Source: a virus
Strand: one strand, 5' to 3'
IMG/VR virus record: IMGVR_UViG_3300007643_000211
Coordinates: 3,099-67,098 of that record
Length of the DNA stretch: 64,000 nt
The position numbers and the translations under genes were made by a program. Shown piece by piece: positions 1-64,000 of the stretch (the first letter of the stretch is position 1; every line of letters starts with the position of its first letter). The notes under the pieces are model-generated. The model made no database searches, was not told the DNA's origin, and saw only the letters and a list, made by a program, of their open reading frames with translations.

Positions 1-868
1 CGGCCCAGCGTTTGACAACGTCCGTGGTGTCATCAGTTGAGGCATCATCGACCACCAGGATCTCTTCGGGTCGTCGACTTTGATGAACGACACTTTTCAG
101 GCAATCGTCCAAATAGTGCGCGTAGTTATGGCACGGGATCACGACAGCGACTGACGTCGTCCTGGGAGGGATTCGTTGCGAGCTTGTTTTCGCACTCTTC
201 CGACACCAGAGTGCCACAGCGGTCGCTTCTTCGGTCAGCAGTTCGACATCCCGCCAACCACAGTCGCTCAGCATGCGGATCAGTTCAGATCGTGCCGGTC
301 GAAACGAGCGTGAGCGAATTCCTCCGATTTGGTCAGCTGGGTTTTCATTCACGAACCGCCCGGAGTAGCCGCCTTGCTCCACGTCGCCGTCATCTACCAC
401 ATAGGTCCAGAGCAGCATCTCTGGAGCAATCACTGCCAGTTGCCTCAGCAGTTTGGCTGGATCGGCCATGTGATACAGCAGACCGACATTATGAATCGCG
501 TCAAATTTTCCCAGCGACTCCAGATCACAGGATTCGAGATCCATCTCCAGGAACGTGGCGTTGTGAACATTTCGTTGCTGCTGAATAAATCGCGCCCGCT
601 GGAGATGCTCTCTGCGGACATCAACACCGACCACATGGCCGACACGCCGGGCCAATGAGAATGTGCGGCCGCCTTCCATACAGCCCAGTTCTAGGACGCG
701 ATCGGCATATGGCAGCCGTTCCCGAAACTGACGCAACAGCAGTTCGTTTTCGCTGACCTCGTAAGATCCGCCTATCGTTTTGCCGTTCAGCTGGAATCGA
801 GTCGTCCAAGGACCAAGACGATCGATTTCTCGCAGCAAATCTGAATCTTCAGTAACAAGTTTCGTCAT
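1..868 (-). CDS. Class I SAM-dependent methyltransferase fused to GT2 glycosyltransferase (partial, runs off left edge; missing from ORF track)
   Basis: Manual translation from ATG 868: RVLELGCMEGG (motif I), FDAIHNVGLLYH, then VAVVIPCHNY...EILVVDDASTDDT (GT2 N-terminus); ATGA overlap with sulfotransferase stop. Confidence 0.85.
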   Translation of the reverse strand, partial: MTKLVTEDSDLLREIDRLGPWTTRFQLNGKTIGGSYEVSENELLLRQFRERLPYADRVLELGCMEGGRTFSLARRVGHVVGVDVRREHLQRARFIQQQRNVHNATFLEMDLESCDLESLGKFDAIHNVGLLYHMADPAKLLRQLAVIAPEMLLWTYVVDDGDVEQGGYSGRFVNENPADQIGGIRSRSFRPARSELIRMLSDCGWRDVELLTEEATAVALWCRKSAKTSSQRIPPRTTSVAVVIPCHNYAHYLDDCLKSVVHQSRRPEEILVVDDASTDDTTDVVKRWA

Positions 869-1590
869 GGCATAAACCTGTAAGGGCTGTCGGCAACATC
901 GGACCAATTGGAGATGACATTCGAGAGTGGTCGCGTTTCATTCTTGGCGACCATCTGTTCAATCCTTCGCACAGTCACTCCGAGAAATCTCTGACACTCA
1001 GTAATTGCGTCATTCCAGGAATCGCAAAGGGATTCATACGTGATCGAGAGAATTGCATGGCTTTTCAGATCACTCAGTCGCCATTCGAACAGCGAGCGAT
1101 TCCATTCATGGAACCAACGGAGTGCCTCCGGGTCGACATAAACCTGAGGACGCTGGGCCAGTTTCTGCTGAGGTCCCCACATCCCGGTGACCTGAGCGAT
1201 TTTCCAGGATGCGAACTGGGCCAGAATGTCCAGTCGGCGCAAATGGATAATTCTGATCGTTGTGTCTGCGGAAAGGGCCTCCCAGGCAGGTTCCCAATCT
1301 CGCCAGTCCGCATACTTTCGATCCGGTTGAAACGCATGCACATTGAAGCCGACGGCTTTGGCTTTCGGGTGAGTCAAAGCCTTTCTCAAACGCTGGTTAC
1401 CTTCCTGAGGCAACTTGTGACCGTGAATGTGATTGAGAATCTCCCGATGCATGAAGATGTCGGAATGCTGACGCAGAGACGTGTTCAGCAAACTGGATCC
1501 CGTCCGCGGTTGGCAAAGAATAACAAATCTCGTTTGCTCCGATCTTGATGGCTGCTTCAATGCATTGGCGAGCGCGAACTGACTCATCAT
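865..1590 (-). CDS. Stf0-like sulfotransferase
   Basis: PAPS-binding motif FVILCQPRTGSSLL...HREIL; IIHLRRLDILAQFASW typical of the Stf0 family. Confidence 0.85.
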   Translation of the reverse strand: MMSQFALANALKQPSRSEQTRFVILCQPRTGSSLLNTSLRQHSDIFMHREILNHIHGHKLPQEGNQRLRKALTHPKAKAVGFNVHAFQPDRKYADWRDWEPAWEALSADTTIRIIHLRRLDILAQFASWKIAQVTGMWGPQQKLAQRPQVYVDPEALRWFHEWNRSLFEWRLSDLKSHAILSITYESLCDSWNDAITECQRFLGVTVRRIEQMVAKNETRPLSNVISNWSDVADSPYRFMP

Positions 1591-1595
1591 CAGCC

Positions 1596-2246
1596 CTATT
1601 CAATAAACTGAGCCGTTGGCCGTTGAGAATGCCCCGAGTCAGATTGTGTCCAGAAGAAGACAGTCAGCGTTTTCCGTGTTTCAGGTCCGGTGACTTCCGA
1701 GACCGCGTGATAAGAAACGTCGGATGGCTGAAACAAAACCAGTTGATTGAACTTGGGAGTAATTCCTTTTTCACAATGAGCGCCAGTCGCGCCATACAGT
1801 TCGAACTGGCCACCCCAGTCCTGCTCCCAATGACTATTGAGATAGAACACCGCGTTGCAGGCTCGTCGCCAACCGGTATTCGGGTGATGGTCACTGTCGA
1901 GATGTATTCCCAGCGAACTTCCAGGCGGCATCCCATGCAGTCCGGAAGCGTGGCAGTTCCAGTCTCCGAACGCGTCGCTGACTCCCATCAGTTCCGAAAT
2001 GGGCAGACAAAGCATTCTGCGAATCAATTCGCTGCAGGCGGGTGGAATCCGCAGCGGATCCTTGGTGGTCAGTTTGCCGTTGTCATAGCGGTGCCAGAAC
2101 GGCCAATGCTCGTCGGGCCATTCCGAATCGGCAGCGCGCACCAACTCAGGTGGCGCCCAGTTCTCGATGATCTCATGACGAAACGGTCGATCAAAAAACC
2201 AGTCGTCGAAATCAGTGCGTTCACTCATTGCGGTAATCGTGGACAT
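1596..2246 (-). CDS. 2OG-Fe(II) oxygenase (prolyl-hydroxylase-like)
   Basis: HLD...YLN..W..DWGGQFELY...SYHAV...RKTL: HxD..H iron triad and 2OG-binding Arg. Confidence 0.88.
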   Translation of the reverse strand: MSTITAMSERTDFDDWFFDRPFRHEIIENWAPPELVRAADSEWPDEHWPFWHRYDNGKLTTKDPLRIPPACSELIRRMLCLPISELMGVSDAFGDWNCHASGLHGMPPGSSLGIHLDSDHHPNTGWRRACNAVFYLNSHWEQDWGGQFELYGATGAHCEKGITPKFNQLVLFQPSDVSYHAVSEVTGPETRKTLTVFFWTQSDSGHSQRPTAQFIE

Positions 2247-2865
2247 ATTTGTAGCGCTCAGGATCAGGAATAGTTCCGCCGGCGACTGAGACGATCGATG
2301 GAACAGTCACCAGGGCATAACCCGCCGCCAGCATGCGACGGGAGAGATCAACATCACAAAACTCAAACGGAAACCGGTGGGAGAACCCGATTTTACGGAG
2401 TGTTTCGGTCCGTGCTGACCAGACGCCGCCCTGAACATGTATTTGCGGTTCAGTGATGTCTTCGGGAACTGCGGCGACTCGGTTGAACTCACAGGGATGA
2501 ACATGCCCTGCCAGGCCAACCTGCGGTTCAACCAGGGGAGCGATCAGATCCTTGATCCAGGTCGGATCGTTTTGCATTCCATGCGACGCACAGAGATAAA
2601 CGAATGCGTCACAGCTTGCCTGCTGAACCGCTGTCGTCAGACCACCACCGATGTAGATGTTGTATCCCTCATTCCAGAGGTAACGGACCCGTTGATCGCC
2701 GTTTGGGATTTGCTGGGCTTCTCTGGAGGGAGTTGGCCCATTGTCAATGATCAGCAGTTCCCCGGACAGTTTGCACGCCTCCAGAGCAGTGAGACTCTGC
2801 TGCAGGATTCGCCCGGTGATCGACCAGTTCGGTTCATGAATAACAGTGGCCAATGAGACGTTCAT
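2221..2865 (-). CDS. GT-A fold (GT2-like) glycosyltransferase
   Basis: LLIIDNG, GGVWSARTE, EFCDVDLSRRMLAAGY pattern. Confidence 0.75.
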   Translation of the reverse strand: MNVSLATVIHEPNWSITGRILQQSLTALEACKLSGELLIIDNGPTPSREAQQIPNGDQRVRYLWNEGYNIYIGGGLTTAVQQASCDAFVYLCASHGMQNDPTWIKDLIAPLVEPQVGLAGHVHPCEFNRVAAVPEDITEPQIHVQGGVWSARTETLRKIGFSHRFPFEFCDVDLSRRMLAAGYALVTVPSIVSVAGGTIPDPERYKYVHDYRNE

Positions 2866-5069
2866 TCATCCTCTATCTGTGGTGAGTACATGTCCGGGTT
2901 GTAAACATCTTCCAGACCGTCGTAGGCCACGCAGGCGGACTGTTCGAAATCGAACATTCGCCCCGGCCAGGCCTCGGCACCCCAACCCGTCGGTTGCCAG
3001 ACGTCCCGCCACTTCGGGGTTGCGAACACATCGGCGTTGCGGAACCAGAAAAACGTCCCTGCAAAATGCCAGGAGGAAGACGACTGGCCATCTGGATAGA
3101 TGCGATGATTCTCGTTGTGTTGTCGGCGATGCGTTCCGACGATCGCGGAATCGATCACCAGTTCATCGATCCGGGACCAGTCATCCAGGAGTTCGTGATA
3201 CATGGCATTTCGCCAGTAGCGGGAACCTTTGGGATCTCCAAGACAACAGACGTCTTTGCCGACTCCTTTTGCGTGCGCGTAGAACGTGGCCGTGTGCGGA
3301 TTGGGATCAGCAACAGACTCCAGCAACGGTAAAAATGTCGCATTCTCTCTCAGTTGCGCTGAGTTGGGGCGAGTGATGATTTCGACTTGGTGAATTCCAA
3401 ACGCAGCCTGAACCTGATCGGGATCAACCAGACCCTCACCAGTGGCAACGGCGATGACGCGTTTGCCGTTGAACAACTCGATCCGCTTGAGGAGTTGACG
3501 CACATTCCGCAGCCAGATGTCATTCGAGGCAAACGGCGTGATGTGATAGATCAGATTTCGCGTCGTGATCCCGCTTCTAGGTTGGGGAATGTTCTGCAGA
3601 TGCTGACATTCACATGTCCAGTCAACGAGTCGCTTCCAGTGATCGCCAATCGTGCGGAAGAACCGGACATCGAAACAGGACTCTCCGGGTGGCAGACAGA
3701 ATGGTTGCTGTTTCAGGGCTTCTGACCGCAGAACGATGCACCCGAATCCGCTGCCCCTGATCTCTTGTACTTGCGGTCGATCAACCAATGGTCGGCAGAG
3801 TTGATGGACTCCAGCAGATCCCTGTCGCTCACGAGACCAGACGAGATAACGCCCATCAAAGCGAGACCGATACGGTGCTGAGACTGATGCGACATTTTCA
3901 TCAAATGACTTCAGCAACCGCGAAAGCACATCAACGGGCGGAACAATGTCATCTTCCAGAATCCAGACTTGATCGGTTGTCAGTTCCTCGCGAAGGCGAC
4001 CATAGATCTGACACATCCGCTCATTCACTTTAATCAGTTGGTGATTGCGCGGCTGATCTCCCAGTCCTGGTCTGTCCGATGGAAGACAGATATGACGTAC
4101 GTCAGGAAAGTCGCACGTCGCAATCCACGTTCGGACGACTTGTGAAAACGACTCGTCGTTACTTGTATCGCACAGAATTAGTTTCAGCTGTTGGCGTGGC
4201 CAGGTCTGCTTTTCCAGAAAATTCGCCAGTTTTGGCCAGAGATGTTTTCTTCCGGACAATGGAATAAACAGCGTGACGGTTTCCTGTGCGAGATGTTGGC
4301 GCTGGAAATACGCCTCGATTCGGGTGCTGTTGAGATGAACGATTCCTGGATGTTTACGGAGTCGCCATCCCGATCGGGACAATTGACGCAGCAGGCCATC
4401 CAGTGGCCCGCCCGGATAATTCACGGCACTGAGGGCTTCTCGACTGACCAGAATCGTCGGTGCAGCGATTCCCGATCGGGACAATCCACTGGCGGAGAGT
4501 TCGTCTGGATAATTCGTTTTCGCTCCAGAACTGACCAGTTCATGGTCAGAATAGACTGCGCCGACTCCACCTTTATTGATCGTTTCTGAGGCGAATCTCA
4601 ACCAGTCCGGGCCGAGCAACGTGTTCGGTGAAACCAGACACACCAGGTTTTGCCCTGCATCGAGGGGGCATTTCGCAATGCGGACATTGCGTTGCCGATA
4701 TCTTTTGAGAACTTTACGCAGACGGCGATTCGTTGTGCCAGTGATTAGGATTTCCGCTGGTTGTTGACTGAGCAGATTGACCAGCAATGGTTCGATTGCC
4801 TCTACGCTGGCATTTTCGATGACGACTGACACTGGTGGAGTTGGATTCGCAACCGGTTCTGCGATAGGAACAGATTGAGCAGCCGGAAGTTCGGTCTCGT
4901 TGCTCAGCAATTGCAGAATATCTGGTTTCAGTTGCTGTAACTGCTGGCGTAATTCAGCAGTGAGCTTTCGACGAGGAGCGTAAGCAATGCTGTCTCCGCG
5001 TCGCTGGATCTGAATGCCACGCTGATCAAGTTCCTGGAGTAACTCGACAGCGTTCACACCGTTCCCCAT
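2862..5069 (-). CDS. Multi-domain glycosyltransferase with TubC-N-like N-terminal domain
   Basis: N-terminal LLQELDQRGIQI...LQQLKPDILQLL; central GT2-like unit (ILCDTS, WILEDDIVPP, GSGFGC); C-terminal YAHAKG...HFAGTFFW unit like viral glycosyltransferase domains. Confidence 0.7.
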   Translation of the reverse strand: MGNGVNAVELLQELDQRGIQIQRRGDSIAYAPRRKLTAELRQQLQQLKPDILQLLSNETELPAAQSVPIAEPVANPTPPVSVVIENASVEAIEPLLVNLLSQQPAEILITGTTNRRLRKVLKRYRQRNVRIAKCPLDAGQNLVCLVSPNTLLGPDWLRFASETINKGGVGAVYSDHELVSSGAKTNYPDELSASGLSRSGIAAPTILVSREALSAVNYPGGPLDGLLRQLSRSGWRLRKHPGIVHLNSTRIEAYFQRQHLAQETVTLFIPLSGRKHLWPKLANFLEKQTWPRQQLKLILCDTSNDESFSQVVRTWIATCDFPDVRHICLPSDRPGLGDQPRNHQLIKVNERMCQIYGRLREELTTDQVWILEDDIVPPVDVLSRLLKSFDENVASVSAPYRSRFDGRYLVWSRERQGSAGVHQLCRPLVDRPQVQEIRGSGFGCIVLRSEALKQQPFCLPPGESCFDVRFFRTIGDHWKRLVDWTCECQHLQNIPQPRSGITTRNLIYHITPFASNDIWLRNVRQLLKRIELFNGKRVIAVATGEGLVDPDQVQAAFGIHQVEIITRPNSAQLRENATFLPLLESVADPNPHTATFYAHAKGVGKDVCCLGDPKGSRYWRNAMYHELLDDWSRIDELVIDSAIVGTHRRQHNENHRIYPDGQSSSSWHFAGTFFWFRNADVFATPKWRDVWQPTGWGAEAWPGRMFDFEQSACVAYDGLEDVYNPDMYSPQIEDE

Positions 5070-5662
5070 TGGTTGCCATCGCTCAGGTTGCTGATCCGAA
5101 CCAGTCCCCAGCGGAGGTTGCCGTAATACCCGTAACCGTTTCCATAACCGCCGTAGCCACCAGCACCAGGCGGTTCTTTCCAGAGAATGAACGCGCTCCC
5201 GGCGTCATCAGTTTTCAGGGAATCGGTCTCATCCTGTTCGACGTCCGCCCATTCATGTTCCTCGTCCAGAACATTCAGCTGAATGGGCGTAATTCCGCTC
5301 AGCAGTCCGCGACCAATCATCCCGGCTCGAAGTGGCTCCTGCAGCACGATGAATCTACCATAGTGCTCGGCCTCGTCAGGTTTGACGCCGATGAATGCCA
5401 ACTGATTCTGAAAGCTGAGCAGATTCTCCGATGGCAGAATGATCGGGCGATCGATCCCCAGAACTTCGAAACGGCTGAGATCATCACCAGAGCCGTTTTT
5501 GACCAGAACAATTCCAGATTGGTGAAGTTCTGGCTGATGTTGAGTTCCTCGATTCTGCGTTCGTGCCCGAAAGTCTTTGGCGGCATCGATGAAGGTGTTG
5601 AATGTCTCCGCCGAGATGCGGAGCGGATCACCACGCTGAACTTTCTTGAACGGGTCTCCCAT
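5054..5662 (-). CDS. Putative tail-tip/minor tail protein
   Basis: Position downstream of tape measure, coupled to neighbours; no recognised motif. Confidence 0.45.
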   Translation of the reverse strand: MGDPFKKVQRGDPLRISAETFNTFIDAAKDFRARTQNRGTQHQPELHQSGIVLVKNGSGDDLSRFEVLGIDRPIILPSENLLSFQNQLAFIGVKPDEAEHYGRFIVLQEPLRAGMIGRGLLSGITPIQLNVLDEEHEWADVEQDETDSLKTDDAGSAFILWKEPPGAGGYGGYGNGYGYYGNLRWGLVRISNLSDGNQWGTV

Positions 5663-5665
5663 CTG

Positions 5666-6463
5666 TTAGACCCCGATTCCAAGTCCCGCGAAGTTCGTAT
5701 AGGGATAGACCTGCTCGACGTAGACCGAGAGCGGGCGTTTCACCAGCATCTTGGCATCGGGATCTTCGACATCGGCATACCGAATCCAGAGATAATCCCA
5801 GCCTCGTTTCACGATGCCCGTGATGTCGCCAACCTGCAGTCCCTGAACGTTGGGGCTGGCTGCAAACCGATACGAGATTTCCCAGTCGTCCTGGCCTCGC
5901 AGTGATCCGGCAGCGCCCAGGAACAGAACTTCTCCGGATGCAAACCCGCGAAATGGCCCGTTGTTGACGGTCCCTGTCAGGTAAAACAGAGTCGCTTTGT
6001 AAGCGCCTGTCACCAACGCGGCGTCGATATAATGCGTTTCGCTGAAGTTGTAGACCGGAACGGTGATGTCGACGCCTTCGACACCATCCTTGGTGACACC
6101 GATTCCACCACGGAAGTTGGGAGGAACAACTCCCGGTGCGGCCCAGACGCCGGTGGTCGCGAGCGACTGTGTGGCATGTTGCGTGCCGCCACCCGTATCG
6201 AACGAGTAAGTCGAATCGCCCGTTTGTGGAGGTTCAGTGCGTCCGTAACGGATCGAGCCTTCCCAGGCATCGTCGGCCAGTCTTTCGAGATGAGTCGATT
6301 GCCGAACCAGTCCTGCATAAATGTTCGGCGTTTGTGCGATCAGTTCGCTGTGCGCCTCGATGTCGTCGGTCGTGCCGAGAACGAGAAAACGCAGATCAAC
6401 CGAAGGCTGGTCCCCAGCCGACTGTTCGCGCGAATCCCACTTCTCGGTAACGATGACAGACAT
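5666..6463 (-). CDS. Putative distal tail protein
   Basis: Immediately downstream of tape measure gene; beta-rich composition. Confidence 0.5.
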   Translation of the reverse strand: MSVIVTEKWDSREQSAGDQPSVDLRFLVLGTTDDIEAHSELIAQTPNIYAGLVRQSTHLERLADDAWEGSIRYGRTEPPQTGDSTYSFDTGGGTQHATQSLATTGVWAAPGVVPPNFRGGIGVTKDGVEGVDITVPVYNFSETHYIDAALVTGAYKATLFYLTGTVNNGPFRGFASGEVLFLGAAGSLRGQDDWEISYRFAASPNVQGLQVGDITGIVKRGWDYLWIRYADVEDPDAKMLVKRPLSVYVEQVYPYTNFAGLGIGV

Positions 6464-6465
6464 GA

Positions 6466-8805
6466 TTATGTGAACTGCAAACCACCATGGTGCGCTTCAT
6501 CCAGCAGTCGCTTCGTGTTTCGGGCAGTCTCTTCCGTTGCATTGGCGGTCCGTTCTTGATGCGAGCCTGCTCCCATTCCACGGACTCCGAAAGCGTTGAA
6601 TGTTCCGCTAACGCTCACCTTGTCCGCTGCCTGTTGCAGTCCGGCACCGGCATCAGCCAGTTTCTCCTGGAGTTCATTCAATAGACCGGAAGGACTTGTT
6701 CCGGCAACATTGTCGTTCGTCTCTGCTGCCGACCGTTTCCGCGAGGCCTCTTCCAAAGCTGCCTGCCATTCACGACGTGCTTCCGCCAGTGCAGCATCAG
6801 AACTCTGCAACTCAGCTGCAAATTGCTGGGCGTGTCGTTGATGCTCGGCATCGCGCATCTGCTGGAGTTCGGAGAGTGTTCCTGAACGATCGCTGTCGAT
6901 CTGTGACAAACGGGAACGGCGCTGCTGCTCCCGTTCAAAGACCGCCTGATTCCGTTGGGCGTCGGCATTGTCGTTCTTGCCTGCAACCTCCTGGTTGATA
7001 CGAGTCACTTCCGCTTCGGCATCAATCTCCGAATCAAACAGTGATTTGAGCCTCACCCACGCTTTGCGGATGAACCCGACCGCTGTGTTCCAGGTTTTGT
7101 CAGACCGGTCGTGAACAGCGCCCAGGCATCGGCCAGGAAATCGACCGTCTCGGCCCAGCCTGCCTGCAACCCAGCCCAGGCATTCGTGGCGACTTCCGCA
7201 GCACCGTAAACCGCCTCGGTCCAGACCGCGACGAAGAATCGCTTCACTTCGACCCACAGCTGGTTGAGGGTATTGATTCCCTTTCTGCCATTCCATTTTT
7301 AGTGTGAGCCACAGAATCCGAGCGGCCAGACCGAGGTCTCCTGCCGCCAGGGCATCACCAATTCCACCGAACGCCTGAATGGCAGTTGATTTCAGAGCCT
7401 GAAACTGCTTCCCTAGCCAGTCGAGTGCCTGACTTCCGAGATCAGACGTGTTGATCAGATAAACCGCGATCGCGCCGATCCCGGCAAGAACCAGCCAAAT
7501 TGGTGACAACAAGGCTCCGAGCAGGGAAGCAACTGTACCAATCATCGTGGCCAAACCACCGAATCCGAAGGCGACGAGTTGAATCGTGCCACCCAGGCCG
7601 ATCAAAGCGACACCAGCAGCTAACAACCCGGCAATGATTCCAACTGTGGACAGCACAACCTGCTTGTTTTCGCCGACCCAGGTTCCCAATGCGGACAGAA
7701 ACGAGGTGACACCACGGACAGCCGACCGCAATTCCGTACCGAACGCTTCCCCGACGGCAATCGCCACACCTTCCAGTGCTGACATTAATATTGTCACGTC
7801 GCCTTTGAGCGTATCGAGTTGCGTCCCGGCGATATCGGAAGCTGTCCCGGTGGCATCTCCGAGTTTGGCGGTCGCGTCTCGCAGGCGTTCCGCACCTTGG
7901 GAAACCAGTTCCGCAGCACCTGCTGCTTGTCGGGCTGGAAAGATCGTGCCGAGCACTCGCAGTTTCTCACCGGAACCGACACCAGAAAGTGCACCTTCCA
8001 AGTCGGCCAGAATATCTGCCAGCGATCGGACGTTGCCGGCTTCATCGGTGATTCGGACTCCAAGTCGTTTCAATTCCGATTCGGCAGCTGCAGACGGTGA
8101 GGTCAGCGACAGCAGAATTCCCCGCAGCGTGGAACCCGCCATTTCCCCCTGAATGCCGGCATTCGAAAGCAACTGAATTGCGGCAGTGATTTCTTCGAGG
8201 GAGATTCCAGCAGACTTCGCCATCGGTCCGACGAACTTAAACGCATCACCCAGCATCGTCAGATCGGTATTGGCGGTCGTCATCGCTTTCGCCATGACGT
8301 CGACCGCTCCACCGAGCTTTTCGGCAGATAGGCCCATCCCGGCCATGATCTTGGCGGCGATGTCGGCAGCCTGGCCAATCTCGATTTGTCCAGCAGCGGC
8401 CAGATCCAGTGTCGGGCCAATCGCTGAGAGAATCTGGTCAACGTCGAATCCGGCCAGTGCGAACGAACTCATCGCTTCAGCCGCCTGACTGGCTGAGAAA
8501 ACTGTTGTCGCTCCGAGACGCTTGGCTTCCTTTTCCAGGCGAGTGAATTGGCTCTCGGTGGCTCCGGTCAACGCTTTGACACGGGCCATCTGCGATTCAA
8601 AGTTCGCGAAAGTCTTCGCAGACAGGGCAAAAGGAACGGCCGCAAGGCTCCCCACAGAGAGCAGCCTGCGACCGAACTGTTGAATCGACCTACCGAACGC
8701 CTTTAGTTTTGCCTGGGCTCGGCGCAGCCCGCGAACGAGTTTCGAGTCGTCGGCAAACAACTCGACATAAGCTCTGGCGGCCTTAATTGCACCGACAGCG
8801 GGCAC
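6466..8805 (-). CDS. Tail tape measure protein (TP901-type core), with an internal ~62-codon out-of-frame segment
   Basis: FESQMARVKALTGAT...LGATTVFSASQAAEAM...LDLAAAG; ANTDLTMLGDAFKFVGP; Ala/Leu-rich helical repeats. Confidence 0.92.
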   Translation of the reverse strand: MPAVGAIKAARAYVELFADDSKLVRGLRRAQAKLKAFGRSIQQFGRRLLSVGSLAAVPFALSAKTFANFESQMARVKALTGATESQFTRLEKEAKRLGATTVFSASQAAEAMSSFALAGFDVDQILSAIGPTLDLAAAGQIEIGQAADIAAKIMAGMGLSAEKLGGAVDVMAKAMTTANTDLTMLGDAFKFVGPMAKSAGISLEEITAAIQLLSNAGIQGEMAGSTLRGILLSLTSPSAAAESELKRLGVRITDEAGNVRSLADILADLEGALSGVGSGEKLRVLGTIFPARQAAGAAELVSQGAERLRDATAKLGDATGTASDIAGTQLDTLKGDVTILMSALEGVAIAVGEAFGTELRSAVRGVTSFLSALGTWVGENKQVVLSTVGIIAGLLAAGVALIGLGGTIQLVAFGFGGLATMIGTVASLLGALLSPIWLVLAGIGAIAVYLINTSDLGSQALDWLGKQFQALKSTAIQAFGGIGDALAAGDLGLAARILWLTLKMEWQKGNQYPQPAVGRSEAILRRGLDRGGLRCCGSRHECLGWVAGRLGRDGRFPGRCLGAVHDRSDKTWNTAVGFIRKAWVRLKSLFDSEIDAEAEVTRINQEVAGKNDNADAQRNQAVFEREQQRRSRLSQIDSDRSGTLSELQQMRDAEHQRHAQQFAAELQSSDAALAEARREWQAALEEASRKRSAAETNDNVAGTSPSGLLNELQEKLADAGAGLQQAADKVSVSGTFNAFGVRGMGAGSHQERTANATEETARNTKRLLDEAHHGGLQFT

Positions 8806-8832
8806 ACCATGTTCCTTATTGAGAAAGTGAAG

Positions 8833-9291
8833 TCAGGAGGCATTGAGAGGACGTCGATCGACGAAGACTTGCTTCAGGACTTCCACACCGACGAGAGGCT
8901 TGGATACCGAAGTCAGCGCTGGCTTCGCCTGGGAGTGAGGATGAAAATCCTTTGGTCGCGCCGCTCGCGATTTCTTCGGATCTCGGTGGCAGTTGGAGAT
9001 CAGTGCGAGGAGGGAAGCGGTATGGTTCCAGCGATCGCGAGAGACGGCGTCGGCCATCCAGCACAGTTGGCGAAGAGTCAGTGGGTGAGGATCAACGCCG
9101 ACAATACCAGCCAGATCGAAGATCAGTTTACAGACATCGACTGCAGCACGTTCTCGATTGCCTGATCGAATTCCGGACTCTCCACCGCCTGCATCGCTTT
9201 GTCGATCGTCGTCGACTGACGACGCTGGGCCGCGGTCTTCACTTTCGTGAACGCCCGCTTCAGGAGCATCCGCTTCCCTTCCTGGAAAAAA
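8833..9291 (-). CDS. Tail assembly chaperone GT extension reached by a -1 frameshift
   Basis: T-TTT-TTC slippery heptamer at 9291-9285; the -1 frame is open from there to the stop at 8833 (checked by manual translation), giving ...DLAGIVGVDPHPLTLRQLCWMADAV... Confidence 0.7.
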   Translation of the reverse strand, partial: FFPGREADAPEAGVHESEDRGPASSVDDDRQSDAGGGESGIRSGNRERAAVDVCKLIFDLAGIVGVDPHPLTLRQLCWMADAVSRDRWNHTASLLALISNCHRDPKKSRAARPKDFHPHSQAKPALTSVSKPLVGVEVLKQVFVDRRPLNAS

Positions 9292-9599
9292 TCGATCACC
9301 GCTTCAATCAGCGCATGTACCGCTCCCTCCAGAGACGTTTCATCGAGCGATTCCCCGAACTGCTCGGGCGTCATCCCCTGAGTGTCCAACTGTGGCTGTA
9401 CCAGTGCGGTCAAGACATCGAACATGACGAACACATCTTCGACCACTTTGGTGAACGTTTCGCCTCGCGCGTCAATTAGCTTGGTGAGATCGACACCAGT
9501 CACGCCTTTGACTCGTTGCAACGTGGCGACATTGACTTCGATCGTCCAGGTTTTGCCTTTCGTGTCAGTGAAGGATTTCATGATCAGACCACCATCCAT
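9123..9599 (-). CDS. Tail assembly chaperone (G-like)
   Basis: Between tail tube and tape measure; carries slippery site at VIDFF. Confidence 0.75.
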   Translation of the reverse strand: MDGGLIMKSFTDTKGKTWTIEVNVATLQRVKGVTGVDLTKLIDARGETFTKVVEDVFVMFDVLTALVQPQLDTQGMTPEQFGESLDETSLEGAVHALIEAVIDFFQEGKRMLLKRAFTKVKTAAQRRQSTTIDKAMQAVESPEFDQAIENVLQSMSVN

Positions 9600-10018
9600 T
9601 CTGGCGGATTGGCACTGTAAGTCGGCTTGGCGGTCACGCTGACTGTGATTGCTTCTTCGAGTGGCTCATTCCGACTGAAGTTGGTGATCACCATCGCTGC
9701 CTTGAGTCCTTGAGTTCCGGTATCGACAACGTCACCATCCAGAATCGCGAATCCGATTGCGGTCCGATTGAAGAACGCCGTTCGAATTGCGGTGAATGCG
9801 GCATCCGCCGTATCCCAAACCATCTCGAACTCAATCGAGCCATCCTTGAGTGTCGCCAGCGTCGCTTTCCAGCCGTTGTTGCCACGCGTACTGGCGTCCG
9901 CTTCTCCCGCTTCGATGTTGAGCGTCAAATCCTTGACGTTCTTGATTTCCTCCATCGTGCCGGAGAAATCCGCCGCGTTGTGATACAGCTTGGCCTCAAG
10001 GCCGAGTCGAATTCCCAT
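9584..10018 (-). CDS. Tail tube (major tail) protein
   Basis: IKNVKDLTL..EAGEADASTR..NGWK..L.TLKDGSIEFEMVWD...ITNFSRNEPLEEAITVSVT pattern of TP901-like tail tube. Confidence 0.8.
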   Translation of the reverse strand: MGIRLGLEAKLYHNAADFSGTMEEIKNVKDLTLNIEAGEADASTRGNNGWKATLATLKDGSIEFEMVWDTADAAFTAIRTAFFNRTAIGFAILDGDVVDTGTQGLKAAMVITNFSRNEPLEEAITVSVTAKPTYSANPPEWMVV

Positions 10019-10044
10019 TGTGCATCAATTCCTGTTAATCCGCG

Positions 10045-10833
10045 TTACGCTGTCGGGGCGGGCGCGAACGATTCGGATGGAGTAGCATTCTGCGAACTGT
10101 TGGCGGTCACCTCAGGGCCAGATGGCCAGCGGCCCAGTTTGGGCAGATGGCTGATCGGAATCCCGTTGGTCAGAACTTCGAGGTCATCCTCGGTTGGCCA
10201 GTCTTCAATTTCAGGAACGGTGTCGAGCAGTTCTGTGCTGGTGAACCAGATTGACGGGTTGTATCCCGCCAGTTGCTGATCCGTCAGCGTAAAGTCTGGC
10301 TTGGAGGCCTCCTCGAGCGGCACGCGAAACAGTTCGGTCGCCATCAGGCGATAGACCCGCTGTACGTATTGACCGATGAGACCAGCGAAGCCTTCACTGA
10401 TTTCGAGCGGTTTGGCATTCTCCTGATGCTGCATCGCTTCGGTCATCGAGAGCAGAATCAGGCCGGCATACTGCTTGAGCCACTGGTTGCGGACTTTGAA
10501 ATACGGAGTCGGATAGACCAGGAACTCCTCCGGCGCTGGCAGTGCATGAGCCGATTCCATATTGAGTGTTGATGCTGGAACGGCGCGACCGTGTAGAATC
10601 GAGCGTGCTCGCGTGCAGAGTTTGTGAATCCGAGTCAGCGTGTTGATGCTCGGTGGCGTCCGCAATCGGGAATCGGGATGCCACATGATAGCCTGCAAGT
10701 TGCGACCAACAACATCAGTCAGATATCGAATCGTGTCATTCTGCGACTTGGTGTCATCGGAGTAATTCGGAACCGCCAAGCCAAAGCGGCTCCAGTCACC
10801 AGCGCTGTACCACAGAAAAGCATCGTGAGTCAT
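10045..10833 (-). CDS. Hypothetical protein in morphogenesis operon
   Basis: 262-aa ORF coupled to neighbours; no motif recognised. Confidence 0.6.
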   Translation of the reverse strand: MTHDAFLWYSAGDWSRFGLAVPNYSDDTKSQNDTIRYLTDVVGRNLQAIMWHPDSRLRTPPSINTLTRIHKLCTRARSILHGRAVPASTLNMESAHALPAPEEFLVYPTPYFKVRNQWLKQYAGLILLSMTEAMQHQENAKPLEISEGFAGLIGQYVQRVYRLMATELFRVPLEEASKPDFTLTDQQLAGYNPSIWFTSTELLDTVPEIEDWPTEDDLEVLTNGIPISHLPKLGRWPSGPEVTANSSQNATPSESFAPAPTA

Positions 10834-10864
10834 GAGAAGTTTTCCTTGAGAAGAAGAAGTCGGG

Positions 10865-12250
10865 TTAAGAATTCGGTTTCAGCCCTTTGGAGGAGAGATA
10901 CTGATCGATCAACCCCTTGATCGTTTCCATGGTGCCGACCGAGCCAGGGTACTTTCGAGCCATTTCCGCTTCCGCCCAGGCAAAGGCTTCCGCGTATGTG
11001 TCCCGTTCATACGGAGCAAAGCGTGTCTCCGGCATGATTGCCTGCGGAAGCGGCGGAGAGTCGATCGTGATCGTGGGAGGTGGAGCCCGTCCTGATTGAT
11101 GCTTCCGACGTTTGCGAATCGTCCGCCAAAGGGCGATGCCTCCCAGGACCAGTCCACCTGCTCCTCCCGTCGCTCCTGTCACACCGAGCCAGGTGGCAAT
11201 GGTTGTCGCGGATTGGACAAGATTTGTCAGTCGTTCGATTCGCTCATCATTCTGGTCAGGTTCTGGCGGAGTCGTTGCAGGTCGCGACTCGGCTGATTCA
11301 GTTGACGCCTCAGTAACTGCTGGTGATTCACTGATTTCCGTGTTTGGTTCCGGAGTTGTGGAAACAGGTTGCCCGATCCCCAACTGCTGCAGCAATTTCT
11401 CTGGTGTCGAATATCCAGTGATCCGCAATTTGCCAATCATCAGAAATGTCGGGACGTTGGTGATCTTATATCGATCGGCCAGATCAGGATTGGTATCCAC
11501 ATCGACGATTTTGATCTGAAACGTCGCATTCAGTGCACTGTGAAACGCTGAATTCTCTGCATAATCCTGTTTGAATATCAGGCAGGGTCGACATGTCTTT
11601 GAACTGAATACATACAGTGTTGGCAGTTCATTTTCAGGTGTTGGTTCCTGTTGATTGCGTTTGGTGACCGCGGCATAGGCTTCTCGAACCGCGGCGGAAG
11701 AGATGAAGACGCTGGTCTGTTGATCGCCACTGTTGAGGAGACCACAAACCTGACCATGGCGATTCAGCAATGGTCCCCCACTCCAACCGGGAGCGGTCTG
11801 ACACGCGACGACATTGCCTTTGAATGGTCCGCCGGCATACGTGAAGTTGTTCCAGCGGAGCAGGCGGCCACTCGTCCAGCGAAGTTCTCGGAATTGTCCC
11901 TGAATTTGCGGATAGCCGTATGTCCAGACACATTCACCAAGCATTGGCGGTGTCATCGCAACTTCGAGATACGGATACCCATCCCCCTCGCAGTCATAGA
12001 CCACTGGGCCTTCGGTCTCGCTGCAGCTGTAAACTCGCTGGGCTGAAACCGATCGCTTCCGAAACTTGACGGTGACAGTCTCTGGGAGATCGCAATGCTT
12101 GGCAGTCATCACCAGGCCGGAAGCATCAACACAAACTCCGCTGCAGCCATCAACGAGCACGACGGCGTCGCGTGGTTCCGCAGCCTGTAGACCGCAACAG
12201 ATCAGCGCAATGAGAACAAAGCAGAGTCGATTCAACAGAATCTCCACCAT
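10865..12250 (-). CDS. Secreted trypsin-like serine protease with thioredoxin-like CxxC domain and C-terminal hydrophobic segment
   Basis: Signal-like N-terminus; TAKHC (His) and GWSGGPLL (Ser) motifs; CRPC followed by VDVDTNPDLA..YKITNVPTF. Confidence 0.85.
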   Translation of the reverse strand: MVEILLNRLCFVLIALICCGLQAAEPRDAVVLVDGCSGVCVDASGLVMTAKHCDLPETVTVKFRKRSVSAQRVYSCSETEGPVVYDCEGDGYPYLEVAMTPPMLGECVWTYGYPQIQGQFRELRWTSGRLLRWNNFTYAGGPFKGNVVACQTAPGWSGGPLLNRHGQVCGLLNSGDQQTSVFISSAAVREAYAAVTKRNQQEPTPENELPTLYVFSSKTCRPCLIFKQDYAENSAFHSALNATFQIKIVDVDTNPDLADRYKITNVPTFLMIGKLRITGYSTPEKLLQQLGIGQPVSTTPEPNTEISESPAVTEASTESAESRPATTPPEPDQNDERIERLTNLVQSATTIATWLGVTGATGGAGGLVLGGIALWRTIRKRRKHQSGRAPPPTITIDSPPLPQAIMPETRFAPYERDTYAEAFAWAEAEMARKYPGSVGTMETIKGLIDQYLSSKGLKPNS

Positions 12251-12261
12251 CAGAGAGAAAA

Positions 12262-12885
12262 TCAGGCAGCGCAGAAACGGTGTTCAAACTGAAACGTCCC
12301 CTGGCGAACCAGTAGCCTAAGCAGCGACGCCGGATTAAACCGTGTCGGGTTGTTGCGGTTCATGCGTCCCAGCCGCATCAGCACCGCGGCAACCAGTTCT
12401 GAGCAGAAGAGTTCGTTCAGATCAGCCTGCGGCAGAAACCGGGTCCACTTCAGAATCCGCGTGCCCGAAAGAAGTGCGCCACCGAGGTCATAGGTCACCC
12501 GTTGGCCAATGAAATGTAGTACCAGGATCTTGGTGAGCAGTTCTGACTCAAGCGTCGACAGTCCTTCAATTGGTGACAGCCGGTAAACATCGACATGACC
12601 TCCAGTCTCGACATAATCACGAACCCGGTCCTCCGGAAGATGTGACTGACAGCCATCGACGTGGTAACCGAGGATGGCACAAGGATGTTTGCAGAGTGTG
12701 GTCGACTCAACCCAGACCATGTTTCCCTGAAATCGTGTCAACACGGCGACATGCGAAGGGCCAACCTTCAGCCGTTGAGGAGCCAATGCCGATGCGGTGA
12801 GGTAACTGATCGCCTTGGCGGTGAATCCCCTCCCGTAACAGGCCGCGATATCGAGCGGCTGAAATTCAAAATCGGCAAGATTCAT
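12262..12885 (-). CDS. Permuted papain-like NlpC/P60 (YiiX/YebB-like) enzyme
   Basis: SHVAVL...VESTT and C-terminal LFCSELVAAV (His before Cys). Confidence 0.8.
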   Translation of the reverse strand: MNLADFEFQPLDIAACYGRGFTAKAISYLTASALAPQRLKVGPSHVAVLTRFQGNMVWVESTTLCKHPCAILGYHVDGCQSHLPEDRVRDYVETGGHVDVYRLSPIEGLSTLESELLTKILVLHFIGQRVTYDLGGALLSGTRILKWTRFLPQADLNELFCSELVAAVLMRLGRMNRNNPTRFNPASLLRLLVRQGTFQFEHRFCAA

Positions 12886-13178
12886 TCGTGGCCTCGGATT
12901 CGATCGAAGAGTTCATCGTGCCGGGCAATCCGACGACGAATGTCTTCCAGTTCTGCAGCGCGTAACTCAGTGTTGGCCCGCACCTCCGCCTTGATGGCGC
13001 TGACATCGGAACTCATCTGCCAGGCCCAGAGAATGGCTCCAACAAAGACCACCGACACTGTGAAACTCAAGAACGAGACAAACCATTTCGGGATGACGAC
13101 AAAGCCGTTGCCGTTGATCCCCAAACTGTGAACGAACGCGGGAATTGACTTGTCGCTTTCAGAACGTCCGTTGGACAT
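12882..13178 (-). CDS. Small single-TM protein with coiled-coil tail, holin-like
   Basis: Hydrophobic WFVSFLSFTVSVVFVGAILWAW then heptad-like charged tail; position beside amidase. Confidence 0.45.
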   Translation of the reverse strand: MSNGRSESDKSIPAFVHSLGINGNGFVVIPKWFVSFLSFTVSVVFVGAILWAWQMSSDVSAIKAEVRANTELRAAELEDIRRRIARHDELFDRIRGHE

Positions 13179-13202
13179 GAAGATTCCTCAAGAGAGTGAG
13201 AA

Positions 13203-13673
13203 TTAAGCGGCCCCAATCAGTGCGTCCTCCCAGAGTCGCGGAAGGTCCTGTTTGTTCTTTTCAAACGCAGGTCCCATATAGGGACGTGGAGCGATCGTGA
13301 CTCGTTTCAGACTGACGATCCGTTTCCCTTTTCGCCGTTTGACGCGACGAATCGTGATGACTCCCCCATGTTCCAGCGTTTCGGGAGCACCAGTGGAGCC
13401 GTTGAGCAATGTGGGCCCGATAATCACTGACCGTCGCGAGTGGCTGTAAACGAAGAAGATGTTCTTCTTCAGCAGACCCGTCTGGTTGGTCGGTGACTGT
13501 CCTGGCCGAGAGGCTCGTTTGCGGCGACGAATACTGGCTTTGGCATCAGCCCGGACGAAAGCCCCGAACTTGGAGAGGACACGTCGTTCCCGTTTACTGA
13601 TCGCGTTCTGAACTTTCGTGCGATCGAAGAACTGAGACTTCGCCCGATTCAGTTTCATTCCGATGTTGACCAT
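13203..13673 (-). CDS. Tail completion/virion morphogenesis protein (HK97 gp10-like)
   Basis: Basic protein, SRPGQSP..QTGLLKKNI, RPYMGPAFE C-terminal motif. Confidence 0.65.
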   Translation of the reverse strand: MVNIGMKLNRAKSQFFDRTKVQNAISKRERRVLSKFGAFVRADAKASIRRRKRASRPGQSPTNQTGLLKKNIFFVYSHSRRSVIIGPTLLNGSTGAPETLEHGGVITIRRVKRRKGKRIVSLKRVTIAPRPYMGPAFEKNKQDLPRLWEDALIGAA

Positions 13674-13683
13674 CGGGTGACTC

Positions 13684-14115
13684 TTATTCCAATATCTTAA
13701 ACGTGACTGTCATCACACTGGTAAACTGTCGGTTCTGCTGCAGATGTTCGGTGGAATAAATCGCCCGAAATTCTGTCTTGGACCAGATCGCGTTGGGATA
13801 GGTAGCCAATCGTTTCGGCTGAAAAGACTCTGCGATCTCTTCCGCCAGCGCCAGCAATGGATCAAGATCAGCGTTGGCTTCCGCAGAGAGTTTCTGTTGC
13901 ACAGCAATATCGATCGCCACTTCCTGTTGCGTGCCGCCACGCCCAAGAGTTGCCGTTGTGAGTCCATTGGGAATCACTGTGACATGCAGGATTTTCAGGT
14001 CAGCCAGTTCGTATCGCGGTTGATAGTGCCTCTGAGCCGTGAATGAGAGGCTGAATGACTGGCCATTGAGTTCGGTCACGACAGCATCAGCGATCGCAGT
14101 GATCAACGGCATCAA
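13684..14115 (-). CDS. Tail terminator-like protein
   Basis: Position in connector cluster; size and beta/alpha pattern. Confidence 0.5.
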   Translation of the reverse strand: MMPLITAIADAVVTELNGQSFSLSFTAQRHYQPRYELADLKILHVTVIPNGLTTATLGRGGTQQEVAIDIAVQQKLSAEANADLDPLLALAEEIAESFQPKRLATYPNAIWSKTEFRAIYSTEHLQQNRQFTSVMTVTFKILE

Positions 14116-14489
14116 GCAGCTCCTATGAACTTCGTGTGAATCCGGAGCGTCTGACGATACAGATCCGAGTATCGCCAGCAGGGTTCTTTACCGGGAGCAG
14201 TCACTTCATACAGCAGAGTTTCAGTCCAAACTGTCTCTTCGATGATGTCGCCTCGTTGTGGGAGCGAGGCATTTCCAGCGAGAATCAAATCCTCGGTCAG
14301 CATCAGGAAATCTCGCGACTCGATCCGTTGAACGACTCCAAACTCGTCATCGATTTCAAATTCGGTCTTTCCAATCGTGGCAGAAACCGCAACGGAGTCA
14401 GGATTGCGACGATAGAGGACTGGCTGGCTGAGGTGCTTGGTCCGTTGCTGAGCCAACCAGGTTGCGGCGTTTGCGAGCAGATCGGCCAT
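14112..14489 (-). CDS. Head-tail joining/closure protein
   Basis: Position; RDFL...LPQRGD.I.E motif of lambda gpFII-like proteins. Confidence 0.6.
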   Translation of the reverse strand: MADLLANAATWLAQQRTKHLSQPVLYRRNPDSVAVSATIGKTEFEIDDEFGVVQRIESRDFLMLTEDLILAGNASLPQRGDIIEETVWTETLLYEVTAPGKEPCWRYSDLYRQTLRIHTKFIGAA

Positions 14490-14836
14490 TACTGGCTCAT
14501 ACGGACACGAACAAATTCATCAGCGTCGACTGTTGCCAGCACAGTTTTGCCGAGCTTCTTGTCGCCTCCCGCTTCACTGTCGGTCTTGGCGACCTGTTCA
14601 GCGTCGTCCCAGTAGACATCAAGACCAACGTCGATGGCCGATCCGCCGCCAGTTGCCTTCGGAAACTCAAAGACACCGGAGACATGAATCGCTCCCTGCT
14701 CGTTGGCAACAATTTTCCGTTTCGTGACGCCGACCAGGTCGTTCTGCACAACAACCGACCCAGCTTCGACATCCGCCCCTGGTGTGTAATCAACCGCGTT
14801 GCCTTCTTCCACAAATGTGACCAATGGTGTGGCCAT
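14489..14836 (-). CDS. DUF2190 family capsid cement protein
   Basis: FVEEGNAVDYTPGADVEAGSVVVQNDLVGV...GVFEFPKA...G.DVYWD. Confidence 0.85.
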   Translation of the reverse strand: MATPLVTFVEEGNAVDYTPGADVEAGSVVVQNDLVGVTKRKIVANEQGAIHVSGVFEFPKATGGGSAIDVGLDVYWDDAEQVAKTDSEAGGDKKLGKTVLATVDADEFVRVRMSQ

Positions 14837-14884
14837 GATGACTCCAAAGAAAACTGAAAAGTGATAATGAGAGATTCAGAGAGC

Positions 14885-14914
14885 GAGAACTGATGGAAAT
14901 CTCCATCAGTTCTC
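14885..14914. promoter_or_regulatory. Perfect 13-bp stem-loop just downstream of major capsid gene (mRNA stabiliser/attenuator)
   Basis: GAGAACTGATGGA-AATC-TCCATCAGTTCTC; no clear U-tract on the coding strand. Confidence 0.6.
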
Positions 14915-14926
14915 AGGGGCAGTGGC

Positions 14927-17086
14927 TTATGCCTCACCCTTCATTTTGACCGCACCGCGAGGGTCCTGTTCACGAACACCGACATCGATGTAGCCTCGGA
15001 ATCCCATGCCGAGCGTGTTGGGTGGAGCTTCGACCCGTTCGATGACGGGTACACGACGACCGTTGAGAAACACGATCTCAAACGCGGCCAACACAACCGG
15101 ATCAGCGAACAGATACCATGCCTTGGCACTATTCCCGGTGTAAAAGCTGTCGGAAAGATGCGGCATCGAGACAACTTCGTACTTGTTCCGGTGCGGATTA
15201 TCAACTGGAAGTTTGACCTCACTTCCCGAAGCATCAATCATCAACTGCGCGGACCCCATCAACAGTTCCGCATCGGTCTCAATCTCAACAGGAACGACGA
15301 GATACTTGGGCCGCACATTGATCGGCTTTTTGTCCTTCTCCTTATTGCCTGGACCTGCTTTTTGCTTGCGGAAAAGCGTCTTCGCATTCGTCAGGGCATC
15401 TGGGCCGAATGCCGTTTCGACTCCTTCAAGGTAATTCTTATTGCCGGTTGAAAAGAACCCGGTTGGAGGCTTGAGGAACAACTTGAAGAACAGGTCGTCA
15501 ATCGATTCCGCACCACTTCGCCCCATCTGACGAGGGAGATCAAGAAACGCATCAAGGTCATCGTTAATGATATCGCGGCGATCCAGCATCAGGATCTGAC
15601 CATATGTATCCGCGCGATTCGAGTATTTTTGCTCGTCGACGGTGCCAGCTTTGAGCTCGCCTGTGGGTGAGACCTGCTCAAACCCACCCGTTCCCAGCAG
15701 TCGATAGCGACTCACTTCCTTGAAGTCACTCACCGAACCGATCGCACAGAGTTGGAACGCTGCTATGGGGGCTGCTTCATACGCCGCCAGCATTGTCCGG
15801 TTCATCACGCTTTCCAGAATTCCTGGCAGTGCAATCGTGGAAAACCCGGCACGGATCACCTCTTTGCCATCACCAAAGATTCTGGGAATATCGTGGCCCT
15901 CCAGTCGAGCACACTCCGCGACCAGTTCCCGCAGTCCAATCTGCCGCATCGGATGAGCCGCTTCCAAGGTCTGTTCACCAAATTCACGCAGGCAGTCTTT
16001 CTCTGCGACATTCGCCGACATCCAGACAGCTGCTTCCAGGACGCGGGCGGAGGCAACAGGAGGTGCCCCATGAATCTTGGGAGCTTTCGGACGAGAAGCC
16101 CGCAGGACTTCGAGTTCGGTCCGATTGACGTCCCAGCCTTCTCGGACCGCTTTCGCTTCAATATCTGGATGCTCACCTGCACAGACTTTGGAGATTGCAT
16201 GAATTCGCTCTTTTTCGGCGGCACACCGGTCACGCATGTCTCCAATCAGATCAGATGTCGCGGCCTGTACGGTGTTGGATGTACCTTCCCCGGTTGCGGT
16301 CAAGCCGGTTTCCTGGTCGTCATCGGTCCCAGGTTCTGCGTCCGGATTCGTTGAATCGTCAAACATTGCCTGCAGGCTGGTTGATTGTTCGTCAGTCAAT
16401 TCGTCCGCATTAAAGCCTTTGGCGGTGAGCCATGTTTCAAAATCCATTGCCTGGACCTTCAATAAAGTGTTGTGAGTGTGAAGAGATGGTGATTCCGTAC
16501 TGCGGGCGGCGATCATTCGAGCGATCGTTTGATCATCCGCTCCAAGCGCCACAAAGCTGACTTCGCGAAGTTTTGACTGTCGGGCCACATAGAGTGGGCC
16601 ACTGAAACGCCGTCCGTTGACCTCAACCGACTCTCCCTGGTCCACGAAGACCATTCGTTGAGACATCGCTCTGATGGATGACTGCCAGGGGAAACCATTG
16701 TCCCCCGATTCCGTCACTTCGCGGGCGTGCTCATTCGATCCCGAGATGAGACCGAGGAGTCGAATCGACCCGGCATTCACTTCGATTGTTTCGGTGTGTC
16801 CGACGATTCGGGTGCTGTCGTGATCCCGCAGAATCGGTCGACTTTTTGCGGTGACGCGAAGTCCGGAAAGATCGACCACAACCGGATACGCAAACCCCGC
16901 CAGCAGCAATTTTCCGCCGGTATAGGCGGTCATCGTAAACTTGCGGAGTTGCTTTCCCTCATCGGAATCCGCTGCGGCTTCCAGCAGTTGAAAGTCACCC
17001 GGACTCTGGGCTTCAACAATCCGAAAGCTGGTCGGCACCAGCCAGGGATCATCGGTCATCGCAGAGATCTGCTGCTCACGCGGCAT
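14927..17086 (-). CDS. Fused prohead protease-scaffold-major capsid protein (Mu gpT-like capsid)
   Basis: N-terminal FTMTAYTGG..PILRDHD..VGHT..LREVSFV protease; acidic linker; C-terminal P.YLVVPVEIE..A..L, AWYLFADP, FLNG...P; start moved to ATG 17086, overlapping portal stop. Confidence 0.85.
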   Translation of the reverse strand: MPREQQISAMTDDPWLVPTSFRIVEAQSPGDFQLLEAAADSDEGKQLRKFTMTAYTGGKLLLAGFAYPVVVDLSGLRVTAKSRPILRDHDSTRIVGHTETIEVNAGSIRLLGLISGSNEHAREVTESGDNGFPWQSSIRAMSQRMVFVDQGESVEVNGRRFSGPLYVARQSKLREVSFVALGADDQTIARMIAARSTESPSLHTHNTLLKVQAMDFETWLTAKGFNADELTDEQSTSLQAMFDDSTNPDAEPGTDDDQETGLTATGEGTSNTVQAATSDLIGDMRDRCAAEKERIHAISKVCAGEHPDIEAKAVREGWDVNRTELEVLRASRPKAPKIHGAPPVASARVLEAAVWMSANVAEKDCLREFGEQTLEAAHPMRQIGLRELVAECARLEGHDIPRIFGDGKEVIRAGFSTIALPGILESVMNRTMLAAYEAAPIAAFQLCAIGSVSDFKEVSRYRLLGTGGFEQVSPTGELKAGTVDEQKYSNRADTYGQILMLDRRDIINDDLDAFLDLPRQMGRSGAESIDDLFFKLFLKPPTGFFSTGNKNYLEGVETAFGPDALTNAKTLFRKQKAGPGNKEKDKKPINVRPKYLVVPVEIETDAELLMGSAQLMIDASGSEVKLPVDNPHRNKYEVVSMPHLSDSFYTGNSAKAWYLFADPVVLAAFEIVFLNGRRVPVIERVEAPPNTLGMGFRGYIDVGVREQDPRGAVKMKGEA

Positions 17087-18548
17087 TCGGGGTCGTCTCC
17101 TCAGAGTGGTTTTGTGATTCGTTTTCGGATTCCTCGTCATCGACGAGATGGAGGTCCGATTCAGTCAGGCCCAATTCGGTCATCAATGTCAGTTCTTTGG
17201 CCCGTTGACGAAGCAGTGTTTCCCAATCGAGCCCCATCCGGGCGTACTCATCCGCCAACGTGGTGGTGTAGGAAGCCAGGCGAACCGCCTGGGCATTCGC
17301 TTCCTTGAGTGGATCAACGTGTGACGTTCCATCCCACATCCAGCAGCGGAGCAGTGATTCACTGAAATCAATCTGATTCGGCAACAAATCGGGAATGTGT
17401 CGCGCTTCGGTCAGCCAGGCGGTCAGGATCCGATCCATAACCACCATTTCGAGATGAGACTGCTCAACGCGGATTGATTTGAAGTAGGTCTGGTGATCAA
17501 GTCGGCCTGAGGCGTAATTGTGGCGACTGCTATCGCCAGTCAGGATGTTTACCGGAAGCAAAAGTGCTCTGCCAATTTCACCCAGGATTTCACGCTTAAA
17601 CTCACCATATGTCGTTGTCGGAAACTGTGCCTGGAGTTGGCTCATCTTCCAGCCGCCCGGCATCGTCATCAGCATCCCACGTTCGAGTGAGATCAAATCC
17701 ATCGGCTCAACAGCTTCCGATTCCCCGTTGGCAGGAGCATCGGTGTAAAGGATTCCGCCAGGAAGGGCAGCGATTTCGGCAGCGGTCAGGACTGCCAGTG
17801 TGTAACGTCGAAGTTGTGCGAAGAGTGGCAACGCGGGCGTGATGTCCGGAATACCGCGAGCCTGGCCTGGTCGATCGACTCGGAAATAGTGAATCATGTC
17901 CCGGACCGGGATTCGATCAAACTTCAGAGTCAGTGCCCCGAACAGACCGCCGGGGTGATCCTTGAGAACGTGATACTCAACGGGATTGCCGAATTCATCG
18001 AGCTTGATTCCATCGATTTCATTCTCGCGGACGGTTTTCAGGTCGGGTGTTGTGACCTGCTCGGCTTCGACCAATTTTAGGTCAAGTTTGATTTCACCCT
18101 GGATCTCCGGGTTACTGGTCAGGATCGCAAATGATTCTCCATCAGCAACACGGGCCATTCGCAAGGTGCGAAGTTTTTCCGCCAGACGAACAGCTTTGGA
18201 CCACTTGGAAAATTCCTGTTCAATTTTGCGGTTGGCGTCAGGATTGGTAGTCAGCATCTGCAGGCGTGGGCCAGTTCCAACGACATCATTGGCTAGGGTG
18301 AGAACTAACCCACGGGCATAGCTGTTGTTGGCGATCTCGTACCGGCAACGCATCCGCAGGATTTTGCGGACTTCGCAGCTGTTGGCTGCGTTGGCGGACA
18401 GGTCATCAGCATGTTGCCAGTGTCTGCGGTTTTCATCGGTTGTGGCTGCCGCATCGTAACGAGCCTTCAGCGCGCGGAGCTTCTGAAAGATCGTCTCACC
18501 AGTTCCCGGTTGGGGAATGCGCAGTCTGTTTCGCAGCCAGCGGAGCAA
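17076..18548 (-). CDS. Portal protein, lambda family
   Basis: LRMRCRYEIANNSYARG, VVGTGPRLQ, RPGQARGIP, NYASGRLD. Confidence 0.92.
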   Translation of the reverse strand: MLRWLRNRLRIPQPGTGETIFQKLRALKARYDAAATTDENRRHWQHADDLSANAANSCEVRKILRMRCRYEIANNSYARGLVLTLANDVVGTGPRLQMLTTNPDANRKIEQEFSKWSKAVRLAEKLRTLRMARVADGESFAILTSNPEIQGEIKLDLKLVEAEQVTTPDLKTVRENEIDGIKLDEFGNPVEYHVLKDHPGGLFGALTLKFDRIPVRDMIHYFRVDRPGQARGIPDITPALPLFAQLRRYTLAVLTAAEIAALPGGILYTDAPANGESEAVEPMDLISLERGMLMTMPGGWKMSQLQAQFPTTTYGEFKREILGEIGRALLLPVNILTGDSSRHNYASGRLDHQTYFKSIRVEQSHLEMVVMDRILTAWLTEARHIPDLLPNQIDFSESLLRCWMWDGTSHVDPLKEANAQAVRLASYTTTLADEYARMGLDWETLLRQRAKELTLMTELGLTESDLHLVDDEESENESQNHSEETTPNAA

Positions 18549-18589
18549 CGATAACTCACTTGAAAGCGTGAAAGAGATTTCGCGGCGAC

Positions 18590-18790
18590 TTACTGAGCGC
18601 CGGGAGGAGAGATTCGCGAGAGACGCAGGCCTCGGTGTTTCTTTTTTGCGGCCTCTTTGGAAGCGAGATAGCGGTCCGCTTCAATCTGGTCCTTGAGGGA
18701 GTGTTGTTTCATGCCGCCCGAATCACCATGAGCCTCGGCTGGGCCAGAAGCGTTGTCACGGATTGACTGTTCGATTGATTCGTCAGACAT
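18590..18790 (-). CDS. Small head-completion (gpW-position) protein
   Basis: Between terminase and portal; 66 aa. Confidence 0.55.
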   Translation of the reverse strand: MSDESIEQSIRDNASGPAEAHGDSGGMKQHSLKDQIEADRYLASKEAAKKKHRGLRLSRISPPGAQ

Positions 18791-18864
18791 GAAGAAAAAA
18801 TGTCCCTCCCTATATATTTACGTAACGAACAAGCGAAAACGGCGTTGAGTTTTTGACAAGTTTT

Positions 18865-21195
18865 TCAAATTCGCCAGGAGTTTCGACGTTTTAGGTCCGA
18901 AAGCTTGATCCGACTTCGCTGCTTGATGGGGCCATTCACCTGATACTCCGACAACCTGACTCCCACGATGGAAGCAGCGACGGCATTGCCGACGAGGCAG
19001 TCGAGCCAGTGGTTGTCGGGCTGGCTCGGTCGTTGTTTCCACTCGTCAACGGTTCGACCGCGACCTTCGGTGCGGACACGGTATTCGGAAACGAGATGTT
19101 CAGCGAAGAGGCGATGAGCTTCGGGTTTCTGGCCGAACAGGGAGAGCGATCCCTTATCCGCCATCGCGACGGCCAGACGAGCGAACGTGAACGACTTCCA
19201 AAAATTGGTATCGTAGGTCACGTGCCGCATCGCCCGTTTTCCTGTCATCGCCGGGATGCGCCAGTTGAGACCGACCCGATCGCCAGGTCGGCGTTTGTAA
19301 TCGGAGAACGGGAGACTCGACGCCCCCACAAACCGCCCGTGGCTCGGCAGCAGCAGTGCTGCGTGTGGTGACTGTCGGCAAAACTGATAGACGACGTCGG
19401 TGGATGTTCCCCAGTTGGCATCGATCAGGCAGCGTTCGATTCGCAGCGAGGCCCCATCCTCGCGCTGCCATTCGCGCGACAGCTGCCATTCGGTCAGCGC
19501 CTGCAGCCCAGCATAGATGGCTCCTTCAAGTCCAGTTCCTTCCGCGACCGTCGACAGCGTATTCGTCACATCGCGGAGCGAAAAGTACGCACGCTGGGGA
19601 TCAGGCCAGGCTCCATATTCCAGCACGGCTCCACTGAATTCCTCGCCCCAGGCGCAGACGACGTAAAACAGCAGCTTCTGCTGCACGTCGATGAACATCG
19701 TCAGGTGCTGGCATCCGAGTGGAACCCGTCCCTTCGCCAGTCCGTTTAACTTGGCGGCGATCTGATCGGCGTTTAGCTCGTTCTCATCCACCTCGACTTC
19801 CGGCAGCGGCTCGTTCTGGTATTCAGCCCAGAATGCCGCCTCATCCTGCAGTTTGAGGTTCATCGCATGTTGGATCGCGGAAAGCTCGTCGTGGTTGTAT
19901 CGCTCTGGCCAGGCGATTCTTACACCGGCGTCCATCTGTTCCTGATGCTGTGCGTAAAACTCCGTCGCCGCTGCGCCACCATCTTCATTTCGTAAACCTT
20001 CCGCACGTAGTTCGGCATACCGATCCCACAGCTTGGTCTCGCTGGGGAACGCATAAACCATTTTCGTGCGTTCTCCCTGCCATTGAGGATGGTGGTCTCG
20101 GTTCAGAATTCGGTCGGCCATGTCCCCAGGACGAATCACCGTGCAGGGCATGATGCCGGAGATCTTGTGTCCCGGACCAGCTAGGCCGAGAACGGCACCC
20201 GCCAGGATGCTCTCCCGCTGCTGGCATTGGGAGACCGATCGGGCGGACTCATCTGTTTGCGGGTCATCGAGCACGACAAGGCTCGGCCGGACGCTTTTGC
20301 CATCCGGTCGTTTGAACTTCATTCCCCGAATGCGCCCCGTAATGCCGGCGACTTTGATGACTGCTCCGCTCGCCAGGGATCGGCCATCTTCGCGAACCAA
20401 TGTTCCGAGCGACTCGTTGTTTGACCAGACATTGGGTTCGAGAGTTGGGAGAACAATGTATTTCGCTGTCCAACCAATGTGGGTCCGCTCACCATGATAC
20501 AGCTGGCCGTTACAGCGGTTGGCAATCCCATCGAGTGACTGGATCGGATGGCAGACTTCAGGATAGTCGACCAGCAACAGTTCATTCGCATCGAGTTCGG
20601 TCTTGATCGATTCGAGCATGTCCATCGCATGCCCTTCGTCGGAACCAATCAGACACACGAATTCGCGATGACCGTTGAGCACCGCCCAGATACAGGCGCA
20701 TTCACAGATTGTCGTTTTTCCTGATCCCCTGGGCATTGCCATCGCAAACAGGCCACCCTGCAGCACTGCCTGCTCAATCTTCCGCAGCACTTTCAAATGG
20801 TCATCGGACCATGCCAGGTGGAAAGACTGCGGAAAATATGACTCGCAGAAGAACTGGAAATCTGTCGCTGCCTTCAGTCGTCGCGCAGGATCGGCGATTT
20901 CTGGTAGGTCGCCAATGTCACGACCGGCGGCTGAAAGTTCAGCGCTGTGACGGGCAGTTCGGTCTTTGTGTTGATCATACGATTCGGCGGGCTGTGAGGG
21001 CTTGGGATGATGTCGTTCCCATGCCAGCCACGCTGCGTAGCGCACAAGGTCAACATGTTTACCATCGCCGACGCGAAAACCGGCTCGTTGGCGGTCGCGG
21101 TACAGCTGCCGTTCGCTCGTTACTTCGCCCATAGGCGTTGAGTTCAGCAGCCGAACCAGTTCGCTGGGGCGCAATCGTTGGGGGTTAATCGCCAC
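18865..21195 (-). CDS. Terminase large subunit (gpA-like) with N-terminal wHTH extension
   Basis: Walker A MPRGSGKT, VVLDDPQT Walker B, nuclease FIDVQ...IDANWG...DNHWLDCLV. Confidence 0.9.
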   Translation of the reverse strand: MAINPQRLRPSELVRLLNSTPMGEVTSERQLYRDRQRAGFRVGDGKHVDLVRYAAWLAWERHHPKPSQPAESYDQHKDRTARHSAELSAAGRDIGDLPEIADPARRLKAATDFQFFCESYFPQSFHLAWSDDHLKVLRKIEQAVLQGGLFAMAMPRGSGKTTICECACIWAVLNGHREFVCLIGSDEGHAMDMLESIKTELDANELLLVDYPEVCHPIQSLDGIANRCNGQLYHGERTHIGWTAKYIVLPTLEPNVWSNNESLGTLVREDGRSLASGAVIKVAGITGRIRGMKFKRPDGKSVRPSLVVLDDPQTDESARSVSQCQQRESILAGAVLGLAGPGHKISGIMPCTVIRPGDMADRILNRDHHPQWQGERTKMVYAFPSETKLWDRYAELRAEGLRNEDGGAAATEFYAQHQEQMDAGVRIAWPERYNHDELSAIQHAMNLKLQDEAAFWAEYQNEPLPEVEVDENELNADQIAAKLNGLAKGRVPLGCQHLTMFIDVQQKLLFYVVCAWGEEFSGAVLEYGAWPDPQRAYFSLRDVTNTLSTVAEGTGLEGAIYAGLQALTEWQLSREWQREDGASLRIERCLIDANWGTSTDVVYQFCRQSPHAALLLPSHGRFVGASSLPFSDYKRRPGDRVGLNWRIPAMTGKRAMRHVTYDTNFWKSFTFARLAVAMADKGSLSLFGQKPEAHRLFAEHLVSEYRVRTEGRGRTVDEWKQRPSQPDNHWLDCLVGNAVAASIVGVRLSEYQVNGPIKQRSRIKLSDLKRRNSWRI

Positions 21196-21388
21196 GTCCG
21201 CGCTCCTTTGATAGCCATGCGGTGTAAGACACCAGATTGAGCGTGCCGTCTCCGTTTAACGGCGCACCGGCGGCGACATCTGCATTGATCTGTTCCGGCG
21301 AAATCAGTCGCCCACCCGCCTTCGACAACAGCGTTGCCGCATCAGAAATCGCGAGCGCCAGTGGATTGATCGGGACATCTTGGGACAT
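21185..21388 (-). CDS. Small terminase-like wHTH protein (Nu1-position)
   Basis: Start ATG 21388 (MSQDVPINP); visibly similar to the N-terminal domain of the large terminase. Confidence 0.6.
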   Translation of the reverse strand: MSQDVPINPLALAISDAATLLSKAGGRLISPEQINADVAAGAPLNGDGTLNLVSYTAWLSKERGRGD

Positions 21389-21581
21389 ATCAAAAACCTG
21401 CTGAATTCCTGTGTTTTCTGCTGCGAACTGAGTGGATGACTCTTGGGAGTCGAGGTAACTCATGTCTCGTCGCAACAGCGATGCAACGCGATTGCCGAAA
21501 CGCCTACGGGTGTCGTCGCGAGGTGGTTCTCGCGGCCTGACGATGGCAGCCAACCATCAGCACTCAATTCGGAGAATGAAC

Positions 21582-22184
21582 ATGGCGACCAAGACCAAGT
21601 CCACGAAGATCACGAACGTCAAAAAAGGAGACATCTACGAAACCAAGTCCGGCCAACTGATCGAGGTGACCAACGGACGCCTCAAATCGGAAGGTGATCA
21701 AGGCTCTTCGTTTGAAGGCCGCACGATCGAGTTCAACCTGGAGACCGGGAACGCCAACCGTTCCAAGACGACCGATCGGTTCTATCTCGACGAACTCACA
21801 AGGAAGCTCACGAAGGCCGAGTTCAACGAATGGGTCGAGATCGGACGCCGCGAGGCCGAGGCGATGGCCGATGCCAAGAATCCGCCGACGGAATCCGAAT
21901 CCGGCAAGCCTGCCACAAAGAAACCCAAGAAGGCCGTGAAGAACAAGACCAACGGCAAACTCAGCCAACTCGATGCGGCGGTCAAGGTTCTCACCGAATC
22001 CGCAGAGCCGATGACCACGAAGGTGATGATCGAAACGATGGTTGCCAAGGGATACTGGACCAGCCCTGGCGGTAAGACGCCAGCGCAGACGTTGTATTCG
22101 GCACTGCTTCGAGAGATCCAGAACAAGGGGAAAGGCTCCCGGTTCACAAAGGTCGACCGAGGCCAGTTTGGACTCAAGAAGTAG
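21582..22184 (+). CDS. HARE-HTH (winged helix) DNA-binding protein
   Basis: LSQLDAAVKVL...PMTTKVMIETM..KGYW.SPGGKTPAQTLYSALLREI...RF.KVDRGQF; GGAG SD before ATG 21582. Confidence 0.75.
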   Translation: MATKTKSTKITNVKKGDIYETKSGQLIEVTNGRLKSEGDQGSSFEGRTIEFNLETGNANRSKTTDRFYLDELTRKLTKAEFNEWVEIGRREAEAMADAKNPPTESESGKPATKKPKKAVKNKTNGKLSQLDAAVKVLTESAEPMTTKVMIETMVAKGYWTSPGGKTPAQTLYSALLREIQNKGKGSRFTKVDRGQFGLKK

Positions 22185-22193
22185 GAGACCGAC

Positions 22194-22433
22194 ATGACCA
22201 GCTCTGAAAATAAAGTCGCAGACGCGATTCGCGATGTAACCGTCGCGATGCAGAAGGCCATCGCTGACCACCTCGACCCACCGGTTACGGAATCAGTCGC
22301 CGCCGAATTCGCTTGCCCTGATTGCGGAATGGCCGATGCCGACCGACTCGTTTCGATCGATGATGAATTCCCTGGTGCTGACCAGTTCGTACGCTGCGAC
22401 GCCTGCGGCACGATCTTTGATCCCAATGTATGA
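22194..22433 (+). CDS. Small zinc-ribbon protein
   Basis: CPDC...CDAC. Confidence 0.55.
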   Translation: MTSSENKVADAIRDVTVAMQKAIADHLDPPVTESVAAEFACPDCGMADADRLVSIDDEFPGADQFVRCDACGTIFDPNV

Positions 22434-22449
22434 AAACGCGACCATCGGT

Positions 22450-22484
22450 AACGCCCCACGCTCACCACGTAGGGGCGTTTTCTT
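22450..22484 (+). terminator. Rho-independent terminator
   Basis: AACGCCCC...GGGGCGTT stem followed by TTCTT after the plus-strand pair. Confidence 0.6.
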
Positions 22485-22591
22485 GCTGAAAAACGGAACG
22501 AGCCTATTGCAACCAAACATGAGGCTACGGTCTTTGCAAGAGAGACTGTCGTGTTCAGTCTTGAACACTCCCCTCCGACCGACGAACAAAA

Positions 22592-25500
22592 TCACCCCAA
22601 ACGTCGCACATCTTCAAACGCGTCATTTTGAACTGCCTCCATCCAACTGATGATCGCAGGATGTTGACTACGGATTTGTCTCAGTGACTGGACCAGATCT
22701 GTAGCGATTTTTCGTAGTTGAATTCGTCGATTGATCGACCATTCACTTCTGTTATCCGAGTAATCAGATTCTGGAAGAAGCTGGCTCAAAGCGTGCAGAA
22801 GGTCGGCCTGAAAATCGGTGTTAAGATTTTGTCCAAAGATGCCAACGAGATCGCGTGACGTATTTAGCAGCAAAGGTAGCATTCTGTGACGACGTTCCAG
22901 CACCAGTGTTCCAAGCATCTGAAGGCAGCCACTCGATAGTGGCACAGGCTGCTGATCGCGCTCCAACTCTGCCCAACGAACAATCGCACAGCAGGCATGC
23001 CACACATGATCATCATCCAGGCTGGATAAACCGAGTCTAATTTCGCGGTTTACGTCTTCGGCAGTCATCTCCTTCGCCTGAATCAGTGTGGGCCACGCCT
23101 TGAGCGTATGAAATCCATTTGTTCCTGCAATCTCGATTGCATCACAACTAGTCCGAAGCATCTTGTCATCTCGGTTGGGAGCTAGTAGCACGACTTCTTC
23201 AATTACCTGCAGCCATGCACGATAATGAATCTTAGTGACGTCTCGCGTTCCCGAAAAAAATGGAGCGAAGCCATCTTCTTCAACTTTTGAGTTTGGAGCA
23301 AATGTCTCTTCGATCCACTCAGTTGCACGATCAAGAATGTCTTTCAGATCGGATTTCGTCCATCTGACGCTTCGCTGCTTATTTTCGCGGGGTGGTCCAA
23401 AGCGACTGACAGAAAACGCGATTGTACGCCAAATGTTTTCGTCCTCCATGTCTACGATTTTTCTCCGAAACAGTTGGCATTCATTGATTCCTTTACTACG
23501 TGGAAGGCGTAGAACCGCATAAGTTGGAAGAATGTTGATATCGGATGGAATTCCGTTGTCATCAACCTGCTGATAAAGCACTTCGGTTAGACGCATTTGC
23601 TGATCGGCTGAGAGCAGGTTACGGCGTTGCAATGCAAAGAGGCGAGATATGAGATGGCTTCTTTCATCACCGATTACGCTACCGGCACGCTCAAGTAAAC
23701 CATCTGCTTTTTCTGAGACTTTCGTTCTCAAGTCTTTGTGTATGTTCGGCAATGTCCCCTTGACTGCAGTGACTGGATCAACCCAACCACCTACTCGCAC
23801 CGCTGATTTTGGCAACTTGTCTGACGCCAGCACCGGAGATTCCAGAAGCATCGGAAGTAGTTTGACTGAGGATTCACCGTTCAACAGTGTACAACATCGC
23901 CAAATCGCTCGATTTAGATCTTCGTATGCGTTTATTCGCCCCATCAGTCGTTGATCCCAGGAAAGGGGGAGAAGTTCATCTAATAATAGGCGAAGCGCTT
24001 CCTGCGTCAGCCTCGCACTGACACGATCGAGTACGATACATGCGATTTCCACCTGCCGCTCCCAGAATGTGTCGGTGTCTGTTCGCTTAGATGGCGGCGG
24101 CCCCATTTTAGCGAGGGCAGTTCTCAGCGATTTCAGTGCTGCAGAATGAAGGTAGGTGACCTGAGAGTCGGTCGCAACACTCATTCGCTTCCGGGATAGA
24201 TATTCCTTAACCAGTTTGGAATTACGTGAGCGGAGCACGAGTCCAAGTCCCTCTTGCGTTGAGACTTCCGCGACCATCATAGCGGCATCTGCGAATACGC
24301 TGCTGGCGACGTTGACAGATATTGTACGCGCTACAAACAGTGGAATGGCAGCATCTTCGAGAAATCGAATGGACTGATATGCCCTTTGCAGTGGTGGGTT
24401 TTCACCAGAAGTCGTTGTATGAGATACCCGTCCGATCTCATAGGTATCTACCTCATATCTGCCAAGCTGCTTCTGTGGTCGATACTCCAGGACATCCTGA
24501 AACCAATTGAGTGTTTCTCCTGGATCGCAGCCTCGCTCGCTCAGTGTCTGAAGTCGTTCTATGACTTCTCGGTCGTCTATATCCTTGAAGTGTCCCGATT
24601 CTCCTTCCGATTCAACTGATTCGATTTCCGCCTCAGTTGAACCAACAACTTGAATTGGATCTGGTACATGAACAGAATTGTCCTCATCATCGGCGACAGA
24701 GTATGAACTCGGCTTCTCAGTGTGAGTTCGCACGTTTGACTTATCCGACTGCCGAAGACAGCGTAACACAGTTAACAGTGATCCTTCGGTGGTCAGCGAT
24801 TCATAGTCCGTTGGTTCGATTGGAATGCTGCGAATTTGATGGAATGCCTCATCAAGCCTTTTCCGTCCTTGTTGGACTTCGCCACACTCCAAGAGTAAAG
24901 CCGCACGTCGCACTTTCCAGATTGGCGAAGCCTTCTGGGTTTTCCAAGACCTCAAGGCTGAACGGGCTGCGATGTGATCGAGTCGTCCCAACTCCCGCAA
25001 AACCACCTGTTGCTTGATGAAGTGGTGGGAATCGTCAACTTCATCAGGGTGGCTGAATTCCGATTCACATTTAGCACGAAGTTCGTCAAAACGTGAGTCG
25101 TTTCCAATTTCCCGGGCGTGCCTGAGCACCTGCAAACGAATGTAGCTGATCGCACTTTCGAAATCATCTTGAGTCATTTCCCATGACTTCAAGCCGCGTT
25201 GAATGTCTTGGTCATTGTCACTCGCTTGAATATTTTCGAGTAGCGGATCAACGACCTCGAAAACGAAATCATCGTAAAGTGGAGACGAAGCAGTTGCAGC
25301 ACGCCAAGACAATTCTTTAACGAGCATAAGTCGATCGATGATTGTCCAGTCCTTCACAAGCTTTGCGTTCGCCCAACTCATCCATGAAGACACATTTTCA
25401 GCGAGTCGCTCCAATGATCGTTGTGGGAGAACGACCCAACCTTGGTGTCGTTCACGGTGTGTACGCCAAATTCTGATCGCCTGTTTCCATTCATCCGAAT

Positions 25501-26506
25501 TATGCCCGTGGGGAAACAGCGGTTCCTTGGAAATAGAGGGATCAACTCGACTGTTTGCATATCGACGGGCTGAGTTCCAGGAAGGTACGGCAGGGCCAAG
25601 AGGTTCTCTCAGATCTTTAAGCAACTGTTCATGGGCGCCGGCAACGTCGCACCTTGGATATAGCTCACGTAGGTCGATTGGAACAATGCGTCGAGATTCT
25701 AACAACCGACGCTGGAATACCTGGAGACGGACGGAAGAATACGTAAAAAAATAGATGAACGGAGTCGATCCCCCCAATTCATCCCTAACCCAACCGGTCC
25801 AGTTCAAGAAGTTCGGGTCGTCCCCTGAGAAGCCAAACAGGCAGAAGCTGTTTTCCGCTAGGGACGTCTGTACAAGATTAACGAACGGAGCATGACAGCC
25901 AGGGTAGCTGCGAAAGTCATCTTCAGTGAGAACCAAATTCTCAAGCTCCGGCAGCGTACCGTGCAGTTTGACGATCCGAGGTCGCCTTGCGACAGGAATA
26001 TCCGCCATCCCTCGCACCACTTCATATCTCTGCCGCCATACTCTCCGACTTGCTTTCTCTAAAAGACAGTCATAGTTCGTCGTAAACACATCAGCCCAGG
26101 GGAGTTCAAGTAATCGGCGATGCAGGTTACCAGGAGCGAATGCATCATCTCCAATGATTTCTCTCACTAGTTCAATCAAGGCCGGTCGACCAAATGCTGT
26201 TTCGAATTCCTGGGCCAATCGGAGTGCACTGCTCGTTTCGGAGGCTTGGCCTATTATGGAACATCTTACATCTTCGGAGTAGAGGTGCTTGACCAGCTCC
26301 GCGACCAAGTCTCGCCACGTAGGCATTCGAATTCGGCTCGACTGAAGTGGTACTGCATTTCTGCTGAACCCGGCCCCAACCATCACAGCGGCTCGACTTC
26401 CACGAGGATCGTGCAGATTCCTCCGTATTTCATTGAGTATGTAGTCGTAGTCCGTGATTCGCGACATTTCCGTTTGGCCCAGATACGTGGCTGCTTCGAT
26501 GGGCAT
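22592..26506 (-). CDS. SIR2-domain anti-phage protein, DSR1-like (defence-associated sirtuin)
   Basis: AAVMVGAGFS, VFTTNYD, IVKLHG, GFSGDDPNFLNWTGWVRDELG; ~1000-aa helical C-terminus. Confidence 0.82.
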   Translation of the reverse strand: MPIEAATYLGQTEMSRITDYDYILNEIRRNLHDPRGSRAAVMVGAGFSRNAVPLQSSRIRMPTWRDLVAELVKHLYSEDVRCSIIGQASETSSALRLAQEFETAFGRPALIELVREIIGDDAFAPGNLHRRLLELPWADVFTTNYDCLLEKASRRVWRQRYEVVRGMADIPVARRPRIVKLHGTLPELENLVLTEDDFRSYPGCHAPFVNLVQTSLAENSFCLFGFSGDDPNFLNWTGWVRDELGGSTPFIYFFTYSSVRLQVFQRRLLESRRIVPIDLRELYPRCDVAGAHEQLLKDLREPLGPAVPSWNSARRYANSRVDPSISKEPLFPHGHNSDEWKQAIRIWRTHRERHQGWVVLPQRSLERLAENVSSWMSWANAKLVKDWTIIDRLMLVKELSWRAATASSPLYDDFVFEVVDPLLENIQASDNDQDIQRGLKSWEMTQDDFESAISYIRLQVLRHAREIGNDSRFDELRAKCESEFSHPDEVDDSHHFIKQQVVLRELGRLDHIAARSALRSWKTQKASPIWKVRRAALLLECGEVQQGRKRLDEAFHQIRSIPIEPTDYESLTTEGSLLTVLRCLRQSDKSNVRTHTEKPSSYSVADDEDNSVHVPDPIQVVGSTEAEIESVESEGESGHFKDIDDREVIERLQTLSERGCDPGETLNWFQDVLEYRPQKQLGRYEVDTYEIGRVSHTTTSGENPPLQRAYQSIRFLEDAAIPLFVARTISVNVASSVFADAAMMVAEVSTQEGLGLVLRSRNSKLVKEYLSRKRMSVATDSQVTYLHSAALKSLRTALAKMGPPPSKRTDTDTFWERQVEIACIVLDRVSARLTQEALRLLLDELLPLSWDQRLMGRINAYEDLNRAIWRCCTLLNGESSVKLLPMLLESPVLASDKLPKSAVRVGGWVDPVTAVKGTLPNIHKDLRTKVSEKADGLLERAGSVIGDERSHLISRLFALQRRNLLSADQQMRLTEVLYQQVDDNGIPSDINILPTYAVLRLPRSKGINECQLFRRKIVDMEDENIWRTIAFSVSRFGPPRENKQRSVRWTKSDLKDILDRATEWIEETFAPNSKVEEDGFAPFFSGTRDVTKIHYRAWLQVIEEVVLLAPNRDDKMLRTSCDAIEIAGTNGFHTLKAWPTLIQAKEMTAEDVNREIRLGLSSLDDDHVWHACCAIVRWAELERDQQPVPLSSGCLQMLGTLVLERRHRMLPLLLNTSRDLVGIFGQNLNTDFQADLLHALSQLLPESDYSDNRSEWSINRRIQLRKIATDLVQSLRQIRSQHPAIISWMEAVQNDAFEDVRRLG

Positions 26507-26937
26507 TCCAACTCGATTTTGAACAGGTTCCTTTGCCTTTAGAATTGTGCGAGCAGCAGACCAAAGTCAAGGTCGATCATCTTGAACTCCACAATGACAT
26601 ATACTTGCTGGGCGAATGTGACCAGAGCGTATCCCGAAAGCAAACGGAGTAATGACTCCACACTTCGCATGAGTTATGCGATCCCCGGCTCGCTCGGATC
26701 TTCTCCATTTTCTGCACTGTAAGGTTCTTCCTGCGCTGCAAGATTATTTCGCGGCAGAGAAGGTCCAGTTTCATCGGGATCTCGGTCGTCGAACCCAACG
26801 GCTCGTCCACAATGGCAGTCAGGATTCCACCCCAAGGTTGGTCAAGCGTATAGTTCACGTGCGAGTAAGCGACTGAGTGGGTGACCACAAACGGACTGTT
26901 AGACGGAAAATGAGTTTGTTTTGGTCAAAGAAAAAGT

Positions 26938-28872
26938 CTATCGCTGAGAAGTAGTTTGATCGAATACGTCTCGTGGATGTTCAATGTCAGGATATTTCTG
27001 GCCATTTACCGTGCAGTGCCAAATGGCTTCAAACACAGACTGTTCCAGGAATGGAAGCAAGGAATCAATCCGTTCATGGTCATCTGCAGCTCGATGGACT
27101 AGATCGCAGCGCAATCGATAAGCTTCCTCCGCCTTTCTTTGCCAATACTTTCTTCGGTCGCGGTCTCCGGACCCCATTAAACGTGCGACTCGTGAACTCA
27201 CTCCAGCTTCGATCACTTCTCGTCCTGCTTCTTCATCTGTCTTTATGAGAAGGAACTCGATGCTGATCCACAGACAAAGGAATCGCTCTGACAGAGTCAC
27301 TGAGTTTCGCGATCGACTAAACCAGGAAATCGCATGGTCGATATGAGCATACGACTTTGGTCGATCCACAAATGATTCATTCAGCAGGTCGGTCAGTATG
27401 TCAAAGCGATGTCGGATGACGTCAGCTTGGAAATCGGTGACCTGGAGCTCGTGACTGGATCGCTGACGGCCAGAGTAATACTGATGAGCCGTTCCCGACG
27501 GAATGTGTTGCACGTGAATCCAGCGACTTAGAGTCAAGGTTGCATCTTGCAGCCTCCCATCGACAGGTAAAAAAACCTGACCTCCTAAACCATCGGAGTG
27601 TTCAAACCATGAATCTGAAACTGCCAATTGAAGAAGATCGAACGCACGTTGAATCCTCTGCATACCTCGATTCTGGGTCTCAGAACTATTGTCCGCTGTG
27701 AAAAAAGTGATCAACAATGAATCCTCAGAGTCCCACGATCGACACAATGGCTCATTGCGTGGTCGATCCTTGAGCCAGATGTGCAATTCCGATGGCTCGC
27801 ATATTACCACGGCGTGCCCAATTCGAATGATTCCTTTCATTCGCAATCCATGAACGGCTCCAATGGCCATCCATAAACTCGCATTATTGTGAGCTAGAAT
27901 TGCAAGGTTTCGGAAAGAGAATGGCGCGGTGGAAAACATCGGGTGGTCAAGTGATACGACACGAAGAAACTCTTTGGCGACAGTTCCAACCGATCCACCA
28001 CGGCTCTCGCAACCCCGCAGCCACTCTCGAAACTCTTCACATCTAGAGGAAGGTAACTCTTCGTTCAGAAAGCTCTCCAGGTGCGGCAGGTTTGGCAAAT
28101 CTGGCTCGTGCCCCAGCAATTGTGTTGGCTCCGCGTAGATTGAGAAGAACAGCAAAGAAGTGTCAAAGTTCGCCAACCCATTGTAGAGACCGGAAACTAA
28201 GTTCCGAGTTCCTGTCAATGAGTCACCTCCCCGGATATCGACAAGTTTTTCTCCAGTCGATTCGATCTGGACTGGGATCATCTGATCAATGTATCCCCGA
28301 AAGAGAGTCAAACGTTTGTCGCCTACGCGGACAACGATTGACAGCTGCGGATCTGACGAGGCATAAAGAATGCCTCGTGCCACATCTGGTTTCATCGCAA
28401 TTGCGTAACCGCGTTTGCCTTGCGGCGTCGCGCTTTCGACACATGTTAACGCATGTAGATCAACTGACGATGCCCGCAACAACCTGCACTCAACGAAGAG
28501 TTCGATTGAACCCTCGACATTTGCCAACGTCTCCGACTCGTCCAACCCTTCCATCTCACACGCATGTCTGAACCCGTTCCCCATCGTCCAATAGTGCGAA
28601 AGCGACCAAAGTATGAATTCGCGTGTGCTGGACTTCAGTGAGTCTTGATCTGAGTCTCGAGTAAATCGGAGTTCCGTGCTCAATGTGTTGTCAACATAGG
28701 ACAATGTACGAACGGTCGGAACAAATCCAGCCTGTCGTAGTTCCACATAGCGGCAGAACTCTGGTGGCACCTCGCCATACGCAGACATCGCCGCTTCGAG
28801 CTGATGGGTTTTTGAATCTGGCATTCGGGGAACACGCGTTCGAGAAAATCGGGAATCGTGGCTCTGACACAC
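26938..28872 (-). CDS. HEPN-domain protein (ApeA-like C-terminal HEPN), putative defence RNase
   Basis: AISWFSRS...ERFLCLWISIEFLL...AYRLRCDLVH (Rx4H motif). Confidence 0.72.
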   Translation of the reverse strand: MCQSHDSRFSRTRVPRMPDSKTHQLEAAMSAYGEVPPEFCRYVELRQAGFVPTVRTLSYVDNTLSTELRFTRDSDQDSLKSSTREFILWSLSHYWTMGNGFRHACEMEGLDESETLANVEGSIELFVECRLLRASSVDLHALTCVESATPQGKRGYAIAMKPDVARGILYASSDPQLSIVVRVGDKRLTLFRGYIDQMIPVQIESTGEKLVDIRGGDSLTGTRNLVSGLYNGLANFDTSLLFFSIYAEPTQLLGHEPDLPNLPHLESFLNEELPSSRCEEFREWLRGCESRGGSVGTVAKEFLRVVSLDHPMFSTAPFSFRNLAILAHNNASLWMAIGAVHGLRMKGIIRIGHAVVICEPSELHIWLKDRPRNEPLCRSWDSEDSLLITFFTADNSSETQNRGMQRIQRAFDLLQLAVSDSWFEHSDGLGGQVFLPVDGRLQDATLTLSRWIHVQHIPSGTAHQYYSGRQRSSHELQVTDFQADVIRHRFDILTDLLNESFVDRPKSYAHIDHAISWFSRSRNSVTLSERFLCLWISIEFLLIKTDEEAGREVIEAGVSSRVARLMGSGDRDRRKYWQRKAEEAYRLRCDLVHRAADDHERIDSLLPFLEQSVFEAIWHCTVNGQKYPDIEHPRDVFDQTTSQR

Positions 28873-28982
28873 TGATTCAGTTTATGGTTCACAAGGTATT
28901 CAACAGAGCCTCAATCGGCGAGATTTTATTCGATAGTATGTCTGTTCAAGTTTGTTGGATACTGATGCACCACGATTTGTCC

Positions 28983-30287
28983 CTACTCGCCGGGAAACAT
29001 CTGTGTTGCTCTCTCCCCCGTAAACTGCTCCCACCGCTGCACAATCACGTCGCAATACAACGGGTCGAGTTCCATCAGGAATGCCCGGCGGCCGGTTTGT
29101 TGGGCGGCGATCAGTGTTGAGCCGCTGCCGCCGAATAGGTCGAGGACGTTTTCGCCGGTACGGGACGAGTACTGCATGGCACGCACCGCCAGTTCGACCG
29201 GTTTTTCGGTCAGGTGGACCATGCTCTGCGGGTTGACCTTCTTCACGTGCCAGAGGTCCGTGGCGTTGTTCGGGCCGAAGAACTCGTGGGCCGCTCCCTC
29301 TTTCCAGCCGTAGAAAGACCACTCGTGAGCACCCATGAAATCTTTTCTGGTGAGCACTGGATGCTGCTTGTCCCAAATGAGCGCCTGTGAAAAATACAGC
29401 CCATGCTTCTTCAGAAACGGCGGGTAGTTTGCGCAGTTGGCGTAGCCGCCCCAGATGTAGAACCCGCGTCCCGGCGCCAGCACGCGGGCGATGTTGCCGA
29501 ACCAGGCATCCAGCAGCCGGTCAAACTCCTCGTCGGAAACGAAGTCATTCGCCAGTGGGCGATCCTTGGCCCGGAGCTTCTTCTGCGTCGGTCTCGACTT
29601 CTCCGGATGCCGTGCCACGTCCATCGACTGATGGTGGGTCGTCCCCTGAAATGAGGAGAGCCCAGCGGCGATGGCATTGTTCGATCGCGGTTCGACCTTC
29701 ACATTATACGGCGGGTCTGTATTGCAAAGGTGAATCGGTTGGCCATCGAGTAGGCGATCAAGATCCTCTGCACTACTGCCGTCACCGCAGAGCAGACGAT
29801 GCTCACCGAGAATCCACAGGTCGCCAGGTTTGGTGGTTGCCTCGTCTGGTGGTGCAGGAATCTCATCCGGATCGGTCATGCCTTCCTGGACGCCGGGATC
29901 GAGCAGCTTGGCCAGCTCGTCCTGATCGAATCCCAACAGCCCGAGGTCGAAGTCCATTCCCTGCAATTCGGAGAGTTCGATCGGCAGCAGTTCCAGATTC
30001 CACTCGGCGATCTCGGCGGTCTTGTTGTCGGCGATGCGGAGCGCTTTGATCTTCTCCGGCGATAGACCGCGAGCGACATGTACCGGCACCTCGGTGAGTC
30101 CGAGTTTCCTGGCTGCCTTCAAACGGGTGTGGCCGATGATGATTACGCCTTCGTCGTCGACCACGATGGGTTGGCGGAATCCGAATTCCTGAATCGACCG
30201 GGCCACTGCCTCGACGGCATCGTCATTCAGTCGCGGGTTCTTGTCGTAAGGGATCAGGCGATCAATTGACCAGGTTTCAACTTGCAT
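28983..30287 (-). CDS. ParB-N domain + N6A/N4C DNA methyltransferase
   Basis: PYDKNPRLN...GHTRLKAA (ParB-N); TDPPY, HLTEKP, VLDLFGGSGST. Confidence 0.93.
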   Translation of the reverse strand: MQVETWSIDRLIPYDKNPRLNDDAVEAVARSIQEFGFRQPIVVDDEGVIIIGHTRLKAARKLGLTEVPVHVARGLSPEKIKALRIADNKTAEIAEWNLELLPIELSELQGMDFDLGLLGFDQDELAKLLDPGVQEGMTDPDEIPAPPDEATTKPGDLWILGEHRLLCGDGSSAEDLDRLLDGQPIHLCNTDPPYNVKVEPRSNNAIAAGLSSFQGTTHHQSMDVARHPEKSRPTQKKLRAKDRPLANDFVSDEEFDRLLDAWFGNIARVLAPGRGFYIWGGYANCANYPPFLKKHGLYFSQALIWDKQHPVLTRKDFMGAHEWSFYGWKEGAAHEFFGPNNATDLWHVKKVNPQSMVHLTEKPVELAVRAMQYSSRTGENVLDLFGGSGSTLIAAQQTGRRAFLMELDPLYCDVIVQRWEQFTGERATQMFPGE

Positions 30288-30309
30288 TGCATTTGCTCCA
30301 AAAAGAAGT

Positions 30310-30648
30310 TCAGGAATGGCGATCCGTAAGCGGGGACTGGTCCCAGATCAGGTTCAGGTCATCGATCGCCCCGGTTCCGCAGTGTTCGTGAATCCAGGCG
30401 AGCCCGCATTTGGTGACGGCAACTTGTCGCACGCGGTCACGATTCGGTTCGGTCAGACGGCGGACCAGACCGGCGCTGGCCAGTCGCCGTGTCCAGCGAG
30501 ACCAGCGACTGCGATTTCGGGATGTCGGCAATTGGCGTAACCACACCGACGGTTCGTAGTGTGTCGGGCGGTCGTCGCGGGTCCGCTCAGCAATCGCCAG
30601 GAGCAATCGGATCGCCACAGGCGGCCACTCGTTTGCGCTGGTTGCCAC
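30310..30648 (-). CDS. Hypothetical wHTH-like protein
   Basis: RWTRRLASAGLVRRLTE...VAVTKCG pattern; operon position. Confidence 0.45.
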   Translation of the reverse strand: MATSANEWPPVAIRLLLAIAERTRDDRPTHYEPSVWLRQLPTSRNRSRWSRWTRRLASAGLVRRLTEPNRDRVRQVAVTKCGLAWIHEHCGTGAIDDLNLIWDQSPLTDRHS

Positions 30649-30915
30649 AGAATCTCCGACCGAACCTCATTCGCAGAAACACGTTGCCACGAATCCTCAG
30701 AAAAACCGGACTTGTCCGGACACACGAAAGAAAGTCAGCCTAATAACGCGACGGTTCCCGCTGGCGTTTTCTTTTAGGCCCCCGCCTCGGGAGGAACCAT
30801 GGCCTAAAATCCGACGCCACTGGTGGCCACGTGTCGCGTCGCTACGCGACTGGTATCCAACGCCAACCTCAGGGTTGGATCGCGACAGTCGCGAACGTGG
30901 GCGACCGTGTTGACA

Positions 30916-31176
30916 TTAGGTTGAACGCGGATTGAACTCACCACACCACCAATCGCAGCAGACGACCGGGAACGTGGCGAGCCATGGTCTTGCCTTCTGC
31001 GGATCATGTGGAGGATGGCGTCGACATTCCCCACCACCTCGAATCCCATCGCCGCTGACGATGACTTGCTCGGGGGTGTCAGCCGATGGGTTCGCGTGGA
31101 AGTGCGCGCACTGATCACAGCGACGCATATTGATCTCCTGAATTGTGGGGCGGGGAATTACTGCCATTTCTGCCAC
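30916..31176 (-). CDS. Small Cys-rich hypothetical protein
   Basis: CDQC...GECRRHPP...FP.V...WWCGEF, a common phage motif. Confidence 0.6.
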   Translation of the reverse strand: MAEMAVIPRPTIQEINMRRCDQCAHFHANPSADTPEQVIVSGDGIRGGGECRRHPPHDPQKARPWLATFPVVCCDWWCGEFNPRST

Positions 31177-31428
31177 TGATCACTCGCGCCGGTCCGAAAA
31201 TGGAGAGGAAAACTCGTTGAGAGAAAGGTCTTGGAAGTAATGGCAGTAATTGTTTTTTTCTTCTCTCATCTCTTCTAACTCCTGATTCTTTATGCCGTTG
31301 CGGCGATCGAATTTGTGCCAAACTATCTCTGGCACAAATTGATTTCTGCCACGGCAGGAATCCCGTCTTTCAGTTAATGCGCTGCGCACCGACTTCGGCA
31401 GTAATATTTGTGCCACGGCAGAAAAGGC
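31156..31428. repeat. TGCCA/TGGCA iteron-like cluster, putative replication origin
   Basis: AATTACTGCCA 31156/TGGCAGTAATT 31241; AATTTGTGCCA 31310/TGGCACAAATT 31330; ATTTGTGCCA 31406; TGCCACGGCAG twice; AT-rich spacers. Confidence 0.6.
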
Positions 31429-33679
31429 GGTAAACATGCCTTGGACGCCCAGCCCCTGGCTGCTTGATCCAGTCCGTTTGGATCAGTTCCTGATCGATCA
31501 GCGCCTCGCGAATTGCATCATGTTCCCGACGAGGCCAGCGATGTTTACGGGCAATCAGGAGGTACGGCATCCATTCGTCGCCATTCTTGCGTCGCCAGTT
31601 TGAGAGCGTCTGCACGACCTTTTGACATTTCTGCTCAAACTCACTTTCGTGAAAATGCTCTCCGAGCATGAAGATCGTGCGCCGGATCGTGTGTTCGACG
31701 AATGCGGTGGACCAGGTCACGGACGGGAGCTCGATGACAGGTTCAGTTCCATGCACGGAACAGGCGTAGATCAAAGCGAGTTGTGTTGCCTTCTCGACGG
31801 CACGCGCCCAGATCGCCATCACGGGCTCGTTACCCTGCTTTGCGGCTTCGCGATAGGCGTCATCGCTGCGATCCGCGAACGCATCGATGACGCATTGTGC
31901 ATCGTCTGTGAATGGTACGACCAGCGGCGTTGCTTGCCCGCATGACTCGTCGCTGAGGTTGCCCCAGCCCGGTGGCCAGAATGTCGACCATTGTTTCGCG
32001 ACGGCGACGATCGACTCCGGGGGATCACGCCAGTCGGGACGCTTACGCCGTCCACGCGGCCCCGCTTCGACGGTGATGAGTCGAGCCAGCAGGCCCTTGT
32101 TGAGCATCTTACCGGAGAGCGACGCATAGAATTCACCGGGTGTCGTCGTGCCGAACAGGACCAGGTGGGGCTGATAGATCAGTCCAGATTTCTCGCCCGC
32201 ACGATCGCGGATTGCTCGCCAGCCGCCAGCTTTACCGTAGAGTTCAAGCAGCATGCCGAACTGATTGCGGTAGCGGGCTTCCTTGTTGTCCCGCATGTTT
32301 TCGAACAGCGTATCAATCTCGTCATCCTGTTTTAGGATAATCGGATGACCAATCAGACGATCTTCGATTCCTTCGCCGCTGGCTGATTTTCCGGCGATCT
32401 TGCGGGTCTCATCCGCTTGCAGCAGGATGCTCGCATTGACCTTGCGTGGCCAGTCCTTGCCGACGCCGGAACTCGCCAGTGCGAGGATCTGCACATTCGT
32501 CCGGATGTTTCCCGGTTCGCGCACCTTGCGACCAGTGAGTGTCCCAAGGAGTGCGATCGCTCCGACGAATGCCAGGGGACGATTGGGATAGGGAGCCGTT
32601 TCGAGTGTGAACCGCATCACGTCATCGACGAATCCCGGAATGTAGAGCAGCTCATCGGGAATCGGTCCAGGATCACCCGACAAAGGCTCACTGGGGACTT
32701 CGGCTGTCAGAACGGAAACACTTGGCGAATGTGTCTTGCCCTCGGCCTTACTGACGATCGCAGTGACGTCCACGTCGTTGTCAACAGGATGGTCCCGTTC
32801 TTGATTTAGTAGCCATCCGCGTGGTTGATCGTGTGGCTTCTTCGCTGCATCTTCAACTTTGTGTCGCAGTTCCTTTTCCGTCCACGGTGGATCGCAACGT
32901 GGGTTGTAATGGTCCAGCAGAATCCCAAGTGCCTGCTCGGGATCGAGTTCGAATCCATGCACGAGTACGGTGGCCGCTGTATACGTTGTGGAATGGCCAC
33001 CTTGTCCGCTGATGGCTGGCGGGATCTTGTCGAGATACGCCAGTGCGCGGCGTTCGATTTCATGCGGTGCCAGGTCCACTCGACAAGTAGAAGGTGACGG
33101 CGTTGGTTTCGGTGACTTCGTCGGAACTGAACCGTACCGTATCTCAATGACCCGTTTCGCGAGCGCTTCGACACAGGCTGTCAGCATCGGCGCGGGGACG
33201 ATCGCTGGTTCACCAGTCAGGATTTCGTATTGGCTGCCATCGTCGGGATGGATACTTGGACCGACGACCGTTTGGCCTCCTGTACTCCGAAGTTCCACAA
33301 TCATCTTGTTGGTGATTGGATCTCTGTGCTGCTTAGTCTCTGTCCCTTCCGCGTAATACCAGCGATGTGATCGCAGCTTGCCGGGTCGACCGGAGATGGC
33401 TGGCGTCGCTGGTAGAAACTGATCCGCGAGTTCGATTGCTTCGGGGCAGTCGAGATCGACATCGACGAGCCAATGGGATGGTTCTCCAACCGCGACCCCA
33501 ATATTGGCTGGTTGATCGAAGTATTCAGCGAGATCTTCGTCCGTCAGGCGTAGTTGTTCCCACGCCTGGATCACCGCGCCTTTTTGCTTGTACGGAATCG
33601 GCACGACACACCATCCGCGACGCACGTATTCGCGTGCGGCTTCCAATGGTGTGACAGCATTGTGACCAGACTGGCCCAT
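31370..33679 (-). CDS. Bifunctional DNA primase/polymerase with DUF3987-type helicase-like domain
   Basis: ANIGVAVG..LVDVDLD, ELRSTGGQTV..PSIHP (prim-pol); SGVGKD, QDDEID. Confidence 0.87.
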   Translation of the reverse strand: MGQSGHNAVTPLEAAREYVRRGWCVVPIPYKQKGAVIQAWEQLRLTDEDLAEYFDQPANIGVAVGEPSHWLVDVDLDCPEAIELADQFLPATPAISGRPGKLRSHRWYYAEGTETKQHRDPITNKMIVELRSTGGQTVVGPSIHPDDGSQYEILTGEPAIVPAPMLTACVEALAKRVIEIRYGSVPTKSPKPTPSPSTCRVDLAPHEIERRALAYLDKIPPAISGQGGHSTTYTAATVLVHGFELDPEQALGILLDHYNPRCDPPWTEKELRHKVEDAAKKPHDQPRGWLLNQERDHPVDNDVDVTAIVSKAEGKTHSPSVSVLTAEVPSEPLSGDPGPIPDELLYIPGFVDDVMRFTLETAPYPNRPLAFVGAIALLGTLTGRKVREPGNIRTNVQILALASSGVGKDWPRKVNASILLQADETRKIAGKSASGEGIEDRLIGHPIILKQDDEIDTLFENMRDNKEARYRNQFGMLLELYGKAGGWRAIRDRAGEKSGLIYQPHLVLFGTTTPGEFYASLSGKMLNKGLLARLITVEAGPRGRRKRPDWRDPPESIVAVAKQWSTFWPPGWGNLSDESCGQATPLVVPFTDDAQCVIDAFADRSDDAYREAAKQGNEPVMAIWARAVEKATQLALIYACSVHGTEPVIELPSVTWSTAFVEHTIRRTIFMLGEHFHESEFEQKCQKVVQTLSNWRRKNGDEWMPYLLIARKHRWPRREHDAIREALIDQELIQTDWIKQPGAGRPRHVYRLFCRGTNITAEVGAQRIN

Positions 33680-33698
33680 CGTTTCCGACGTTCCTCCG

Positions 33699-34133
33699 TT
33701 AACGCAGTTGTGGAGGCGAAGTCAGGCTGACGGACTTCGTATGTTTCTGAATCAGGTCAGCAGCTGGACCAGCAGCGGGACGGTCATCGATCAATGAATC
33801 GGTGGTTTGAGCGTCGATCAGAATTGCCAAACAGGCACGCGCATGTGCCAGATGAGAGATACCACTCTCAGGATCATCGTCCTGACCATCGAGCCATTGC
33901 GCGAGATGCCGCATGGCTGCAGAGAGGTATATTGAAGATCGGACTGATTTCACTCGCCAGTTGTAGGCTCCGCCGTACTTGTCAGCCCCATGCCCGAATA
34001 CAATGGCTTCGAGGATGTTGGCGGACTGTGGGACGAGATGGAGAGGAGGCTTTCTGCGACCAATGACATCCTTTGGGTTTTCGGTCGATTCATCCGGATC
34101 GAAGATACGAGGACAATCGTGTTCAGTCATCAT
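33699..34133 (-). CDS. dATP/dGTP diphosphohydrolase domain protein (DUF5664-like)
   Basis: KPPLHLVP...GADKYG.YNWR...AAMRHL.QWLDG.D.DPESGISHLAHARACLAIL. Confidence 0.85.
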   Translation of the reverse strand: MMTEHDCPRIFDPDESTENPKDVIGRRKPPLHLVPQSANILEAIVFGHGADKYGGAYNWRVKSVRSSIYLSAAMRHLAQWLDGQDDDPESGISHLAHARACLAILIDAQTTDSLIDDRPAAGPAADLIQKHTKSVSLTSPPQLR

Positions 34134-34134
34134 T

Positions 34135-34767
34135 TCAGGACTTTCCTCCCCAGACGCGGACGGGAGTGGTCACCGCAGCTTTGGCGTCCCAGCCATAGCG
34201 ATAAAGCCTTGCTTCAAGAGTTGGCTTTGGAATGCCGTTTAACCTCGCCCATTCGGCAAGTGGCTTATGAACTCCGTCGATCTCGATGATTCGATTTGAC
34301 CGAAGATTCAATGTCTGTTCCTGTTGGAGTGCCCATCGGCAATTCTCAGGTGAGTAGTCTCCGTTTCCATCAATCCGATCAATGCTGTGTTTCAGCGAGG
34401 GCCTTGGCGACATATCAGTGACAAATGACTCATAATCGTGCCATCGCTGACAGACTCGAATTCCGCGAGCGCCATAGAACCGGTATGCTGGATTACTTGT
34501 GTTGTAGTATCGCTGGAACATGAGGTTCCAAATGTTGTACAGCGGTTTCCGCTTGCGAAATCTCCGATTGTACGCCCGCTGGCAGTCTCGGCATTCAGAG
34601 CGTATGCCAGATGGTCGTCGGCGTTCTCGGTTGAATTCAGATCGTGGTTTGGATTCTCCGCAATGACTACAAGTCACCGGCGACGTGACTTGCTCCGATA
34701 ATATGTTCTGGTTCGACATCAGCCCTCCCCAGCGCTGCAACGGCAACAGAGATGGCAGCGGTGGCAA
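34135..34767 (-). CDS. Free-standing HNH-type homing endonuclease with Zn finger
   Basis: CSHC...CRDC; YGARGIRVC.RW...SIDRIDGNGDYSPENCRWA. Confidence 0.8.
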   Translation of the reverse strand: MPPLPSLLPLQRWGGLMSNQNILSEQVTSPVTCSHCGESKPRSEFNRERRRPSGIRSECRDCQRAYNRRFRKRKPLYNIWNLMFQRYYNTSNPAYRFYGARGIRVCQRWHDYESFVTDMSPRPSLKHSIDRIDGNGDYSPENCRWALQQEQTLNLRSNRIIEIDGVHKPLAEWARLNGIPKPTLEARLYRYGWDAKAAVTTPVRVWGGKS

Positions 34768-34841
34768 TCAGCACAGCCGGTTTGTTCGGTTTCACATTCG
34801 GTGCAATGGATGGTGGTCTGTTCGTTCAATGCAGAAACCTC

Positions 34842-35255
34842 TCAATTGGAAAAGAAGTGAATCAGGGCAGCGACACAATCGGCTGGATCAGCGGAGCGGG
34901 GTCGGATAACAGCGATGTTCATCTCATCCGCGAACGTACATTCCTGCGTCGCACCGTGGGAGTAGCCGGGGACACGGAGCAGTAAGTCGCAGCGGGCCAA
35001 GAGTTGGCGATCGTATTCCAGCCAGGTCTCGTATGGTTTGGGTGAGACGAGATGCCAGGCGAGCGTCAGATGTGGAATCAGCGGCGTGAACCCGGCATCG
35101 AGTAACGCATCGGCGATCTTGATCACATCATGGGTATTCTCGACGGGATCAGGGTTTGTGTAGGCAGCCGCAACGTAAACCAGAATCGACTGATCAGTCG
35201 CAGTTTGCCGTGGCTGGTGTGGGCAAAGCTGTGGCTGAGTCTGAGTCGCTGGCAT
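34842..35255 (-). CDS. DUF4406/nucleoside 2-deoxyribosyltransferase-like protein
   Basis: VYVAAAYT...PLIPH...LARCDLLLRVPGYSHGATQE; likely start ATG 35255. Confidence 0.72.
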   Translation of the reverse strand: MPATQTQPQLCPHQPRQTATDQSILVYVAAAYTNPDPVENTHDVIKIADALLDAGFTPLIPHLTLAWHLVSPKPYETWLEYDRQLLARCDLLLRVPGYSHGATQECTFADEMNIAVIRPRSADPADCVAALIHFFSN

Positions 35256-35598
35256 GTTGTGATCCATGAAAGAACTGATGGAGAATGGGGCCGTAATACG
35301 CATCGCGAGCGAGCAGGAATCGGGCTCGCATAACCTTGAGTGATTCCCGATCGACCGGGTTATTGACGAGCGGATGCATGACCTCGAACTTTTCGGGCAG
35401 CACATCATCAGGAACAAATCCCCAGGGACGGACCTTGACTGCGTCATCGACGCCGCCACCCGAGAACGGAATCACCGGGGTGCATTCGATCGAGAGATCG
35501 ACCATCTCCAGTAGCTCAGGTGTGATGCCCTCTTTGGCCAGTTCATCGCCGACGAAGCGTTTCAATACATCGAGGAAACTCAAAAGCAATTCTCCCAA
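35194..35598 (-). CDS. Hypothetical protein
   Basis: Operon position and spacing. Confidence 0.5.
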   Translation of the reverse strand: MGELLLSFLDVLKRFVGDELAKEGITPELLEMVDLSIECTPVIPFSGGGVDDAVKVRPWGFVPDDVLPEKFEVMHPLVNNPVDRESLKVMRARFLLARDAYYGPILHQFFHGSQHASDSDSATALPTPATANCD

Positions 35599-35610
35599 GA
35601 ACGAAAATGG

Positions 35611-36291
35611 TTACCGGCTGCGTAACAGCCACGGTTCGAAGTAAGCCTGTTTTCCGTTGATCACGACGCCGCAACCGAGGATCGGTTTGTGAGCGAATTT
35701 GCGTCCGTACTCGAACTGCATCTTGCTCGCATCGATGCCGCAGCCGACGGAAAGTCCGAAGACGCGGAACTCCGGGTTAGCCCACCAGCGTGCGCCCGCC
35801 TGATTGTGAAAGTGGCCGATGACGGTCGATCGAAAGTTGTCTTTGGCTTGTTTGAACACGGCATCCTGTCCGCCACGACCTGAATCACCGTGGGAATAGA
35901 TGACTCCATCAATCGTCAACTTGGAAAAACGAGGATGGACCGTCCAATCGACCTCCCACATGTCGGCGTAATCGCGGAGAATGTCCGGTGGTAATCCCGC
36001 CGTAACAGCCTGACGTTCGGTCAATGCATCGTGATTTCCAATAATCCAATCGGCGCTGGGAAACGCACGGGCCAGTGAGGCGACCTGCTTCTTCGCTTGT
36101 GAATATTCCAGTGCGGCGTTGCGAAGTGTCGGACTCTTTTCGTGATAAGAGATGGATGCCCAGTCAACGAGGTCGCCAATGTGGACCACGCGGTTGATGT
36201 CGTAAGAATCAGCGACTCGCTGCAAAAACCGGACATAGCCGGTCTTCATACCAGGGCAATGCGTATCGCCAATGACCAGGACGCGAGCCAT
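35611..36291 (-). CDS. Calcineurin-like metallophosphoesterase
   Basis: IGDTHCP, HIGDLVD, GNHD, SHGD, GHFH. Confidence 0.9.
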   Translation of the reverse strand: MARVLVIGDTHCPGMKTGYVRFLQRVADSYDINRVVHIGDLVDWASISYHEKSPTLRNAALEYSQAKKQVASLARAFPSADWIIGNHDALTERQAVTAGLPPDILRDYADMWEVDWTVHPRFSKLTIDGVIYSHGDSGRGGQDAVFKQAKDNFRSTVIGHFHNQAGARWWANPEFRVFGLSVGCGIDASKMQFEYGRKFAHKPILGCGVVINGKQAYFEPWLLRSR

Positions 36292-36540
36292 TCACGCTCC
36301 TTTCTGTTGCGACGATTGATCCGCTCTCAACCGCCTTACGATTTCCAGATCGTTTGGTCGATTGCGATACCAGAACGATTCAGAAATGTTGTAGATCTGC
36401 CGCACACCTTCGGACACCAGCACTCGCTCTTCTTCGGTTTGCGGAAGATTGAACCGAATGTGAGCGCCATGATGCGGTTCGTAGAAATGCGGATCACCAT
36501 CAAAGCGGAGCAGCGATCCACAGGTGGGACACTCGAGCAT
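36292..36540 (-). CDS. Hypothetical protein (CPTC)
   Basis: Abuts phosphoesterase start. Confidence 0.5.
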   Translation of the reverse strand: MLECPTCGSLLRFDGDPHFYEPHHGAHIRFNLPQTEEERVLVSEGVRQIYNISESFWYRNRPNDLEIVRRLRADQSSQQKGA

Positions 36541-36543
36541 GAA

Positions 36544-36849
36544 TTACCCGTTGAGTTCGTGAAACATTTCTTTGACAACCCGACGGCGGACTTTTTCCGT
36601 CGCTTCGATCAGGTCAAACAGTTCGCCAATAGGTTCAGGTGAACGACACCAGACGAAGAACTCCCAGCGAGGAACACCGTTGGCATCGATGAAGACAAGG
36701 CGCAGAGCATTCTGCAATTTCTCGACGCGCACGGCTCCATTGTCCAACAATGCGATGAAGCAGTTCTGGCGAACTCCTCGCCGCCAGCGGAGCTTGCCTC
36801 GCTCGGTCGCCTGGATCAGACAGGCCAACATGAATTCCACAGTCAGCAT
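36544..36849 (-). CDS. Hypothetical protein
   Basis: Operon position. Confidence 0.5.
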   Translation of the reverse strand: MLTVEFMLACLIQATERGKLRWRRGVRQNCFIALLDNGAVRVEKLQNALRLVFIDANGVPRWEFFVWCRSPEPIGELFDLIEATEKVRRRVVKEMFHELNG

Positions 36850-36993
36850 TCATATCCTTTCGTTTGAGCGACTCAGATGAGTCATGGAGAGATTGACGCC
36901 GCAAGAGAGCCGCGTCCTAAGTTGTGGAGCAGAGAGACTGCTCAAGAGCGTGCCCGATAAAGCGAATCAGCCTGTGAATACGGCAACCGAGGA

Positions 36994-37287
36994 TCAAAGA
37001 ATGCGTCCGAGTAGACTGGCCTTCATCGCGTCGATCGCCTGGCAGGCAATCAAATGTTCTTCAATGAGGGTGTGGTCGTGCGGACTGTCCATTTCGGCGT
37101 CCGCGATCTCCAGCGATTCGGCGAGGGTGCTCAACCCCTCAACGGCCTTGTAGTAGGCTTCGCGAATCTCCTGCGCCTGATGGGCATCCATGCTCCGAAA
37201 AATGTCTCGCAGGTTGCGTTCGCGTTCTTTTCTGGTCTGGTCAGTCATTTTTTGCTCCCGTGTTGGTGGTTGGTCTTCACGTGACAC
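36994..37287 (-). CDS. Hypothetical protein
   Basis: Operon position; helical charged sequence. Confidence 0.55.
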   Translation of the reverse strand: MSREDQPPTREQKMTDQTRKERERNLRDIFRSMDAHQAQEIREAYYKAVEGLSTLAESLEIADAEMDSPHDHTLIEEHLIACQAIDAMKASLLGRIL

Positions 37288-37368
37288 ATTGAGCCATGAT
37301 TTCGGAGACTCATCAAGCGCTGTTGGCCAGCATTCTGAAGCAATTCTGCTGCTGCGGAATGTGTCCCG

Positions 37369-39051
37369 TCAGAACGGAACATCATCCAGGTCAACTTCTT
37401 CCCAGATGGGGCTCGGCTCCGGCTTCGCACCAAGTTTGCAGCTGTGAATACGGTCGAACTTTTCACCTGCGACGGAACGTACCGTTACGAATTCGGTATG
37501 CGCCAGCGCACCGTTGTTGGCCAGATCGCACGCTTGTTGAGCGGTGTCGGGACAGGGATCAGGAGAACGGGCTTTCCACCATTGCTCAGCTTTCCGTCGT
37601 GCCCAGCCGGTGTGTTCAAAGCAGATCCATTCACTCACCCAGTAATCGAGACCGAGCCGATAATTGACTCGCATCGTTTTGGGAGCATCGTCATCGGCGT
37701 CTTTCTTGATGTGGACGCTGAACGTGATGTCGCGGACTTCGAACTCGGCATCGCTCACCTGACCGGAGAGGACACCGGCATTGGTGGCCTGCGATTCATG
37801 TTTCTTCCGTTCCGGCGGTGGGAACTCTTGTCCGCATTGTGGGCAGATGGAATAGGCCGGAGCAATCAGGGCCCGACAGTTAGGACACTCCTTCGCTGGC
37901 GCCGGTCCATCACCATCGCCAGGCTTCTCAACCACCTGCAGTTGGTCGACCGGACCGTGCCGCAGCACATTCCCGCCATAGTCGAGAACCAGACAGTTGG
38001 CTTTGCCGAAATGTAACCGGAACCCGCGACCAACCATCTGGTAGTAAAGTCCAGGTGACAGCGTCGGTCTCAGCAGGACAACGCAGTCGACATTCGGTGC
38101 ATCGAATCCAGTCGTCAGGACGTTAACATTGCACAGGTATTTCAGTGGAGGTTGCTGAAACAGCCCTTTCGACTCGCCCCGAAACCGACTCAATGTTTCA
38201 TCTCGTTCACCAGAGGGTGTTTCACCACAGACGAACCCACATTCAATGTTGTGTTTCTCTTTGAGAACATCGCAGACGTGCCGACCATGTTGCACGCCGC
38301 TGGCGAAGATCAGGACGGACTTCCGATCTTTCGTGACTTCAGCGATTTCCTCACAGGCCGCTTCAACCAGTGCAGCGTCATCCATCGTCGCTTCGACTTC
38401 GCTGGCGACGAACTCCCCGGCCCGAACATGCAACTGACTGGTATCCGCTTTGGCGATTCCGGCTTTGGAAATTAGCGGTGACAGAAATCCATCGGTAATC
38501 AATTGTCGGACGCCAACCTCAAAGCAAACCGAATTGAGGAAATGATCATCGCGACAGATCGGACCAGCATCGGGCCGAAACGGTGTTGCTGTGAACCCAA
38601 CGACGCGGACGTGCGGATCGAGAACTTTCGCATCGGCCAGGAACTGCCGATACATCCCTTCGCCATCGGCGGGGATAAGATGGCACTCATCCACAAGGAC
38701 CAGATCGAACGCATCGAGATCACATGCCCGTTTGTAGACGGACTGGATTCCCGCGACGATGACCGAATGCTGTGTGTCTCGTCGCTTCAGCCCGGCAGAG
38801 TAAACTCCAACTTTCAGATCCGGACAAACCTGTTTCAACTTATCGACCGACTGTTGCAGCAGCTCTTTGACGTGTGCCAGGATCAGCACACGACCGTTCC
38901 AGGTCTGGACGGCATCACGGCAGATGGTTGCCATGACCGGCGTCTTGCCGCCACCTGTCGGGATCACGACGACCGGGTTGTCATCGTGATCCCGCAGGTG
39001 CTGGTAAACAGCGTCAACAGCCTGCTGCTTATAGGGACGAAGCGTCAGCAC
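37369..39051 (-). CDS. SF2 DEAD/DEAH helicase (RadD/YejH-like)
   Basis: PTGGGKT, DECH, TATP, QMVGRGFR, C-terminal CPNC..CPQC. Confidence 0.92.
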   Translation of the reverse strand: MLTLRPYKQQAVDAVYQHLRDHDDNPVVVIPTGGGKTPVMATICRDAVQTWNGRVLILAHVKELLQQSVDKLKQVCPDLKVGVYSAGLKRRDTQHSVIVAGIQSVYKRACDLDAFDLVLVDECHLIPADGEGMYRQFLADAKVLDPHVRVVGFTATPFRPDAGPICRDDHFLNSVCFEVGVRQLITDGFLSPLISKAGIAKADTSQLHVRAGEFVASEVEATMDDAALVEAACEEIAEVTKDRKSVLIFASGVQHGRHVCDVLKEKHNIECGFVCGETPSGERDETLSRFRGESKGLFQQPPLKYLCNVNVLTTGFDAPNVDCVVLLRPTLSPGLYYQMVGRGFRLHFGKANCLVLDYGGNVLRHGPVDQLQVVEKPGDGDGPAPAKECPNCRALIAPAYSICPQCGQEFPPPERKKHESQATNAGVLSGQVSDAEFEVRDITFSVHIKKDADDDAPKTMRVNYRLGLDYWVSEWICFEHTGWARRKAEQWWKARSPDPCPDTAQQACDLANNGALAHTEFVTVRSVAGEKFDRIHSCKLGAKPEPSPIWEEVDLDDVPF

Positions 39052-39290
39052 TATCGCAGTACCTCATACACTTTGACGCGGGGTTTGAAACGGCGTTGGC
39101 GGGCGGGATCGTTCCACCAGTCCCAGAACTGTTCTGCCACAAAATCACAGATCAGGTCGCACGCTTCGTCTGGCGATTCGAGTTCCTCCGTCCCTTCCGG
39201 ACAGGTGACTTTGAACGTCCGTTCGAAGGTTCTCCGTCCGTGGTAACTGGTCCGCCCGGGCGGTCCGTATTCTTGAAGTCTGACTGACAT
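39051..39290 (-). CDS. Hypothetical protein
   Basis: Coupled to helicase start. Confidence 0.45.
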   Translation of the reverse strand: MSVRLQEYGPPGRTSYHGRRTFERTFKVTCPEGTEELESPDEACDLICDFVAEQFWDWWNDPARQRRFKPRVKVYEVLR

Positions 39291-39712
39291 GCAAATGGCT
39301 CTTGGTTTCGCGGTTTAATTTCCACTACGGCGCGGGCGTCTCCATCCGGCTCATGCATTTCGACAACTGCCCGTTTCACCTGACTGTCGTCGTGGTAAAC
39401 GCCAGCATGTTGGAGCGCATCCCATATGCCTTTTTGAAAGTTGTCCCAGTCGCGACGGCGGCGATCAGGCGGATAGAGATCGAGTTGAACTTGGAGTGGA
39501 CCAGAAAGAGACTGGCCGACCCGCCCCGTGAGGAGAGTGCAGACGCTTTCGCGATACAATCTCCCCTCACGGCTCAGGAGCGTGCGATAGCCAACATGCC
39601 GGTAATACCGGTTAACGCTCGGCGGGAACGGCAGCACAAATCGAAGCACGGCTACCGCCTCTGTCGCACTGTGCGGTAAGGACATAGAGATGTCCCCAGT
39701 CGACAGCGTCAC
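39152..39712 (-). CDS. rusA: RusA-like Holliday junction resolvase
   Basis: PFPPSVN.YYR, PPDRRRRDWDN..K..WDAL...DDSQV. Confidence 0.88.
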   Translation of the reverse strand: MTLSTGDISMSLPHSATEAVAVLRFVLPFPPSVNRYYRHVGYRTLLSREGRLYRESVCTLLTGRVGQSLSGPLQVQLDLYPPDRRRRDWDNFQKGIWDALQHAGVYHDDSQVKRAVVEMHEPDGDARAVVEIKPRNQEPFACQSDFKNTDRPGGPVTTDGEPSNGRSKSPVRKGRRNSNRQTKRAT

Positions 39713-40188
39713 GACCGCTTCCAGGGCGGCGCGGTTGAGTTGCTCGCGGACTGCGCCGGAGCAGGAGAGGATGCGGGCGTCGTCGCCACGGCATCACGCT
39801 TCTTGTAGCTCTTGATGACGTTCGTCAGTTCTTCGGTATCATCCCGCTTCCGACAGGCCACTTTTGCGATGAGCGGCAGGTCATGCAGTTCGCAAGAATC
39901 CGTCGGCTGCAGAACACCGACCGCTCGGCAAATCGCCGACAACGTCCCCTTGGCGATCTTGACCGTTGTCTCGTTGGCGTTATTCAGGTTCAGTCGGTCC
40001 CAGAGTTTTCGTCCCTGGTACGGCCCCTCGATGACCTGCAGCTCGAGTTCGAGATAGGCACCGTCACCCGCCCTTGTTGGTTTCATCTCCGACATCGTGA
40101 TGATGCAGAGATAGTCGCCGTTCGGAATGGGATCGAAGGAATCATTCGGTTCCACAGTTTCGGCATCGAAGCCACGAAGATCAGCCAT
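39709..40188 (-). CDS. DUF669 family single-stranded DNA-binding protein
   Basis: DPIPNGDY...YLELEL.VIEGPYQGRKLWDRLNL; likely start ATG 40188. Confidence 0.85.
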   Translation of the reverse strand: MADLRGFDAETVEPNDSFDPIPNGDYLCIITMSEMKPTRAGDGAYLELELQVIEGPYQGRKLWDRLNLNNANETTVKIAKGTLSAICRAVGVLQPTDSCELHDLPLIAKVACRKRDDTEELTNVIKSYKKRDAVATTPASSPAPAQSASNSTAPPWKRS

Positions 40189-40311
40189 ATAAGTCTCCCT
40201 TGTGATAGAAAAAGTGGTTGAGTCAAAAAGGTGCCAGCGGGCAGCCGGGAGTTTGCCGACCGACAACCCCTGAGCAGTCCGATGCCCGCTGGCGTCGCGA
40301 AAGATTCGGAA

Positions 40312-41073
40312 TTACGCCAAGCGTTCCGCGTAGTTCCTAAAATCGAGCGGTAATTCGTCCGGGAGCCCGAGCCGATTTTTCGCCATGTGAGCGGGACGTT
40401 CCGTGGTTCTCAGAATCCGATCACCAGCGCCGATACCACGGGTTCGCGTCTTGTCGAACCCTTCCTCGGTCTGTTTGGTGTGGACCTTGTAGGTCGCGAA
40501 CAGCACCTCGTCGCACCACTCCTGAATCAGCGCCGAGGCGTGTTTGTTCAGTCGCGGCGAATACCGGTCGTAGGCATCGGTCTCGGGATTCTCGAATCGC
40601 TCGATCTTGGCGTGGGCAATCAGGATCACCATCATTCCGCGCTCGTTTCGAAGTGCGTTCAGGCCATCCAGAACTTCCCGCCACGGTTCCAAGGCATACG
40701 TGTACCCCTTGGCGAATCCGTAATCCTCGATCGACGTGATGTCCCGACCGCGATCCGTGGTTGGTCTGCGACGGATCACTTCTTTCCAGACCAGTTGTTC
40801 CAGCCAGTCGAGACTGTCGATGACCACTGTTTGGAATTCATGGGCTTCCGTGTATAGGCCCATAATTGCCGTCAAAACATCATCGAACGTTTCCGCCAAC
40901 GGAAATCTGGCAGCATCGAGATTCCCGAGACCGTCTTCGGTTTGAATGAACACCGGCTTGTGAGCCATCGCTCCAAACGTGCTCTTCCCGATTCCCTGGA
41001 CACCATACAACATCACGCGGCGCGGAAGTGTTTGTTTCCCAGTGACAATCTGCTTCATCAGTTCCATGTGCAT
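40312..41073 (-). CDS. Sak4-like ATPase (AAA_24), ssDNA annealing protein
   Basis: YGVQGIGKST, IDSLDWLE, AKNR. Confidence 0.88.
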   Translation of the reverse strand: MHMELMKQIVTGKQTLPRRVMLYGVQGIGKSTFGAMAHKPVFIQTEDGLGNLDAARFPLAETFDDVLTAIMGLYTEAHEFQTVVIDSLDWLEQLVWKEVIRRRPTTDRGRDITSIEDYGFAKGYTYALEPWREVLDGLNALRNERGMMVILIAHAKIERFENPETDAYDRYSPRLNKHASALIQEWCDEVLFATYKVHTKQTEEGFDKTRTRGIGAGDRILRTTERPAHMAKNRLGLPDELPLDFRNYAERLA

Positions 41074-41098
41074 TCCTTATTGAAGGTTCGAGAGAGAG

Positions 41099-41683
41099 TC
41101 AGGCGTGTTCGTAGCCGGCGGCTTCGAGTGCCAGGCGGAGTTTTTGCATTCGGTCGCGAACTGTTCGACGAGAGATCCCCAGTTCGCGGGCGGCGTTCGT
41201 GATATTGCCGCTCATCAGCAATTCGCCCACTGCCTGAATCTCGGGTGGCAGCGAAGCGAGGATCTGAGCCAGATCAATCGAGCGATTGATGTGCGGCACG
41301 TGGTCTTCGTAAAGGCCGTTGGATGGGAGCGGCTGTTCTTCATCGTCGAACAACTGCTCAATCGGCTCCGTCTCCGTCGGTTCGAATTCGTGATGGCGTT
41401 GCTGTTCACGAATCTGATCCGCGACAGCGCGACCGATCGCCCAGGAGATGAATTCCTTGGCTGAGCATTCCTTCGGATTAAACTTTGGCCAGCGTTCCAG
41501 CAGACCAACGATCAGTGACTGTTCAATGTCATCGACATCGGTTTCGGTAAAGCCGAAACAACCGATCAGGCCAACGGCTTTCTTGTGAGCGTACCAGATG
41601 GCGTAACAATCGCCCTGACGATGGGAATGTCCAAATGGTGATGGCGGCATGTGTCCTCCAGAGTGAGAGGTCTGCCGCGACAC
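41099..41683 (-). CDS. Sigma-70 (ECF)-like/HTH regulator
   Basis: DVDDIEQSL...WPKFNP (region 2-like); C-terminal NITNAARELGISRRTVRDRMQKLR HTH. Confidence 0.7.
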   Translation of the reverse strand: MSRQTSHSGGHMPPSPFGHSHRQGDCYAIWYAHKKAVGLIGCFGFTETDVDDIEQSLIVGLLERWPKFNPKECSAKEFISWAIGRAVADQIREQQRHHEFEPTETEPIEQLFDDEEQPLPSNGLYEDHVPHINRSIDLAQILASLPPEIQAVGELLMSGNITNAARELGISRRTVRDRMQKLRLALEAAGYEHA

Positions 41684-41797
41684 GATTCGAAGAAATGCAC
41701 CTCAGCGTGGTGCTCGGTTGTCTTCGTGTGATTGCTCGCGGCCTACATAAAGTGAGTTGCCGCTCGCAAGTCCAAATTTCGAACTTTCCGCCAAAGT

Positions 41798-41877
41798 CAT
41801 ATTGTCATTTCCCTCGTGGCACTTTGACAATATGGCCGCAATATGGACGACATATTGTCAGGCAAAATGACAATATT
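41798..41877. promoter_or_regulatory. Two inverted-repeat operator-like sites between divergent regulators
   Basis: CATATTGTCA(41798)-N17-TGACAATATG(41825); CATATTGTCA(41851)-N7-TGACAATATT(41868). Confidence 0.7.
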
Positions 41878-41988
41878 GCCGCCATATGACTTTTTGGCAC
41901 CAATGCGTTTGCCTAGAGATCGTGTCCCTGATGTCACTGCAAACTCCCTTTCCGTGGTTGGCACGTCGCCGACCAGACAACTCGGAAA

Positions 41989-42519
41989 GTGGAGAAGCAA
42001 GAAATGGACACGACGAAGCAAGCACTGACGATCGAAGAAAAACTGGCTCTGATTCGCAGCCGAGCAGTGCGATTCAAGATCAAGCGGCACGATTTGGAGG
42101 ATGCCGTACAGGAAGTTGCACTGTACCTGTTGACATTCAAGACTGATCCGGCGAATGCCAATGGGGCGAGCGAATCGACGATTCTGACGGGCGCAATCGA
42201 CCTCCGATTAAAGCAATGGCTTCGAACCAAACAGCGGTACCAGGACATGATTGATCGTTGTGGCAACATACTTCCGGCAGATGACGAACTGATGACGGAG
42301 AGTGACATCGAAACCAGTGATGTCGGTATCGATGTCTCTACATTGTTGGCCGACCTGCCGGAGTTTCAACAGCAGGTTGGTCAGCTGCTCTCTGAAGGGG
42401 AAAACGCCACATCCATTGCAAGGGAACTCGGTGTCAAACGCCCGGTGGTCTGCGAAGCGATGGAGTTTATTCGCGAACGATTTCTCGCAGCCGGACTGGG
42501 CGATGAGGCAGCGGAATGA
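41989..42519 (+). CDS. Sigma-70 (ECF)-like/HTH regulator
   Basis: HDLEDAVQEVALYLL; LLADLPEFQQQV..LLSEG....IARELGV HTH. Confidence 0.7.
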   Translation: MEKQEMDTTKQALTIEEKLALIRSRAVRFKIKRHDLEDAVQEVALYLLTFKTDPANANGASESTILTGAIDLRLKQWLRTKQRYQDMIDRCGNILPADDELMTESDIETSDVGIDVSTLLADLPEFQQQVGQLLSEGENATSIARELGVKRPVVCEAMEFIRERFLAAGLGDEAAE

Positions 42520-42785
42520 AGCGGCCCATTGAATCATCAAGTTCCTCAGCAATGCATGGCGACATGACTGGAATGTTCTCGCCTGATGAGCAAGGACTGT
42601 GTGAGACGCCCGTACCGATACGTCGGCCACTGTCACTCGCCTGGATGTCGGATGAGTTGATCACCGAGACCCAGCGACTTTGGTCGGCCCGGTACGAGCG
42701 GGAGATCTTGGCAGAGGAAGCGGTTGAGATTCTTCAGAACGTGAAACTGTTTGCAGAGATGTTGATTGAAAGGAGCGAAACATGA
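42516..42785 (+). CDS. Small hypothetical protein upstream of recombinase (possible directionality factor)
   Basis: ATGA-coupled on both sides. Confidence 0.5.
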   Translation: MKRPIESSSSSAMHGDMTGMFSPDEQGLCETPVPIRRPLSLAWMSDELITETQRLWSARYEREILAEEAVEILQNVKLFAEMLIERSET

Positions 42786-44287
42786 ATGTGGTCATCTGGG
42801 CGCGTGTCTCTTCACGAGAACAGCGCGAAGGATATTCGATCGATGCCCAGTTGCGGGCAACACGCGATCGAGCCCTCAAGAATGGTTGGACAGTCGTTCG
42901 TGAATTCTCCGTTGCGGAATCCGCGAAACGAGGATCGGAACGGTCGGCATTCAACCAAATGGTCGATTGGGTGAAGGCGAATGCCAAGCGCGAAAACCTC
43001 CGTGCGAGCCTCAGCCATAAGCTGGACCGCGTCTGCAGAAACATGCGAGACGCCGTCCGAATGCAGGAATTGGAGGATAAACACGGTGTTTCACTGGCGT
43101 TCGTGGAGAACCAGTTTGGTCCCGGACCAGCCGGCGCGTTGTCGTTCAATGTGATGGCGGCGGTCGCGCAGTATTACAGCGACAACCTGCGGACTGAGGT
43201 GCTCAAGGGGATTGATGAACGTTCGAAGCAGGGCTGGCAACACGGCCTCGCACCATACGGTTACATCAACGTGACCGAAAATCGCGAAGAGCCAATCCAG
43301 CCGCATCCCCAAAATGCTAAAGCGGTGATGAGGCTGTTCGAATTGTATTCATCCGGCAAACACACGTTTGCATCAGCTGGAAAACAACTGGCTGAAGAAG
43401 GCTTCACGTTCCGTCCATCGCATCCGAAGTTTGGACGCACTGCAGTATCCTACATCCTCAACAACCGGTTCTACATCGGTGAGATTCGACGCGGGAAGAA
43501 TGTTTTTCAGGGTCGGCATCAACCACTGGTCGACCGTTCAACGTTTCTGACCTGTCAAGAATTACTGAAAGGGAAGAAGCGGCGAACGAAGGCTAAGGTG
43601 AATCTCCCGTTGGCGGGTGGACTGTTCATCTGCGAACACTGCGGAGCAATGATCACAGGGGAACGGATCAAGCGGAAATTGAAGGGAGGTGGCGTTCGCG
43701 TTCATGATTACTATCGTTGTGCGAATAACTATCCCGAGGATGATCATCCCAGTGTGCGTTGGCGAGCTGATGATCTAGAAGATGCAATCATCGCGGACTT
43801 GTCAAAACTGAAAATGCCCGATGAGGAAATGGTTGAGTGGTTCCGATCTTCGCTGCAATCGGCGTTTGCGGAGATCAGCGACCTTCAACGCAATCAGCGG
43901 ATTGCGCTCGCGAAACGCCAAACCGAACTGAACAACAAGAACGACCGACTCCTCAACGCGTTCCTGGCGGGATCGATCGACGAGCCAACGTTCAACGCGA
44001 AACTGGCCGCCCTGCGCGACGAGATGGCTCAGGTTGAACAATCCCTCGGAGAGGCACCGTCGCTCGACCCTGTGGACGTACGGGCCGCACTGGCGGTCTT
44101 CGAGTTTTCTCAAAAAATTCCCAAAATCTGGCGCGGTTCAAAGATGCTCGAAAAACGGCGGATCCTGGAAACGCTATCTTTGAACCGCATATTGGGCGAC
44201 GTAAGTCTAGTCATAGAAAAGAGAAAGCCGTTTGACGAACTCGCCAAACGGCCGGAAATCCAGTTGAGTCGGGATGACAGGATTTGA
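42782..44287 (+). CDS. Large serine recombinase (integrase)
   Basis: WARVSSREQ (catalytic Ser), HKLDRVCRN, APYGY, LFICEHCG..YYRC zinc ribbon, coiled coil. Confidence 0.95.
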   Translation: MNVVIWARVSSREQREGYSIDAQLRATRDRALKNGWTVVREFSVAESAKRGSERSAFNQMVDWVKANAKRENLRASLSHKLDRVCRNMRDAVRMQELEDKHGVSLAFVENQFGPGPAGALSFNVMAAVAQYYSDNLRTEVLKGIDERSKQGWQHGLAPYGYINVTENREEPIQPHPQNAKAVMRLFELYSSGKHTFASAGKQLAEEGFTFRPSHPKFGRTAVSYILNNRFYIGEIRRGKNVFQGRHQPLVDRSTFLTCQELLKGKKRRTKAKVNLPLAGGLFICEHCGAMITGERIKRKLKGGGVRVHDYYRCANNYPEDDHPSVRWRADDLEDAIIADLSKLKMPDEEMVEWFRSSLQSAFAEISDLQRNQRIALAKRQTELNNKNDRLLNAFLAGSIDEPTFNAKLAALRDEMAQVEQSLGEAPSLDPVDVRAALAVFEFSQKIPKIWRGSKMLEKRRILETLSLNRILGDVSLVIEKRKPFDELAKRPEIQLSRDDRI

Positions 44288-44342
44288 ACCTGCGACCTCT
44301 TGTCCCCCAGACAAGCGCGCTACCAGGCTGCGCTACACCCCG
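44269..44342 (-). tRNA. tRNA-Pro(GGG), no encoded CCA
   Basis: CGGGGTGTAGCGCAGCCTGGTAGCGCGCTTGTCTGGGGGACAAGAGGTCGCAGGTTCAAATCCTGTCATCCCGA; full cloverleaf, C1-G72, A73. Confidence 0.96.
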
Positions 44343-44386
44343 TGGTGCTGAAAACACTGCATTTGACCAGTGTTTCACCGGGTGGA

Positions 44387-44416
44387 ATCGTAGCGGACGG
44401 CAACCAAGATTGTCAA
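44387..44416 (-). promoter_or_regulatory. Sigma-70 promoter of tRNA-Pro
   Basis: TTGACA-N18-TACGAT on minus strand, ~45 nt upstream of tRNA. Confidence 0.75.
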
Positions 44417-44560
44417 TGAATATCGTCATTCGTTGTCAACTGTTGTCCGCATAAGGTGGCGGATAAGGTGGTAAGGATCGAACTGTTAAGGATTACTTGA
44501 TAGTTCAAAACCTCTCAATTGGCGGTGCTTTCGCACGCTCGCGAAACCAGCGTCAAGGCT

Positions 44561-44620
44561 ATTTTCAGCCTAATTCAGCGGACTTCAGCCGATTTCGGCG
44601 GAACTCAGCGGATTTCAGGG
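44561..44620 (+). repeat. Six tandem 10-bp repeats (consensus GATTTCAGCG)
   Basis: attttcagcc taattcagcg gacttcagcc gatttcggcg gaactcagcg gatttcaggg, exact 10-bp period. Confidence 0.85.
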
Positions 44621-44675
44621 TTCGCTCGAAAACCATGCCTTAGAGTCCCCTCACGCAAGTGAGGAGCGAGGACAA

Positions 44676-44879
44676 ATGGCAAAACGTGGACCAAAAAGCA
44701 TTGACGACTGTTACACGCGCAAGCAGACCGCTGAGCGATTGCAGGTCAGCTTGTCGACTATAGACAGAATGAAAAAATCTGGTGAGTTGCAGGCGTACAG
44801 AATCACCGCTGGCAACACCATTTATTTCTGGCGGAACGATGTTGAGAAGATCGCCAGCAATATAACAAGAGTCACCTAA
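44676..44879 (+). CDS. Excisionase-like HTH protein (HTH_17/MerR-like)
   Basis: YTRKQTAERLQVSLSTIDRMKKSGEL.AYRI...FWRNDVEK. Confidence 0.82.
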   Translation: MAKRGPKSIDDCYTRKQTAERLQVSLSTIDRMKKSGELQAYRITAGNTIYFWRNDVEKIASNITRVT

Positions 44880-45007
44880 CAAAATGAGTTGTTAAGGATT
44901 ACTTGACAACTGAAACGGAAGCGAAGAGAGCCGACTGTGTTAGTCGGCAATCGGTCGACGGCGTCATTACGCGTCCGCGTCGTCGACTTTTAAGACAACA
45001 AACTTAA

Positions 45008-45373
45008 TTGGTAGGAATTATGGAAATAAACTCAGATGAAGTGGTGTCAGAGGCGATTAAAGTTGGTTTTATCGAAGCGGTTAAAGAACAGTTCGGCGGG
45101 TACCACTCGCCAGTTGAACTAATGATCAAGAATGCGATAAAGAACGCTGAATCAGAAATCCAAGGCATCCTGAATGAAGCGATTAAAGATTGCCTTAGCG
45201 ACACAGTTTTCCGTGACAACTTAAAAGAATCAACCCGGTGCTGCTTAGCAAAAACTCTAGTGAAGCGGTTCGGTGGTGAATTAGAAAAGCAGATCAACGC
45301 ACTCAAGAGCGATCCAACAACGCGAGCAAGAATTGTTATGGCGATCGAAGAGATTGTCAGCGAAAAAACATAG
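45008..45373 (+). CDS. Hypothetical helical protein
   Basis: 121-aa ORF with SD. Confidence 0.6.
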   Translation: MVGIMEINSDEVVSEAIKVGFIEAVKEQFGGYHSPVELMIKNAIKNAESEIQGILNEAIKDCLSDTVFRDNLKESTRCCLAKTLVKRFGGELEKQINALKSDPTTRARIVMAIEEIVSEKT

Positions 45374-45643
45374 CGAATCTCCTACCCCTTCTGGCTGGTG
45401 AGGGGGACATCTCCGAATGGAGAAATGATGTATGGAGCGATTGATGAAATCAGCACAGGCGGACGGACGCCGGAACCCAGTTCGAAATGGGAACGAGACA
45501 GTCGGGAGAGACCGGCACTTTCGGCACAACGAATCGTGATACTGTGAGTGGCTGATTCTCCCACAGTATCGGCTCGGCTGGTTTCATAGTTCTCCAGCCG
45601 GGTTAATTAACAGCTTTTTAGTTTTTTTATTGAGGAAGCAGAA

Positions 45644-45820
45644 ATGCCGTGCATTAAATTCGCAATGATAGTCTTCATTTGGGCAACTGAATTAGCACTA
45701 ATCTGGGCGCTGTGTCTATCGGCTGCGTATCTACCCGAGGTTGCACCAGACTGGATGCTGAGGGAGTATGGAGGTCGTACCATGTTGAGTGAGTTATTGC
45801 CGCTTCCTTCGCCTCGATAA
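45644..45820 (+). CDS. Small membrane protein (58 aa, not in ORF track)
   Basis: GAGG SD; MPCIKFAMIVFIWATELALIWALCLSAAYL... hydrophobic N-half. Confidence 0.45.
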   Translation: MPCIKFAMIVFIWATELALIWALCLSAAYLPEVAPDWMLREYGGRTMLSELLPLPSPR

Positions 45821-45909
45821 TGATTTCTGATTAATGAGTTAACCATCTCGACTCGGCAGGCAACGGAGTGGTTGCCGGGGTTTAACTAACACTAACTGAG
45901 GATTGATCG

Positions 45910-46065
45910 ATGAATAAACATAAGACACTACTTGCGGAGGCATTAAAGTCTGTCCGCGAAGTGTTTTCTGACACTAGTGTGGCGACAGACCAGACCTTGG
46001 AATCTCTACGGGAGATTATCGCTGAATGTCAGATTCGCATTGCGTCAATCGAAGATTGCGATTAG
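45910..46065 (+). CDS. Small hypothetical protein (51 aa, not in ORF track)
   Basis: GAGG SD; MNKHKTLLAEALKSVREVF... Confidence 0.5.
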   Translation: MNKHKTLLAEALKSVREVFSDTSVATDQTLESLREIIAECQIRIASIEDCD

Positions 46066-46074
46066 CGGATACTG

Positions 46075-46252
46075 GGATCGGTGGCGGAATTGGTAACGCA
46101 CCACCTTGCCTATGACCCAATAATCTGGTTTCCCGATCCAGAAGGGTAGGTGCTAGCGGTCAATTCATGAATTGACTTGCGGCGTGGATTGCCACCGGAA
46201 TCACGCATAATGGGAGCGTGGGGCAATGCAGGTTCGAATCCTGCCCGATCCA
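46075..46252 (+). ncRNA. tRNA-like RNA with anticodon loop replaced by 113-nt structured insert
   Basis: Perfect acceptor GGATCGG/CCGATCC+A73, Leu-like D arm TGGCGGAATTGGTAACGC, perfect T arm GCAGG-TTCGAAT-CCTGC. Confidence 0.8.
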
Positions 46253-46278
46253 CTGGCGTGCTGTATGCCTTGTACAAA

Positions 46279-46402
46279 AAGCAGCGTAGGTCGGTAGGCT
46301 GCCTTTCCAAGAGAAGGGGGCTGATGGAGAGCAGTCTGTGTGAGATTCGCGAGTCAAGCACAGGTGTAAGTCTCGGCTGCGGTTCGAATCCCAGACGGCT
46401 TG
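46279..46402 (+). ncRNA. Second, degenerate tRNA-like element
   Basis: GGTTCGAATCC T-loop at 46381; bulged acceptor AAGC(AG)CGT/ACGGCTT; internal hairpins. Confidence 0.4.
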
Positions 46403-46444
46403 TTTACGGTCCATTTTAATAACCCCATTCGAAAGATAACCGAA

Positions 46445-46924
46445 ATGAAAATCTATCTAGCAGCGCGATACTCACGACGGGAAGAACTTTGTAAGTATCG
46501 CGAAAAATTAAGCAACCTGGGGCATGTCGTCACGAGTCGATGGCTCAACGGAGATCATCAAATCGATAATGATGGGGAGCCGATTGGGGAAAGTGGCGAG
46601 TCACTTGTCGAAGGTCACAACAGTTCAGACGGAGCTTCCGTTCTTCGAAAAAAATTCGCCAAAGAGGATGTGGAAGATGTCATTAAATCTGATTTGCTAA
46701 TCGCATTCACGGAGGTGCCGCGTTCAACGAATTCAAGGGGAGGCAGGCACGTCGAAATGGGTTTGGCAATCGGACGTCACATCTCTGTCATGATTGTCGG
46801 TCCACGGGAGAATGTTTTCTGCTGGCTGCCGTATATTTCGCAGCATGAAACATTTGATAGTGCAGTGGAAATGGTGGGGGAAATCGCGGCAAACCCACTA
46901 ACCCGAAAGGAATCACAATGCTAG
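46445..46924 (+). CDS. Nucleoside 2-deoxyribosyltransferase-like protein
   Basis: [33 protein letters not shown]. Confidence 0.8.
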
Positions 46925-47106
46925 TTTTATCACGCTACAAAGACCAACAAATCATGATAGGTGACGACGTTGTCATCACCATCGTGGACATCCGAGGCGA
47001 TAAAGTGCGTCTTGGAATCGAGGCTCCGAGCGATGTGCAAGTACATCGGGCGGAGATTTACGAAGCGATTCAACGGGAAGCGAAAGGCGGTGAATCTAAT
47101 GAATAA
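46918..47106 (+). CDS. csrA: Carbon storage regulator CsrA
   Basis: MLVLSR...[34 protein letters not shown]. Confidence 0.95.
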
Positions 47107-47218
47107 GCAGCAATTAACCAATATCGCAAAAGCACTCGAATCGGTGTGCGAAGAATTAACATCTGATCGGTGTGAATCCGATGCTCGCTACTTTTAACAT
47201 TAACCAAGGAAATTCAAG

Positions 47219-47557
47219 ATGTCAGAAACGAAAACTATCGACCCGCGATATCGAGGTGCTGTTGTCATAGAGGACAATGACTGCGAGGAGTGCTTGTATC
47301 TCAACGGCCTCGCGTGGAACAAGCGGAACACTGAATCAACGGTCTACTGCGGCGACATCGCAGACGCATCTCGTTCCATTCGCGATTGTGTGTGCAAGTT
47401 CCAGTACATTGAATTGACCGAGGATCAAACCGAAAAGCTAAGTACAGACCAAGGCAATCTTGAATCATGGCCCGAGACTCTTGAGGAAATCGAAACCCTA
47501 ATCGGCGAAAAGTTGCCGCTAGTCGATCCAACAAACAACTCACAATCAGGGGACTAG
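47219..47557 (+). CDS. Hypothetical protein
   Basis: 112-aa ORF with SD. Confidence 0.55.
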   Translation: MSETKTIDPRYRGAVVIEDNDCEECLYLNGLAWNKRNTESTVYCGDIADASRSIRDCVCKFQYIELTEDQTEKLSTDQGNLESWPETLEEIETLIGEKLPLVDPTNNSQSGD

Positions 47558-47576
47558 CCCTTCCTCTGATTGCTAG

Positions 47577-47616
47577 ACCGGTGGCGGTGACGGCCCGCTC
47601 CGTTGCCGGTTTTTTT
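47577..47616 (+). terminator. Rho-independent terminator
   Basis: ACCGGTGGCGG...CCGTTGCCGGT stem followed by T-run. Confidence 0.7.
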
Positions 47617-47947
47617 ATAACACTGAAGAAACGGCAGTGAGAAACTTGGTCGGTCTCGCTCGAATGCCCGGATAGTAGGACCACGGAGGCTGTGGGGAAA
47701 TAGGGGAACGCAGGTTCCCGTCCGATGGCCGTTGAGTCAGCAGTCCACAGTAAGCTCTAACTAACAATGACGCCGGGACGAAGGAAAGTCGTTAACTAAA
47801 CCTGACAGTCGGGAAAGACCGGCATTTTATAAAACCACAAACCCTTCTGCGTGAAAGGTACGGACTGATGAAACCTACAATCGCAAATCATGAGTGTCCC
47901 GATTGCCGGGAAGACTTAATTAACTGCCGGTGCGGTGGAGGTGAATA

Positions 47948-48325
47948 GTGGGCTTTCAAAAAGAATCCGAATCAGGCTTCCAATCGAGCGTCCTCGATTT
48001 AGCCAAACTCGAAGGCTGGCATCACGTCCATTTTCGCAAGGTTTTCACGAATGGTCGATGGCAGACTCCAATTCAAGGCATGAAGGGTTCGCCGGATTTA
48101 TTGCTAGCTCGGAATGGTCACATCTTACATATAGAACTGAAGCAGGACGGCGGCGAATTAAGCAAAGAACAGCGCGAGTGGATTGGCGCGATGACTGGCT
48201 CAAGAGTGCCCAAGAAAGTGGATTACGCATTCCAGCGGGTCGGCAGCGATCGTTGTTTCGTTGGCGTTTGGCGTCCGCGGAACTGGGATGATATCGAGGA
48301 AATCTTAACGGAGGTCGGAGTGTGA
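47948..48325 (+). CDS. VRR-NUC-like PD-(D/E)XK nuclease
   Basis: GSPDLLL...IELK..GG.LS.EQ.EWI. Confidence 0.82.
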   Translation: MGFQKESESGFQSSVLDLAKLEGWHHVHFRKVFTNGRWQTPIQGMKGSPDLLLARNGHILHIELKQDGGELSKEQREWIGAMTGSRVPKKVDYAFQRVGSDRCFVGVWRPRNWDDIEEILTEVGV

Positions 48326-49443
48326 CTATCAACACAAAGGTCGAGTGGGCAGACCACACAATAAATTGGTGGTGGGGTTGCGAAAAGGTCAGCCCCGGAT
48401 GCAAGAACTGTTACGCAGAGGGTTTTGCCAAGCGAGTCGGCAACAACATCTGGGGCAAGGGAGAACCGCGACGAGATATCAAGTCGGCGGTGGCGGAAGC
48501 CTTAAAGCTGAACGCCAAGGCTGAAAAAGAGGGTGTGCGATACCGCGTATTCAGCAACTCGATGAGCGACTTTTTTGAAGAGGACAATGGACAAGCTATC
48601 GTTGACCACAAAGGTAATCGGCTTTGCTTTCAGGCTGCGGATAAGAATTGGCAACACATCCTCACTGACGACATTGCGCGTGAGTCTGATGGGTGCATTC
48701 CAGTTACGCTTACTGATATCAGAGAGCAGGCGTTCGAGACCATCGACGCGACTCCACATCTGGATTGGCTGCTGCTAACCAAGCGGCCCGAAAACATTCT
48801 AAGAATGACACCACAGTGGGATTATCACGCATGCAACACGGGAGACTGCCCGCACTCACACAGTGCTAATTGCGTGCCTGTAGATGAGCGTAAGTATCGC
48901 CAAAATGTTTGGCTTGGAACGTCGGTCGAAAGCCAAGAACAAGCCGACAAGCGAATTCCCGAACTGCTCAAGTGCCGGGACTTGTCGCCAGTCCTTTGGT
49001 TGAGTTGCGAGCCGTTGCTGGGTGCTGTTGATCTTGGGAAACCTCATTCAATCGCAACCAATGGCGAATTCGACGACACCGAATACGACGGCCCTTCAAT
49101 TGACTGGGTTATCTGCGGTGGTGAATCAGGTCATGGTGCAAGGCCGATGCACCCGGATTGGGCAAGGGAACTACAGGCTCAATGTGAGGGTTCTGACGTC
49201 CCGTTTTTCTTCAAGCAGTGGGGTGAGTGGTGGCCTCAGTCGATTGGATGTGGGATCGAATACGACTCCACCCGTCCAGTATTGTGGACCTGCCGATGTG
49301 GTCATTCTGTTTATCCAATCACAGACGATAGCTCTTGTGCTTGCGGGGAAGATCTGAACATTGAGCGAATGATAAAGGTCGGCAAGAAAGAAGCCGGCCG
49401 TTTACTCAACGGCAAAGAGCATTCGGAGGTGCCAGATGAGTAA
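48322..49443 (+). CDS. DUF5131 (Gp37/Gp68) family protein
   Basis: TKVEWADHT..WWGCEKVSPGCKNCYA; LLLTKRPEN; WVICGGESG..ARPMHPDW; FFFKQWGEW. Confidence 0.92.
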   Translation: MTINTKVEWADHTINWWWGCEKVSPGCKNCYAEGFAKRVGNNIWGKGEPRRDIKSAVAEALKLNAKAEKEGVRYRVFSNSMSDFFEEDNGQAIVDHKGNRLCFQAADKNWQHILTDDIARESDGCIPVTLTDIREQAFETIDATPHLDWLLLTKRPENILRMTPQWDYHACNTGDCPHSHSANCVPVDERKYRQNVWLGTSVESQEQADKRIPELLKCRDLSPVLWLSCEPLLGAVDLGKPHSIATNGEFDDTEYDGPSIDWVICGGESGHGARPMHPDWARELQAQCEGSDVPFFFKQWGEWWPQSIGCGIEYDSTRPVLWTCRCGHSVYPITDDSSCACGEDLNIERMIKVGKKEAGRLLNGKEHSEVPDE

Positions 49444-49729
49444 ATCTGAGTGTCCAGGCTGCAAGGGGGTAGGCACCATTGACTGCCCAGGCTGCGGGGG
49501 CGGTGACGCCAGTGACTTTTGCCGTGAATGTGACGGAGACGGATGGGCGTGGTGTGAACGATGTCACGGGAATGGACAGATAGATGTGTTCGATGTGTGC
49601 TCCCAGTGCGGGGGCGATGGTCTGGTTAACTGCGAGCACTGTCACGGGGACGGATGCGGTGAGTGTGAACAAGAAGGGTGCGAGGAATGCGGAATTTGCT
49701 TCGGGTGCGGGTTGGATATGGATTCATGA
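49436..49729 (+). CDS. DnaJ-type CxxCxGxG zinc-finger protein
   Basis: Repeated CxxCxGxG motifs. Confidence 0.7.
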   Translation: MSKSECPGCKGVGTIDCPGCGGGDASDFCRECDGDGWAWCERCHGNGQIDVFDVCSQCGGDGLVNCEHCHGDGCGECEQEGCEECGICFGCGLDMDS

Positions 49730-49730
49730 A

Positions 49731-49922
49731 ATGAATAAATCAACGATAAAATCACAGGCTACAATCGTAATAGTCGAGCACGAAAACGGGCTTGTATTTA
49801 TGACGTCGCATGGTTACGGCGCTGCAGAGGAATTAGCGGATTCCGCCGTAAATTTGATAGGTAGTTTTCTTAAAGACCAAATAGAAAAGCGGAACAATGA
49901 AGACGGGGAGATTGATGAATGA
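49731..49922 (+). CDS. Small hypothetical protein
   Basis: Fills gap between zinc finger and methylase; start ATG 49731. Confidence 0.45.
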   Translation: MNKSTIKSQATIVIVEHENGLVFMTSHGYGAAEELADSAVNLIGSFLKDQIEKRNNEDGEIDE

Positions 49923-50706
49923 GCTGGCACTATTCGCAGGCGCTGGTGGCGGAATTCTCGGAGGCAAATTGCTCGGATGGCGAACCGTCTGCGCAGTCGA
50001 AATCGAAGAGTATCCCCGTCGCGTCCTTATGCAGCGGCAAGACGATGGAATCCTCAAACCATTCCCAATCTGGGACGACGTTAGAACATTCAACGGCCGC
50101 GAGTGGCGTGGAGCTGTGGATATCGTCACTGGTGGGTTCCCATGCCAAGACATCTCAGTTGCCGGAGGCGGTGCCGGCATCGACGGAGAGCGAAGCGGGT
50201 TGTGGTCTGAGTTCGCGAGAATCATTCGCGAAGTACGACCCGGATTCGTCTTCGTGGAGAACTCGCCAGCGCTCACTTCTCGGGGGCTGGATCGAGTACT
50301 TGGAGACCTTTCCGAGATGGGGTTCGATGCGGAATGGGGAGTGCTGGGTGCGGACAACGTTGGTGCCCCGCACATTAGAAAACGCATCTGGATTGCTGGT
50401 TGGGACGCCAACGAAATCAATGAGCGTGAGAAGCGAGTCGCACCGCAGGGGGCGGACACCAACACCAGCAGAGATGGCGAAGTATCCGACGCCAACAGTC
50501 CAGGATGCAAGCAACAACGGCGGCCCAAGTCAGAGCAAGCGGAACACACCTCCATTGAATGCGGTGGCTGGTGGGAAGCTGAACCCGATGTGGGTCGAGT
50601 GGTTAATGGGATGGCCCGCCGGGTGGACCAACTTAAAGCCATTGGCAACGGACAAGTTCCGGCAGTGGCTGCACTCGCATGGCGGCTGTTGTCAGGGGGG
50701 AGGTGA
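49915..50706 (+). CDS. C5-cytosine DNA methyltransferase, alpha polypeptide (motifs I-VIII and X)
   Basis: LFAGAGG, GGFPCQDIS, VENSP, APHIRKRIW, LKAIGNGQVP. Confidence 0.92.
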   Translation: MNELALFAGAGGGILGGKLLGWRTVCAVEIEEYPRRVLMQRQDDGILKPFPIWDDVRTFNGREWRGAVDIVTGGFPCQDISVAGGGAGIDGERSGLWSEFARIIREVRPGFVFVENSPALTSRGLDRVLGDLSEMGFDAEWGVLGADNVGAPHIRKRIWIAGWDANEINEREKRVAPQGADTNTSRDGEVSDANSPGCKQQRRPKSEQAEHTSIECGGWWEAEPDVGRVVNGMARRVDQLKAIGNGQVPAVAALAWRLLSGGR

Positions 50707-50710
50707 TTGA
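49919..50710 (+). CDS. C5 methyltransferase beta polypeptide in +1 overlapping frame (motif IX carrier)
   Basis: 263 open codons over the alpha gene; PTPT repeats and LNPMWVEWLMGWPAGWT motif-IX-like segment. Confidence 0.7.
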   Translation: MSWHYSQALVAEFSEANCSDGEPSAQSKSKSIPVASLCSGKTMESSNHSQSGTTLEHSTAASGVELWISSLVGSHAKTSQLPEAVPASTESEAGCGLSSRESFAKYDPDSSSWRTRQRSLLGGWIEYLETFPRWGSMRNGECWVRTTLVPRTLENASGLLVGTPTKSMSVRSESHRRGRTPTPAEMAKYPTPTVQDASNNGGPSQSKRNTPPLNAVAGGKLNPMWVEWLMGWPAGWTNLKPLATDKFRQWLHSHGGCCQGGGD

Positions 50711-51076
50711 ATGAGTAGAAACAGCCCAACTGCAACAAAAGAGCAGGTCCTCCAGTGGCTCGCTGATGAAATATTCGTCACGAAGAATGGCGAGGTATTT
50801 AAAGGGAATCGACGCCTTGCTCAAAGGATCAACTTTCGCAACGGTTGCCAGCATGGTGATCCACGCGTCGACCTACATCACCAAGGGGTGAGGAAGTCGA
50901 TGTCAGTCTCGCATCTTGTGTGGATGCAGCACGCCAGGCAGGTCATTCCAGACGGTTGGGAAATTCACCATCGCAACGGGGACTGCACTAACAATTCGTG
51001 GGAAAACTTAGTCTGCCTACACGCACTTGATCACTACAAGGAACATTACAACTTGGTAGATGAGGTTCCGTTTTAA
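50711..51076 (+). CDS. HNH endonuclease
   Basis: EIHHRNGDCTNNSWENL..L...DH..EH. Confidence 0.85.
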   Translation: MSRNSPTATKEQVLQWLADEIFVTKNGEVFKGNRRLAQRINFRNGCQHGDPRVDLHHQGVRKSMSVSHLVWMQHARQVIPDGWEIHHRNGDCTNNSWENLVCLHALDHYKEHYNLVDEVPF

Positions 51077-51151
51077 CTCCAATCAAGGCTGGGTTATCCA
51101 ACTAGAAACGGCACCGGTTCAGCGTGGTGCAAACAAGCAGGAATCGGACAA

Positions 51152-51955
51152 ATGAGCGACAAAACGGAAAACGTCTATCGCATTAAGGACTGGGACCAGC
51201 TTCAGTTCGAGCAGCACGGCAATAGTCGCATCAATGGCCCAATGAAGTGGGTTGCAGTGCCCACAAAGCATGACGGCAAGGGGTACAGACGTCTCATGCG
51301 GGAAGACGATGGGATATCGATTTATGGATGTTGGATTGTCATCGTGGCAGTCGCGGCGAAATGCCCAGTTAGGGGGACCCTCGCGGATGAGGACGGACCA
51401 CTGACGGCGGAAGAGATGAGCCTCAAGACTGACGTCCCGGAAGACGTAATTGAGCGATCTTTGGCATTTCTAATGACAATAAAGTGGATCGAATCGGTCC
51501 AGTATTCGCACGAAATGCGACAGTCTCCCGCGATAGTGCGCAAGATTGCGCAGGACCGCGAAAATATGTGGCCTACAGAACAGGACCGGACAGGACATGA
51601 CAAGTCCTGTTCCGGTTCCGGGGGCAGTACAGCCCTTGAGGGGGCCACTGCCCCACCGGTCCGAACCGGGAAGAAAAAAAGCAAGAAGCCCAGCGTGTTT
51701 AGAAACCTCACAGTCGAGGCTCTGGGCGACATGGACAAGCTCGCGGATTGGCATAGATGGCAGGCAGGAAGCCCTGAAGGTCTCAAGCCGGTGCTTGGCT
51801 CGGACCAGTGGCCCGACTGCGTGGCAGCGGCCCTGTACGCGGTCGAGGCGGGAGATAATCCGGTTGCCCTGTTCGCTTCGATCGTGGGCAAGGGGGATTA
51901 CAGCAAAATCACAAACGACGTTTGGCGTCGAGCAAAGGAGATGATTGAGCCATGA
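51152..51955 (+). CDS. Phage replication initiator (wHTH) protein
   Basis: Directly upstream of DnaB; N-terminal wHTH-like region, central low-complexity linker. Confidence 0.6.
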   Translation: MSDKTENVYRIKDWDQLQFEQHGNSRINGPMKWVAVPTKHDGKGYRRLMREDDGISIYGCWIVIVAVAAKCPVRGTLADEDGPLTAEEMSLKTDVPEDVIERSLAFLMTIKWIESVQYSHEMRQSPAIVRKIAQDRENMWPTEQDRTGHDKSCSGSGGSTALEGATAPPVRTGKKKSKKPSVFRNLTVEALGDMDKLADWHRWQAGSPEGLKPVLGSDQWPDCVAAALYAVEAGDNPVALFASIVGKGDYSKITNDVWRRAKEMIEP

Positions 51956-53352
51956 CGGAAGCGGTTCTTAAAAAACGACCAGCCGACACCGAAGCGGAGC
52001 AATGCGTTCTCGGGTGCTGCATCCTATCCCCAGGTGCATTCGATGATATGTCATTGCGACTTCGCGACAGGATGTTTTACAGCGAGCAAAACCGCAAGGT
52101 GTGGATCGTCCTACGAGAGATGCGAGAGACCGGAAGCACCGTCGATGTCGTGACGCTGGCTCGTAGCCTCAAGGCCCGTGATTGGCTTGACGAGATCGGC
52201 GGGCCGGCTCGGATCAATCAGTTAATGGCGTCGGTCCCACATGCTGGGCACGCTGAGCATTACGCATCGCTGGTTGTCGAGGAGGCAACCCGTCGCGAGG
52301 TCATCGAGCGAGCAACTGAGATGATCCAGTGTGCCACCGATGATACAAAAAAACTTGAACAAGTCATCGAGCAATCGGAATCCGCAATCACTGACCTGAT
52401 CGAAAACCGGGAAGGCACGGAAGCGGAATCGTTGCACGATGTCCTGCTGTCTGCGTTTGACGAAATTGGGCAAACGAAGGTCGGTGTGCCAACCGGGTAC
52501 GGCAAGCTCGATGCGATCACAGGCGGGATGCACGCAGGTCAGTTGATCATCTTGGCGGCAAGGCCCGGTATGGGGAAATCGGCGTTGGCTGTTTCTGTCG
52601 CGAGAGGCTTGGCGAGAGCGGGAACACCAGTCTTGTTCCATGCGCTCGAGATGAGCAAGCTAGAATTAGTGGAACGTTTATTATCAATGGACACGATGCT
52701 GCCATTACATAAATTGCGAAGTGGTGACTTAAGTGATAGTGATAGATTAGACATTAACGTTTCAGTCAACGAACTTAGCGACCTGCCTTTATTTATCCAT
52801 GATGATCCGGGCGTGTCTCCGACACAGATCGCCAGCTCTGCGAGGTTGCAACGACGGCGGAAAGGCATCGGTTGCGTGATTGTTGATTATCTTCAATTGA
52901 TCGAACCGACCGACCGGAGAACGCCACGGGAACAGCAGGTTGCTGATATCACACGCACGCTCAAGCGGTTGGCGAAGTCACTCGATATCCCGGTCATTGC
53001 GTTGGCACAGCTCAACCGCAACGTTGAATCGAAAAACGATAAACGTCCCGCACTTGCTGACCTGCGCGAATCAGGAGCCATTGAACAGGACGCAGACCAA
53101 GTATGGATGCTCTACCGAGCAAAGGAATATATCGACCAATTCGACAACGGTGACCATCCAGAGTGGGATCGCATTCGGAATGACTACGGCATCTCTCCAA
53201 GCGAGGACGTTAAGAACGTCGCGGAGCTGTTTGTCCGCAAGAATCGTTCAGGAAGCAAAGGGGCGGTACCGCTTTTATTCCGAGCAGAGCTCACACTATT
53301 TCAGAATCTGGCAACGTCGGAGTTGCCTTCCTATGCGACAACGGATTGGTAG
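51952..53352 (+). CDS. dnaB: Replicative DNA helicase DnaB
   Basis: AARPGMGKS, LEMS, IVDYLQLI, LAQLNR, DLRESGAIEQDAD, KNRSG. Confidence 0.96.
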   Translation: MTEAVLKKRPADTEAEQCVLGCCILSPGAFDDMSLRLRDRMFYSEQNRKVWIVLREMRETGSTVDVVTLARSLKARDWLDEIGGPARINQLMASVPHAGHAEHYASLVVEEATRREVIERATEMIQCATDDTKKLEQVIEQSESAITDLIENREGTEAESLHDVLLSAFDEIGQTKVGVPTGYGKLDAITGGMHAGQLIILAARPGMGKSALAVSVARGLARAGTPVLFHALEMSKLELVERLLSMDTMLPLHKLRSGDLSDSDRLDINVSVNELSDLPLFIHDDPGVSPTQIASSARLQRRRKGIGCVIVDYLQLIEPTDRRTPREQQVADITRTLKRLAKSLDIPVIALAQLNRNVESKNDKRPALADLRESGAIEQDADQVWMLYRAKEYIDQFDNGDHPEWDRIRNDYGISPSEDVKNVAELFVRKNRSGSKGAVPLLFRAELTLFQNLATSELPSYATTDW

Positions 53353-53354
53353 TT

Positions 53355-53537
53355 ATGAGCAAGCAAAAAACAACAATCGAAATGAACGGCAAGACGTACC
53401 AAGTGCTGTCGCAATGGGACTTGAAGCGGAACCAGATCGTCGTGCATCACGATGGCAGATTGCTCGTTTTGCGAGAGGATTCCAAAACAGGGCTTGCAAA
53501 ACCGGGGACGTCGGAGCATAATTCCGGCACGAACTAA
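53355..53537 (+). CDS. Small hypothetical protein
   Basis: Follows dnaB, precedes terminator. Confidence 0.45.
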   Translation: MSKQKTTIEMNGKTYQVLSQWDLKRNQIVVHHDGRLLVLREDSKTGLAKPGTSEHNSGTN

Positions 53538-53571
53538 CTGAGTTTGTTTATCAATACAAATCGTCATTCAT

Positions 53572-53611
53572 AGGCGGTTCATCCCTTCGCGGGGGTGGAC
53601 CGCCTTTTTTT
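53572..53611 (+). terminator. Rho-independent terminator ending replication operon
   Basis: AGGCGGTTCATCCCT-TCGC-GGGGGTGGACCGCCT followed by T-run. Confidence 0.85.
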
Positions 53612-53633
53612 ATTTAGCAAAACGGAAAGACTC

Positions 53634-53870
53634 ATGACAAAAGTTCGATCAAAGATGACCTGTAATTCAATCGAATTGCGAGAAGATGGTGAGGGAGGTC
53701 GCGTTCTGTTCTCGCCAGTCATATCAGGCAGTGACGAGAATGATGAGTTTTACAAGTGGACGCCGGGAGGTGAACTTGTCCTTGATATTGTTCGTCTTGA
53801 GTTGTGCGAGAAATTCAATGTCGGCGAAGAATATTACGTCGATGTCACACCTTGTACCGAAGCTGAGTAA
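53634..53870 (+). CDS. Conserved small phage protein
   Basis: VRSKMTC...F.PV.SGS.EN.EFYKWTPGG.L...F.VG.EYYVD.TP. Confidence 0.7.
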   Translation: MTKVRSKMTCNSIELREDGEGGRVLFSPVISGSDENDEFYKWTPGGELVLDIVRLELCEKFNVGEEYYVDVTPCTEAE

Positions 53871-53879
53871 TCGATCCTA

Positions 53880-54320
53880 ATGTCTGCATTATTCGCAATT
53901 CGATATCCATTCACCATGGCGGCTTCCGTTGTGATGATTTTGTTGTTCGTTGCGGATGTTGGCAGTGACGAACCAACAATCGCACGTCCAGAGCCAACCG
54001 ATCGCGAAACCACCTGGTCCACGTACCTCGCGCAAGAATGGCAAGGCGAAGCGGAACACATCCTCCCCGATGGCAGTCGCGTTGATGTGCTGACTGACTC
54101 GACGGCATGGGAAATCGAGTGGTGTTACAAATGGGAGCAAGCATTTGGCCAAGCTCCATTTTACGCGGCATCAACTGGCCGATCAGCGGGAATCTGCTTG
54201 CTCAATCGCGGCAACGTAGACGATGAGGATTATCTGCGTGCGCTGGCGACGTTGCACTGGTATCGGTCGCAGGGTGTGGATATTCGGTTTCGGGTTGTCG
54301 ACGTGAGGGGGGCGCGATGA
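53880..54320 (+). CDS. Protein with N-terminal hydrophobic segment and PD-(D/E)XK-like fold
   Basis: PDGSRVDVLT...WEIEW..KW.QAFGQ. Confidence 0.5.
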   Translation: MSALFAIRYPFTMAASVVMILLFVADVGSDEPTIARPEPTDRETTWSTYLAQEWQGEAEHILPDGSRVDVLTDSTAWEIEWCYKWEQAFGQAPFYAASTGRSAGICLLNRGNVDDEDYLRALATLHWYRSQGVDIRFRVVDVRGAR

Positions 54321-54715
54321 ACTCGATCCAATATCACGACGTGCGATTAGATTTTGTCCATCGAGTGGGCGGCGTTGATACGTTCGTCGTCACCGATCCG
54401 ATCAGTTACAGCAACGGTCTCGGTGAAACTCAGACTGTCCCAGTCGGCACTCAGACGGACGGCGCGACTATCCCCAGAATCTTATGGGGCATCGTTGGAC
54501 ATCCGTTGATGTCGTCGTACGTCAAGGCTGCTGTGGTCCACGATTATCACTGCACTCAGGCTTGGGCGTCGGGGGATTATCACCGTCGCGTCATTGCCGA
54601 TTCGCTGTTCCGATATTTGTTGAATCAGAGCGGTGTTGGATTTTGGAAAGCGTCAATCTTGTACTTCGCCGTTCGTTGGTGGGGTTGGATTAGCTACATT
54701 TGGGGAGCGAAATGA
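54317..54715 (+). CDS. DUF1353 family protein
   Basis: VPVGTQTDGATIPR..W...Y.KAAVVHDY.C...AD.LF...Y.AVRWWG. Confidence 0.88.
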   Translation: MNSIQYHDVRLDFVHRVGGVDTFVVTDPISYSNGLGETQTVPVGTQTDGATIPRILWGIVGHPLMSSYVKAAVVHDYHCTQAWASGDYHRRVIADSLFRYLLNQSGVGFWKASILYFAVRWWGWISYIWGAK

Positions 54716-55731
54716 AACCGTTAATTACAGTCATTGCTTTGCTTTTAATTAACACCTGCACCTACTCGCAGGTCTATCGCGTCAACGTCTCACTTGCCGA
54801 TGGAACTAAGGGTGTCGGCTCATGCGTCTGCATTGGTAACTACGACAATCGCGGATGGTACTTGACGGCGGCTCATGTCGTGACCGACGATGATTCACCA
54901 GTCGCAAGCGTCGCAGTTAGTAGATGTAATGCAGTCATCGAGGCTGTCGAAAAAGACGACAAGAGGAATGTTGATGTCGCTTTAATCAGCACGCCGGGAT
55001 TCGCTTGCGACAAGTGGTATCGCGTTGAGGATGGCGCGGTGAGTGCCGATAGATATGTCGTAATGGGGCACCGATCGAATGGTCCACTGCTGACTCGCAA
55101 GGCCATGGCGACCAGTGACGACAGGTGGTTCCGATCAACAAGCACTGTATGCACAGGCGACTCAGGCGGCCCTATCGTGACAGGTGATGGTCGTGTTGTT
55201 GGAATTGTCAGCGGAGTCGAGGTCAAAAGCCGTGGGCAGACCTGCGGAACGCATATTGTGACAACGGTAAATCTATGCCGATGGGTGCGCCAGCATTGCC
55301 CTGGGGTGTGCCCACCTGTGAGGCAATCACCCCAGTATATGGTTCGTCCGGTTCCCGGCACTGGCGGGGTGAGATATCAACCTCCGTTAGTTATTGATCC
55401 TCCACGGTACGAGGTGCATCCAATTAGGAGCAGCCCTATATCTCCACCACGACCAACACCCACACAAGTGAGGCAGAGTGACGTTGATGCGAACGCAAAA
55501 GGGGTTGCAAGTCTGCAAGTCGAGCTGCAACAACTGCGCGACCAAATCGGCAATCAAAGCGGCGGATTATCGCGAGAAGAAGTCGAAAAAATCGCGTCAA
55601 AATATAAGACAACAATCCCCAATACTCGCGTTCTATTAGTCGATCAAGGGCAGGTTATCGACGACGAATCGTATAAGCCGGGCGAAGCGATTGTTCTCGA
55701 CTTGAAGCGGATACAACAAGCAGGCAAGTGA
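54712..55731 (+). CDS. Secreted trypsin-like serine protease
   Basis: Signal peptide; LTAAHVV, DVALI, GDSGGPI triad motifs; Pro-rich linker. Confidence 0.88.
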   Translation: MKPLITVIALLLINTCTYSQVYRVNVSLADGTKGVGSCVCIGNYDNRGWYLTAAHVVTDDDSPVASVAVSRCNAVIEAVEKDDKRNVDVALISTPGFACDKWYRVEDGAVSADRYVVMGHRSNGPLLTRKAMATSDDRWFRSTSTVCTGDSGGPIVTGDGRVVGIVSGVEVKSRGQTCGTHIVTTVNLCRWVRQHCPGVCPPVRQSPQYMVRPVPGTGGVRYQPPLVIDPPRYEVHPIRSSPISPPRPTPTQVRQSDVDANAKGVASLQVELQQLRDQIGNQSGGLSREEVEKIASKYKTTIPNTRVLLVDQGQVIDDESYKPGEAIVLDLKRIQQAGK

Positions 55732-55743
55732 GGATTATCGATC

Positions 55744-56043
55744 ATGCCTGATCTCGATAACGATGCCATCATTGGTGATGGCGTTATAATAATTGAGCTT
55801 AATGAGGAAATTGAAATGAGTGCAGATGTCCCCGCCGGAATGCTCGGTCTCATGATGACTGAAACCGCTGGCAACATCCAAGCGAACAACCAATCCGGTC
55901 GCGCATTGTCGACGGCTGCGATGGGTTCGCTCCAAGCTGGTATCGCCAAGACTCACAACGAGCTTGGTCCTGTTGAGTCCCGTTCTGTGAGTGGCGTTAT
56001 CGCTACTCCAGTTGCGGGTCCGGCAGTCCAACAAGGTCCGTAA
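55744..56043 (+). CDS. Small Ala/Gly/Asn-rich hypothetical protein
   Basis: Operon position; may start at ATG 55816. Confidence 0.55.
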   Translation: MPDLDNDAIIGDGVIIIELNEEIEMSADVPAGMLGLMMTETAGNIQANNQSGRALSTAAMGSLQAGIAKTHNELGPVESRSVSGVIATPVAGPAVQQGP

Positions 56044-56049
56044 TCCATC

Positions 56050-56343
56050 GTGATTGACGAGCTTGTCAAAAAGATCGTGGAGAGTAATCAGTCCCGTCGT
56101 CAGCAACATAGATTGCTGATGGGCGGGTTGATCTCCGCAGTTTCTCAAGGTGATTCAGATGGCATCGACCGCGCAATCAACTCAATCGTGGAAAACGCGA
56201 ACGACGGACTTCTTCAACAAGAAGGGACGTCTGAATCTATGGGCGAATCTGATAGGAGTGCAGAGCTTGCAGGACAGTCAAGCGGAGAATTTGAAGAACC
56301 AGCAAGCGGAGAATCAGTGGTATCGGAAGCAAATGGGATATGA
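56050..56343 (+). CDS. Hypothetical protein, overlapping next ORF
   Basis: 97-aa ORF following previous stop. Confidence 0.35.
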   Translation: MIDELVKKIVESNQSRRQQHRLLMGGLISAVSQGDSDGIDRAINSIVENANDGLLQQEGTSESMGESDRSAELAGQSSGEFEEPASGESVVSEANGI

Positions 56344-56611
56344 GCCAGAAAGCGAGGATGATGTGAGCACGACTATTCTTGGCGACGTATTTCAGCAACC
56401 GACACCGCAAGCAAAGCAAGGTCTATCAACACTCGCAGCAATCGGAATCGGCCTTGCAGCAGCAGGCATTCCAGTGGCGGGCGTCGGTGGATTCGTGCTT
56501 TCACAGATGCTCGAAAAATCGGAACCAACTCAAGTTATCGATACTAATACAGACGAGACTGTGAGCATCGGTCTCGGTCGAATTGAAGACTACATCAAGG
56601 AAGAAAATTAA
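56159..56611 (+). CDS. Hypothetical single-TM membrane protein
   Basis: LSTLAAIGIGLAAAGIPVAGVGGFVL TM; AAGGTG SD. Confidence 0.55.
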   Translation: MASTAQSTQSWKTRTTDFFNKKGRLNLWANLIGVQSLQDSQAENLKNQQAENQWYRKQMGYEPESEDDVSTTILGDVFQQPTPQAKQGLSTLAAIGIGLAAAGIPVAGVGGFVLSQMLEKSEPTQVIDTNTDETVSIGLGRIEDYIKEEN

Positions 56612-56612
56612 G

Positions 56613-57182
56613 ATGCCAGCGGCAACGAAAGAAGTGTCAGGAGAACATGTTACAAGGGCGGAGTTCCGCGCGTTTAGCGAGAACATTAACTCCGCGTTTG
56701 AATCATTGGATCGGAATCTCCGAGAGCATAATCGCAAGACTGATCAGAGCATATCAGAATTGCATCAGCGGCATGATCAATCAAGACAAACTAACTGGGG
56801 TGTTATCGCAGCTTGGTCAACTGTCGTCGTTGCTATTCTCGGTTCTGTTGTCGGACTCGCTGGCACACTCGCATACAATCAGTTCGGCGCATCCGAGAAG
56901 CTGAGCGTACTGCGCGACGAGGCGCTACTTGCACAGATCGAAGGATTGCGATCTGGCAATAACCGATGGACGCGAGGGGACCAAGACCGTTTCGCGGATC
57001 AATTAGCAGCGCACCAATTACGACAAGATAACGACATAGAAGACCACACCGAAGACCTTGCGAGATTGCAGACATCCGTCGAGGTGTATCGCGACGAGCT
57101 TGCCCGTCGTGGTAACTGGATTGATGAGGCTTCGGAGAAGATTGACCGGCTCGATGAGCTGGTGAGAAGCAAGCGGGAGTAA
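56613..57182 (+). CDS. Single-TM coiled-coil protein (lysis/spanin-like position)
   Basis: TNWGVIAAWSTVVVAILGSVVGLAG flanked by heptad-rich regions. Confidence 0.55.
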   Translation: MPAATKEVSGEHVTRAEFRAFSENINSAFESLDRNLREHNRKTDQSISELHQRHDQSRQTNWGVIAAWSTVVVAILGSVVGLAGTLAYNQFGASEKLSVLRDEALLAQIEGLRSGNNRWTRGDQDRFADQLAAHQLRQDNDIEDHTEDLARLQTSVEVYRDELARRGNWIDEASEKIDRLDELVRSKRE

Positions 57183-57192
57183 TCCAGTAAGC

Positions 57193-57229
57193 CACCTTAC
57201 AGGATTAAGCAGCACCTTACAGGATTAAG
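57193..57229 (+). repeat. 17-bp tandem direct repeat CACCTTACAGGATTAAG (period 20)
   Basis: Copies at 57193 and 57213 in intergenic gap. Confidence 0.85.
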
Positions 57230-57247
57230 ATTAACGGCGGAGATTTC

Positions 57248-57982
57248 ATGGCTATCCGAAACACAAATCGTATCGGCCCAACCCCAACTGGCGGCGGCGG
57301 AACAGAAACAGCAGAGGACCGATTATACAGCCTGCTCACCGACGCCAGTGCGGACATTCTCGGCGAATGGCGAGCGGATGACATGGGTTCGCCTGCTGAT
57401 GCAACGGCGGTATCGTCTTGGTCGCCAACATCGCGGAGTACGTACACATCTGACTTTGCACAAGCGACTGGAACCAAGCAGCCTATCTATCGGGCGGATT
57501 ATAATTCGAGCGGGCAGCCGGGGGTTGAGTTCGATGGCGTTGATGATTGGATGGCGACGGCATTCGATGAGACCGATACATCATTCATTATGATCATGTT
57601 GGAGCGCGCGACTGTGGCGGCAAGTAAGCGCCCTGCGTCTTGGTCAGGCTCATTTTTCGAAGGATTGCTAACGAACAGTTCCGGCGAAGGGTTTACCACA
57701 ACTGGAAACCCTTCCGTCTTCTTTGACGATCGGAATCGTCTTGCCGTTGGGGTTTGGTACGAGCCTGGCGAGATTCACATTGCGACGGACTCAACGGGGA
57801 TATCTAAGACCTATACTCTCGCAGGCACCCCATCGGGAGATCTCGTTCTGGGTGCGTTCTGGAGTAAAACCCTAGGCTTCATGGACGGGGCTTACATGCA
57901 CGCATTGGCTGGCGATGGATTAACAAGGTACGAGTTCACGCGGGGGTTAAAGCACATGGCGGAAATGTGGGGTGCGGAATGA
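57248..57982 (+). CDS. LamG/concanavalin-like virion-associated protein
   Basis: GEWRADD, QATGTKQP.Y, PGVEFDGVDDWM pattern. Confidence 0.55.
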   Translation: MAIRNTNRIGPTPTGGGGTETAEDRLYSLLTDASADILGEWRADDMGSPADATAVSSWSPTSRSTYTSDFAQATGTKQPIYRADYNSSGQPGVEFDGVDDWMATAFDETDTSFIMIMLERATVAASKRPASWSGSFFEGLLTNSSGEGFTTTGNPSVFFDDRNRLAVGVWYEPGEIHIATDSTGISKTYTLAGTPSGDLVLGAFWSKTLGFMDGAYMHALAGDGLTRYEFTRGLKHMAEMWGAE

Positions 57983-59694
57983 GTTTTGTAATACCTGGAC
58001 AAACTGTTCGTGTTGCATTTTCAACAGGACCAACCGACGCACCGGCAGTCGATGCGGACTCAACTCCAAGTGCTGTCCTGCGTCGCAACGGATCGGCGTC
58101 AGGCGAGACTGTGACAGTCACGGATATTGGCGCAGGCCTGTACGAGGCATCGTTTGCAATTCCGTCATCAGGGTGGGCGTCGGGTGATTCACTCACGCTG
58201 GTTATCACGGCGGTGATCTCGTCGGAAACCTTCGTTGAGCCGCATCCATGGACGGCGACAGTATTTGATCCACCGCCAACGGTCGAGGAGTTCGAAGCAC
58301 GGACCTTGCTGTCTGCGAGTTATTTAACATCACTTGGCGGGACTGCACCAACAGGATGGATCAACGCAGCATCGGTCGCAGACAGTGCGCTCGATGGCAA
58401 GGGCGATTGGTCGATGACTGATGCGCCAACGGCAGCGGAGATATGGGGGCACGCAACGCGAACACTGACGGCATTTGCTTTCGACGTTAATCTCAATAAC
58501 GATCAGAGTGGCGTGACAATTGGAACCGTTAATGCGGTACCAGGAACGGTTGCAACGACTGCGAATCAAGCGGCAATTGCGACGCACCTAACTGATATCA
58601 AGGGCACGTCATTTGTCAAAGATACGCACTCACTGACGGACATCACCGAGGACGTCACCGGACTCGACGGGGCCGCAATGCGCGGGACCAATGGTGCTTA
58701 CACTGGTACACCGGGGACGCCATTAACAGCGGCGGGGATACGTACAGCGATTGGACTAGCGGCGGCGAATCTGGACGATCAGTTAGTTGGCGTCTCCAAC
58801 GTCACCGACAAGCTAAACGACACACTTGAAGACAACGGTGGAACTCATCGATTTACTGACGACGCACTTGCCGAGGCACCAACTGGTTCAGGTGGTGGCG
58901 GGGACGCAACGGCAACGAATCAGACAGCAATTATCGCAGCGATCAACAACCTCAACAATCTCAACTCAACGGCAGTGCAAGCGGCGTGTGCGTCGGCAAT
59001 CACAACATACGATCCACCAACGCGGACCGAAGCGACGGCGGATAAAAATGAGATTCTGACTCGTGGTGGCAACGGACCATGGACGCCGGGAAGCGGTGGC
59101 AGTGGAAGTAGTCCAACAGGACCACACACAGTCGTGATTACCGTCACAGACGAGGACGGTGCACCAATCCAGAATGCTCTTCTCGGACTTGTCGAGGGCA
59201 TCAATTCATACAGCTTCCTGACTGATTCACTGGGGCAAGTTTCGGTCTCATTAAGCCAAGCGACGTGGTATGTATCGCTTTTCAAGGATGGGTTCACGCC
59301 ACGAACTGCTATCTCACTTGCGGTCAATGGAGGTGTCACGATCACCTACGAAATGGAACGAACAGTCTACGCACCGAACGCCGATCCTGCTCTTGTGAAC
59401 TGCGAATACACGGTCTTAGTCGACGGTCAACTCCAAGCCAATGAGTCGGTCTACTTAGCAATTCACTCAGCGCCAATCGAGGGCGATAACTCGACGGGAA
59501 TCGCCATTCTCGATGAACGCACACTGACGAGTAACGAATCAGGAATTGCTGTTGTCAACAATCTCGTCAAGGGCGCAGCGTACTCACTGCGAGTTGGTTC
59601 AGCGTCCAGCAAAGAATGGGTGTTCCGCGTTCCCATTGACGCTGATGATTCGGTGTCGCGAGCAAAGATTAATTCGTTCGTGGGGATCTCATGA
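57979..59694 (+). CDS. Large Thr/Ala/Gly-rich virion-like protein with Ig-like domains
   Basis: AAEIWGHATRTLT; TVTDEDGAPIQNA...TDSLGQV carboxypeptidase-regulatory-like fold. Confidence 0.55.
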   Translation: MSFVIPGQTVRVAFSTGPTDAPAVDADSTPSAVLRRNGSASGETVTVTDIGAGLYEASFAIPSSGWASGDSLTLVITAVISSETFVEPHPWTATVFDPPPTVEEFEARTLLSASYLTSLGGTAPTGWINAASVADSALDGKGDWSMTDAPTAAEIWGHATRTLTAFAFDVNLNNDQSGVTIGTVNAVPGTVATTANQAAIATHLTDIKGTSFVKDTHSLTDITEDVTGLDGAAMRGTNGAYTGTPGTPLTAAGIRTAIGLAAANLDDQLVGVSNVTDKLNDTLEDNGGTHRFTDDALAEAPTGSGGGGDATATNQTAIIAAINNLNNLNSTAVQAACASAITTYDPPTRTEATADKNEILTRGGNGPWTPGSGGSGSSPTGPHTVVITVTDEDGAPIQNALLGLVEGINSYSFLTDSLGQVSVSLSQATWYVSLFKDGFTPRTAISLAVNGGVTITYEMERTVYAPNADPALVNCEYTVLVDGQLQANESVYLAIHSAPIEGDNSTGIAILDERTLTSNESGIAVVNNLVKGAAYSLRVGSASSKEWVFRVPIDADDSVSRAKINSFVGIS

Positions 59695-60308
59695 CAACCC
59701 CGACATCGATCCCAACATCCGTAGAACTGGAGTCTGGCCAGGTAGTTCAACTGACACCAACACAGATCACATTCCTCACTGCGTTTCGAGAAAACGGATG
59801 CGTCACTCGTGCAGCAGAAGCGGCTTCGATCACGCGCGGAAATCACTACCGTTGGCTCGGCGGCAAGCATCCCGGGTACGAGGTTGCATTCGAAGAAATC
59901 CGACACGCGACGATCGATGACCTTGAACTCGCAGCACGACGGCGAGCCATTGAAGGGACGCGGAAGTACAAGTTCACTCGCGAAGGAACGCCGGTCCTGA
60001 AGCCGGGGGCCAGTGCCGACGATCCAGACCCGTATTACTACGAGACCGTCTACTCAGACCGACTCTTGGAACTGCTCTTGAGAGCGCACCGACCAGAGCG
60101 ATTTACGCAAAAAATGTCCCAAGAAATCAGCGGCCCAGAGGGTGGTCCGTTGGAAGTTGTCAACGCGATGCGGCAAGTCGCTGTTGCCAATCCAGATTTA
60201 TCCGAATCCATGTGTCAGGCACTCGAAAATGTCTCCAACTCAGGTAACTCAGGCATCCCACTTAGTGGCAGCGACGGGGACACCAGCGGGTTTGGCGTGG
60301 ACGATTAA
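59691..60308 (+). CDS. Terminase small subunit
   Basis: QITFL.AF...G.VTRAAEAASI.R..HY.W; DDLELAARRRAIEG; YSDRLLELLL. Confidence 0.8.
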   Translation: MTTPTSIPTSVELESGQVVQLTPTQITFLTAFRENGCVTRAAEAASITRGNHYRWLGGKHPGYEVAFEEIRHATIDDLELAARRRAIEGTRKYKFTREGTPVLKPGASADDPDPYYYETVYSDRLLELLLRAHRPERFTQKMSQEISGPEGGPLEVVNAMRQVAVANPDLSESMCQALENVSNSGNSGIPLSGSDGDTSGFGVDD

Positions 60309-61653
60309 CGAGGGCCGGTATTCACTAGCCCCTCACATCCACTTCATGAACCGTGCGCTGGTTGATCTCGCAGCTGGTCGCAAGCGTCGGCTGATGATCT
60401 TCATGCCACCACGGCACGGGAAATCGGAGCTATGCAGCAAGCACTTTCCCGCTTGGTATCTTGGCACGTTCCCCGATCGGCGGGTGATGTTGACGTCGTA
60501 TGAAGCTGGTTTCGCGTCAAGCTGGGGGCGCAAGTCTCGTGATATCCTTGAAGCCTACGGGCCGTCGCTGTTTGGTTGCCAAGTCTCTTCACGCACATCG
60601 GCGGCGGATAACTGGGAGCTTGCTGGGCTTGGTGGCGGGATGGTCACCAGTGGTATTGGTGGTCCACTGACAGGTCGTGGTTGCAATCTACTCATCATTG
60701 ATGACCCAGTGAAAAACGCGGAGGAATCGCTCTCGCCAACCATTCGCGAAAAGCACTGGGACTGGTTTCAGTCAACGGCTCATTCTCGCATCGAGCCGGA
60801 TGGTTCCGCACTTGTCATGATGACCCGCTGGCACCCGGAGGACTTGGCTGGGAAAATCCTGAAAGAGATGCCGGGTGAATGGGAGGTCATCAGCCTGCCC
60901 GCGATCGCAAAAGATGCGGACCCAATGGGCCGACAACCGGGCGAAGCCCTGTGGCCTGAGCGTTGGCCTATTGAGAAACTGCGAGAGATCAAGAACAGCA
61001 TTGATGGCTACTGGTGGAACGCTCTTTACGATCAAGTGCCAAGCCGTCACGGTCGATTCGAGTGGCCTGACGAATACTTCTCCGATGTGTGGGTTGATGA
61101 TTCTCAGTGGCCTCAGACGTTTGGCCTGCGGATCATTTCCGTTGATCCGTCGAAGGGAAAAGACGCCCGCAAGGGTGACTACTCCGCGATCGTCGCACTC
61201 GGATTGCAGGACGGGAAATTGTGGATTGATTCCAGCCTCGAGCGAAGGCCCGTTGATCAGATCGTGCGCGACGTCATCAGCACTCAACAGCAGTTCAACG
61301 CATTGGCAATCGGCGTCGAGAGCAATCAGTTTCAAGAGCTGATTGGGCCAGAAATCACGCGAGTTGCAGCCGAACAAGGCGGCATGATGCCAATGCCGCT
61401 GTACATGATTAATAACACAGTCAACAAGGAACTTCGCATCGGTCGGTTGGGTCCATACCTTGCCAGACGTGAGATCAAGTTCCGCGACACACCGGGCAAC
61501 CGGTTGCTGGTATCACAGTTGAAAGAGTTCCCGAATGGAAGCCATGACGATGGGCCTGATGGTCTGGAAATGGCAATCCGTCTCGGAGTTGAAATTCAAG
61601 GTGGTCAGGTTATCGACGATGGCCTCGGTCATGATTTAATAGGAGCGGCGTAA
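60229..61653 (+). CDS. Terminase large subunit (Terminase_6 family)
   Basis: MPPRHGKS, LIIDDP, MTRWH, SVDPS..GDYSA, HDDGPD; likely start ATG 60229. Confidence 0.93.
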   Translation: MSPTQVTQASHLVAATGTPAGLAWTINEGRYSLAPHIHFMNRALVDLAAGRKRRLMIFMPPRHGKSELCSKHFPAWYLGTFPDRRVMLTSYEAGFASSWGRKSRDILEAYGPSLFGCQVSSRTSAADNWELAGLGGGMVTSGIGGPLTGRGCNLLIIDDPVKNAEESLSPTIREKHWDWFQSTAHSRIEPDGSALVMMTRWHPEDLAGKILKEMPGEWEVISLPAIAKDADPMGRQPGEALWPERWPIEKLREIKNSIDGYWWNALYDQVPSRHGRFEWPDEYFSDVWVDDSQWPQTFGLRIISVDPSKGKDARKGDYSAIVALGLQDGKLWIDSSLERRPVDQIVRDVISTQQQFNALAIGVESNQFQELIGPEITRVAAEQGGMMPMPLYMINNTVNKELRIGRLGPYLARREIKFRDTPGNRLLVSQLKEFPNGSHDDGPDGLEMAIRLGVEIQGGQVIDDGLGHDLIGAA

Positions 61654-63191
61654 TGTCATTAGAAATCGCACTCGAATCTTTCATTGCAGTACAAGCTGGG
61701 ATGAACAGACAACTCACAAAGGTGATCGAGAATTGGGCAGAGCAGTCCAACATGATCAACCCGCAAGACGCGTACATGGGACCAGATGGTGAGCCGTGGA
61801 TACCACTCTCCGGTGGCGGTGTGAACCAGCAAAGCCAAGTTTACCGCAACGATGGCGATCTCGATCGCGTGCGTGGTTTAACGAGATGGCTTGCGGCGGA
61901 AAACACGTTCGCGAAAAACTCGCACTCGAACCGGATCAACTACATCGTTGGCTGGGGTCACACCTACACCGTGATGGAAAAGCCAGATGTTGATATCAGC
62001 GACGATGACCTTCAATCCGTTCGCGATGTCGTTGATGAATTCTTAAAAGTCAACCTGTGGTCGCCATCGTATATCACTGGTGAGCATCAAGTTTCGGGGC
62101 GAATGAACTGGGGGTTCAGGCAACACCAGAACGTCACACGGCAAGACCGTGACGGCGAAGCGATCATTCGTAAATTCCGCCACGAAGATGGCATCCTGCG
62201 ATTGCGATATATCGAGTCTTACGCGATGCGGAACCCGTCGCACACTGTGTCGGGGAACATCAAGTACGGTATTGAAACCGACCCTGACGACGAAGAAACG
62301 ATCCTGCGATACTGGGTCAACGACATCCCGATTGAGGCCAGTGAGATCCAGCATCGCACCCGCGACGGGTCACCTGACCACCCGCGTGGAGTTCCGATCC
62401 ACTACACGTGCCGCAAGAATCTCGTCCGTGCTGATAAGCTGCTCCGGAACGGCTCGACAGTCACGGAAGTGCAGACCGCAATCGGAATGATCCGGAAACA
62501 CGCACAGGCAACGAAAACCGCTGTGGCTGCGTTCCAAGCGGGGCTGACAACAGACCGAAATGCAAGTAACGACGAGCCGAGACGTCAGCAATACAAGCCC
62601 GGTACGATTCTCGACGCGAACCAAGGGACTGAATACGAGTTCCCCGGAATGGGGATTGATCCCAGTAAGTACATTGCTTCGTTGTCCGCAGAATTGCGAG
62701 CGATTGCTGCATCATTGGTAATGCCAGAGTTCATGCTGACATCAGACGCGTCGAACTCAAACTTCGCGTCAACCATGGTCGCAGAAGGGCCAGCCTCGAA
62801 GAATTTCGAAAACCTTCAGTGGCATGAAATCGCCTACGATGTTTCGCTGATCTGGGATGCACTCAAATATGCTGCTGAGTCGAGACGTATCTCCCCTGCG
62901 GTATTGGACCTGATCGAAATCCAATCAGAAGCACCGATCGCACAAGCCCGTAACCGCCTCGAAGAATCGCAGGTGGCGCAGAATCTCAGTGGTCTCGGCT
63001 TACTGTCCCCTCAAACGGGATCGGCTCAATTCAGTCTGAGCTACGAACAGGAACAGGCGAACATCGACACCCACAACGAACGGAACGGACTGCCGATTTC
63101 CGGTGACCGTCCAGACCTGCCACCGATCCCAGGTGAAGACGATGACGATGTAGATGGTGACGTCGACGACGACGAACAGGATGACGACTAA
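61653..63191 (+). CDS. Portal protein
   Basis: Follows TerL; DRDGEA, RGVP, SDASNSNFAS; acidic tail. Confidence 0.85.
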   Translation: MSLEIALESFIAVQAGMNRQLTKVIENWAEQSNMINPQDAYMGPDGEPWIPLSGGGVNQQSQVYRNDGDLDRVRGLTRWLAAENTFAKNSHSNRINYIVGWGHTYTVMEKPDVDISDDDLQSVRDVVDEFLKVNLWSPSYITGEHQVSGRMNWGFRQHQNVTRQDRDGEAIIRKFRHEDGILRLRYIESYAMRNPSHTVSGNIKYGIETDPDDEETILRYWVNDIPIEASEIQHRTRDGSPDHPRGVPIHYTCRKNLVRADKLLRNGSTVTEVQTAIGMIRKHAQATKTAVAAFQAGLTTDRNASNDEPRRQQYKPGTILDANQGTEYEFPGMGIDPSKYIASLSAELRAIAASLVMPEFMLTSDASNSNFASTMVAEGPASKNFENLQWHEIAYDVSLIWDALKYAAESRRISPAVLDLIEIQSEAPIAQARNRLEESQVAQNLSGLGLLSPQTGSAQFSLSYEQEQANIDTHNERNGLPISGDRPDLPPIPGEDDDDVDGDVDDDEQDDD

Positions 63192-64000
63192 TGCCAGTTC
63201 AATCGCGCCTGCAAGCGGCGTTCGAGATCAAGCAGCACGAAGCGACGCTGCGCGCAGAGGGGATTGCGGATAAATGTGATCGCATCGTCCGTCGACAAGC
63301 ACGCCTTGCGTTGAGACTGATCAGCGACGACGATCAATTCGGATCACATCAGCGCGAAGCCGCCGACGCGTTTCGCGGCATGGTCGAAAAGTCCGCTGCG
63401 ATCATGGACAAGCAGTTCAAGCGGATGGCTTACTGGAGCTATGTCGATTCAGTTAAGGCGCTGACGAAGCACATTCCGCGACGCTGGTTCCGCGCGGTGA
63501 ATCCGATCACCGTAATGGTTGGCGAGAACGCAATGCTGCTGCCACCATCGAACGCATTCGCCGAGTTCCCGGAACCGGTTGTTGACAGAATGAGCGATGA
63601 CGAATGGGCTGATTTCGTCAAAGAACATGTATTCCCGCAACCATCAATCGAAGACATTGAACGGGTCGTTTACGCCGATGTCGCTGGGCAGAATTGGCAA
63701 GAGCGGATGGGGTCGTTGAGCCATAAGATTACCGACTTCGACCGACTCGCGGGAACGCTCACAGCGGGGGCGTCCCAAGGATTGAAGCTCTCGGAGTTGA
63801 CGGCACAGGTCGCGCCGATCGTCGGGAGTATATCATCGTCAGCGAAGCGAATCGCGAGAACTGAAGGTCTACGAATCGCCACAATGGTGCAGCGAGAGCA
63901 GTATTCGCAGCTTGGCGATTTACTGGCAGGCTCGCAGATTATTGCAACGCTCGATCAGAACACGAGGCCGCATCACGCGCATCGCAACGGTACGATATAC
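63191..64000 (+). CDS. Minor head morphogenesis protein (SPP1 gp7/Mu F-like), partial
   Basis: Manual translation from ATG 63191: AKRIARTE...IATLDQNTRPHH..RNGTIY; runs off right edge. Confidence 0.82.
   Translation, partial: MPVQSRLQAAFEIKQHEATLRAEGIADKCDRIVRRQARLALRLISDDDQFGSHQREAADAFRGMVEKSAAIMDKQFKRMAYWSYVDSVKALTKHIPRRWFRAVNPITVMVGENAMLLPPSNAFAEFPEPVVDRMSDDEWADFVKEHVFPQPSIEDIERVVYADVAGQNWQERMGSLSHKITDFDRLAGTLTAGASQGLKLSELTAQVAPIVGSISSSAKRIARTEGLRIATMVQREQYSQLGDLLAGSQIIATLDQNTRPHHAHRNGTIY

Follow-up and report, generated by a model that had tools for sequence, protein, structure and literature searches.

In chlorovirus PBCV-1, a soluble multi-domain enzyme of the A064R type combines two glycosyltransferase (GT) domains with a sugar methyltransferase, and a methylated glycan is placed on a virion protein with no use of the host's ER or periplasmic machinery. 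In mycobacteriophages, GTs and an O-methyltransferase encoded in the structural region modify capsid as well as tail tube, as described in PMC11600133 (citing Freeman et al. 2023). O-glycosylation of tyrosine exists on bacterial S-layer proteins (PMC2943079). Here, we describe five enzyme genes behind the tail genes of a prophage, which are best explained as an integral late-operon glycosylation module of one clade of temperate siphovirus-like Planctomycetota phages.

Results

Layout of the cassette and its coupling to the tail genes

The window, the whole stretch of DNA analyzed, comprises 64,000 nucleotides (positions 3,099 to 67,098 of IMG/VR record IMGVR_UViG_3300007643_000211), and its relevant features are listed in Table 1. 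An earlier note had described five co-oriented ORFs continuing the tail operon, and the DNA and ORF table confirmed that all five lie on the minus strand downstream of the tape measure protein (TMP) gene with overlapping or near-touching stops and starts. The p202 and GT735 genes overlap by 16 nt, GT735 and p214 by 4 nt, and p214 and the oxygenase by 26 nt; a gap of 5 nt separates the oxygenase from the sulfotransferase, whose gene shares an ATGA overlap with the methyltransferase-GT gene (MT-GT-GT) when the start of the latter is set at the matching ATG of its relatives. Intergenic space for a separate promoter was absent in the cassette, and no break in base composition or GC content was observed across it. 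Together, the five products contain six GT-A domains and a single SAM methyltransferase domain, besides a sulfotransferase resembling NodH and a 2OG oxygenase resembling prolyl hydroxylases.

Table 1. Positions of the cassette genes and neighboring tail genes in the window
Feature	Position	Strand	Basis or remark
MT-GT-GT fusion, N-terminal part	1-868	-	Methyltransf_31/25/11 and PF00535 (E 3e-30) on full protein
PAPS-type sulfotransferase, NodH-like, 241 aa	865-1590	-	PF13469, E 1.4e-8
2OG-Fe(II) oxygenase, 216 aa, prolyl-4-hydroxylase (P4H) type	1596-2246	-	PF13640, E 7e-19
p214, 214 aa, small divergent GT-A (GT2-like)	2221-2865	-	Homologues; motifs
GT735, 735 aa, first enzyme	2862-5069	-	TubC_N and three GT-A domains
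GT735 tandem GT-A domains (three; residues ~80-250, 265-490, 503-715)	2862-4898	-	AlphaFold model
GT735 N-terminal TubC_N-type docking domain, alpha-beta-beta-alpha-alpha	4899-5069	-	PF18563, 35.2 bits (cut-off 26)
p202, truncated virion fiber base (beta-tulip domain), candidate glycan acceptor	5054-5662	-	Model and homologues
p202 Gly-Tyr-rich loop, residues ~163-184 (22 aa, of which 5 Tyr and 9 Gly)	5111-5176	-	Predicted disordered, pLDDT ~41
p265, 265-aa tail-end protein, unknown fold	5666-6463	-	Always between TMP and fiber gene
TMP, 779 aa, last canonical tail gene	6466-8805	-	PF10145, E 8e-48

TMP matched PHROG tape-measure families with E values down to 1e-101. Copies of p265 at 48-92% identity were found in more than 80 IMG/VR loci, each time with a p202 homologue following them; p265 had no match in Pfam, PHROG, or PDB, and its Atlas neighbors are viral.

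At least 15 Planctomycetota loci show the order TMP, p265, p202, and cassette, and the order with the TubC_N-GT and further enzymes behind p202 is kept at GT735 identities of 35-89% (L004-L007, L009, L010, L014, L066, L089-L099, and L101). The downstream flanks differ: the window's record has an IS5 element and a bacterial-looking ORF, L004 has Amidase_3 with a 4430-aa protein, L006 has an SNF2/DUF1156 pair, and in L005 there are convergent GT genes. This recurrence beside unrelated flanks agrees with the earlier note, which had coupled these genes to the phage tail genes, and it supports the assignment of the cassette to the prophage's late structural operon and not to a host locus. The region left of the window, proposed as a place to look for more GTs and attL, contained the IS5-type element and the bacterial-looking ORF, with no further GTs and no recognizable attL. 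The cassette occupies the very end of the prophage arm, the classic position of lysogenic-conversion cargo, and this point speaks against the reading that we prefer.

Domain content and solubility of the cassette enzymes

The first enzyme, GT735, proved to be a multi-domain GT as described earlier, with a TubC_N docking domain and, in the AlphaFold model (pLDDT 77), three GT-A domains. The docking domain, present in a single copy in the whole record, weakly matched that of AerJ among PDB sequences (E 0.012). In Foldseek, the model matched chondroitin polymerase K4CP (E 1e-16) as well as LH3, COLGALT1, and mimivirus R699 (E 1e-15 to 1e-13). Residues E372-D373-D374 and D301 were invariant in 36 homologues. 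The 214-aa product, previously called a GT2, has no Pfam match itself and was accepted as a divergent GT-A through its relatives at 51-70% identity, which carry PF00535 and/or are named GT2. Its alignment with domain 1 of the GT735 profile was weak (hhalign probability, 9.7%), and the motifs IxDN and CDVDLSRR were conserved.

The assignment of the 2OG-Fe(II) oxygenase also held. Its matches among PDB sequences were a putative hydroxylase (9blq; E 3e-11), OGFOD1, Pseudomonas PPHD, and PHD/EGLN enzymes, and the HxD...H and RK residues were invariant in nine homologues. The fourth enzyme is a sulfotransferase, but the Stf0 model suggested earlier (PF09037) scored 13.3 bits, below its cut-off of 22. 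Among solved structures, the LPS sulfotransferase NodH came nearest (E 2e-7), and the enzyme is a carbohydrate (NodH-like) sulfotransferase; its P-loop, QPRTGSSLL, and its 3'-phosphate motif were invariant in six homologues. The methyltransferase-GT2 fusion of the earlier note is present and contains a second GT-A domain after the GT2, similar to domain 2 of GT735. The full gene (G000:C1:1846-3966; ~706 aa from its ATG) runs 2253 nt beyond the left edge of the window, and its product shares 75% identity with the L004 orthologue over 687 aa, beginning at the ATG at window position 868.

No membrane segments (no 19-residue window above KD 1.7) or signal peptides were found in the cassette enzymes, and flippase, polymerase, and priming transferase genes were absent from the cassette. 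These features fit an acceptor located in the cytoplasm, for example a virion protein during assembly. Solubility alone is no proof of a protein acceptor, because cytoplasmic GT2 enzymes also use lipid-linked sugars on the inner side of the membrane.

TubC_N was located on the first enzyme in all three cassette architectures scanned (also in the variant cassettes L010 and L014), and the catalytic modules behind it differed, with first enzymes ranging from 544 to 1245 aa and changing in domains. In sister phages, the place of the sulfotransferase is taken by a pyruvyl-transferase-like or a methyltransferase gene, indicating that sulfation is no constant of the system. Relatives of the MT-GT protein at 40-62% identity also occur without tail-gene matches in the flanks fetched (up to 10 kb). 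GT genes come after long fibers in other branches, too: in the sister phage L017, a GT2-MT fusion directly follows a fiber with true collagen repeats, and in L059 a GT32-like gene lies two genes on from a Ser-rich fiber in the same tight operon.

The gene upstream of the cassette encodes a truncated fiber base

The earlier statement that no tail fiber gene is visible was half right, since the 202-aa gene directly upstream of GT735 encodes a fiber base that is truncated. The p202 model (pLDDT 80.7) aligned in VIA-align with the HFTV1 decoration protein (Z 11.7) and the base of the phi29 head fiber gp8.5 (Z 7.6-7.8), and its BFVD matches were fiber, collagen-repeat, and Mtd N-terminal domain proteins. 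Because the fold best matches capsid decoration proteins, p202 may belong to a head fiber rather than a tail fiber.

Homologues from loci without the cassette, where the gene was complete, were 259-936 aa long in 44 of 44 tree rows and had hypervariable tails, one from the sister group with collagen repeats. In all 13 cassette rows, p202 was only 199-211 aa long, ending 13-14 residues past the base domain in the clade (13 residues here). The C-terminus ...QWGxV was found only together with the cassette. Every cassette-bearing locus had a Gly-Tyr loop of 18-31 aa with 4-7 Tyr, and the equivalent loop in long-fiber relatives has 7-10 aa and no Tyr. The association of short fiber and cassette corresponds to one change on the p265 tree and hence to one evolutionary event, not replicated co-evolution. 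The Gly-Tyr fiber stub and the docking domain, the most informative features of the locus, had been missed in the earlier note. That note's interpretation stood in part: the cassette does belong with the prophage's structural genes, but its proposal of hydroxylated residues as the acceptor was not specifically supported. The presence of proline in the loop is independent of the oxygenase gene, as L004 and L006 have the oxygenase and no Pro in the loop, and L014 has Pro-Gly in the loop and no oxygenase.

Discussion

We propose, as a reading with about an even chance of being right, that soluble cytoplasmic enzymes expressed late decorate a virion protein, most likely the p202 stub, with a methylated and sulfated oligosaccharide. 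The cassette genes would share transcription and translational coupling with the tail genes, and their products would draw on host nucleotide sugars, SAM, PAPS, and 2-oxoglutarate in the cytoplasm. GT735 would be brought to its protein acceptor by the N-terminal docking domain. The likeliest acceptor is p202, encoded just upstream, presumably a trimeric virion fiber base that has lost its distal part and instead bears an exposed Gly-Tyr-rich loop and the new C-terminal peptide. The six GT-A domains would lengthen an oligosaccharide plausibly O-linked to Tyr, which the methyltransferase and the NodH-like sulfotransferase would cap, and the P4H-like oxygenase would hydroxylate some protein residue. 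Such a glycan could stand in for the lost fiber as an adhesin or shield, and swaps of enzyme modules could diversify it, like swaps of receptor-binding domains in ordinary fibers. The Gly-Tyr loop itself could also be a glycan-free binding surface. Our results suggest, without proving, that an enzyme-built glycan may have replaced the job of a missing fiber in this group of Planctomycete prophages.

As the last block of the prophage arm, next to an IS element and what is probably a host gene, the cassette could alternatively be lysogenic-conversion cargo that remodels a host surface polysaccharide or glycoprotein with sugars, methyl, and sulfate, blocking superinfection or altering host ecology, its place behind the tail genes being incidental. 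Relatives without the cassette carry integrases and defense genes at the same position, a cargo hotspot; sets of GT2, methyltransferase, sulfotransferase, and pyruvyl-transferase genes are typical of polysaccharide loci; and MT-GT homologues are found away from tail genes. We nevertheless consider this unlikely, because the cassette has neither intergenic space nor a separate orientation and overlaps the fiber gene, lacks any membrane-embedded component (Gtr-type proteins, flippase, polymerase, and priming transferase), is strictly tied to the truncated Gly-Tyr fiber, carries a protein-docking domain, and stays together with the tail genes as one conserved unit over GT735 identities of 35-89%. 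It is unlikely, too, that the glycan is carried by other structural proteins (major capsid protein, cement protein, tail tube, or p265) and that the truncation of p202 is unrelated. Capsid and tail tube are both modified in the mycobacteriophages (PMC11600133), the decoration-like fold of p202 makes a capsid-wide coat conceivable, and p202 offers no obvious site for the oxygenase. Against this, no extension rich in Ser/Thr or otherwise of low complexity was seen in the tail tube or in the small head and neck proteins inspected, the major capsid protein is unbiased in composition, and the only clade-specific changes found among proteins other than capsid and tube are in p202.

The docking domain would have another meaning if GT735 bound by it to the p202 stub at its C-terminal peptide and rode on the particle, either as the distal fiber, with lectin-like receptor binding, or as an enzyme modifying host glycans on contact. 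Its gene lies where a distal fiber part would be encoded, the C-terminal peptide of p202 is conserved and clade specific, and TubC_N-type domains bind short C-terminal peptides of their partners (Pfam PF18563 description; AerJ match). However, an extracellular GT would be without its nucleotide-sugar donor, the other four enzymes would have no structural rationale, the catalytic motifs of GT735 are under strong conservation, and the first enzyme varies in length and domains unlike a fiber shaft; we judge a virion-borne GT735 quite improbable. Hypermodification of phage DNA bases by the oxygenase and GTs, as in TET/JBP plus glycosyltransferase systems, is very improbable. A 2OG oxygenase beside GTs superficially resembles phage TET-GT modules, and the oxygenase weakly matches phrog_61, annotated as 2OG-Fe(II) oxygenase; but instead of TET/JBP it is of the P4H/PHD type, with protein prolyl hydroxylases among its PDB matches. 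The cassette sits in the late tail operon and outside the replication module, the carbohydrate-type sulfotransferase argues against a DNA target, and the docking domain and fiber link would have no DNA rationale.

Compared with known systems, the proposed glycosylation of a virion protein by this cassette shares features with several. Gtr-type modules (GtrABC of P22, SfV, and similar phages) likewise place a GT2 near a prophage end, and the MT-GT protein weakly matches the 'GtrB-like O-antigen conversion' family phrog_841 (E 2e-5). Gtr systems, however, consist of membrane proteins whose expression during lysogeny is driven by a promoter of their own beside int/att, whereas the cassette proteins are all soluble, have no GtrA- or GtrC-like partner, and are encoded by genes fused to the late operon. 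The collagen hydroxylysine enzymes (LH3/PLOD, COLGALT1 = GLT25D1, and mimivirus R699/L230), tandem GT-A proteins among the best structural matches of GT735, also bring a 2OG oxygenase and GTs to a fibrous protein; the TM-scores are low (~0.25), and these matches may reflect the tandem GT-A layout only. Unlike in those enzymes, the oxygenase of the cassette stands alone as a P4H/PHD-type protein and is not a lysyl hydroxylase domain, and the p202 stub of the window lacks G-X-Y repeats. The beta-hairpin (TubC_N-type) docking domains of NRPS/PKS assembly lines and trans-acting tailoring enzymes, such as TubC and AerJ, are N-terminal alpha-beta-beta-alpha-alpha units of ~55 aa before a catalytic protein, as in GT735, and the known domain recruits its enzyme to the short C-terminal peptide of an upstream partner. 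The upstream p202 ends in a conserved clade-specific peptide and is a candidate partner only; the context here is a phage tail operon with GTs, not a natural-product assembly line.

The PBCV-1 A064R-type enzyme, alike by description, belongs to a giant virus of eukaryotes whose capsid glycans are N-linked, and, compared with the cassette, that system is not known to have a docking domain, a sulfotransferase, or a fiber truncation.

The mycobacteriophages of cluster O (such as Corndog) and cluster F (such as Che8; Freeman et al. 2023, as cited in PMC11600133) are temperate siphoviruses whose structural region likewise encodes tandem GTs and an O-methyltransferase; their enzymes are soluble and act on virion proteins that assemble in the cytoplasm, with glycosylation measured there and inferred here. 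The modifications in those phages are at capsid or tube termini, whereas the present locus comes from phages of Planctomycetota and has a triple GT-A enzyme led by a docking domain, a sulfotransferase, a P4H-like oxygenase, and a Gly-Tyr loop as the proposed acceptor, with the cassette translationally coupled to a truncated fiber gene.

Results

Prophage A lies on the minus strand of the 71,946-bp source record (window, bases 3099-67098). Its regulatory and replication genes sit near 42 kb, from where it continues to the far left of the window. An earlier note had described five co-oriented genes behind its tail genes as a glycan-building operon, and the gene order read from the DNA bore this observation out. 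Seven same-strand genes follow the tape measure protein (TMP) gene with almost no intergenic space, namely p265, p202, and a near-gapless cassette of five enzyme genes that has 16 nt in common with the last structural gene and lies on the strand of the TMP and tail tube genes. The cassette was also scanned for promoters and terminators; sigma-70-like sites numbered 0 against 4 expected and terminator-like sites were at chance level, in a scan that is uninformative for Planctomycetes. Among sequencing runs, the matches listed were DNA metagenome rows of small share, with no RNA holder. Separately, a trypsin-like protease with a signal peptide, fused to a thioredoxin-like domain, is encoded midway through the structural operon and is kept at 52-59% identity in the closer relatives L005, L006, L008, L009, L089, and L090.

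Features of prophage A, the cassette and the left flank (window coordinates unless prefixed; L002 is the flank just left of the window in record G000:C1)
Feature	Position	Strand	Remarks
Leftmost ORF of the record	L002:3-842	+	bacterial-looking
IS5-family element	L002:941-1874		directly downstream of MT-GT
Methyltransferase-GT fusion (MT-GT)	from 868, past window edge	-	about 706 aa
Sulfotransferase	865-1590	-	241 aa
2OG-Fe(II) oxygenase	1596-2246	-	216 aa
p214	2221-2865	-	214 aa
GT735	2862-5069	-	735 aa
p202	5054-5662	-	202 aa
p265	5666-6463	-	265 aa
TMP	6466-8805	-	prophage A
Tail tube	9584-10018	-	prophage A
Protease-thioredoxin fusion	10865-12250	-	mid structural operon
Portal, protease/capsid fusion, cement protein, head-tail joining protein		-	prophage A, between terminase and tail tube
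Terminase	18865-21195	-	prophage A
Serine recombinase	42782-44287	+	opposite end of prophage A from cassette
tRNA-Pro	44268-44342		adjoins serine recombinase

The arrangement of structural operon and cassette was kept in at least 15 loci. In every context with enough sequence, the order was TMP, p265, p202, a GT with a TubC_N docking domain, and further enzymes. The closest 38 matches to GT735 showed 57-89% identity, with weaker, partial ones below, and wherever a source was named it was a Planctomycetota assembly; members of the clade have relatives in Thalassoglobus- and Planctomycetaceae-type genomes. What lies downstream of the last enzyme varied: L004 has an Amidase_3 gene and a giant protein, L005 has convergent GT genes, L006 has an SNF2/DUF1156 pair, and this record has an IS element. 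Because the gene order is conserved, the flanks differ each time, and the GC content is unbroken across the cassette, a host locus outside the prophage, which the earlier note had named among the outcomes that would overturn its reading, is unlikely, with the att sites unmapped. These results indicate that the cassette is very probably a phage late-operon module. A search for att sites did not locate the ends of the prophage: the tRNA-Pro region had no second copy anywhere in the 71.9-kb record, and serine recombinases, one of which adjoins this tRNA, are not known to leave long repeats behind.

On the left flank, the IS5-family element carries 19-nt inverted repeats (79% complementary) and a DUF4096 ORF and a DDE ORF that are probably joined by a frameshift. 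It is inserted at the extreme 3' end of the MT-GT gene, where its right inverted repeat replaces just the last few codons. No further GTs were found between the cassette and the end of the record. In Atlas, the leftmost ORF was weakly linked (0.89) to LTXXQ/CpxP-like periplasmic proteins; it may belong to the host, in which case the prophage would end between this ORF and the MT-GT gene.

Six GT-A domains are spread over the five proteins, which also include a single methyltransferase domain, a single sulfotransferase, and a single oxygenase. In a sequence check, no membrane-grade hydrophobic segments or signal peptides were found in any of them, and all are thus predicted to be soluble. The GT735 model (pLDDT 77) consists of a TubC_N docking domain and three GT-A domains. 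Its top structural matches were tandem GT-A enzymes, namely chondroitin polymerase K4CP (Foldseek E 1e-16), LH3, COLGALT1, and mimivirus R699, all with low TM-scores. An E372-D373-D374 motif in the middle domain was invariant in 36 homologues. The C-terminal tail of GT735 (residues about 715-735; window 2862-2925, minus strand) is predicted to be disordered (pLDDT 24-31) and is still conserved among homologues, with the consensus YNPD.Y.PQI.DE; one possible role is that of a short linear motif recognized by some other partner. Direct searches of Pfam, NCBIfam, PHROG, and PDB sequences returned no matches for p214, p202, or p265. We assigned p214 as a GT-A protein because its relatives at 51-70% identity bear PF00535; an hhalign comparison of the p214 and GT735 families was weak (9.7% probability). 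MT-GT, which is complete when the left flank is included, combines a class I methyltransferase, a GT2 domain matching PF00535 (E 3e-30), and a second GT-A domain.

The oxygenase matched PF13640 (E 7e-19; prolyl-4-hydroxylase type), and HLD, the distal H and RK, representing the HxD...H iron triad and the basic 2OG-binding residue, were invariant among homologues. Its nearest solved relatives are protein prolyl hydroxylases, with PDB matches to OGFOD1, PPHD, and PHD enzymes. The sulfotransferase matched PF13469 (Sulfotransfer_3; 35.8 bits, cut-off 27), and both its P-loop (QPRTGSSLL) and its 3'-phosphate motif (IHLxR...SWKIA) were invariant in 6 homologues. Its earlier description as Stf0-like holds only as a broad resemblance, PF09037 scoring 13.3 bits (E 0.06) against a cut-off of 22. 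The only solved relative that we found was NodH, a carbohydrate sulfotransferase (E 2e-7). A tyrosine-protein sulfotransferase, as the pairing with a Tyr-rich loop in p202 might suggest, was set aside on this ground.

Behind TMP, the p265-p202 pair was present in >80 IMG/VR loci. In the p202 model (pLDDT 80.7), a helix at the N-terminus is combined with a beta-tulip domain, and this base resembled the HFTV1 capsid decoration protein (Z 11.7, rmsd 2.7 over 110 residues) and the base of the phi29 head fibre gp8.5 (Z 7.6-7.8). In BFVD, the model matched segments of long viral proteins that resemble fibres, among them proteins with collagen repeats or an Mtd N-terminal domain, side-tail-fibre proteins, and auto-chaperone proteins. 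In the 44 rows of the p265 tree that lack the cassette (complete genes only), the p202 homologue was 259-936 aa long; behind the shared base it has a hypervariable extension, in many cases including Ser- or Pro-rich linkers. By contrast, it was 199-211 aa in all 13 cassette rows, ending 13-14 residues past the last base strand with ...QWGxV, an ending seen nowhere else in the family. The loop before the last strand was 18-31 residues long and contained 4-7 Tyr and 7-14 Gly in the cassette clade, compared with 7-10 residues and no Tyr in relatives without the cassette. In the p202 model, this Gly-Tyr loop is predicted to be disordered. Fold and length together mark p202 as a truncated fibre of which only the base is left in the window. 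The cassette and the short fibre were perfectly associated, and since this combined state requires a single change on the p265 tree, where the cassette rows form one group (SH-aLRT 90) within the long-fibre phages, it represents one event. As for the location of p202, its gene position suggests the tail tip and its fold relatives suggest the capsid.

Some further features of these phages were recorded. Throughout the family (window 5666-8805; >80 loci), there seem to be just two genes after TMP, p265 and a p202-family fibre, and profile searches recognized no Dit, Tal, or hub protein. One relative has a ceramidase-like gene (neutral/alkaline, PF04734) between p265 and the fibre stub (L006:7758-9245). 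Very long low-complexity linkers of Ser, Pro-Ser or poly-Pro type occur in many long fibres (L015, L018-L020, L022, L049, L059, and L071); they look mucin-like and would be plausible O-glycosylation substrates in their own right.

TubC_N (PF18563) was detected at the N-terminus of GT735 with 35.2 bits (cut-off 26), and with 40 bits in a six-frame search in which it was the sole copy in the record. Its secondary structure in the model is alpha-beta-beta-alpha-alpha (H7-16, E20-24, E27-31, H38-46, and H48-56). Five cassette architectures were found within the clade. The first enzyme behind the stub began with TubC_N in (a), (b), (d), and (e), which are all the architectures scanned for the first enzyme. 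Across the cassettes scanned, the docking domain is constant and the chemistry is variable.

Cassette architectures within the clade
Architecture	Loci	Content
(a)	this window; L004, L006, L089, L090	the five genes of this window
(b)	L005	sulfotransferase replaced by a pyruvyl-transferase-like gene (weak precomputed Pfam match) plus an extra ORF
(c)	L009, L092	Methyltransf_24 gene in the sulfotransferase slot, then GT4
(d)	L010; L101 by tblastn pattern	544-aa TubC_N-GT2 and one methyltransferase; in L010, a GmrSD gene behind the methyltransferase
(e)	L014	1245-aa TubC_N protein combining GT2 domains with a methyltransferase and a TOD1/MUCI70-like domain; three further GT/MT genes behind it

In natural-product assembly lines, TubC_N recruits a protein to the short C-terminal peptide of its upstream partner (Pfam PF18563 description). 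By analogy, TubC_N may recruit the priming transferase to the new C-terminal peptide of the stub. Its match to the docking domain of AerJ, a tailoring enzyme, was weak (E 0.012), and a complex prediction of p202 with TubC_N scored 0.28, below the mark of 0.32, and was given no weight in either direction.

Elsewhere in the family, the genes behind long fibres were mostly integrases and defence genes, which mark this position as a cargo hotspot where the structural module ends. In the sister phage L017 (11927-15951), a 936-aa fibre on a p202-type base carries Cys/Gly-rich repeats and true collagen G-X-Y repeats, and a GT2-methyltransferase fusion lies directly behind it; the fusion was assigned from large, mostly viral Atlas clusters (score 0.99) with weak sequence support. 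In L059, a GT32-like gene is located two genes past a Ser-rich fibre in a tight operon, and an aggregate scan of fibre-downstream genes gave one match each to GT8, GT25, and a sulfotransferase. Fibre-adjacent glycosylation genes therefore occur outside the clade as well, providing modest support for the fibre as the substrate.

Discussion

The best-supported reading is that of a late, cytoplasmic, virion-directed module whose most likely acceptor would be the Gly-Tyr loop of p202. Late-expressed cytoplasmic enzymes would direct glycosylation to the virion, and their product would take the place of the distal part that the fibre has lost. Tyr-linked glycans occur on bacterial S-layer proteins (PMC2943079). 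The earlier note had proposed a sulfated, methylated glycan on the virion, or remodelling of the host surface. Its interpretation is partly supported, in that the cassette is very probably a phage late-operon module; the modification itself is putative. We lean slightly towards the cassette modifying a virion protein, and the naming of p202 as that protein is more tentative. The main rival is lysogenic conversion, in which the same enzymes would alter the host surface. The location of the cassette at the end of the prophage favours such a role, but its translational coupling, its lack of membrane components, and its tie to the fibre all speak against it. As a general rule, prolyl hydroxylation of a Pro-Pro-Gly where the loop begins was rejected, as L004 and L006 have the oxygenase but no Pro there; loop proline did not track with the oxygenase gene.

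A more far-reaching proposal, which we consider improbable as a whole, is that a methylated and sulfated (or pyruvylated) oligosaccharide built by these enzymes on the Tyr-rich stub replaces the protein receptor-binding part of the fibre. The glycan would then be the host-recognition ligand, perhaps captured by the polysaccharide-binding and uptake apparatus of Planctomycetes as a "Trojan sugar," with host range retuned by swapping transferase modules in place of receptor-binding domains and the priming transferase targeted to the stub by the docking domain. If true, this would be a new way of making the outermost contact surface of a phage, from a short stub and a modular enzyme set. Variation in that set, seen here as a sulfotransferase, a pyruvyl-transferase-like gene, and extra methyltransferases and GTs, would do the job that shuffling of receptor-binding domains does elsewhere. 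The targeting of a protein glycosyltransferase would likewise be a novel task for an NRPS/PKS-type docking domain. Even if the product were a shielding glycan or served host-surface conversion, this would be a conserved, apparently undescribed module in prophages of a polysaccharide-specialised and ecologically important phylum. To our knowledge, phage-encoded virion glycosylation has been documented experimentally in very few phages, and we found no description of it for phages of Planctomycetota.

With respect to known systems, the cassette does not correspond to Gtr O-antigen conversion, which comprises a membrane-embedded GtrA flippase, GtrB, and a serotype-specific GtrC; the sole Gtr resemblance was a weak GtrB-like match to the GT2 core. 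Nor does it correspond to the collagen Hyl/Hyp systems (LH3, COLGALT1, and mimivirus L230/R699), since a G-X-Y acceptor was not found in the window structural proteins inspected, collagen repeats being present only in the L017 fibre, and the TM-score of GT735 was low. The affiliation of p202 with fibres on a beta-tulip, decoration-type base is supported by the base fold and by the long variable extensions in the 44 relatives. A closer parallel for the proposed module is the phage-encoded virion glycosylation of mycobacteriophages (PMC11600133, citing Freeman et al. 2023). As in that system, the GT genes are contiguous with the structural operon. In the mycobacteriophage type, capsid and tail tube are the acceptors; the candidate acceptor here is the Gly-Tyr loop on the fibre base, and no low-complexity extension was found on the tail tube or the inspected small head and neck proteins, and the major capsid protein showed no compositional bias. 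Judged from its predicted proteins, a virion glycosylation system in which a sulfotransferase and an oxygenase accompany a docking-domain-led enzyme behind a truncated Tyr-rich fibre would be unusual.

Follow-up and report, generated by a model that had tools for sequence, protein, structure and literature searches.

Two fully overlapping reading frames of a viral gene probably encode the two chains of one cytosine-C5 DNA methyltransferase

We have analysed a 0.8-kb viral gene that consists of two overlapping open reading frames on the same strand, A and B, with B beginning and finishing 4 nt after A. The gene lies in a stretch of 64,000 nucleotides, referred to here as the window, that corresponds to positions 3,099 to 67,098 of IMG/VR record IMGVR_UViG_3300007643_000211. 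Our analysis indicates that two proteins are probably produced from the two frames of this gene and assemble into a single two-chain C5 methyltransferase of the M.EcoHK31I kind. From comparative evidence, we infer that both frames are translated, that their products associate and that methylation depends on both chains. Judged by its homologues, the window gene is an ordinary member of a large and mostly mis-annotated family. Annotation pipelines disallow long overlaps on the same strand, and hence only one of the two frames is recorded.

Read from position 49905, the start region consists of GGGGAG (49905-49910), ATTG and ATGAATGAG, the last containing the ATG of frame A at 49915 and the ATG of frame B at 49919. 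A preliminary description of this DNA, made from the sequence alone, had reported two starts 4 nt apart behind one GGGGAG and dual coding over essentially the whole gene. Both observations hold, as the two frames are co-extensive but for 4 nt at each end. The features of the region are the following.

49733 to 49922, plus strand: small upstream ORF in the third frame (from the ORF list and the sequence; its start is presumed)
49905 to 49910, plus strand: Shine-Dalgarno-like GGGGAG (from the sequence), spaced 4 nt from the A ATG and 8 nt from the B ATG
49915 to 50706, plus strand: frame A coding sequence, alpha-like chain of 263 aa plus stop (motifs I-VIII, passenger linker, motif X)
49919 to 50710, plus strand: frame B coding sequence in the +1 frame, beta-like chain of 263 aa plus stop (N-terminal part over the catalytic domain, PTP-repeat region, motif IX, conserved tail)
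50131 to 50148, plus strand: frame A motif IV GGFPCQ with the catalytic cysteine (from the translation; near-invariant in the alignment)
50384 to 50623, plus strand: B-phase segment, B residues 156-235, from the PTP repeats up to motif IX (from codon-position variability; A at null, no A stops)
50576 to 50629, plus strand: frame B motif IX-like KLNPMWVEWLMGWPAGWT, overlapping frame A EPDVGRVVNGMARRVDQ (conserved beyond null in both frames)
50638 to 50661, plus strand: frame A motif X AIGNGQVP, overlapping frame B tail PLATDKFRQW (G244, N245 and Q247 invariant)
50711 to 51076, plus strand: HNH endonuclease gene (PF13392, E 4e-10), with its ATG immediately after the frame B TGA

Frame A is closed by the TGA at 50704-50706 and frame B, after 263 open codons, by the TGA at 50708-50710. 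An in-frame ATG at 49897 would make chain A six residues longer, but the start is probably at 49915 because homologues begin at MNEL. The ribosome site of the HNH endonuclease gene, GGGGGGAGG, sits within the ends of A and B. The G+C content of the region is 55-58%. The best genome match to frame B was a Phycisphaeraceae MAG, and its identity of 48% is too weak for naming a host.

Frame A has the hallmarks of the catalytic part of a C5 methyltransferase. It matched Pfam PF00145 (E 1.2e-32) over profile positions 4-211 of 324 only, phrog_363 (E 2e-71) and, in a profile comparison, residues 16-177 of M.HhaI (E 6e-23). The translation contains motif I for AdoMet binding (LFAGAGGG, with G9, G11, G12 and G13 invariant), motif IV (GGFPCQDIS, with G74, P76 and C77 invariant and G73, F75 and Q78 conserved at 90% or above), motifs VI and VIII in the variant forms VENSP and APHIRKRIW (E115, N116 and R157 invariant) and, near the C-terminus, motif X (AIGNGQVP, with its three invariant residues). 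Between motifs VIII and X we found no motif IX or recognition domain, as the Pfam match stops at position 211 of 324, conservation up to W219 is at the null level and pLDDT is low over residues 180-243. The translation and the partial PF00145 match therefore bear out the earlier assignment of motifs I-VIII and X, without motif IX, to frame A. The AF2 model of A alone, built from 45 sequences, had a mean pLDDT of 73.5 and was confident for residues 1-175 and for a helix at 249-260, with values of <50 for residues 180-243. The best Foldseek matches of this model were M.HaeIII and M.HhaI, over approximately 173 columns that represent the large domain. On its own, A is thus predicted to form the large domain only, with residues 180-243 disordered. 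At the level of sequence, the identity of chain A as the catalytic part of a C5 methyltransferase without a recognition domain or motif IX is confirmed.

Frame B encodes a series of PTP repeats (GTPT, TPTP and YPTPTVQD) upstream of a motif IX-like LNPMWVEWLMGWPAGWT, which lies within the longer segment listed above at residues 220-237 and can be matched by eye to the canonical RKLTPRECWRLQGFPDW of phage MM1. The preliminary description had put such a segment at the very end of a +1 frame open for 263 codons; the open frame and the segment are both present, but the placement has to be amended, as 26 further residues come after it. Frame B matched phrog_1008, a family labelled DNA methyltransferase (E 2e-24). 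In searches against Pfam and NCBIfam there was no match for the whole of frame B, C-terminal pieces searched against Pfam also gave none, and a profile of 45 B sequences produced only a chance-level match among all PDB sequences. In a collection of 5.8 billion proteins, B has 3712 relatives; a Pfam domain is absent from all of the 120 that were listed. We also considered a fused single-chain form, in which the catalytic motifs and a B-type C-terminus would share one frame, and rejected it for the relatives inspected, as PF00145 was present in none of the 10 longest or partly covered ones. When B was modelled alone with AF2, the mean pLDDT was 53.7 and the chain was mostly coil, with small hairpins at residues 105-114 and 135-144 and a helix at 223-230 in motif IX (mean pLDDT of the blocks 84 and 80). 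The position of the middle part of B, the modularity of its PTP repeats and the adjoining motif IX all point to a recognition domain. In the best reading of these sequences, B from about residue 156 onward comprises a recognition-like region, motif IX and a tail that together would form the small domain of a canonical enzyme.

Structure prediction of the heterodimer, which had been proposed as a check, supports binding of B by A. The model of the A-B complex scored 0.87 and the best of three controls 0.11, the mark of 0.87 being reached by 58 of 80 solved complexes and by 2 of 110 mismatched pairs; this score has to be discounted in view of both alignments deriving from the same nucleotides, so that columns of A and B covary trivially, and of the potential for the model to recall the packing of large and small domains in solved single-chain enzymes. 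The runs for A-B had 81% or more of their contacts in common, with a partner pLDDT of 60 or higher. The modelled interface involves B residues 1-9, 64-75, 106-113, 127-148, 186-198 and 217-255, and the top-scored contacts are predicted between residues 138-143 of A and 134-137 of B, which are encoded at shared codons.

Further insight into how the two chains relate comes from a variant in Paraburkholderia caffeinilytica (L119, and L124 on the second chromosome), where frame A ends right after motif VIII. Frame B of this variant has 411 codons and runs through the N-terminal part, three PTP repeats, LNPAWVEWLMGWPVGWT and the usual tail WTRQHG into EPDPW and on to RAKRIEALGNGQVP. The pre-X and X elements (EP...GNGQVP) are hence on the B chain, in the same frame as motif IX. 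By sequence comparison, the overlapped IX and pre-X stretch is unfolded here into two consecutive segments. This variant indicates that the pre-X segment of A is a real element and not merely a shadow of motif IX, and since motif X is found on either chain, the two chains can be argued to act as one enzyme. At two other loci, L104 and L116, frame A is interrupted by one stop after motif VIII.

These data also bear on the possibility that A works as a methyltransferase by itself, potentially with low specificity, and that B is a separate accessory protein, for instance one with a specificity or regulatory function, rather than an obligatory subunit. Such a division of labour would fit with the presence of all catalytic and cofactor motifs on A, which folds confidently, and with an N-terminal part of B that resembles nothing known in Pfam and PDB searches; moreover, the single-chain enzymes of MM1 and 5093 also carry a +1 ORF like this N-terminal part, so that a role independent of the split is possible. 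We nevertheless regard an accessory function for B as unlikely, because A has neither a motif IX nor a conserved recognition region and is predicted to be disordered over residues 180-243, because the motif IX-like segment that aligns by eye with that of MM1 is on B, and because in Paraburkholderia motif X itself is found on the B chain.

The paired layout is widespread. When each frame was compared with phage records by tblastn, the matches coincided in position but not in frame. This pair of ORFs was read in Acinetobacter phage ABMM1, Salmonella phage S9-5, Stenotrophomonas phage SOVA965 and a Manatee Spring myovirus, and three of these four have the double start NTGAATGAG (with ATG or GTG). 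The SOVA965 record, as deposited, gives the methyltransferase label to frame B. In ABMM1 the gene is longer by an insertion of approximately 60 codons, which frame B reads as additional PTPxAxD repeats and frame A as sequence of low complexity. Searching IMG/VR with frame A gave 80 loci of 45-67% identity; in nearly all of them the +1 frame stays open from +4 nt to approximately the end, and the third frame is broken into short pieces. When the B motif alone was used to scan bacterial genomes, 80 loci were returned from Planctomycetota, Verrucomicrobiota, many Proteobacteria, Acidobacteriota, Bacteroidota, Chloroflexota, Patescibacteria and others, and in at least 64 of these 80 a full frame A, including motifs I, IV and X, overlaps frame B by at least 700 nt. 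Conservation of the layout, beyond chance, in nearly all related loci sampled is thereby confirmed by sequence comparison, and the +1 frame has the conservation on which the preliminary description had made its reading depend.

We compared the numbers of stop codons with a null. When the synonymous codons of frame A were permuted within each gene, a procedure that ignores codon-context effects and the kinship of loci, 329 frame B stops were expected over 67 unique genes and 33 were observed; as far as checked, these 33 came from start calls placed before the B ATG and from comparison loci. The third same-strand frame of the 67 genes had 917 stops versus 814 expected. For the window gene, 6.5 frame B stops were expected and none of 200 permutations had as few as the real gene, whose count of two consists of stops upstream of the B ATG (the start having been taken at 49897), with none in the B ORF. 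The depletion is seen in both frames. Over the catalytic N-terminal part, 40 genes had 11 B stops versus 113 expected, the 11 apparently deriving from start calls, and over the recognition part, with B synonymous codons permuted, 40 genes had no A stops versus 92 expected. Stops are thus avoided in each frame precisely over the part where that frame is no more than a passenger. The layout is present in genes of 47-67% G+C, and frame A identity among homologous loci is 50-67%, which shows that they are not near-identical copies.

Selection on the two frames could be assigned to different parts of the gene from codon-position entropy, computed on an A-based and on a B-based codon alignment. Over B residues 1-155 the most variable position is the third position of A, and the dominant frame is A; over B residues 156-235, from the first PTP to GWT, it is the third position of B, and the dominant frame is B; and from B residue 236 onward it is again the third position of A, with A dominant. 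These switches of phase, from A to B and back to A, mean that the order along the DNA, namely motifs I-VIII, recognition region, IX and X, is canonical and that its middle is in another frame.

Individual columns, compared with the nulls from permuted codons, refine this picture. Pairwise identity in motif IX of B is 0.8-0.96 at most positions, versus 0.3-0.7 for the overlapping A residues and 0.2-0.5 for the null. The N-terminal part of B contains islands conserved beyond the frame A null (M1 and S2; Y106, W113, T115 and Q117; P132, W134, G135 and M137), among which T115 is invariant and forces AAC for the asparagine of ENV in frame A. The tail of B is likewise conserved beyond null at P242, L243, W251 and H255 despite overlying motif X; these numbers are conservation columns, which follow the frame A codon index and are one higher than the B residue number (W251 and H255 are residues W250 and H254). 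Frame A, across B 160-217, shows conservation no higher than frame B imposes, and its passenger stretch is simply kept open until about A residue 219, after which W220, R228 and the RVDR before motif X are conserved beyond the frame B null. Approximately 20 codons around motif IX and the pre-X segment are constrained in both frames. The openness of both passengers, the frame-specific conserved residues and the conserved B ATG support the proposal that this methyltransferase is split over two fully overlapping frames and made as two chains.

A single canonical methyltransferase could in principle be made from this gene by two programmed frameshifts, +1 after motif VIII and -1 between motifs IX and X, in which case the ORFs would not be separate proteins. 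The canonical DNA order of I-VIII in A, recognition region and IX in B and X in A is what would be expected, and with a -1 shift near GWT-NLK, motifs IX and X would be connected at canonical spacing, as in the in-frame IX-X junction of MM1. We consider such a double shift highly improbable, as it requires neither B codons 1-155 nor the recognition stretch of A to be open, yet both are kept open where about 113 and 92 stops are expected and essentially none are found. It also leaves the nearly invariant ATG of B unexplained, and it is at odds with the B tail after motif IX and the pre-X residues of A each being conserved beyond the constraint of the other frame. Finally, the junctions vary among homologues with no shared slippery site, and no homopolymer in the window gene exceeds 6. 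That B is an untranslated shadow ORF due to composition or codon usage, a frameshifted pseudogene or a sequencing error has a negligible probability, for while a G+C content of 55-58% lengthens chance ORFs and the opposite strand also has an open frame, a third ORF of 301 codons, the third frame has stops as expected (917 versus 814) and frame B is tenfold depleted, motif IX of B is more conserved than the overlapping A residues, and the layout holds at 47-67% G+C in hosts from many phyla. This antisense ORF was itself rejected as a third gene, being fully open in only about one-quarter of homologues, and is seen as a by-product.

The start region offers clues as to how two chains might be produced together. 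The start context NTGAATGA occurs in 42 of 46 loci; the B start is always ATG, and the A start is ATG (27), GTG (13) or TTG (2). Purine-rich stretches are found upstream of this context in most homologues. In the window, the TGA of the small upstream ORF (49920-49922) overlaps the B ATG and is 3 nt past the A ATG, and in other phages the TGA of the upstream gene sits inside ATGAATG. It is a reasonable inference from these arrangements that both chains are initiated from one site, possibly by termination-reinitiation.

The two-chain enzyme that we favour would be built as follows. Chain A, from the ATG at 49915, would provide the AdoMet-binding catalytic large domain with motifs I-VIII and, beyond motif VIII, a linker of approximately 55 residues without sequence constraint of its own, and the chain would end in motif X. 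Chain B, from the ATG at 49919, would use the same ribosome-binding site, adjoining the stop codon of the upstream gene. Its first 155 or so residues, which overlie the catalytic domain and have a few conserved islands, are predicted to wrap chain A in the model, after which it would contribute the recognition-like region with its PTP repeats, followed by motif IX and a short tail that is also conserved. We are inclined, by a narrower measure of confidence, to a more specific proposal: that the two chains are full-length obligate partners from starts 4 nt apart, that the 155-residue N-terminal part of B clamps the recognition module on A, that the NTGAATGA double start beside the upstream stop sets their ratio, and that a very large methyltransferase family of phages and prophages is built in this way as a rule, the overlap being among the longest conserved same-strand dual-coding regions in prokaryotic viruses.

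If the two-chain reading is true, thousands of phage and prophage genes listed as a short cytosine methyltransferase or as a hypothetical protein would encode a two-subunit enzyme, and the methylation specificity, anti-restriction capacity and abilities of short enzymes predicted for this two-frame family would be wrong. The family would provide an unusually large natural data set on two proteins evolving under shared nucleotides, including passenger regions, a doubly constrained region of approximately 20 codons and lineages in which motif X has moved between chains. A separate recognition chain could permit a change of specificity with the catalytic chain untouched. There is also a practical interest in split-methyltransferase tools like those built from M.EcoHK31I (PMC2836561).

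Components of this layout can be recognized in published systems, while our searches of open-access papers and preprints found no description of the split full-overlap family or its scale. Chain A shares the large-domain fold and motifs of M.HhaI and M.HaeIII (PF00145), and the order of elements along the DNA is canonical as in these enzymes; unlike them, the window gene has its middle segment in another frame and hence, presumably, on a separate polypeptide. A 'total overlap' of C5 methyltransferase ORFs was described by McDonnell et al. (2017) for Streptococcus thermophilus phages of the 5093 group, with citation of like overlaps in Streptococcus pneumoniae phage MM1 and Tn5252 (PMC5601072). 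When the MM1 and 5093 genes were read, the main frame of each proved to encode an entire canonical enzyme, IX and X included, and the accompanying +1 ORF to span 141-144 codons. The product of this ORF resembles the N-terminal part of B in the window (FRAKLS, SLKTS and WMNxGMMWNGKC) but has no motif IX, and these two enzymes are single-chain and unsplit. The layout of the window gene recurs in Paenibacillus larvae phage Shelly, in which gp55 and gp56 (the 'g55 internal gene') include a +1 ORF annotated as a second methyltransferase CDS; no discussion of the 'internal gene' was found in the paper associated with the Paenibacillus larvae phages. As in the window, the main frame of Shelly has I-VIII and X and the +1 ORF, of 234 codons, has PTP repeats and LNPEWVECLMGFPIGWT, but frame B of Shelly begins 184 nt inside the gene and not at +4. 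Some mycobacteriophage records have two methylase CDSs under one match.

M.AquI and M.EcoHK31I are described as consisting of two chains. M.AquI (CYCGRG; Karreman and de Waard 1990) is a C5 methyltransferase split in the variable region, with motifs IX and X on its second chain, and its description reports no long two-frame overlap (PMC3404938). The window gene differs in keeping motif X on chain A; the Paraburkholderia variant L119 has the same division of motifs as M.AquI (PMC3404938), yet its frames still overlap. For M.EcoHK31I (E. coli HK31, YGGCCR; Lee, Kam and Shaw 1995), a two-chain, two-frame layout is proven: according to PMC2836561 and PMC3404938, alpha contains I-VIII, X and the recognition domain, beta contains IX, both are required, and the beta ORF is short and wholly nested in another frame inside alpha. 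The parallel with this heterodimer, with motif IX encoded in an alternative frame inside the alpha gene, had been drawn in the preliminary description and agrees with these two sources. The window gene resembles M.EcoHK31I in maintaining two frames of the same DNA, with I-VIII and X on one chain and IX on the other. It departs from the description of M.EcoHK31I in that the overlap covers the whole gene, with the second start 4 nt after the first, in that B has an extra N-terminal part of approximately 155 residues compared with beta, and in that the recognition-like region, located on alpha in M.EcoHK31I, is selected on the second chain. Frame B selection thus supports a refinement of the M.EcoHK31I design in which the second chain would provide the recognition region together with motif IX.

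The two frames of the methyltransferase gene, frame A with the catalytic motifs and the +1 frame B with the motif IX-like segment, end in a compact junction with the gene that follows. At window 50695-50713 the stop of frame A, the stop of frame B and the start codon of the next gene follow one another almost without a gap (TGA T TGA ATG), and the ribosome site of the HNH endonuclease gene, GGGGGGAGG, falls within the 3' ends of both frames. To judge from this arrangement of signals, the position of the site suggests translational coupling across the cluster. Two further features lie on the other side of the methyltransferase gene and a third covers it:

Window 48322-49443: DUF5131 gene.
Window 49436-49729: small ORF (97 aa), rich in cysteine, in which CxxC pairs recur.
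Window 49833-50738, minus strand: third long ORF, 301 codons, open across the whole methyltransferase gene.

The cysteine-rich ORF, placed between the DUF5131 gene and the methyltransferase, has weak matches to zinc-ribbon-like cysteine-rich domains (E ~1e-3, below Pfam cut-offs). Of 46 homologues, about one quarter keep the antisense frame open over almost its full length, and in the others it is broken; this frame seems to be a side effect of the avoidance of stops in the two sense frames.

Homopolymer runs of 9-15 bases occur inside the two-frame gene of some homologues (L025, L076, L013 and L008), in which a change of run length would swap the frames; the longest run in the window gene is 6. 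In mycobacteriophages Catdawg, Mori, Familton and Dylan (H63-H66), one match to the C-terminal part of frame B spans two annotated 'DNA methylase' CDSs, and these pairs may represent the two-frame layout, which SEA-PHAGES curators would then have annotated already.

At two of the compared loci a single stop breaks frame A soon past motif VIII, with the motif X part continuing in the same frame:

L104:1125-2111: two-frame locus with broken frame A.
L116:1134-1952: two-frame locus with broken frame A.

Read from sequence, this layout may represent a three-piece arrangement or decay.

Streptococcal phages MM1 and 5093 encode enzymes with motifs IX and X in frame with the catalytic part:

L169:7480-8637: canonical single-chain C5 methyltransferase, phage MM1.
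L173:6067-7026: canonical single-chain C5 methyltransferase, phage 5093.

Over the catalytic part of both genes lies a +1 ORF of 141-144 codons, similar to the N-part of frame B and with the terminal motif LxDILExxVDEKxFLS. This overlap is the one already noted in print in 2017 (PMC5601072).

A variant division of motifs is found on both chromosomes of Paraburkholderia caffeinilytica:

L119:1039-2271, also L124: variant two-frame gene.

Here frame A stops past motif VIII, and everything that comes next is read in the second frame alone: recognition repeats, motif IX, the usual tail and, last, the pre-X and X elements. This division of motifs resembles that of the two-chain enzyme M.AquI, although the Paraburkholderia genes retain the overlap of frames alongside it.
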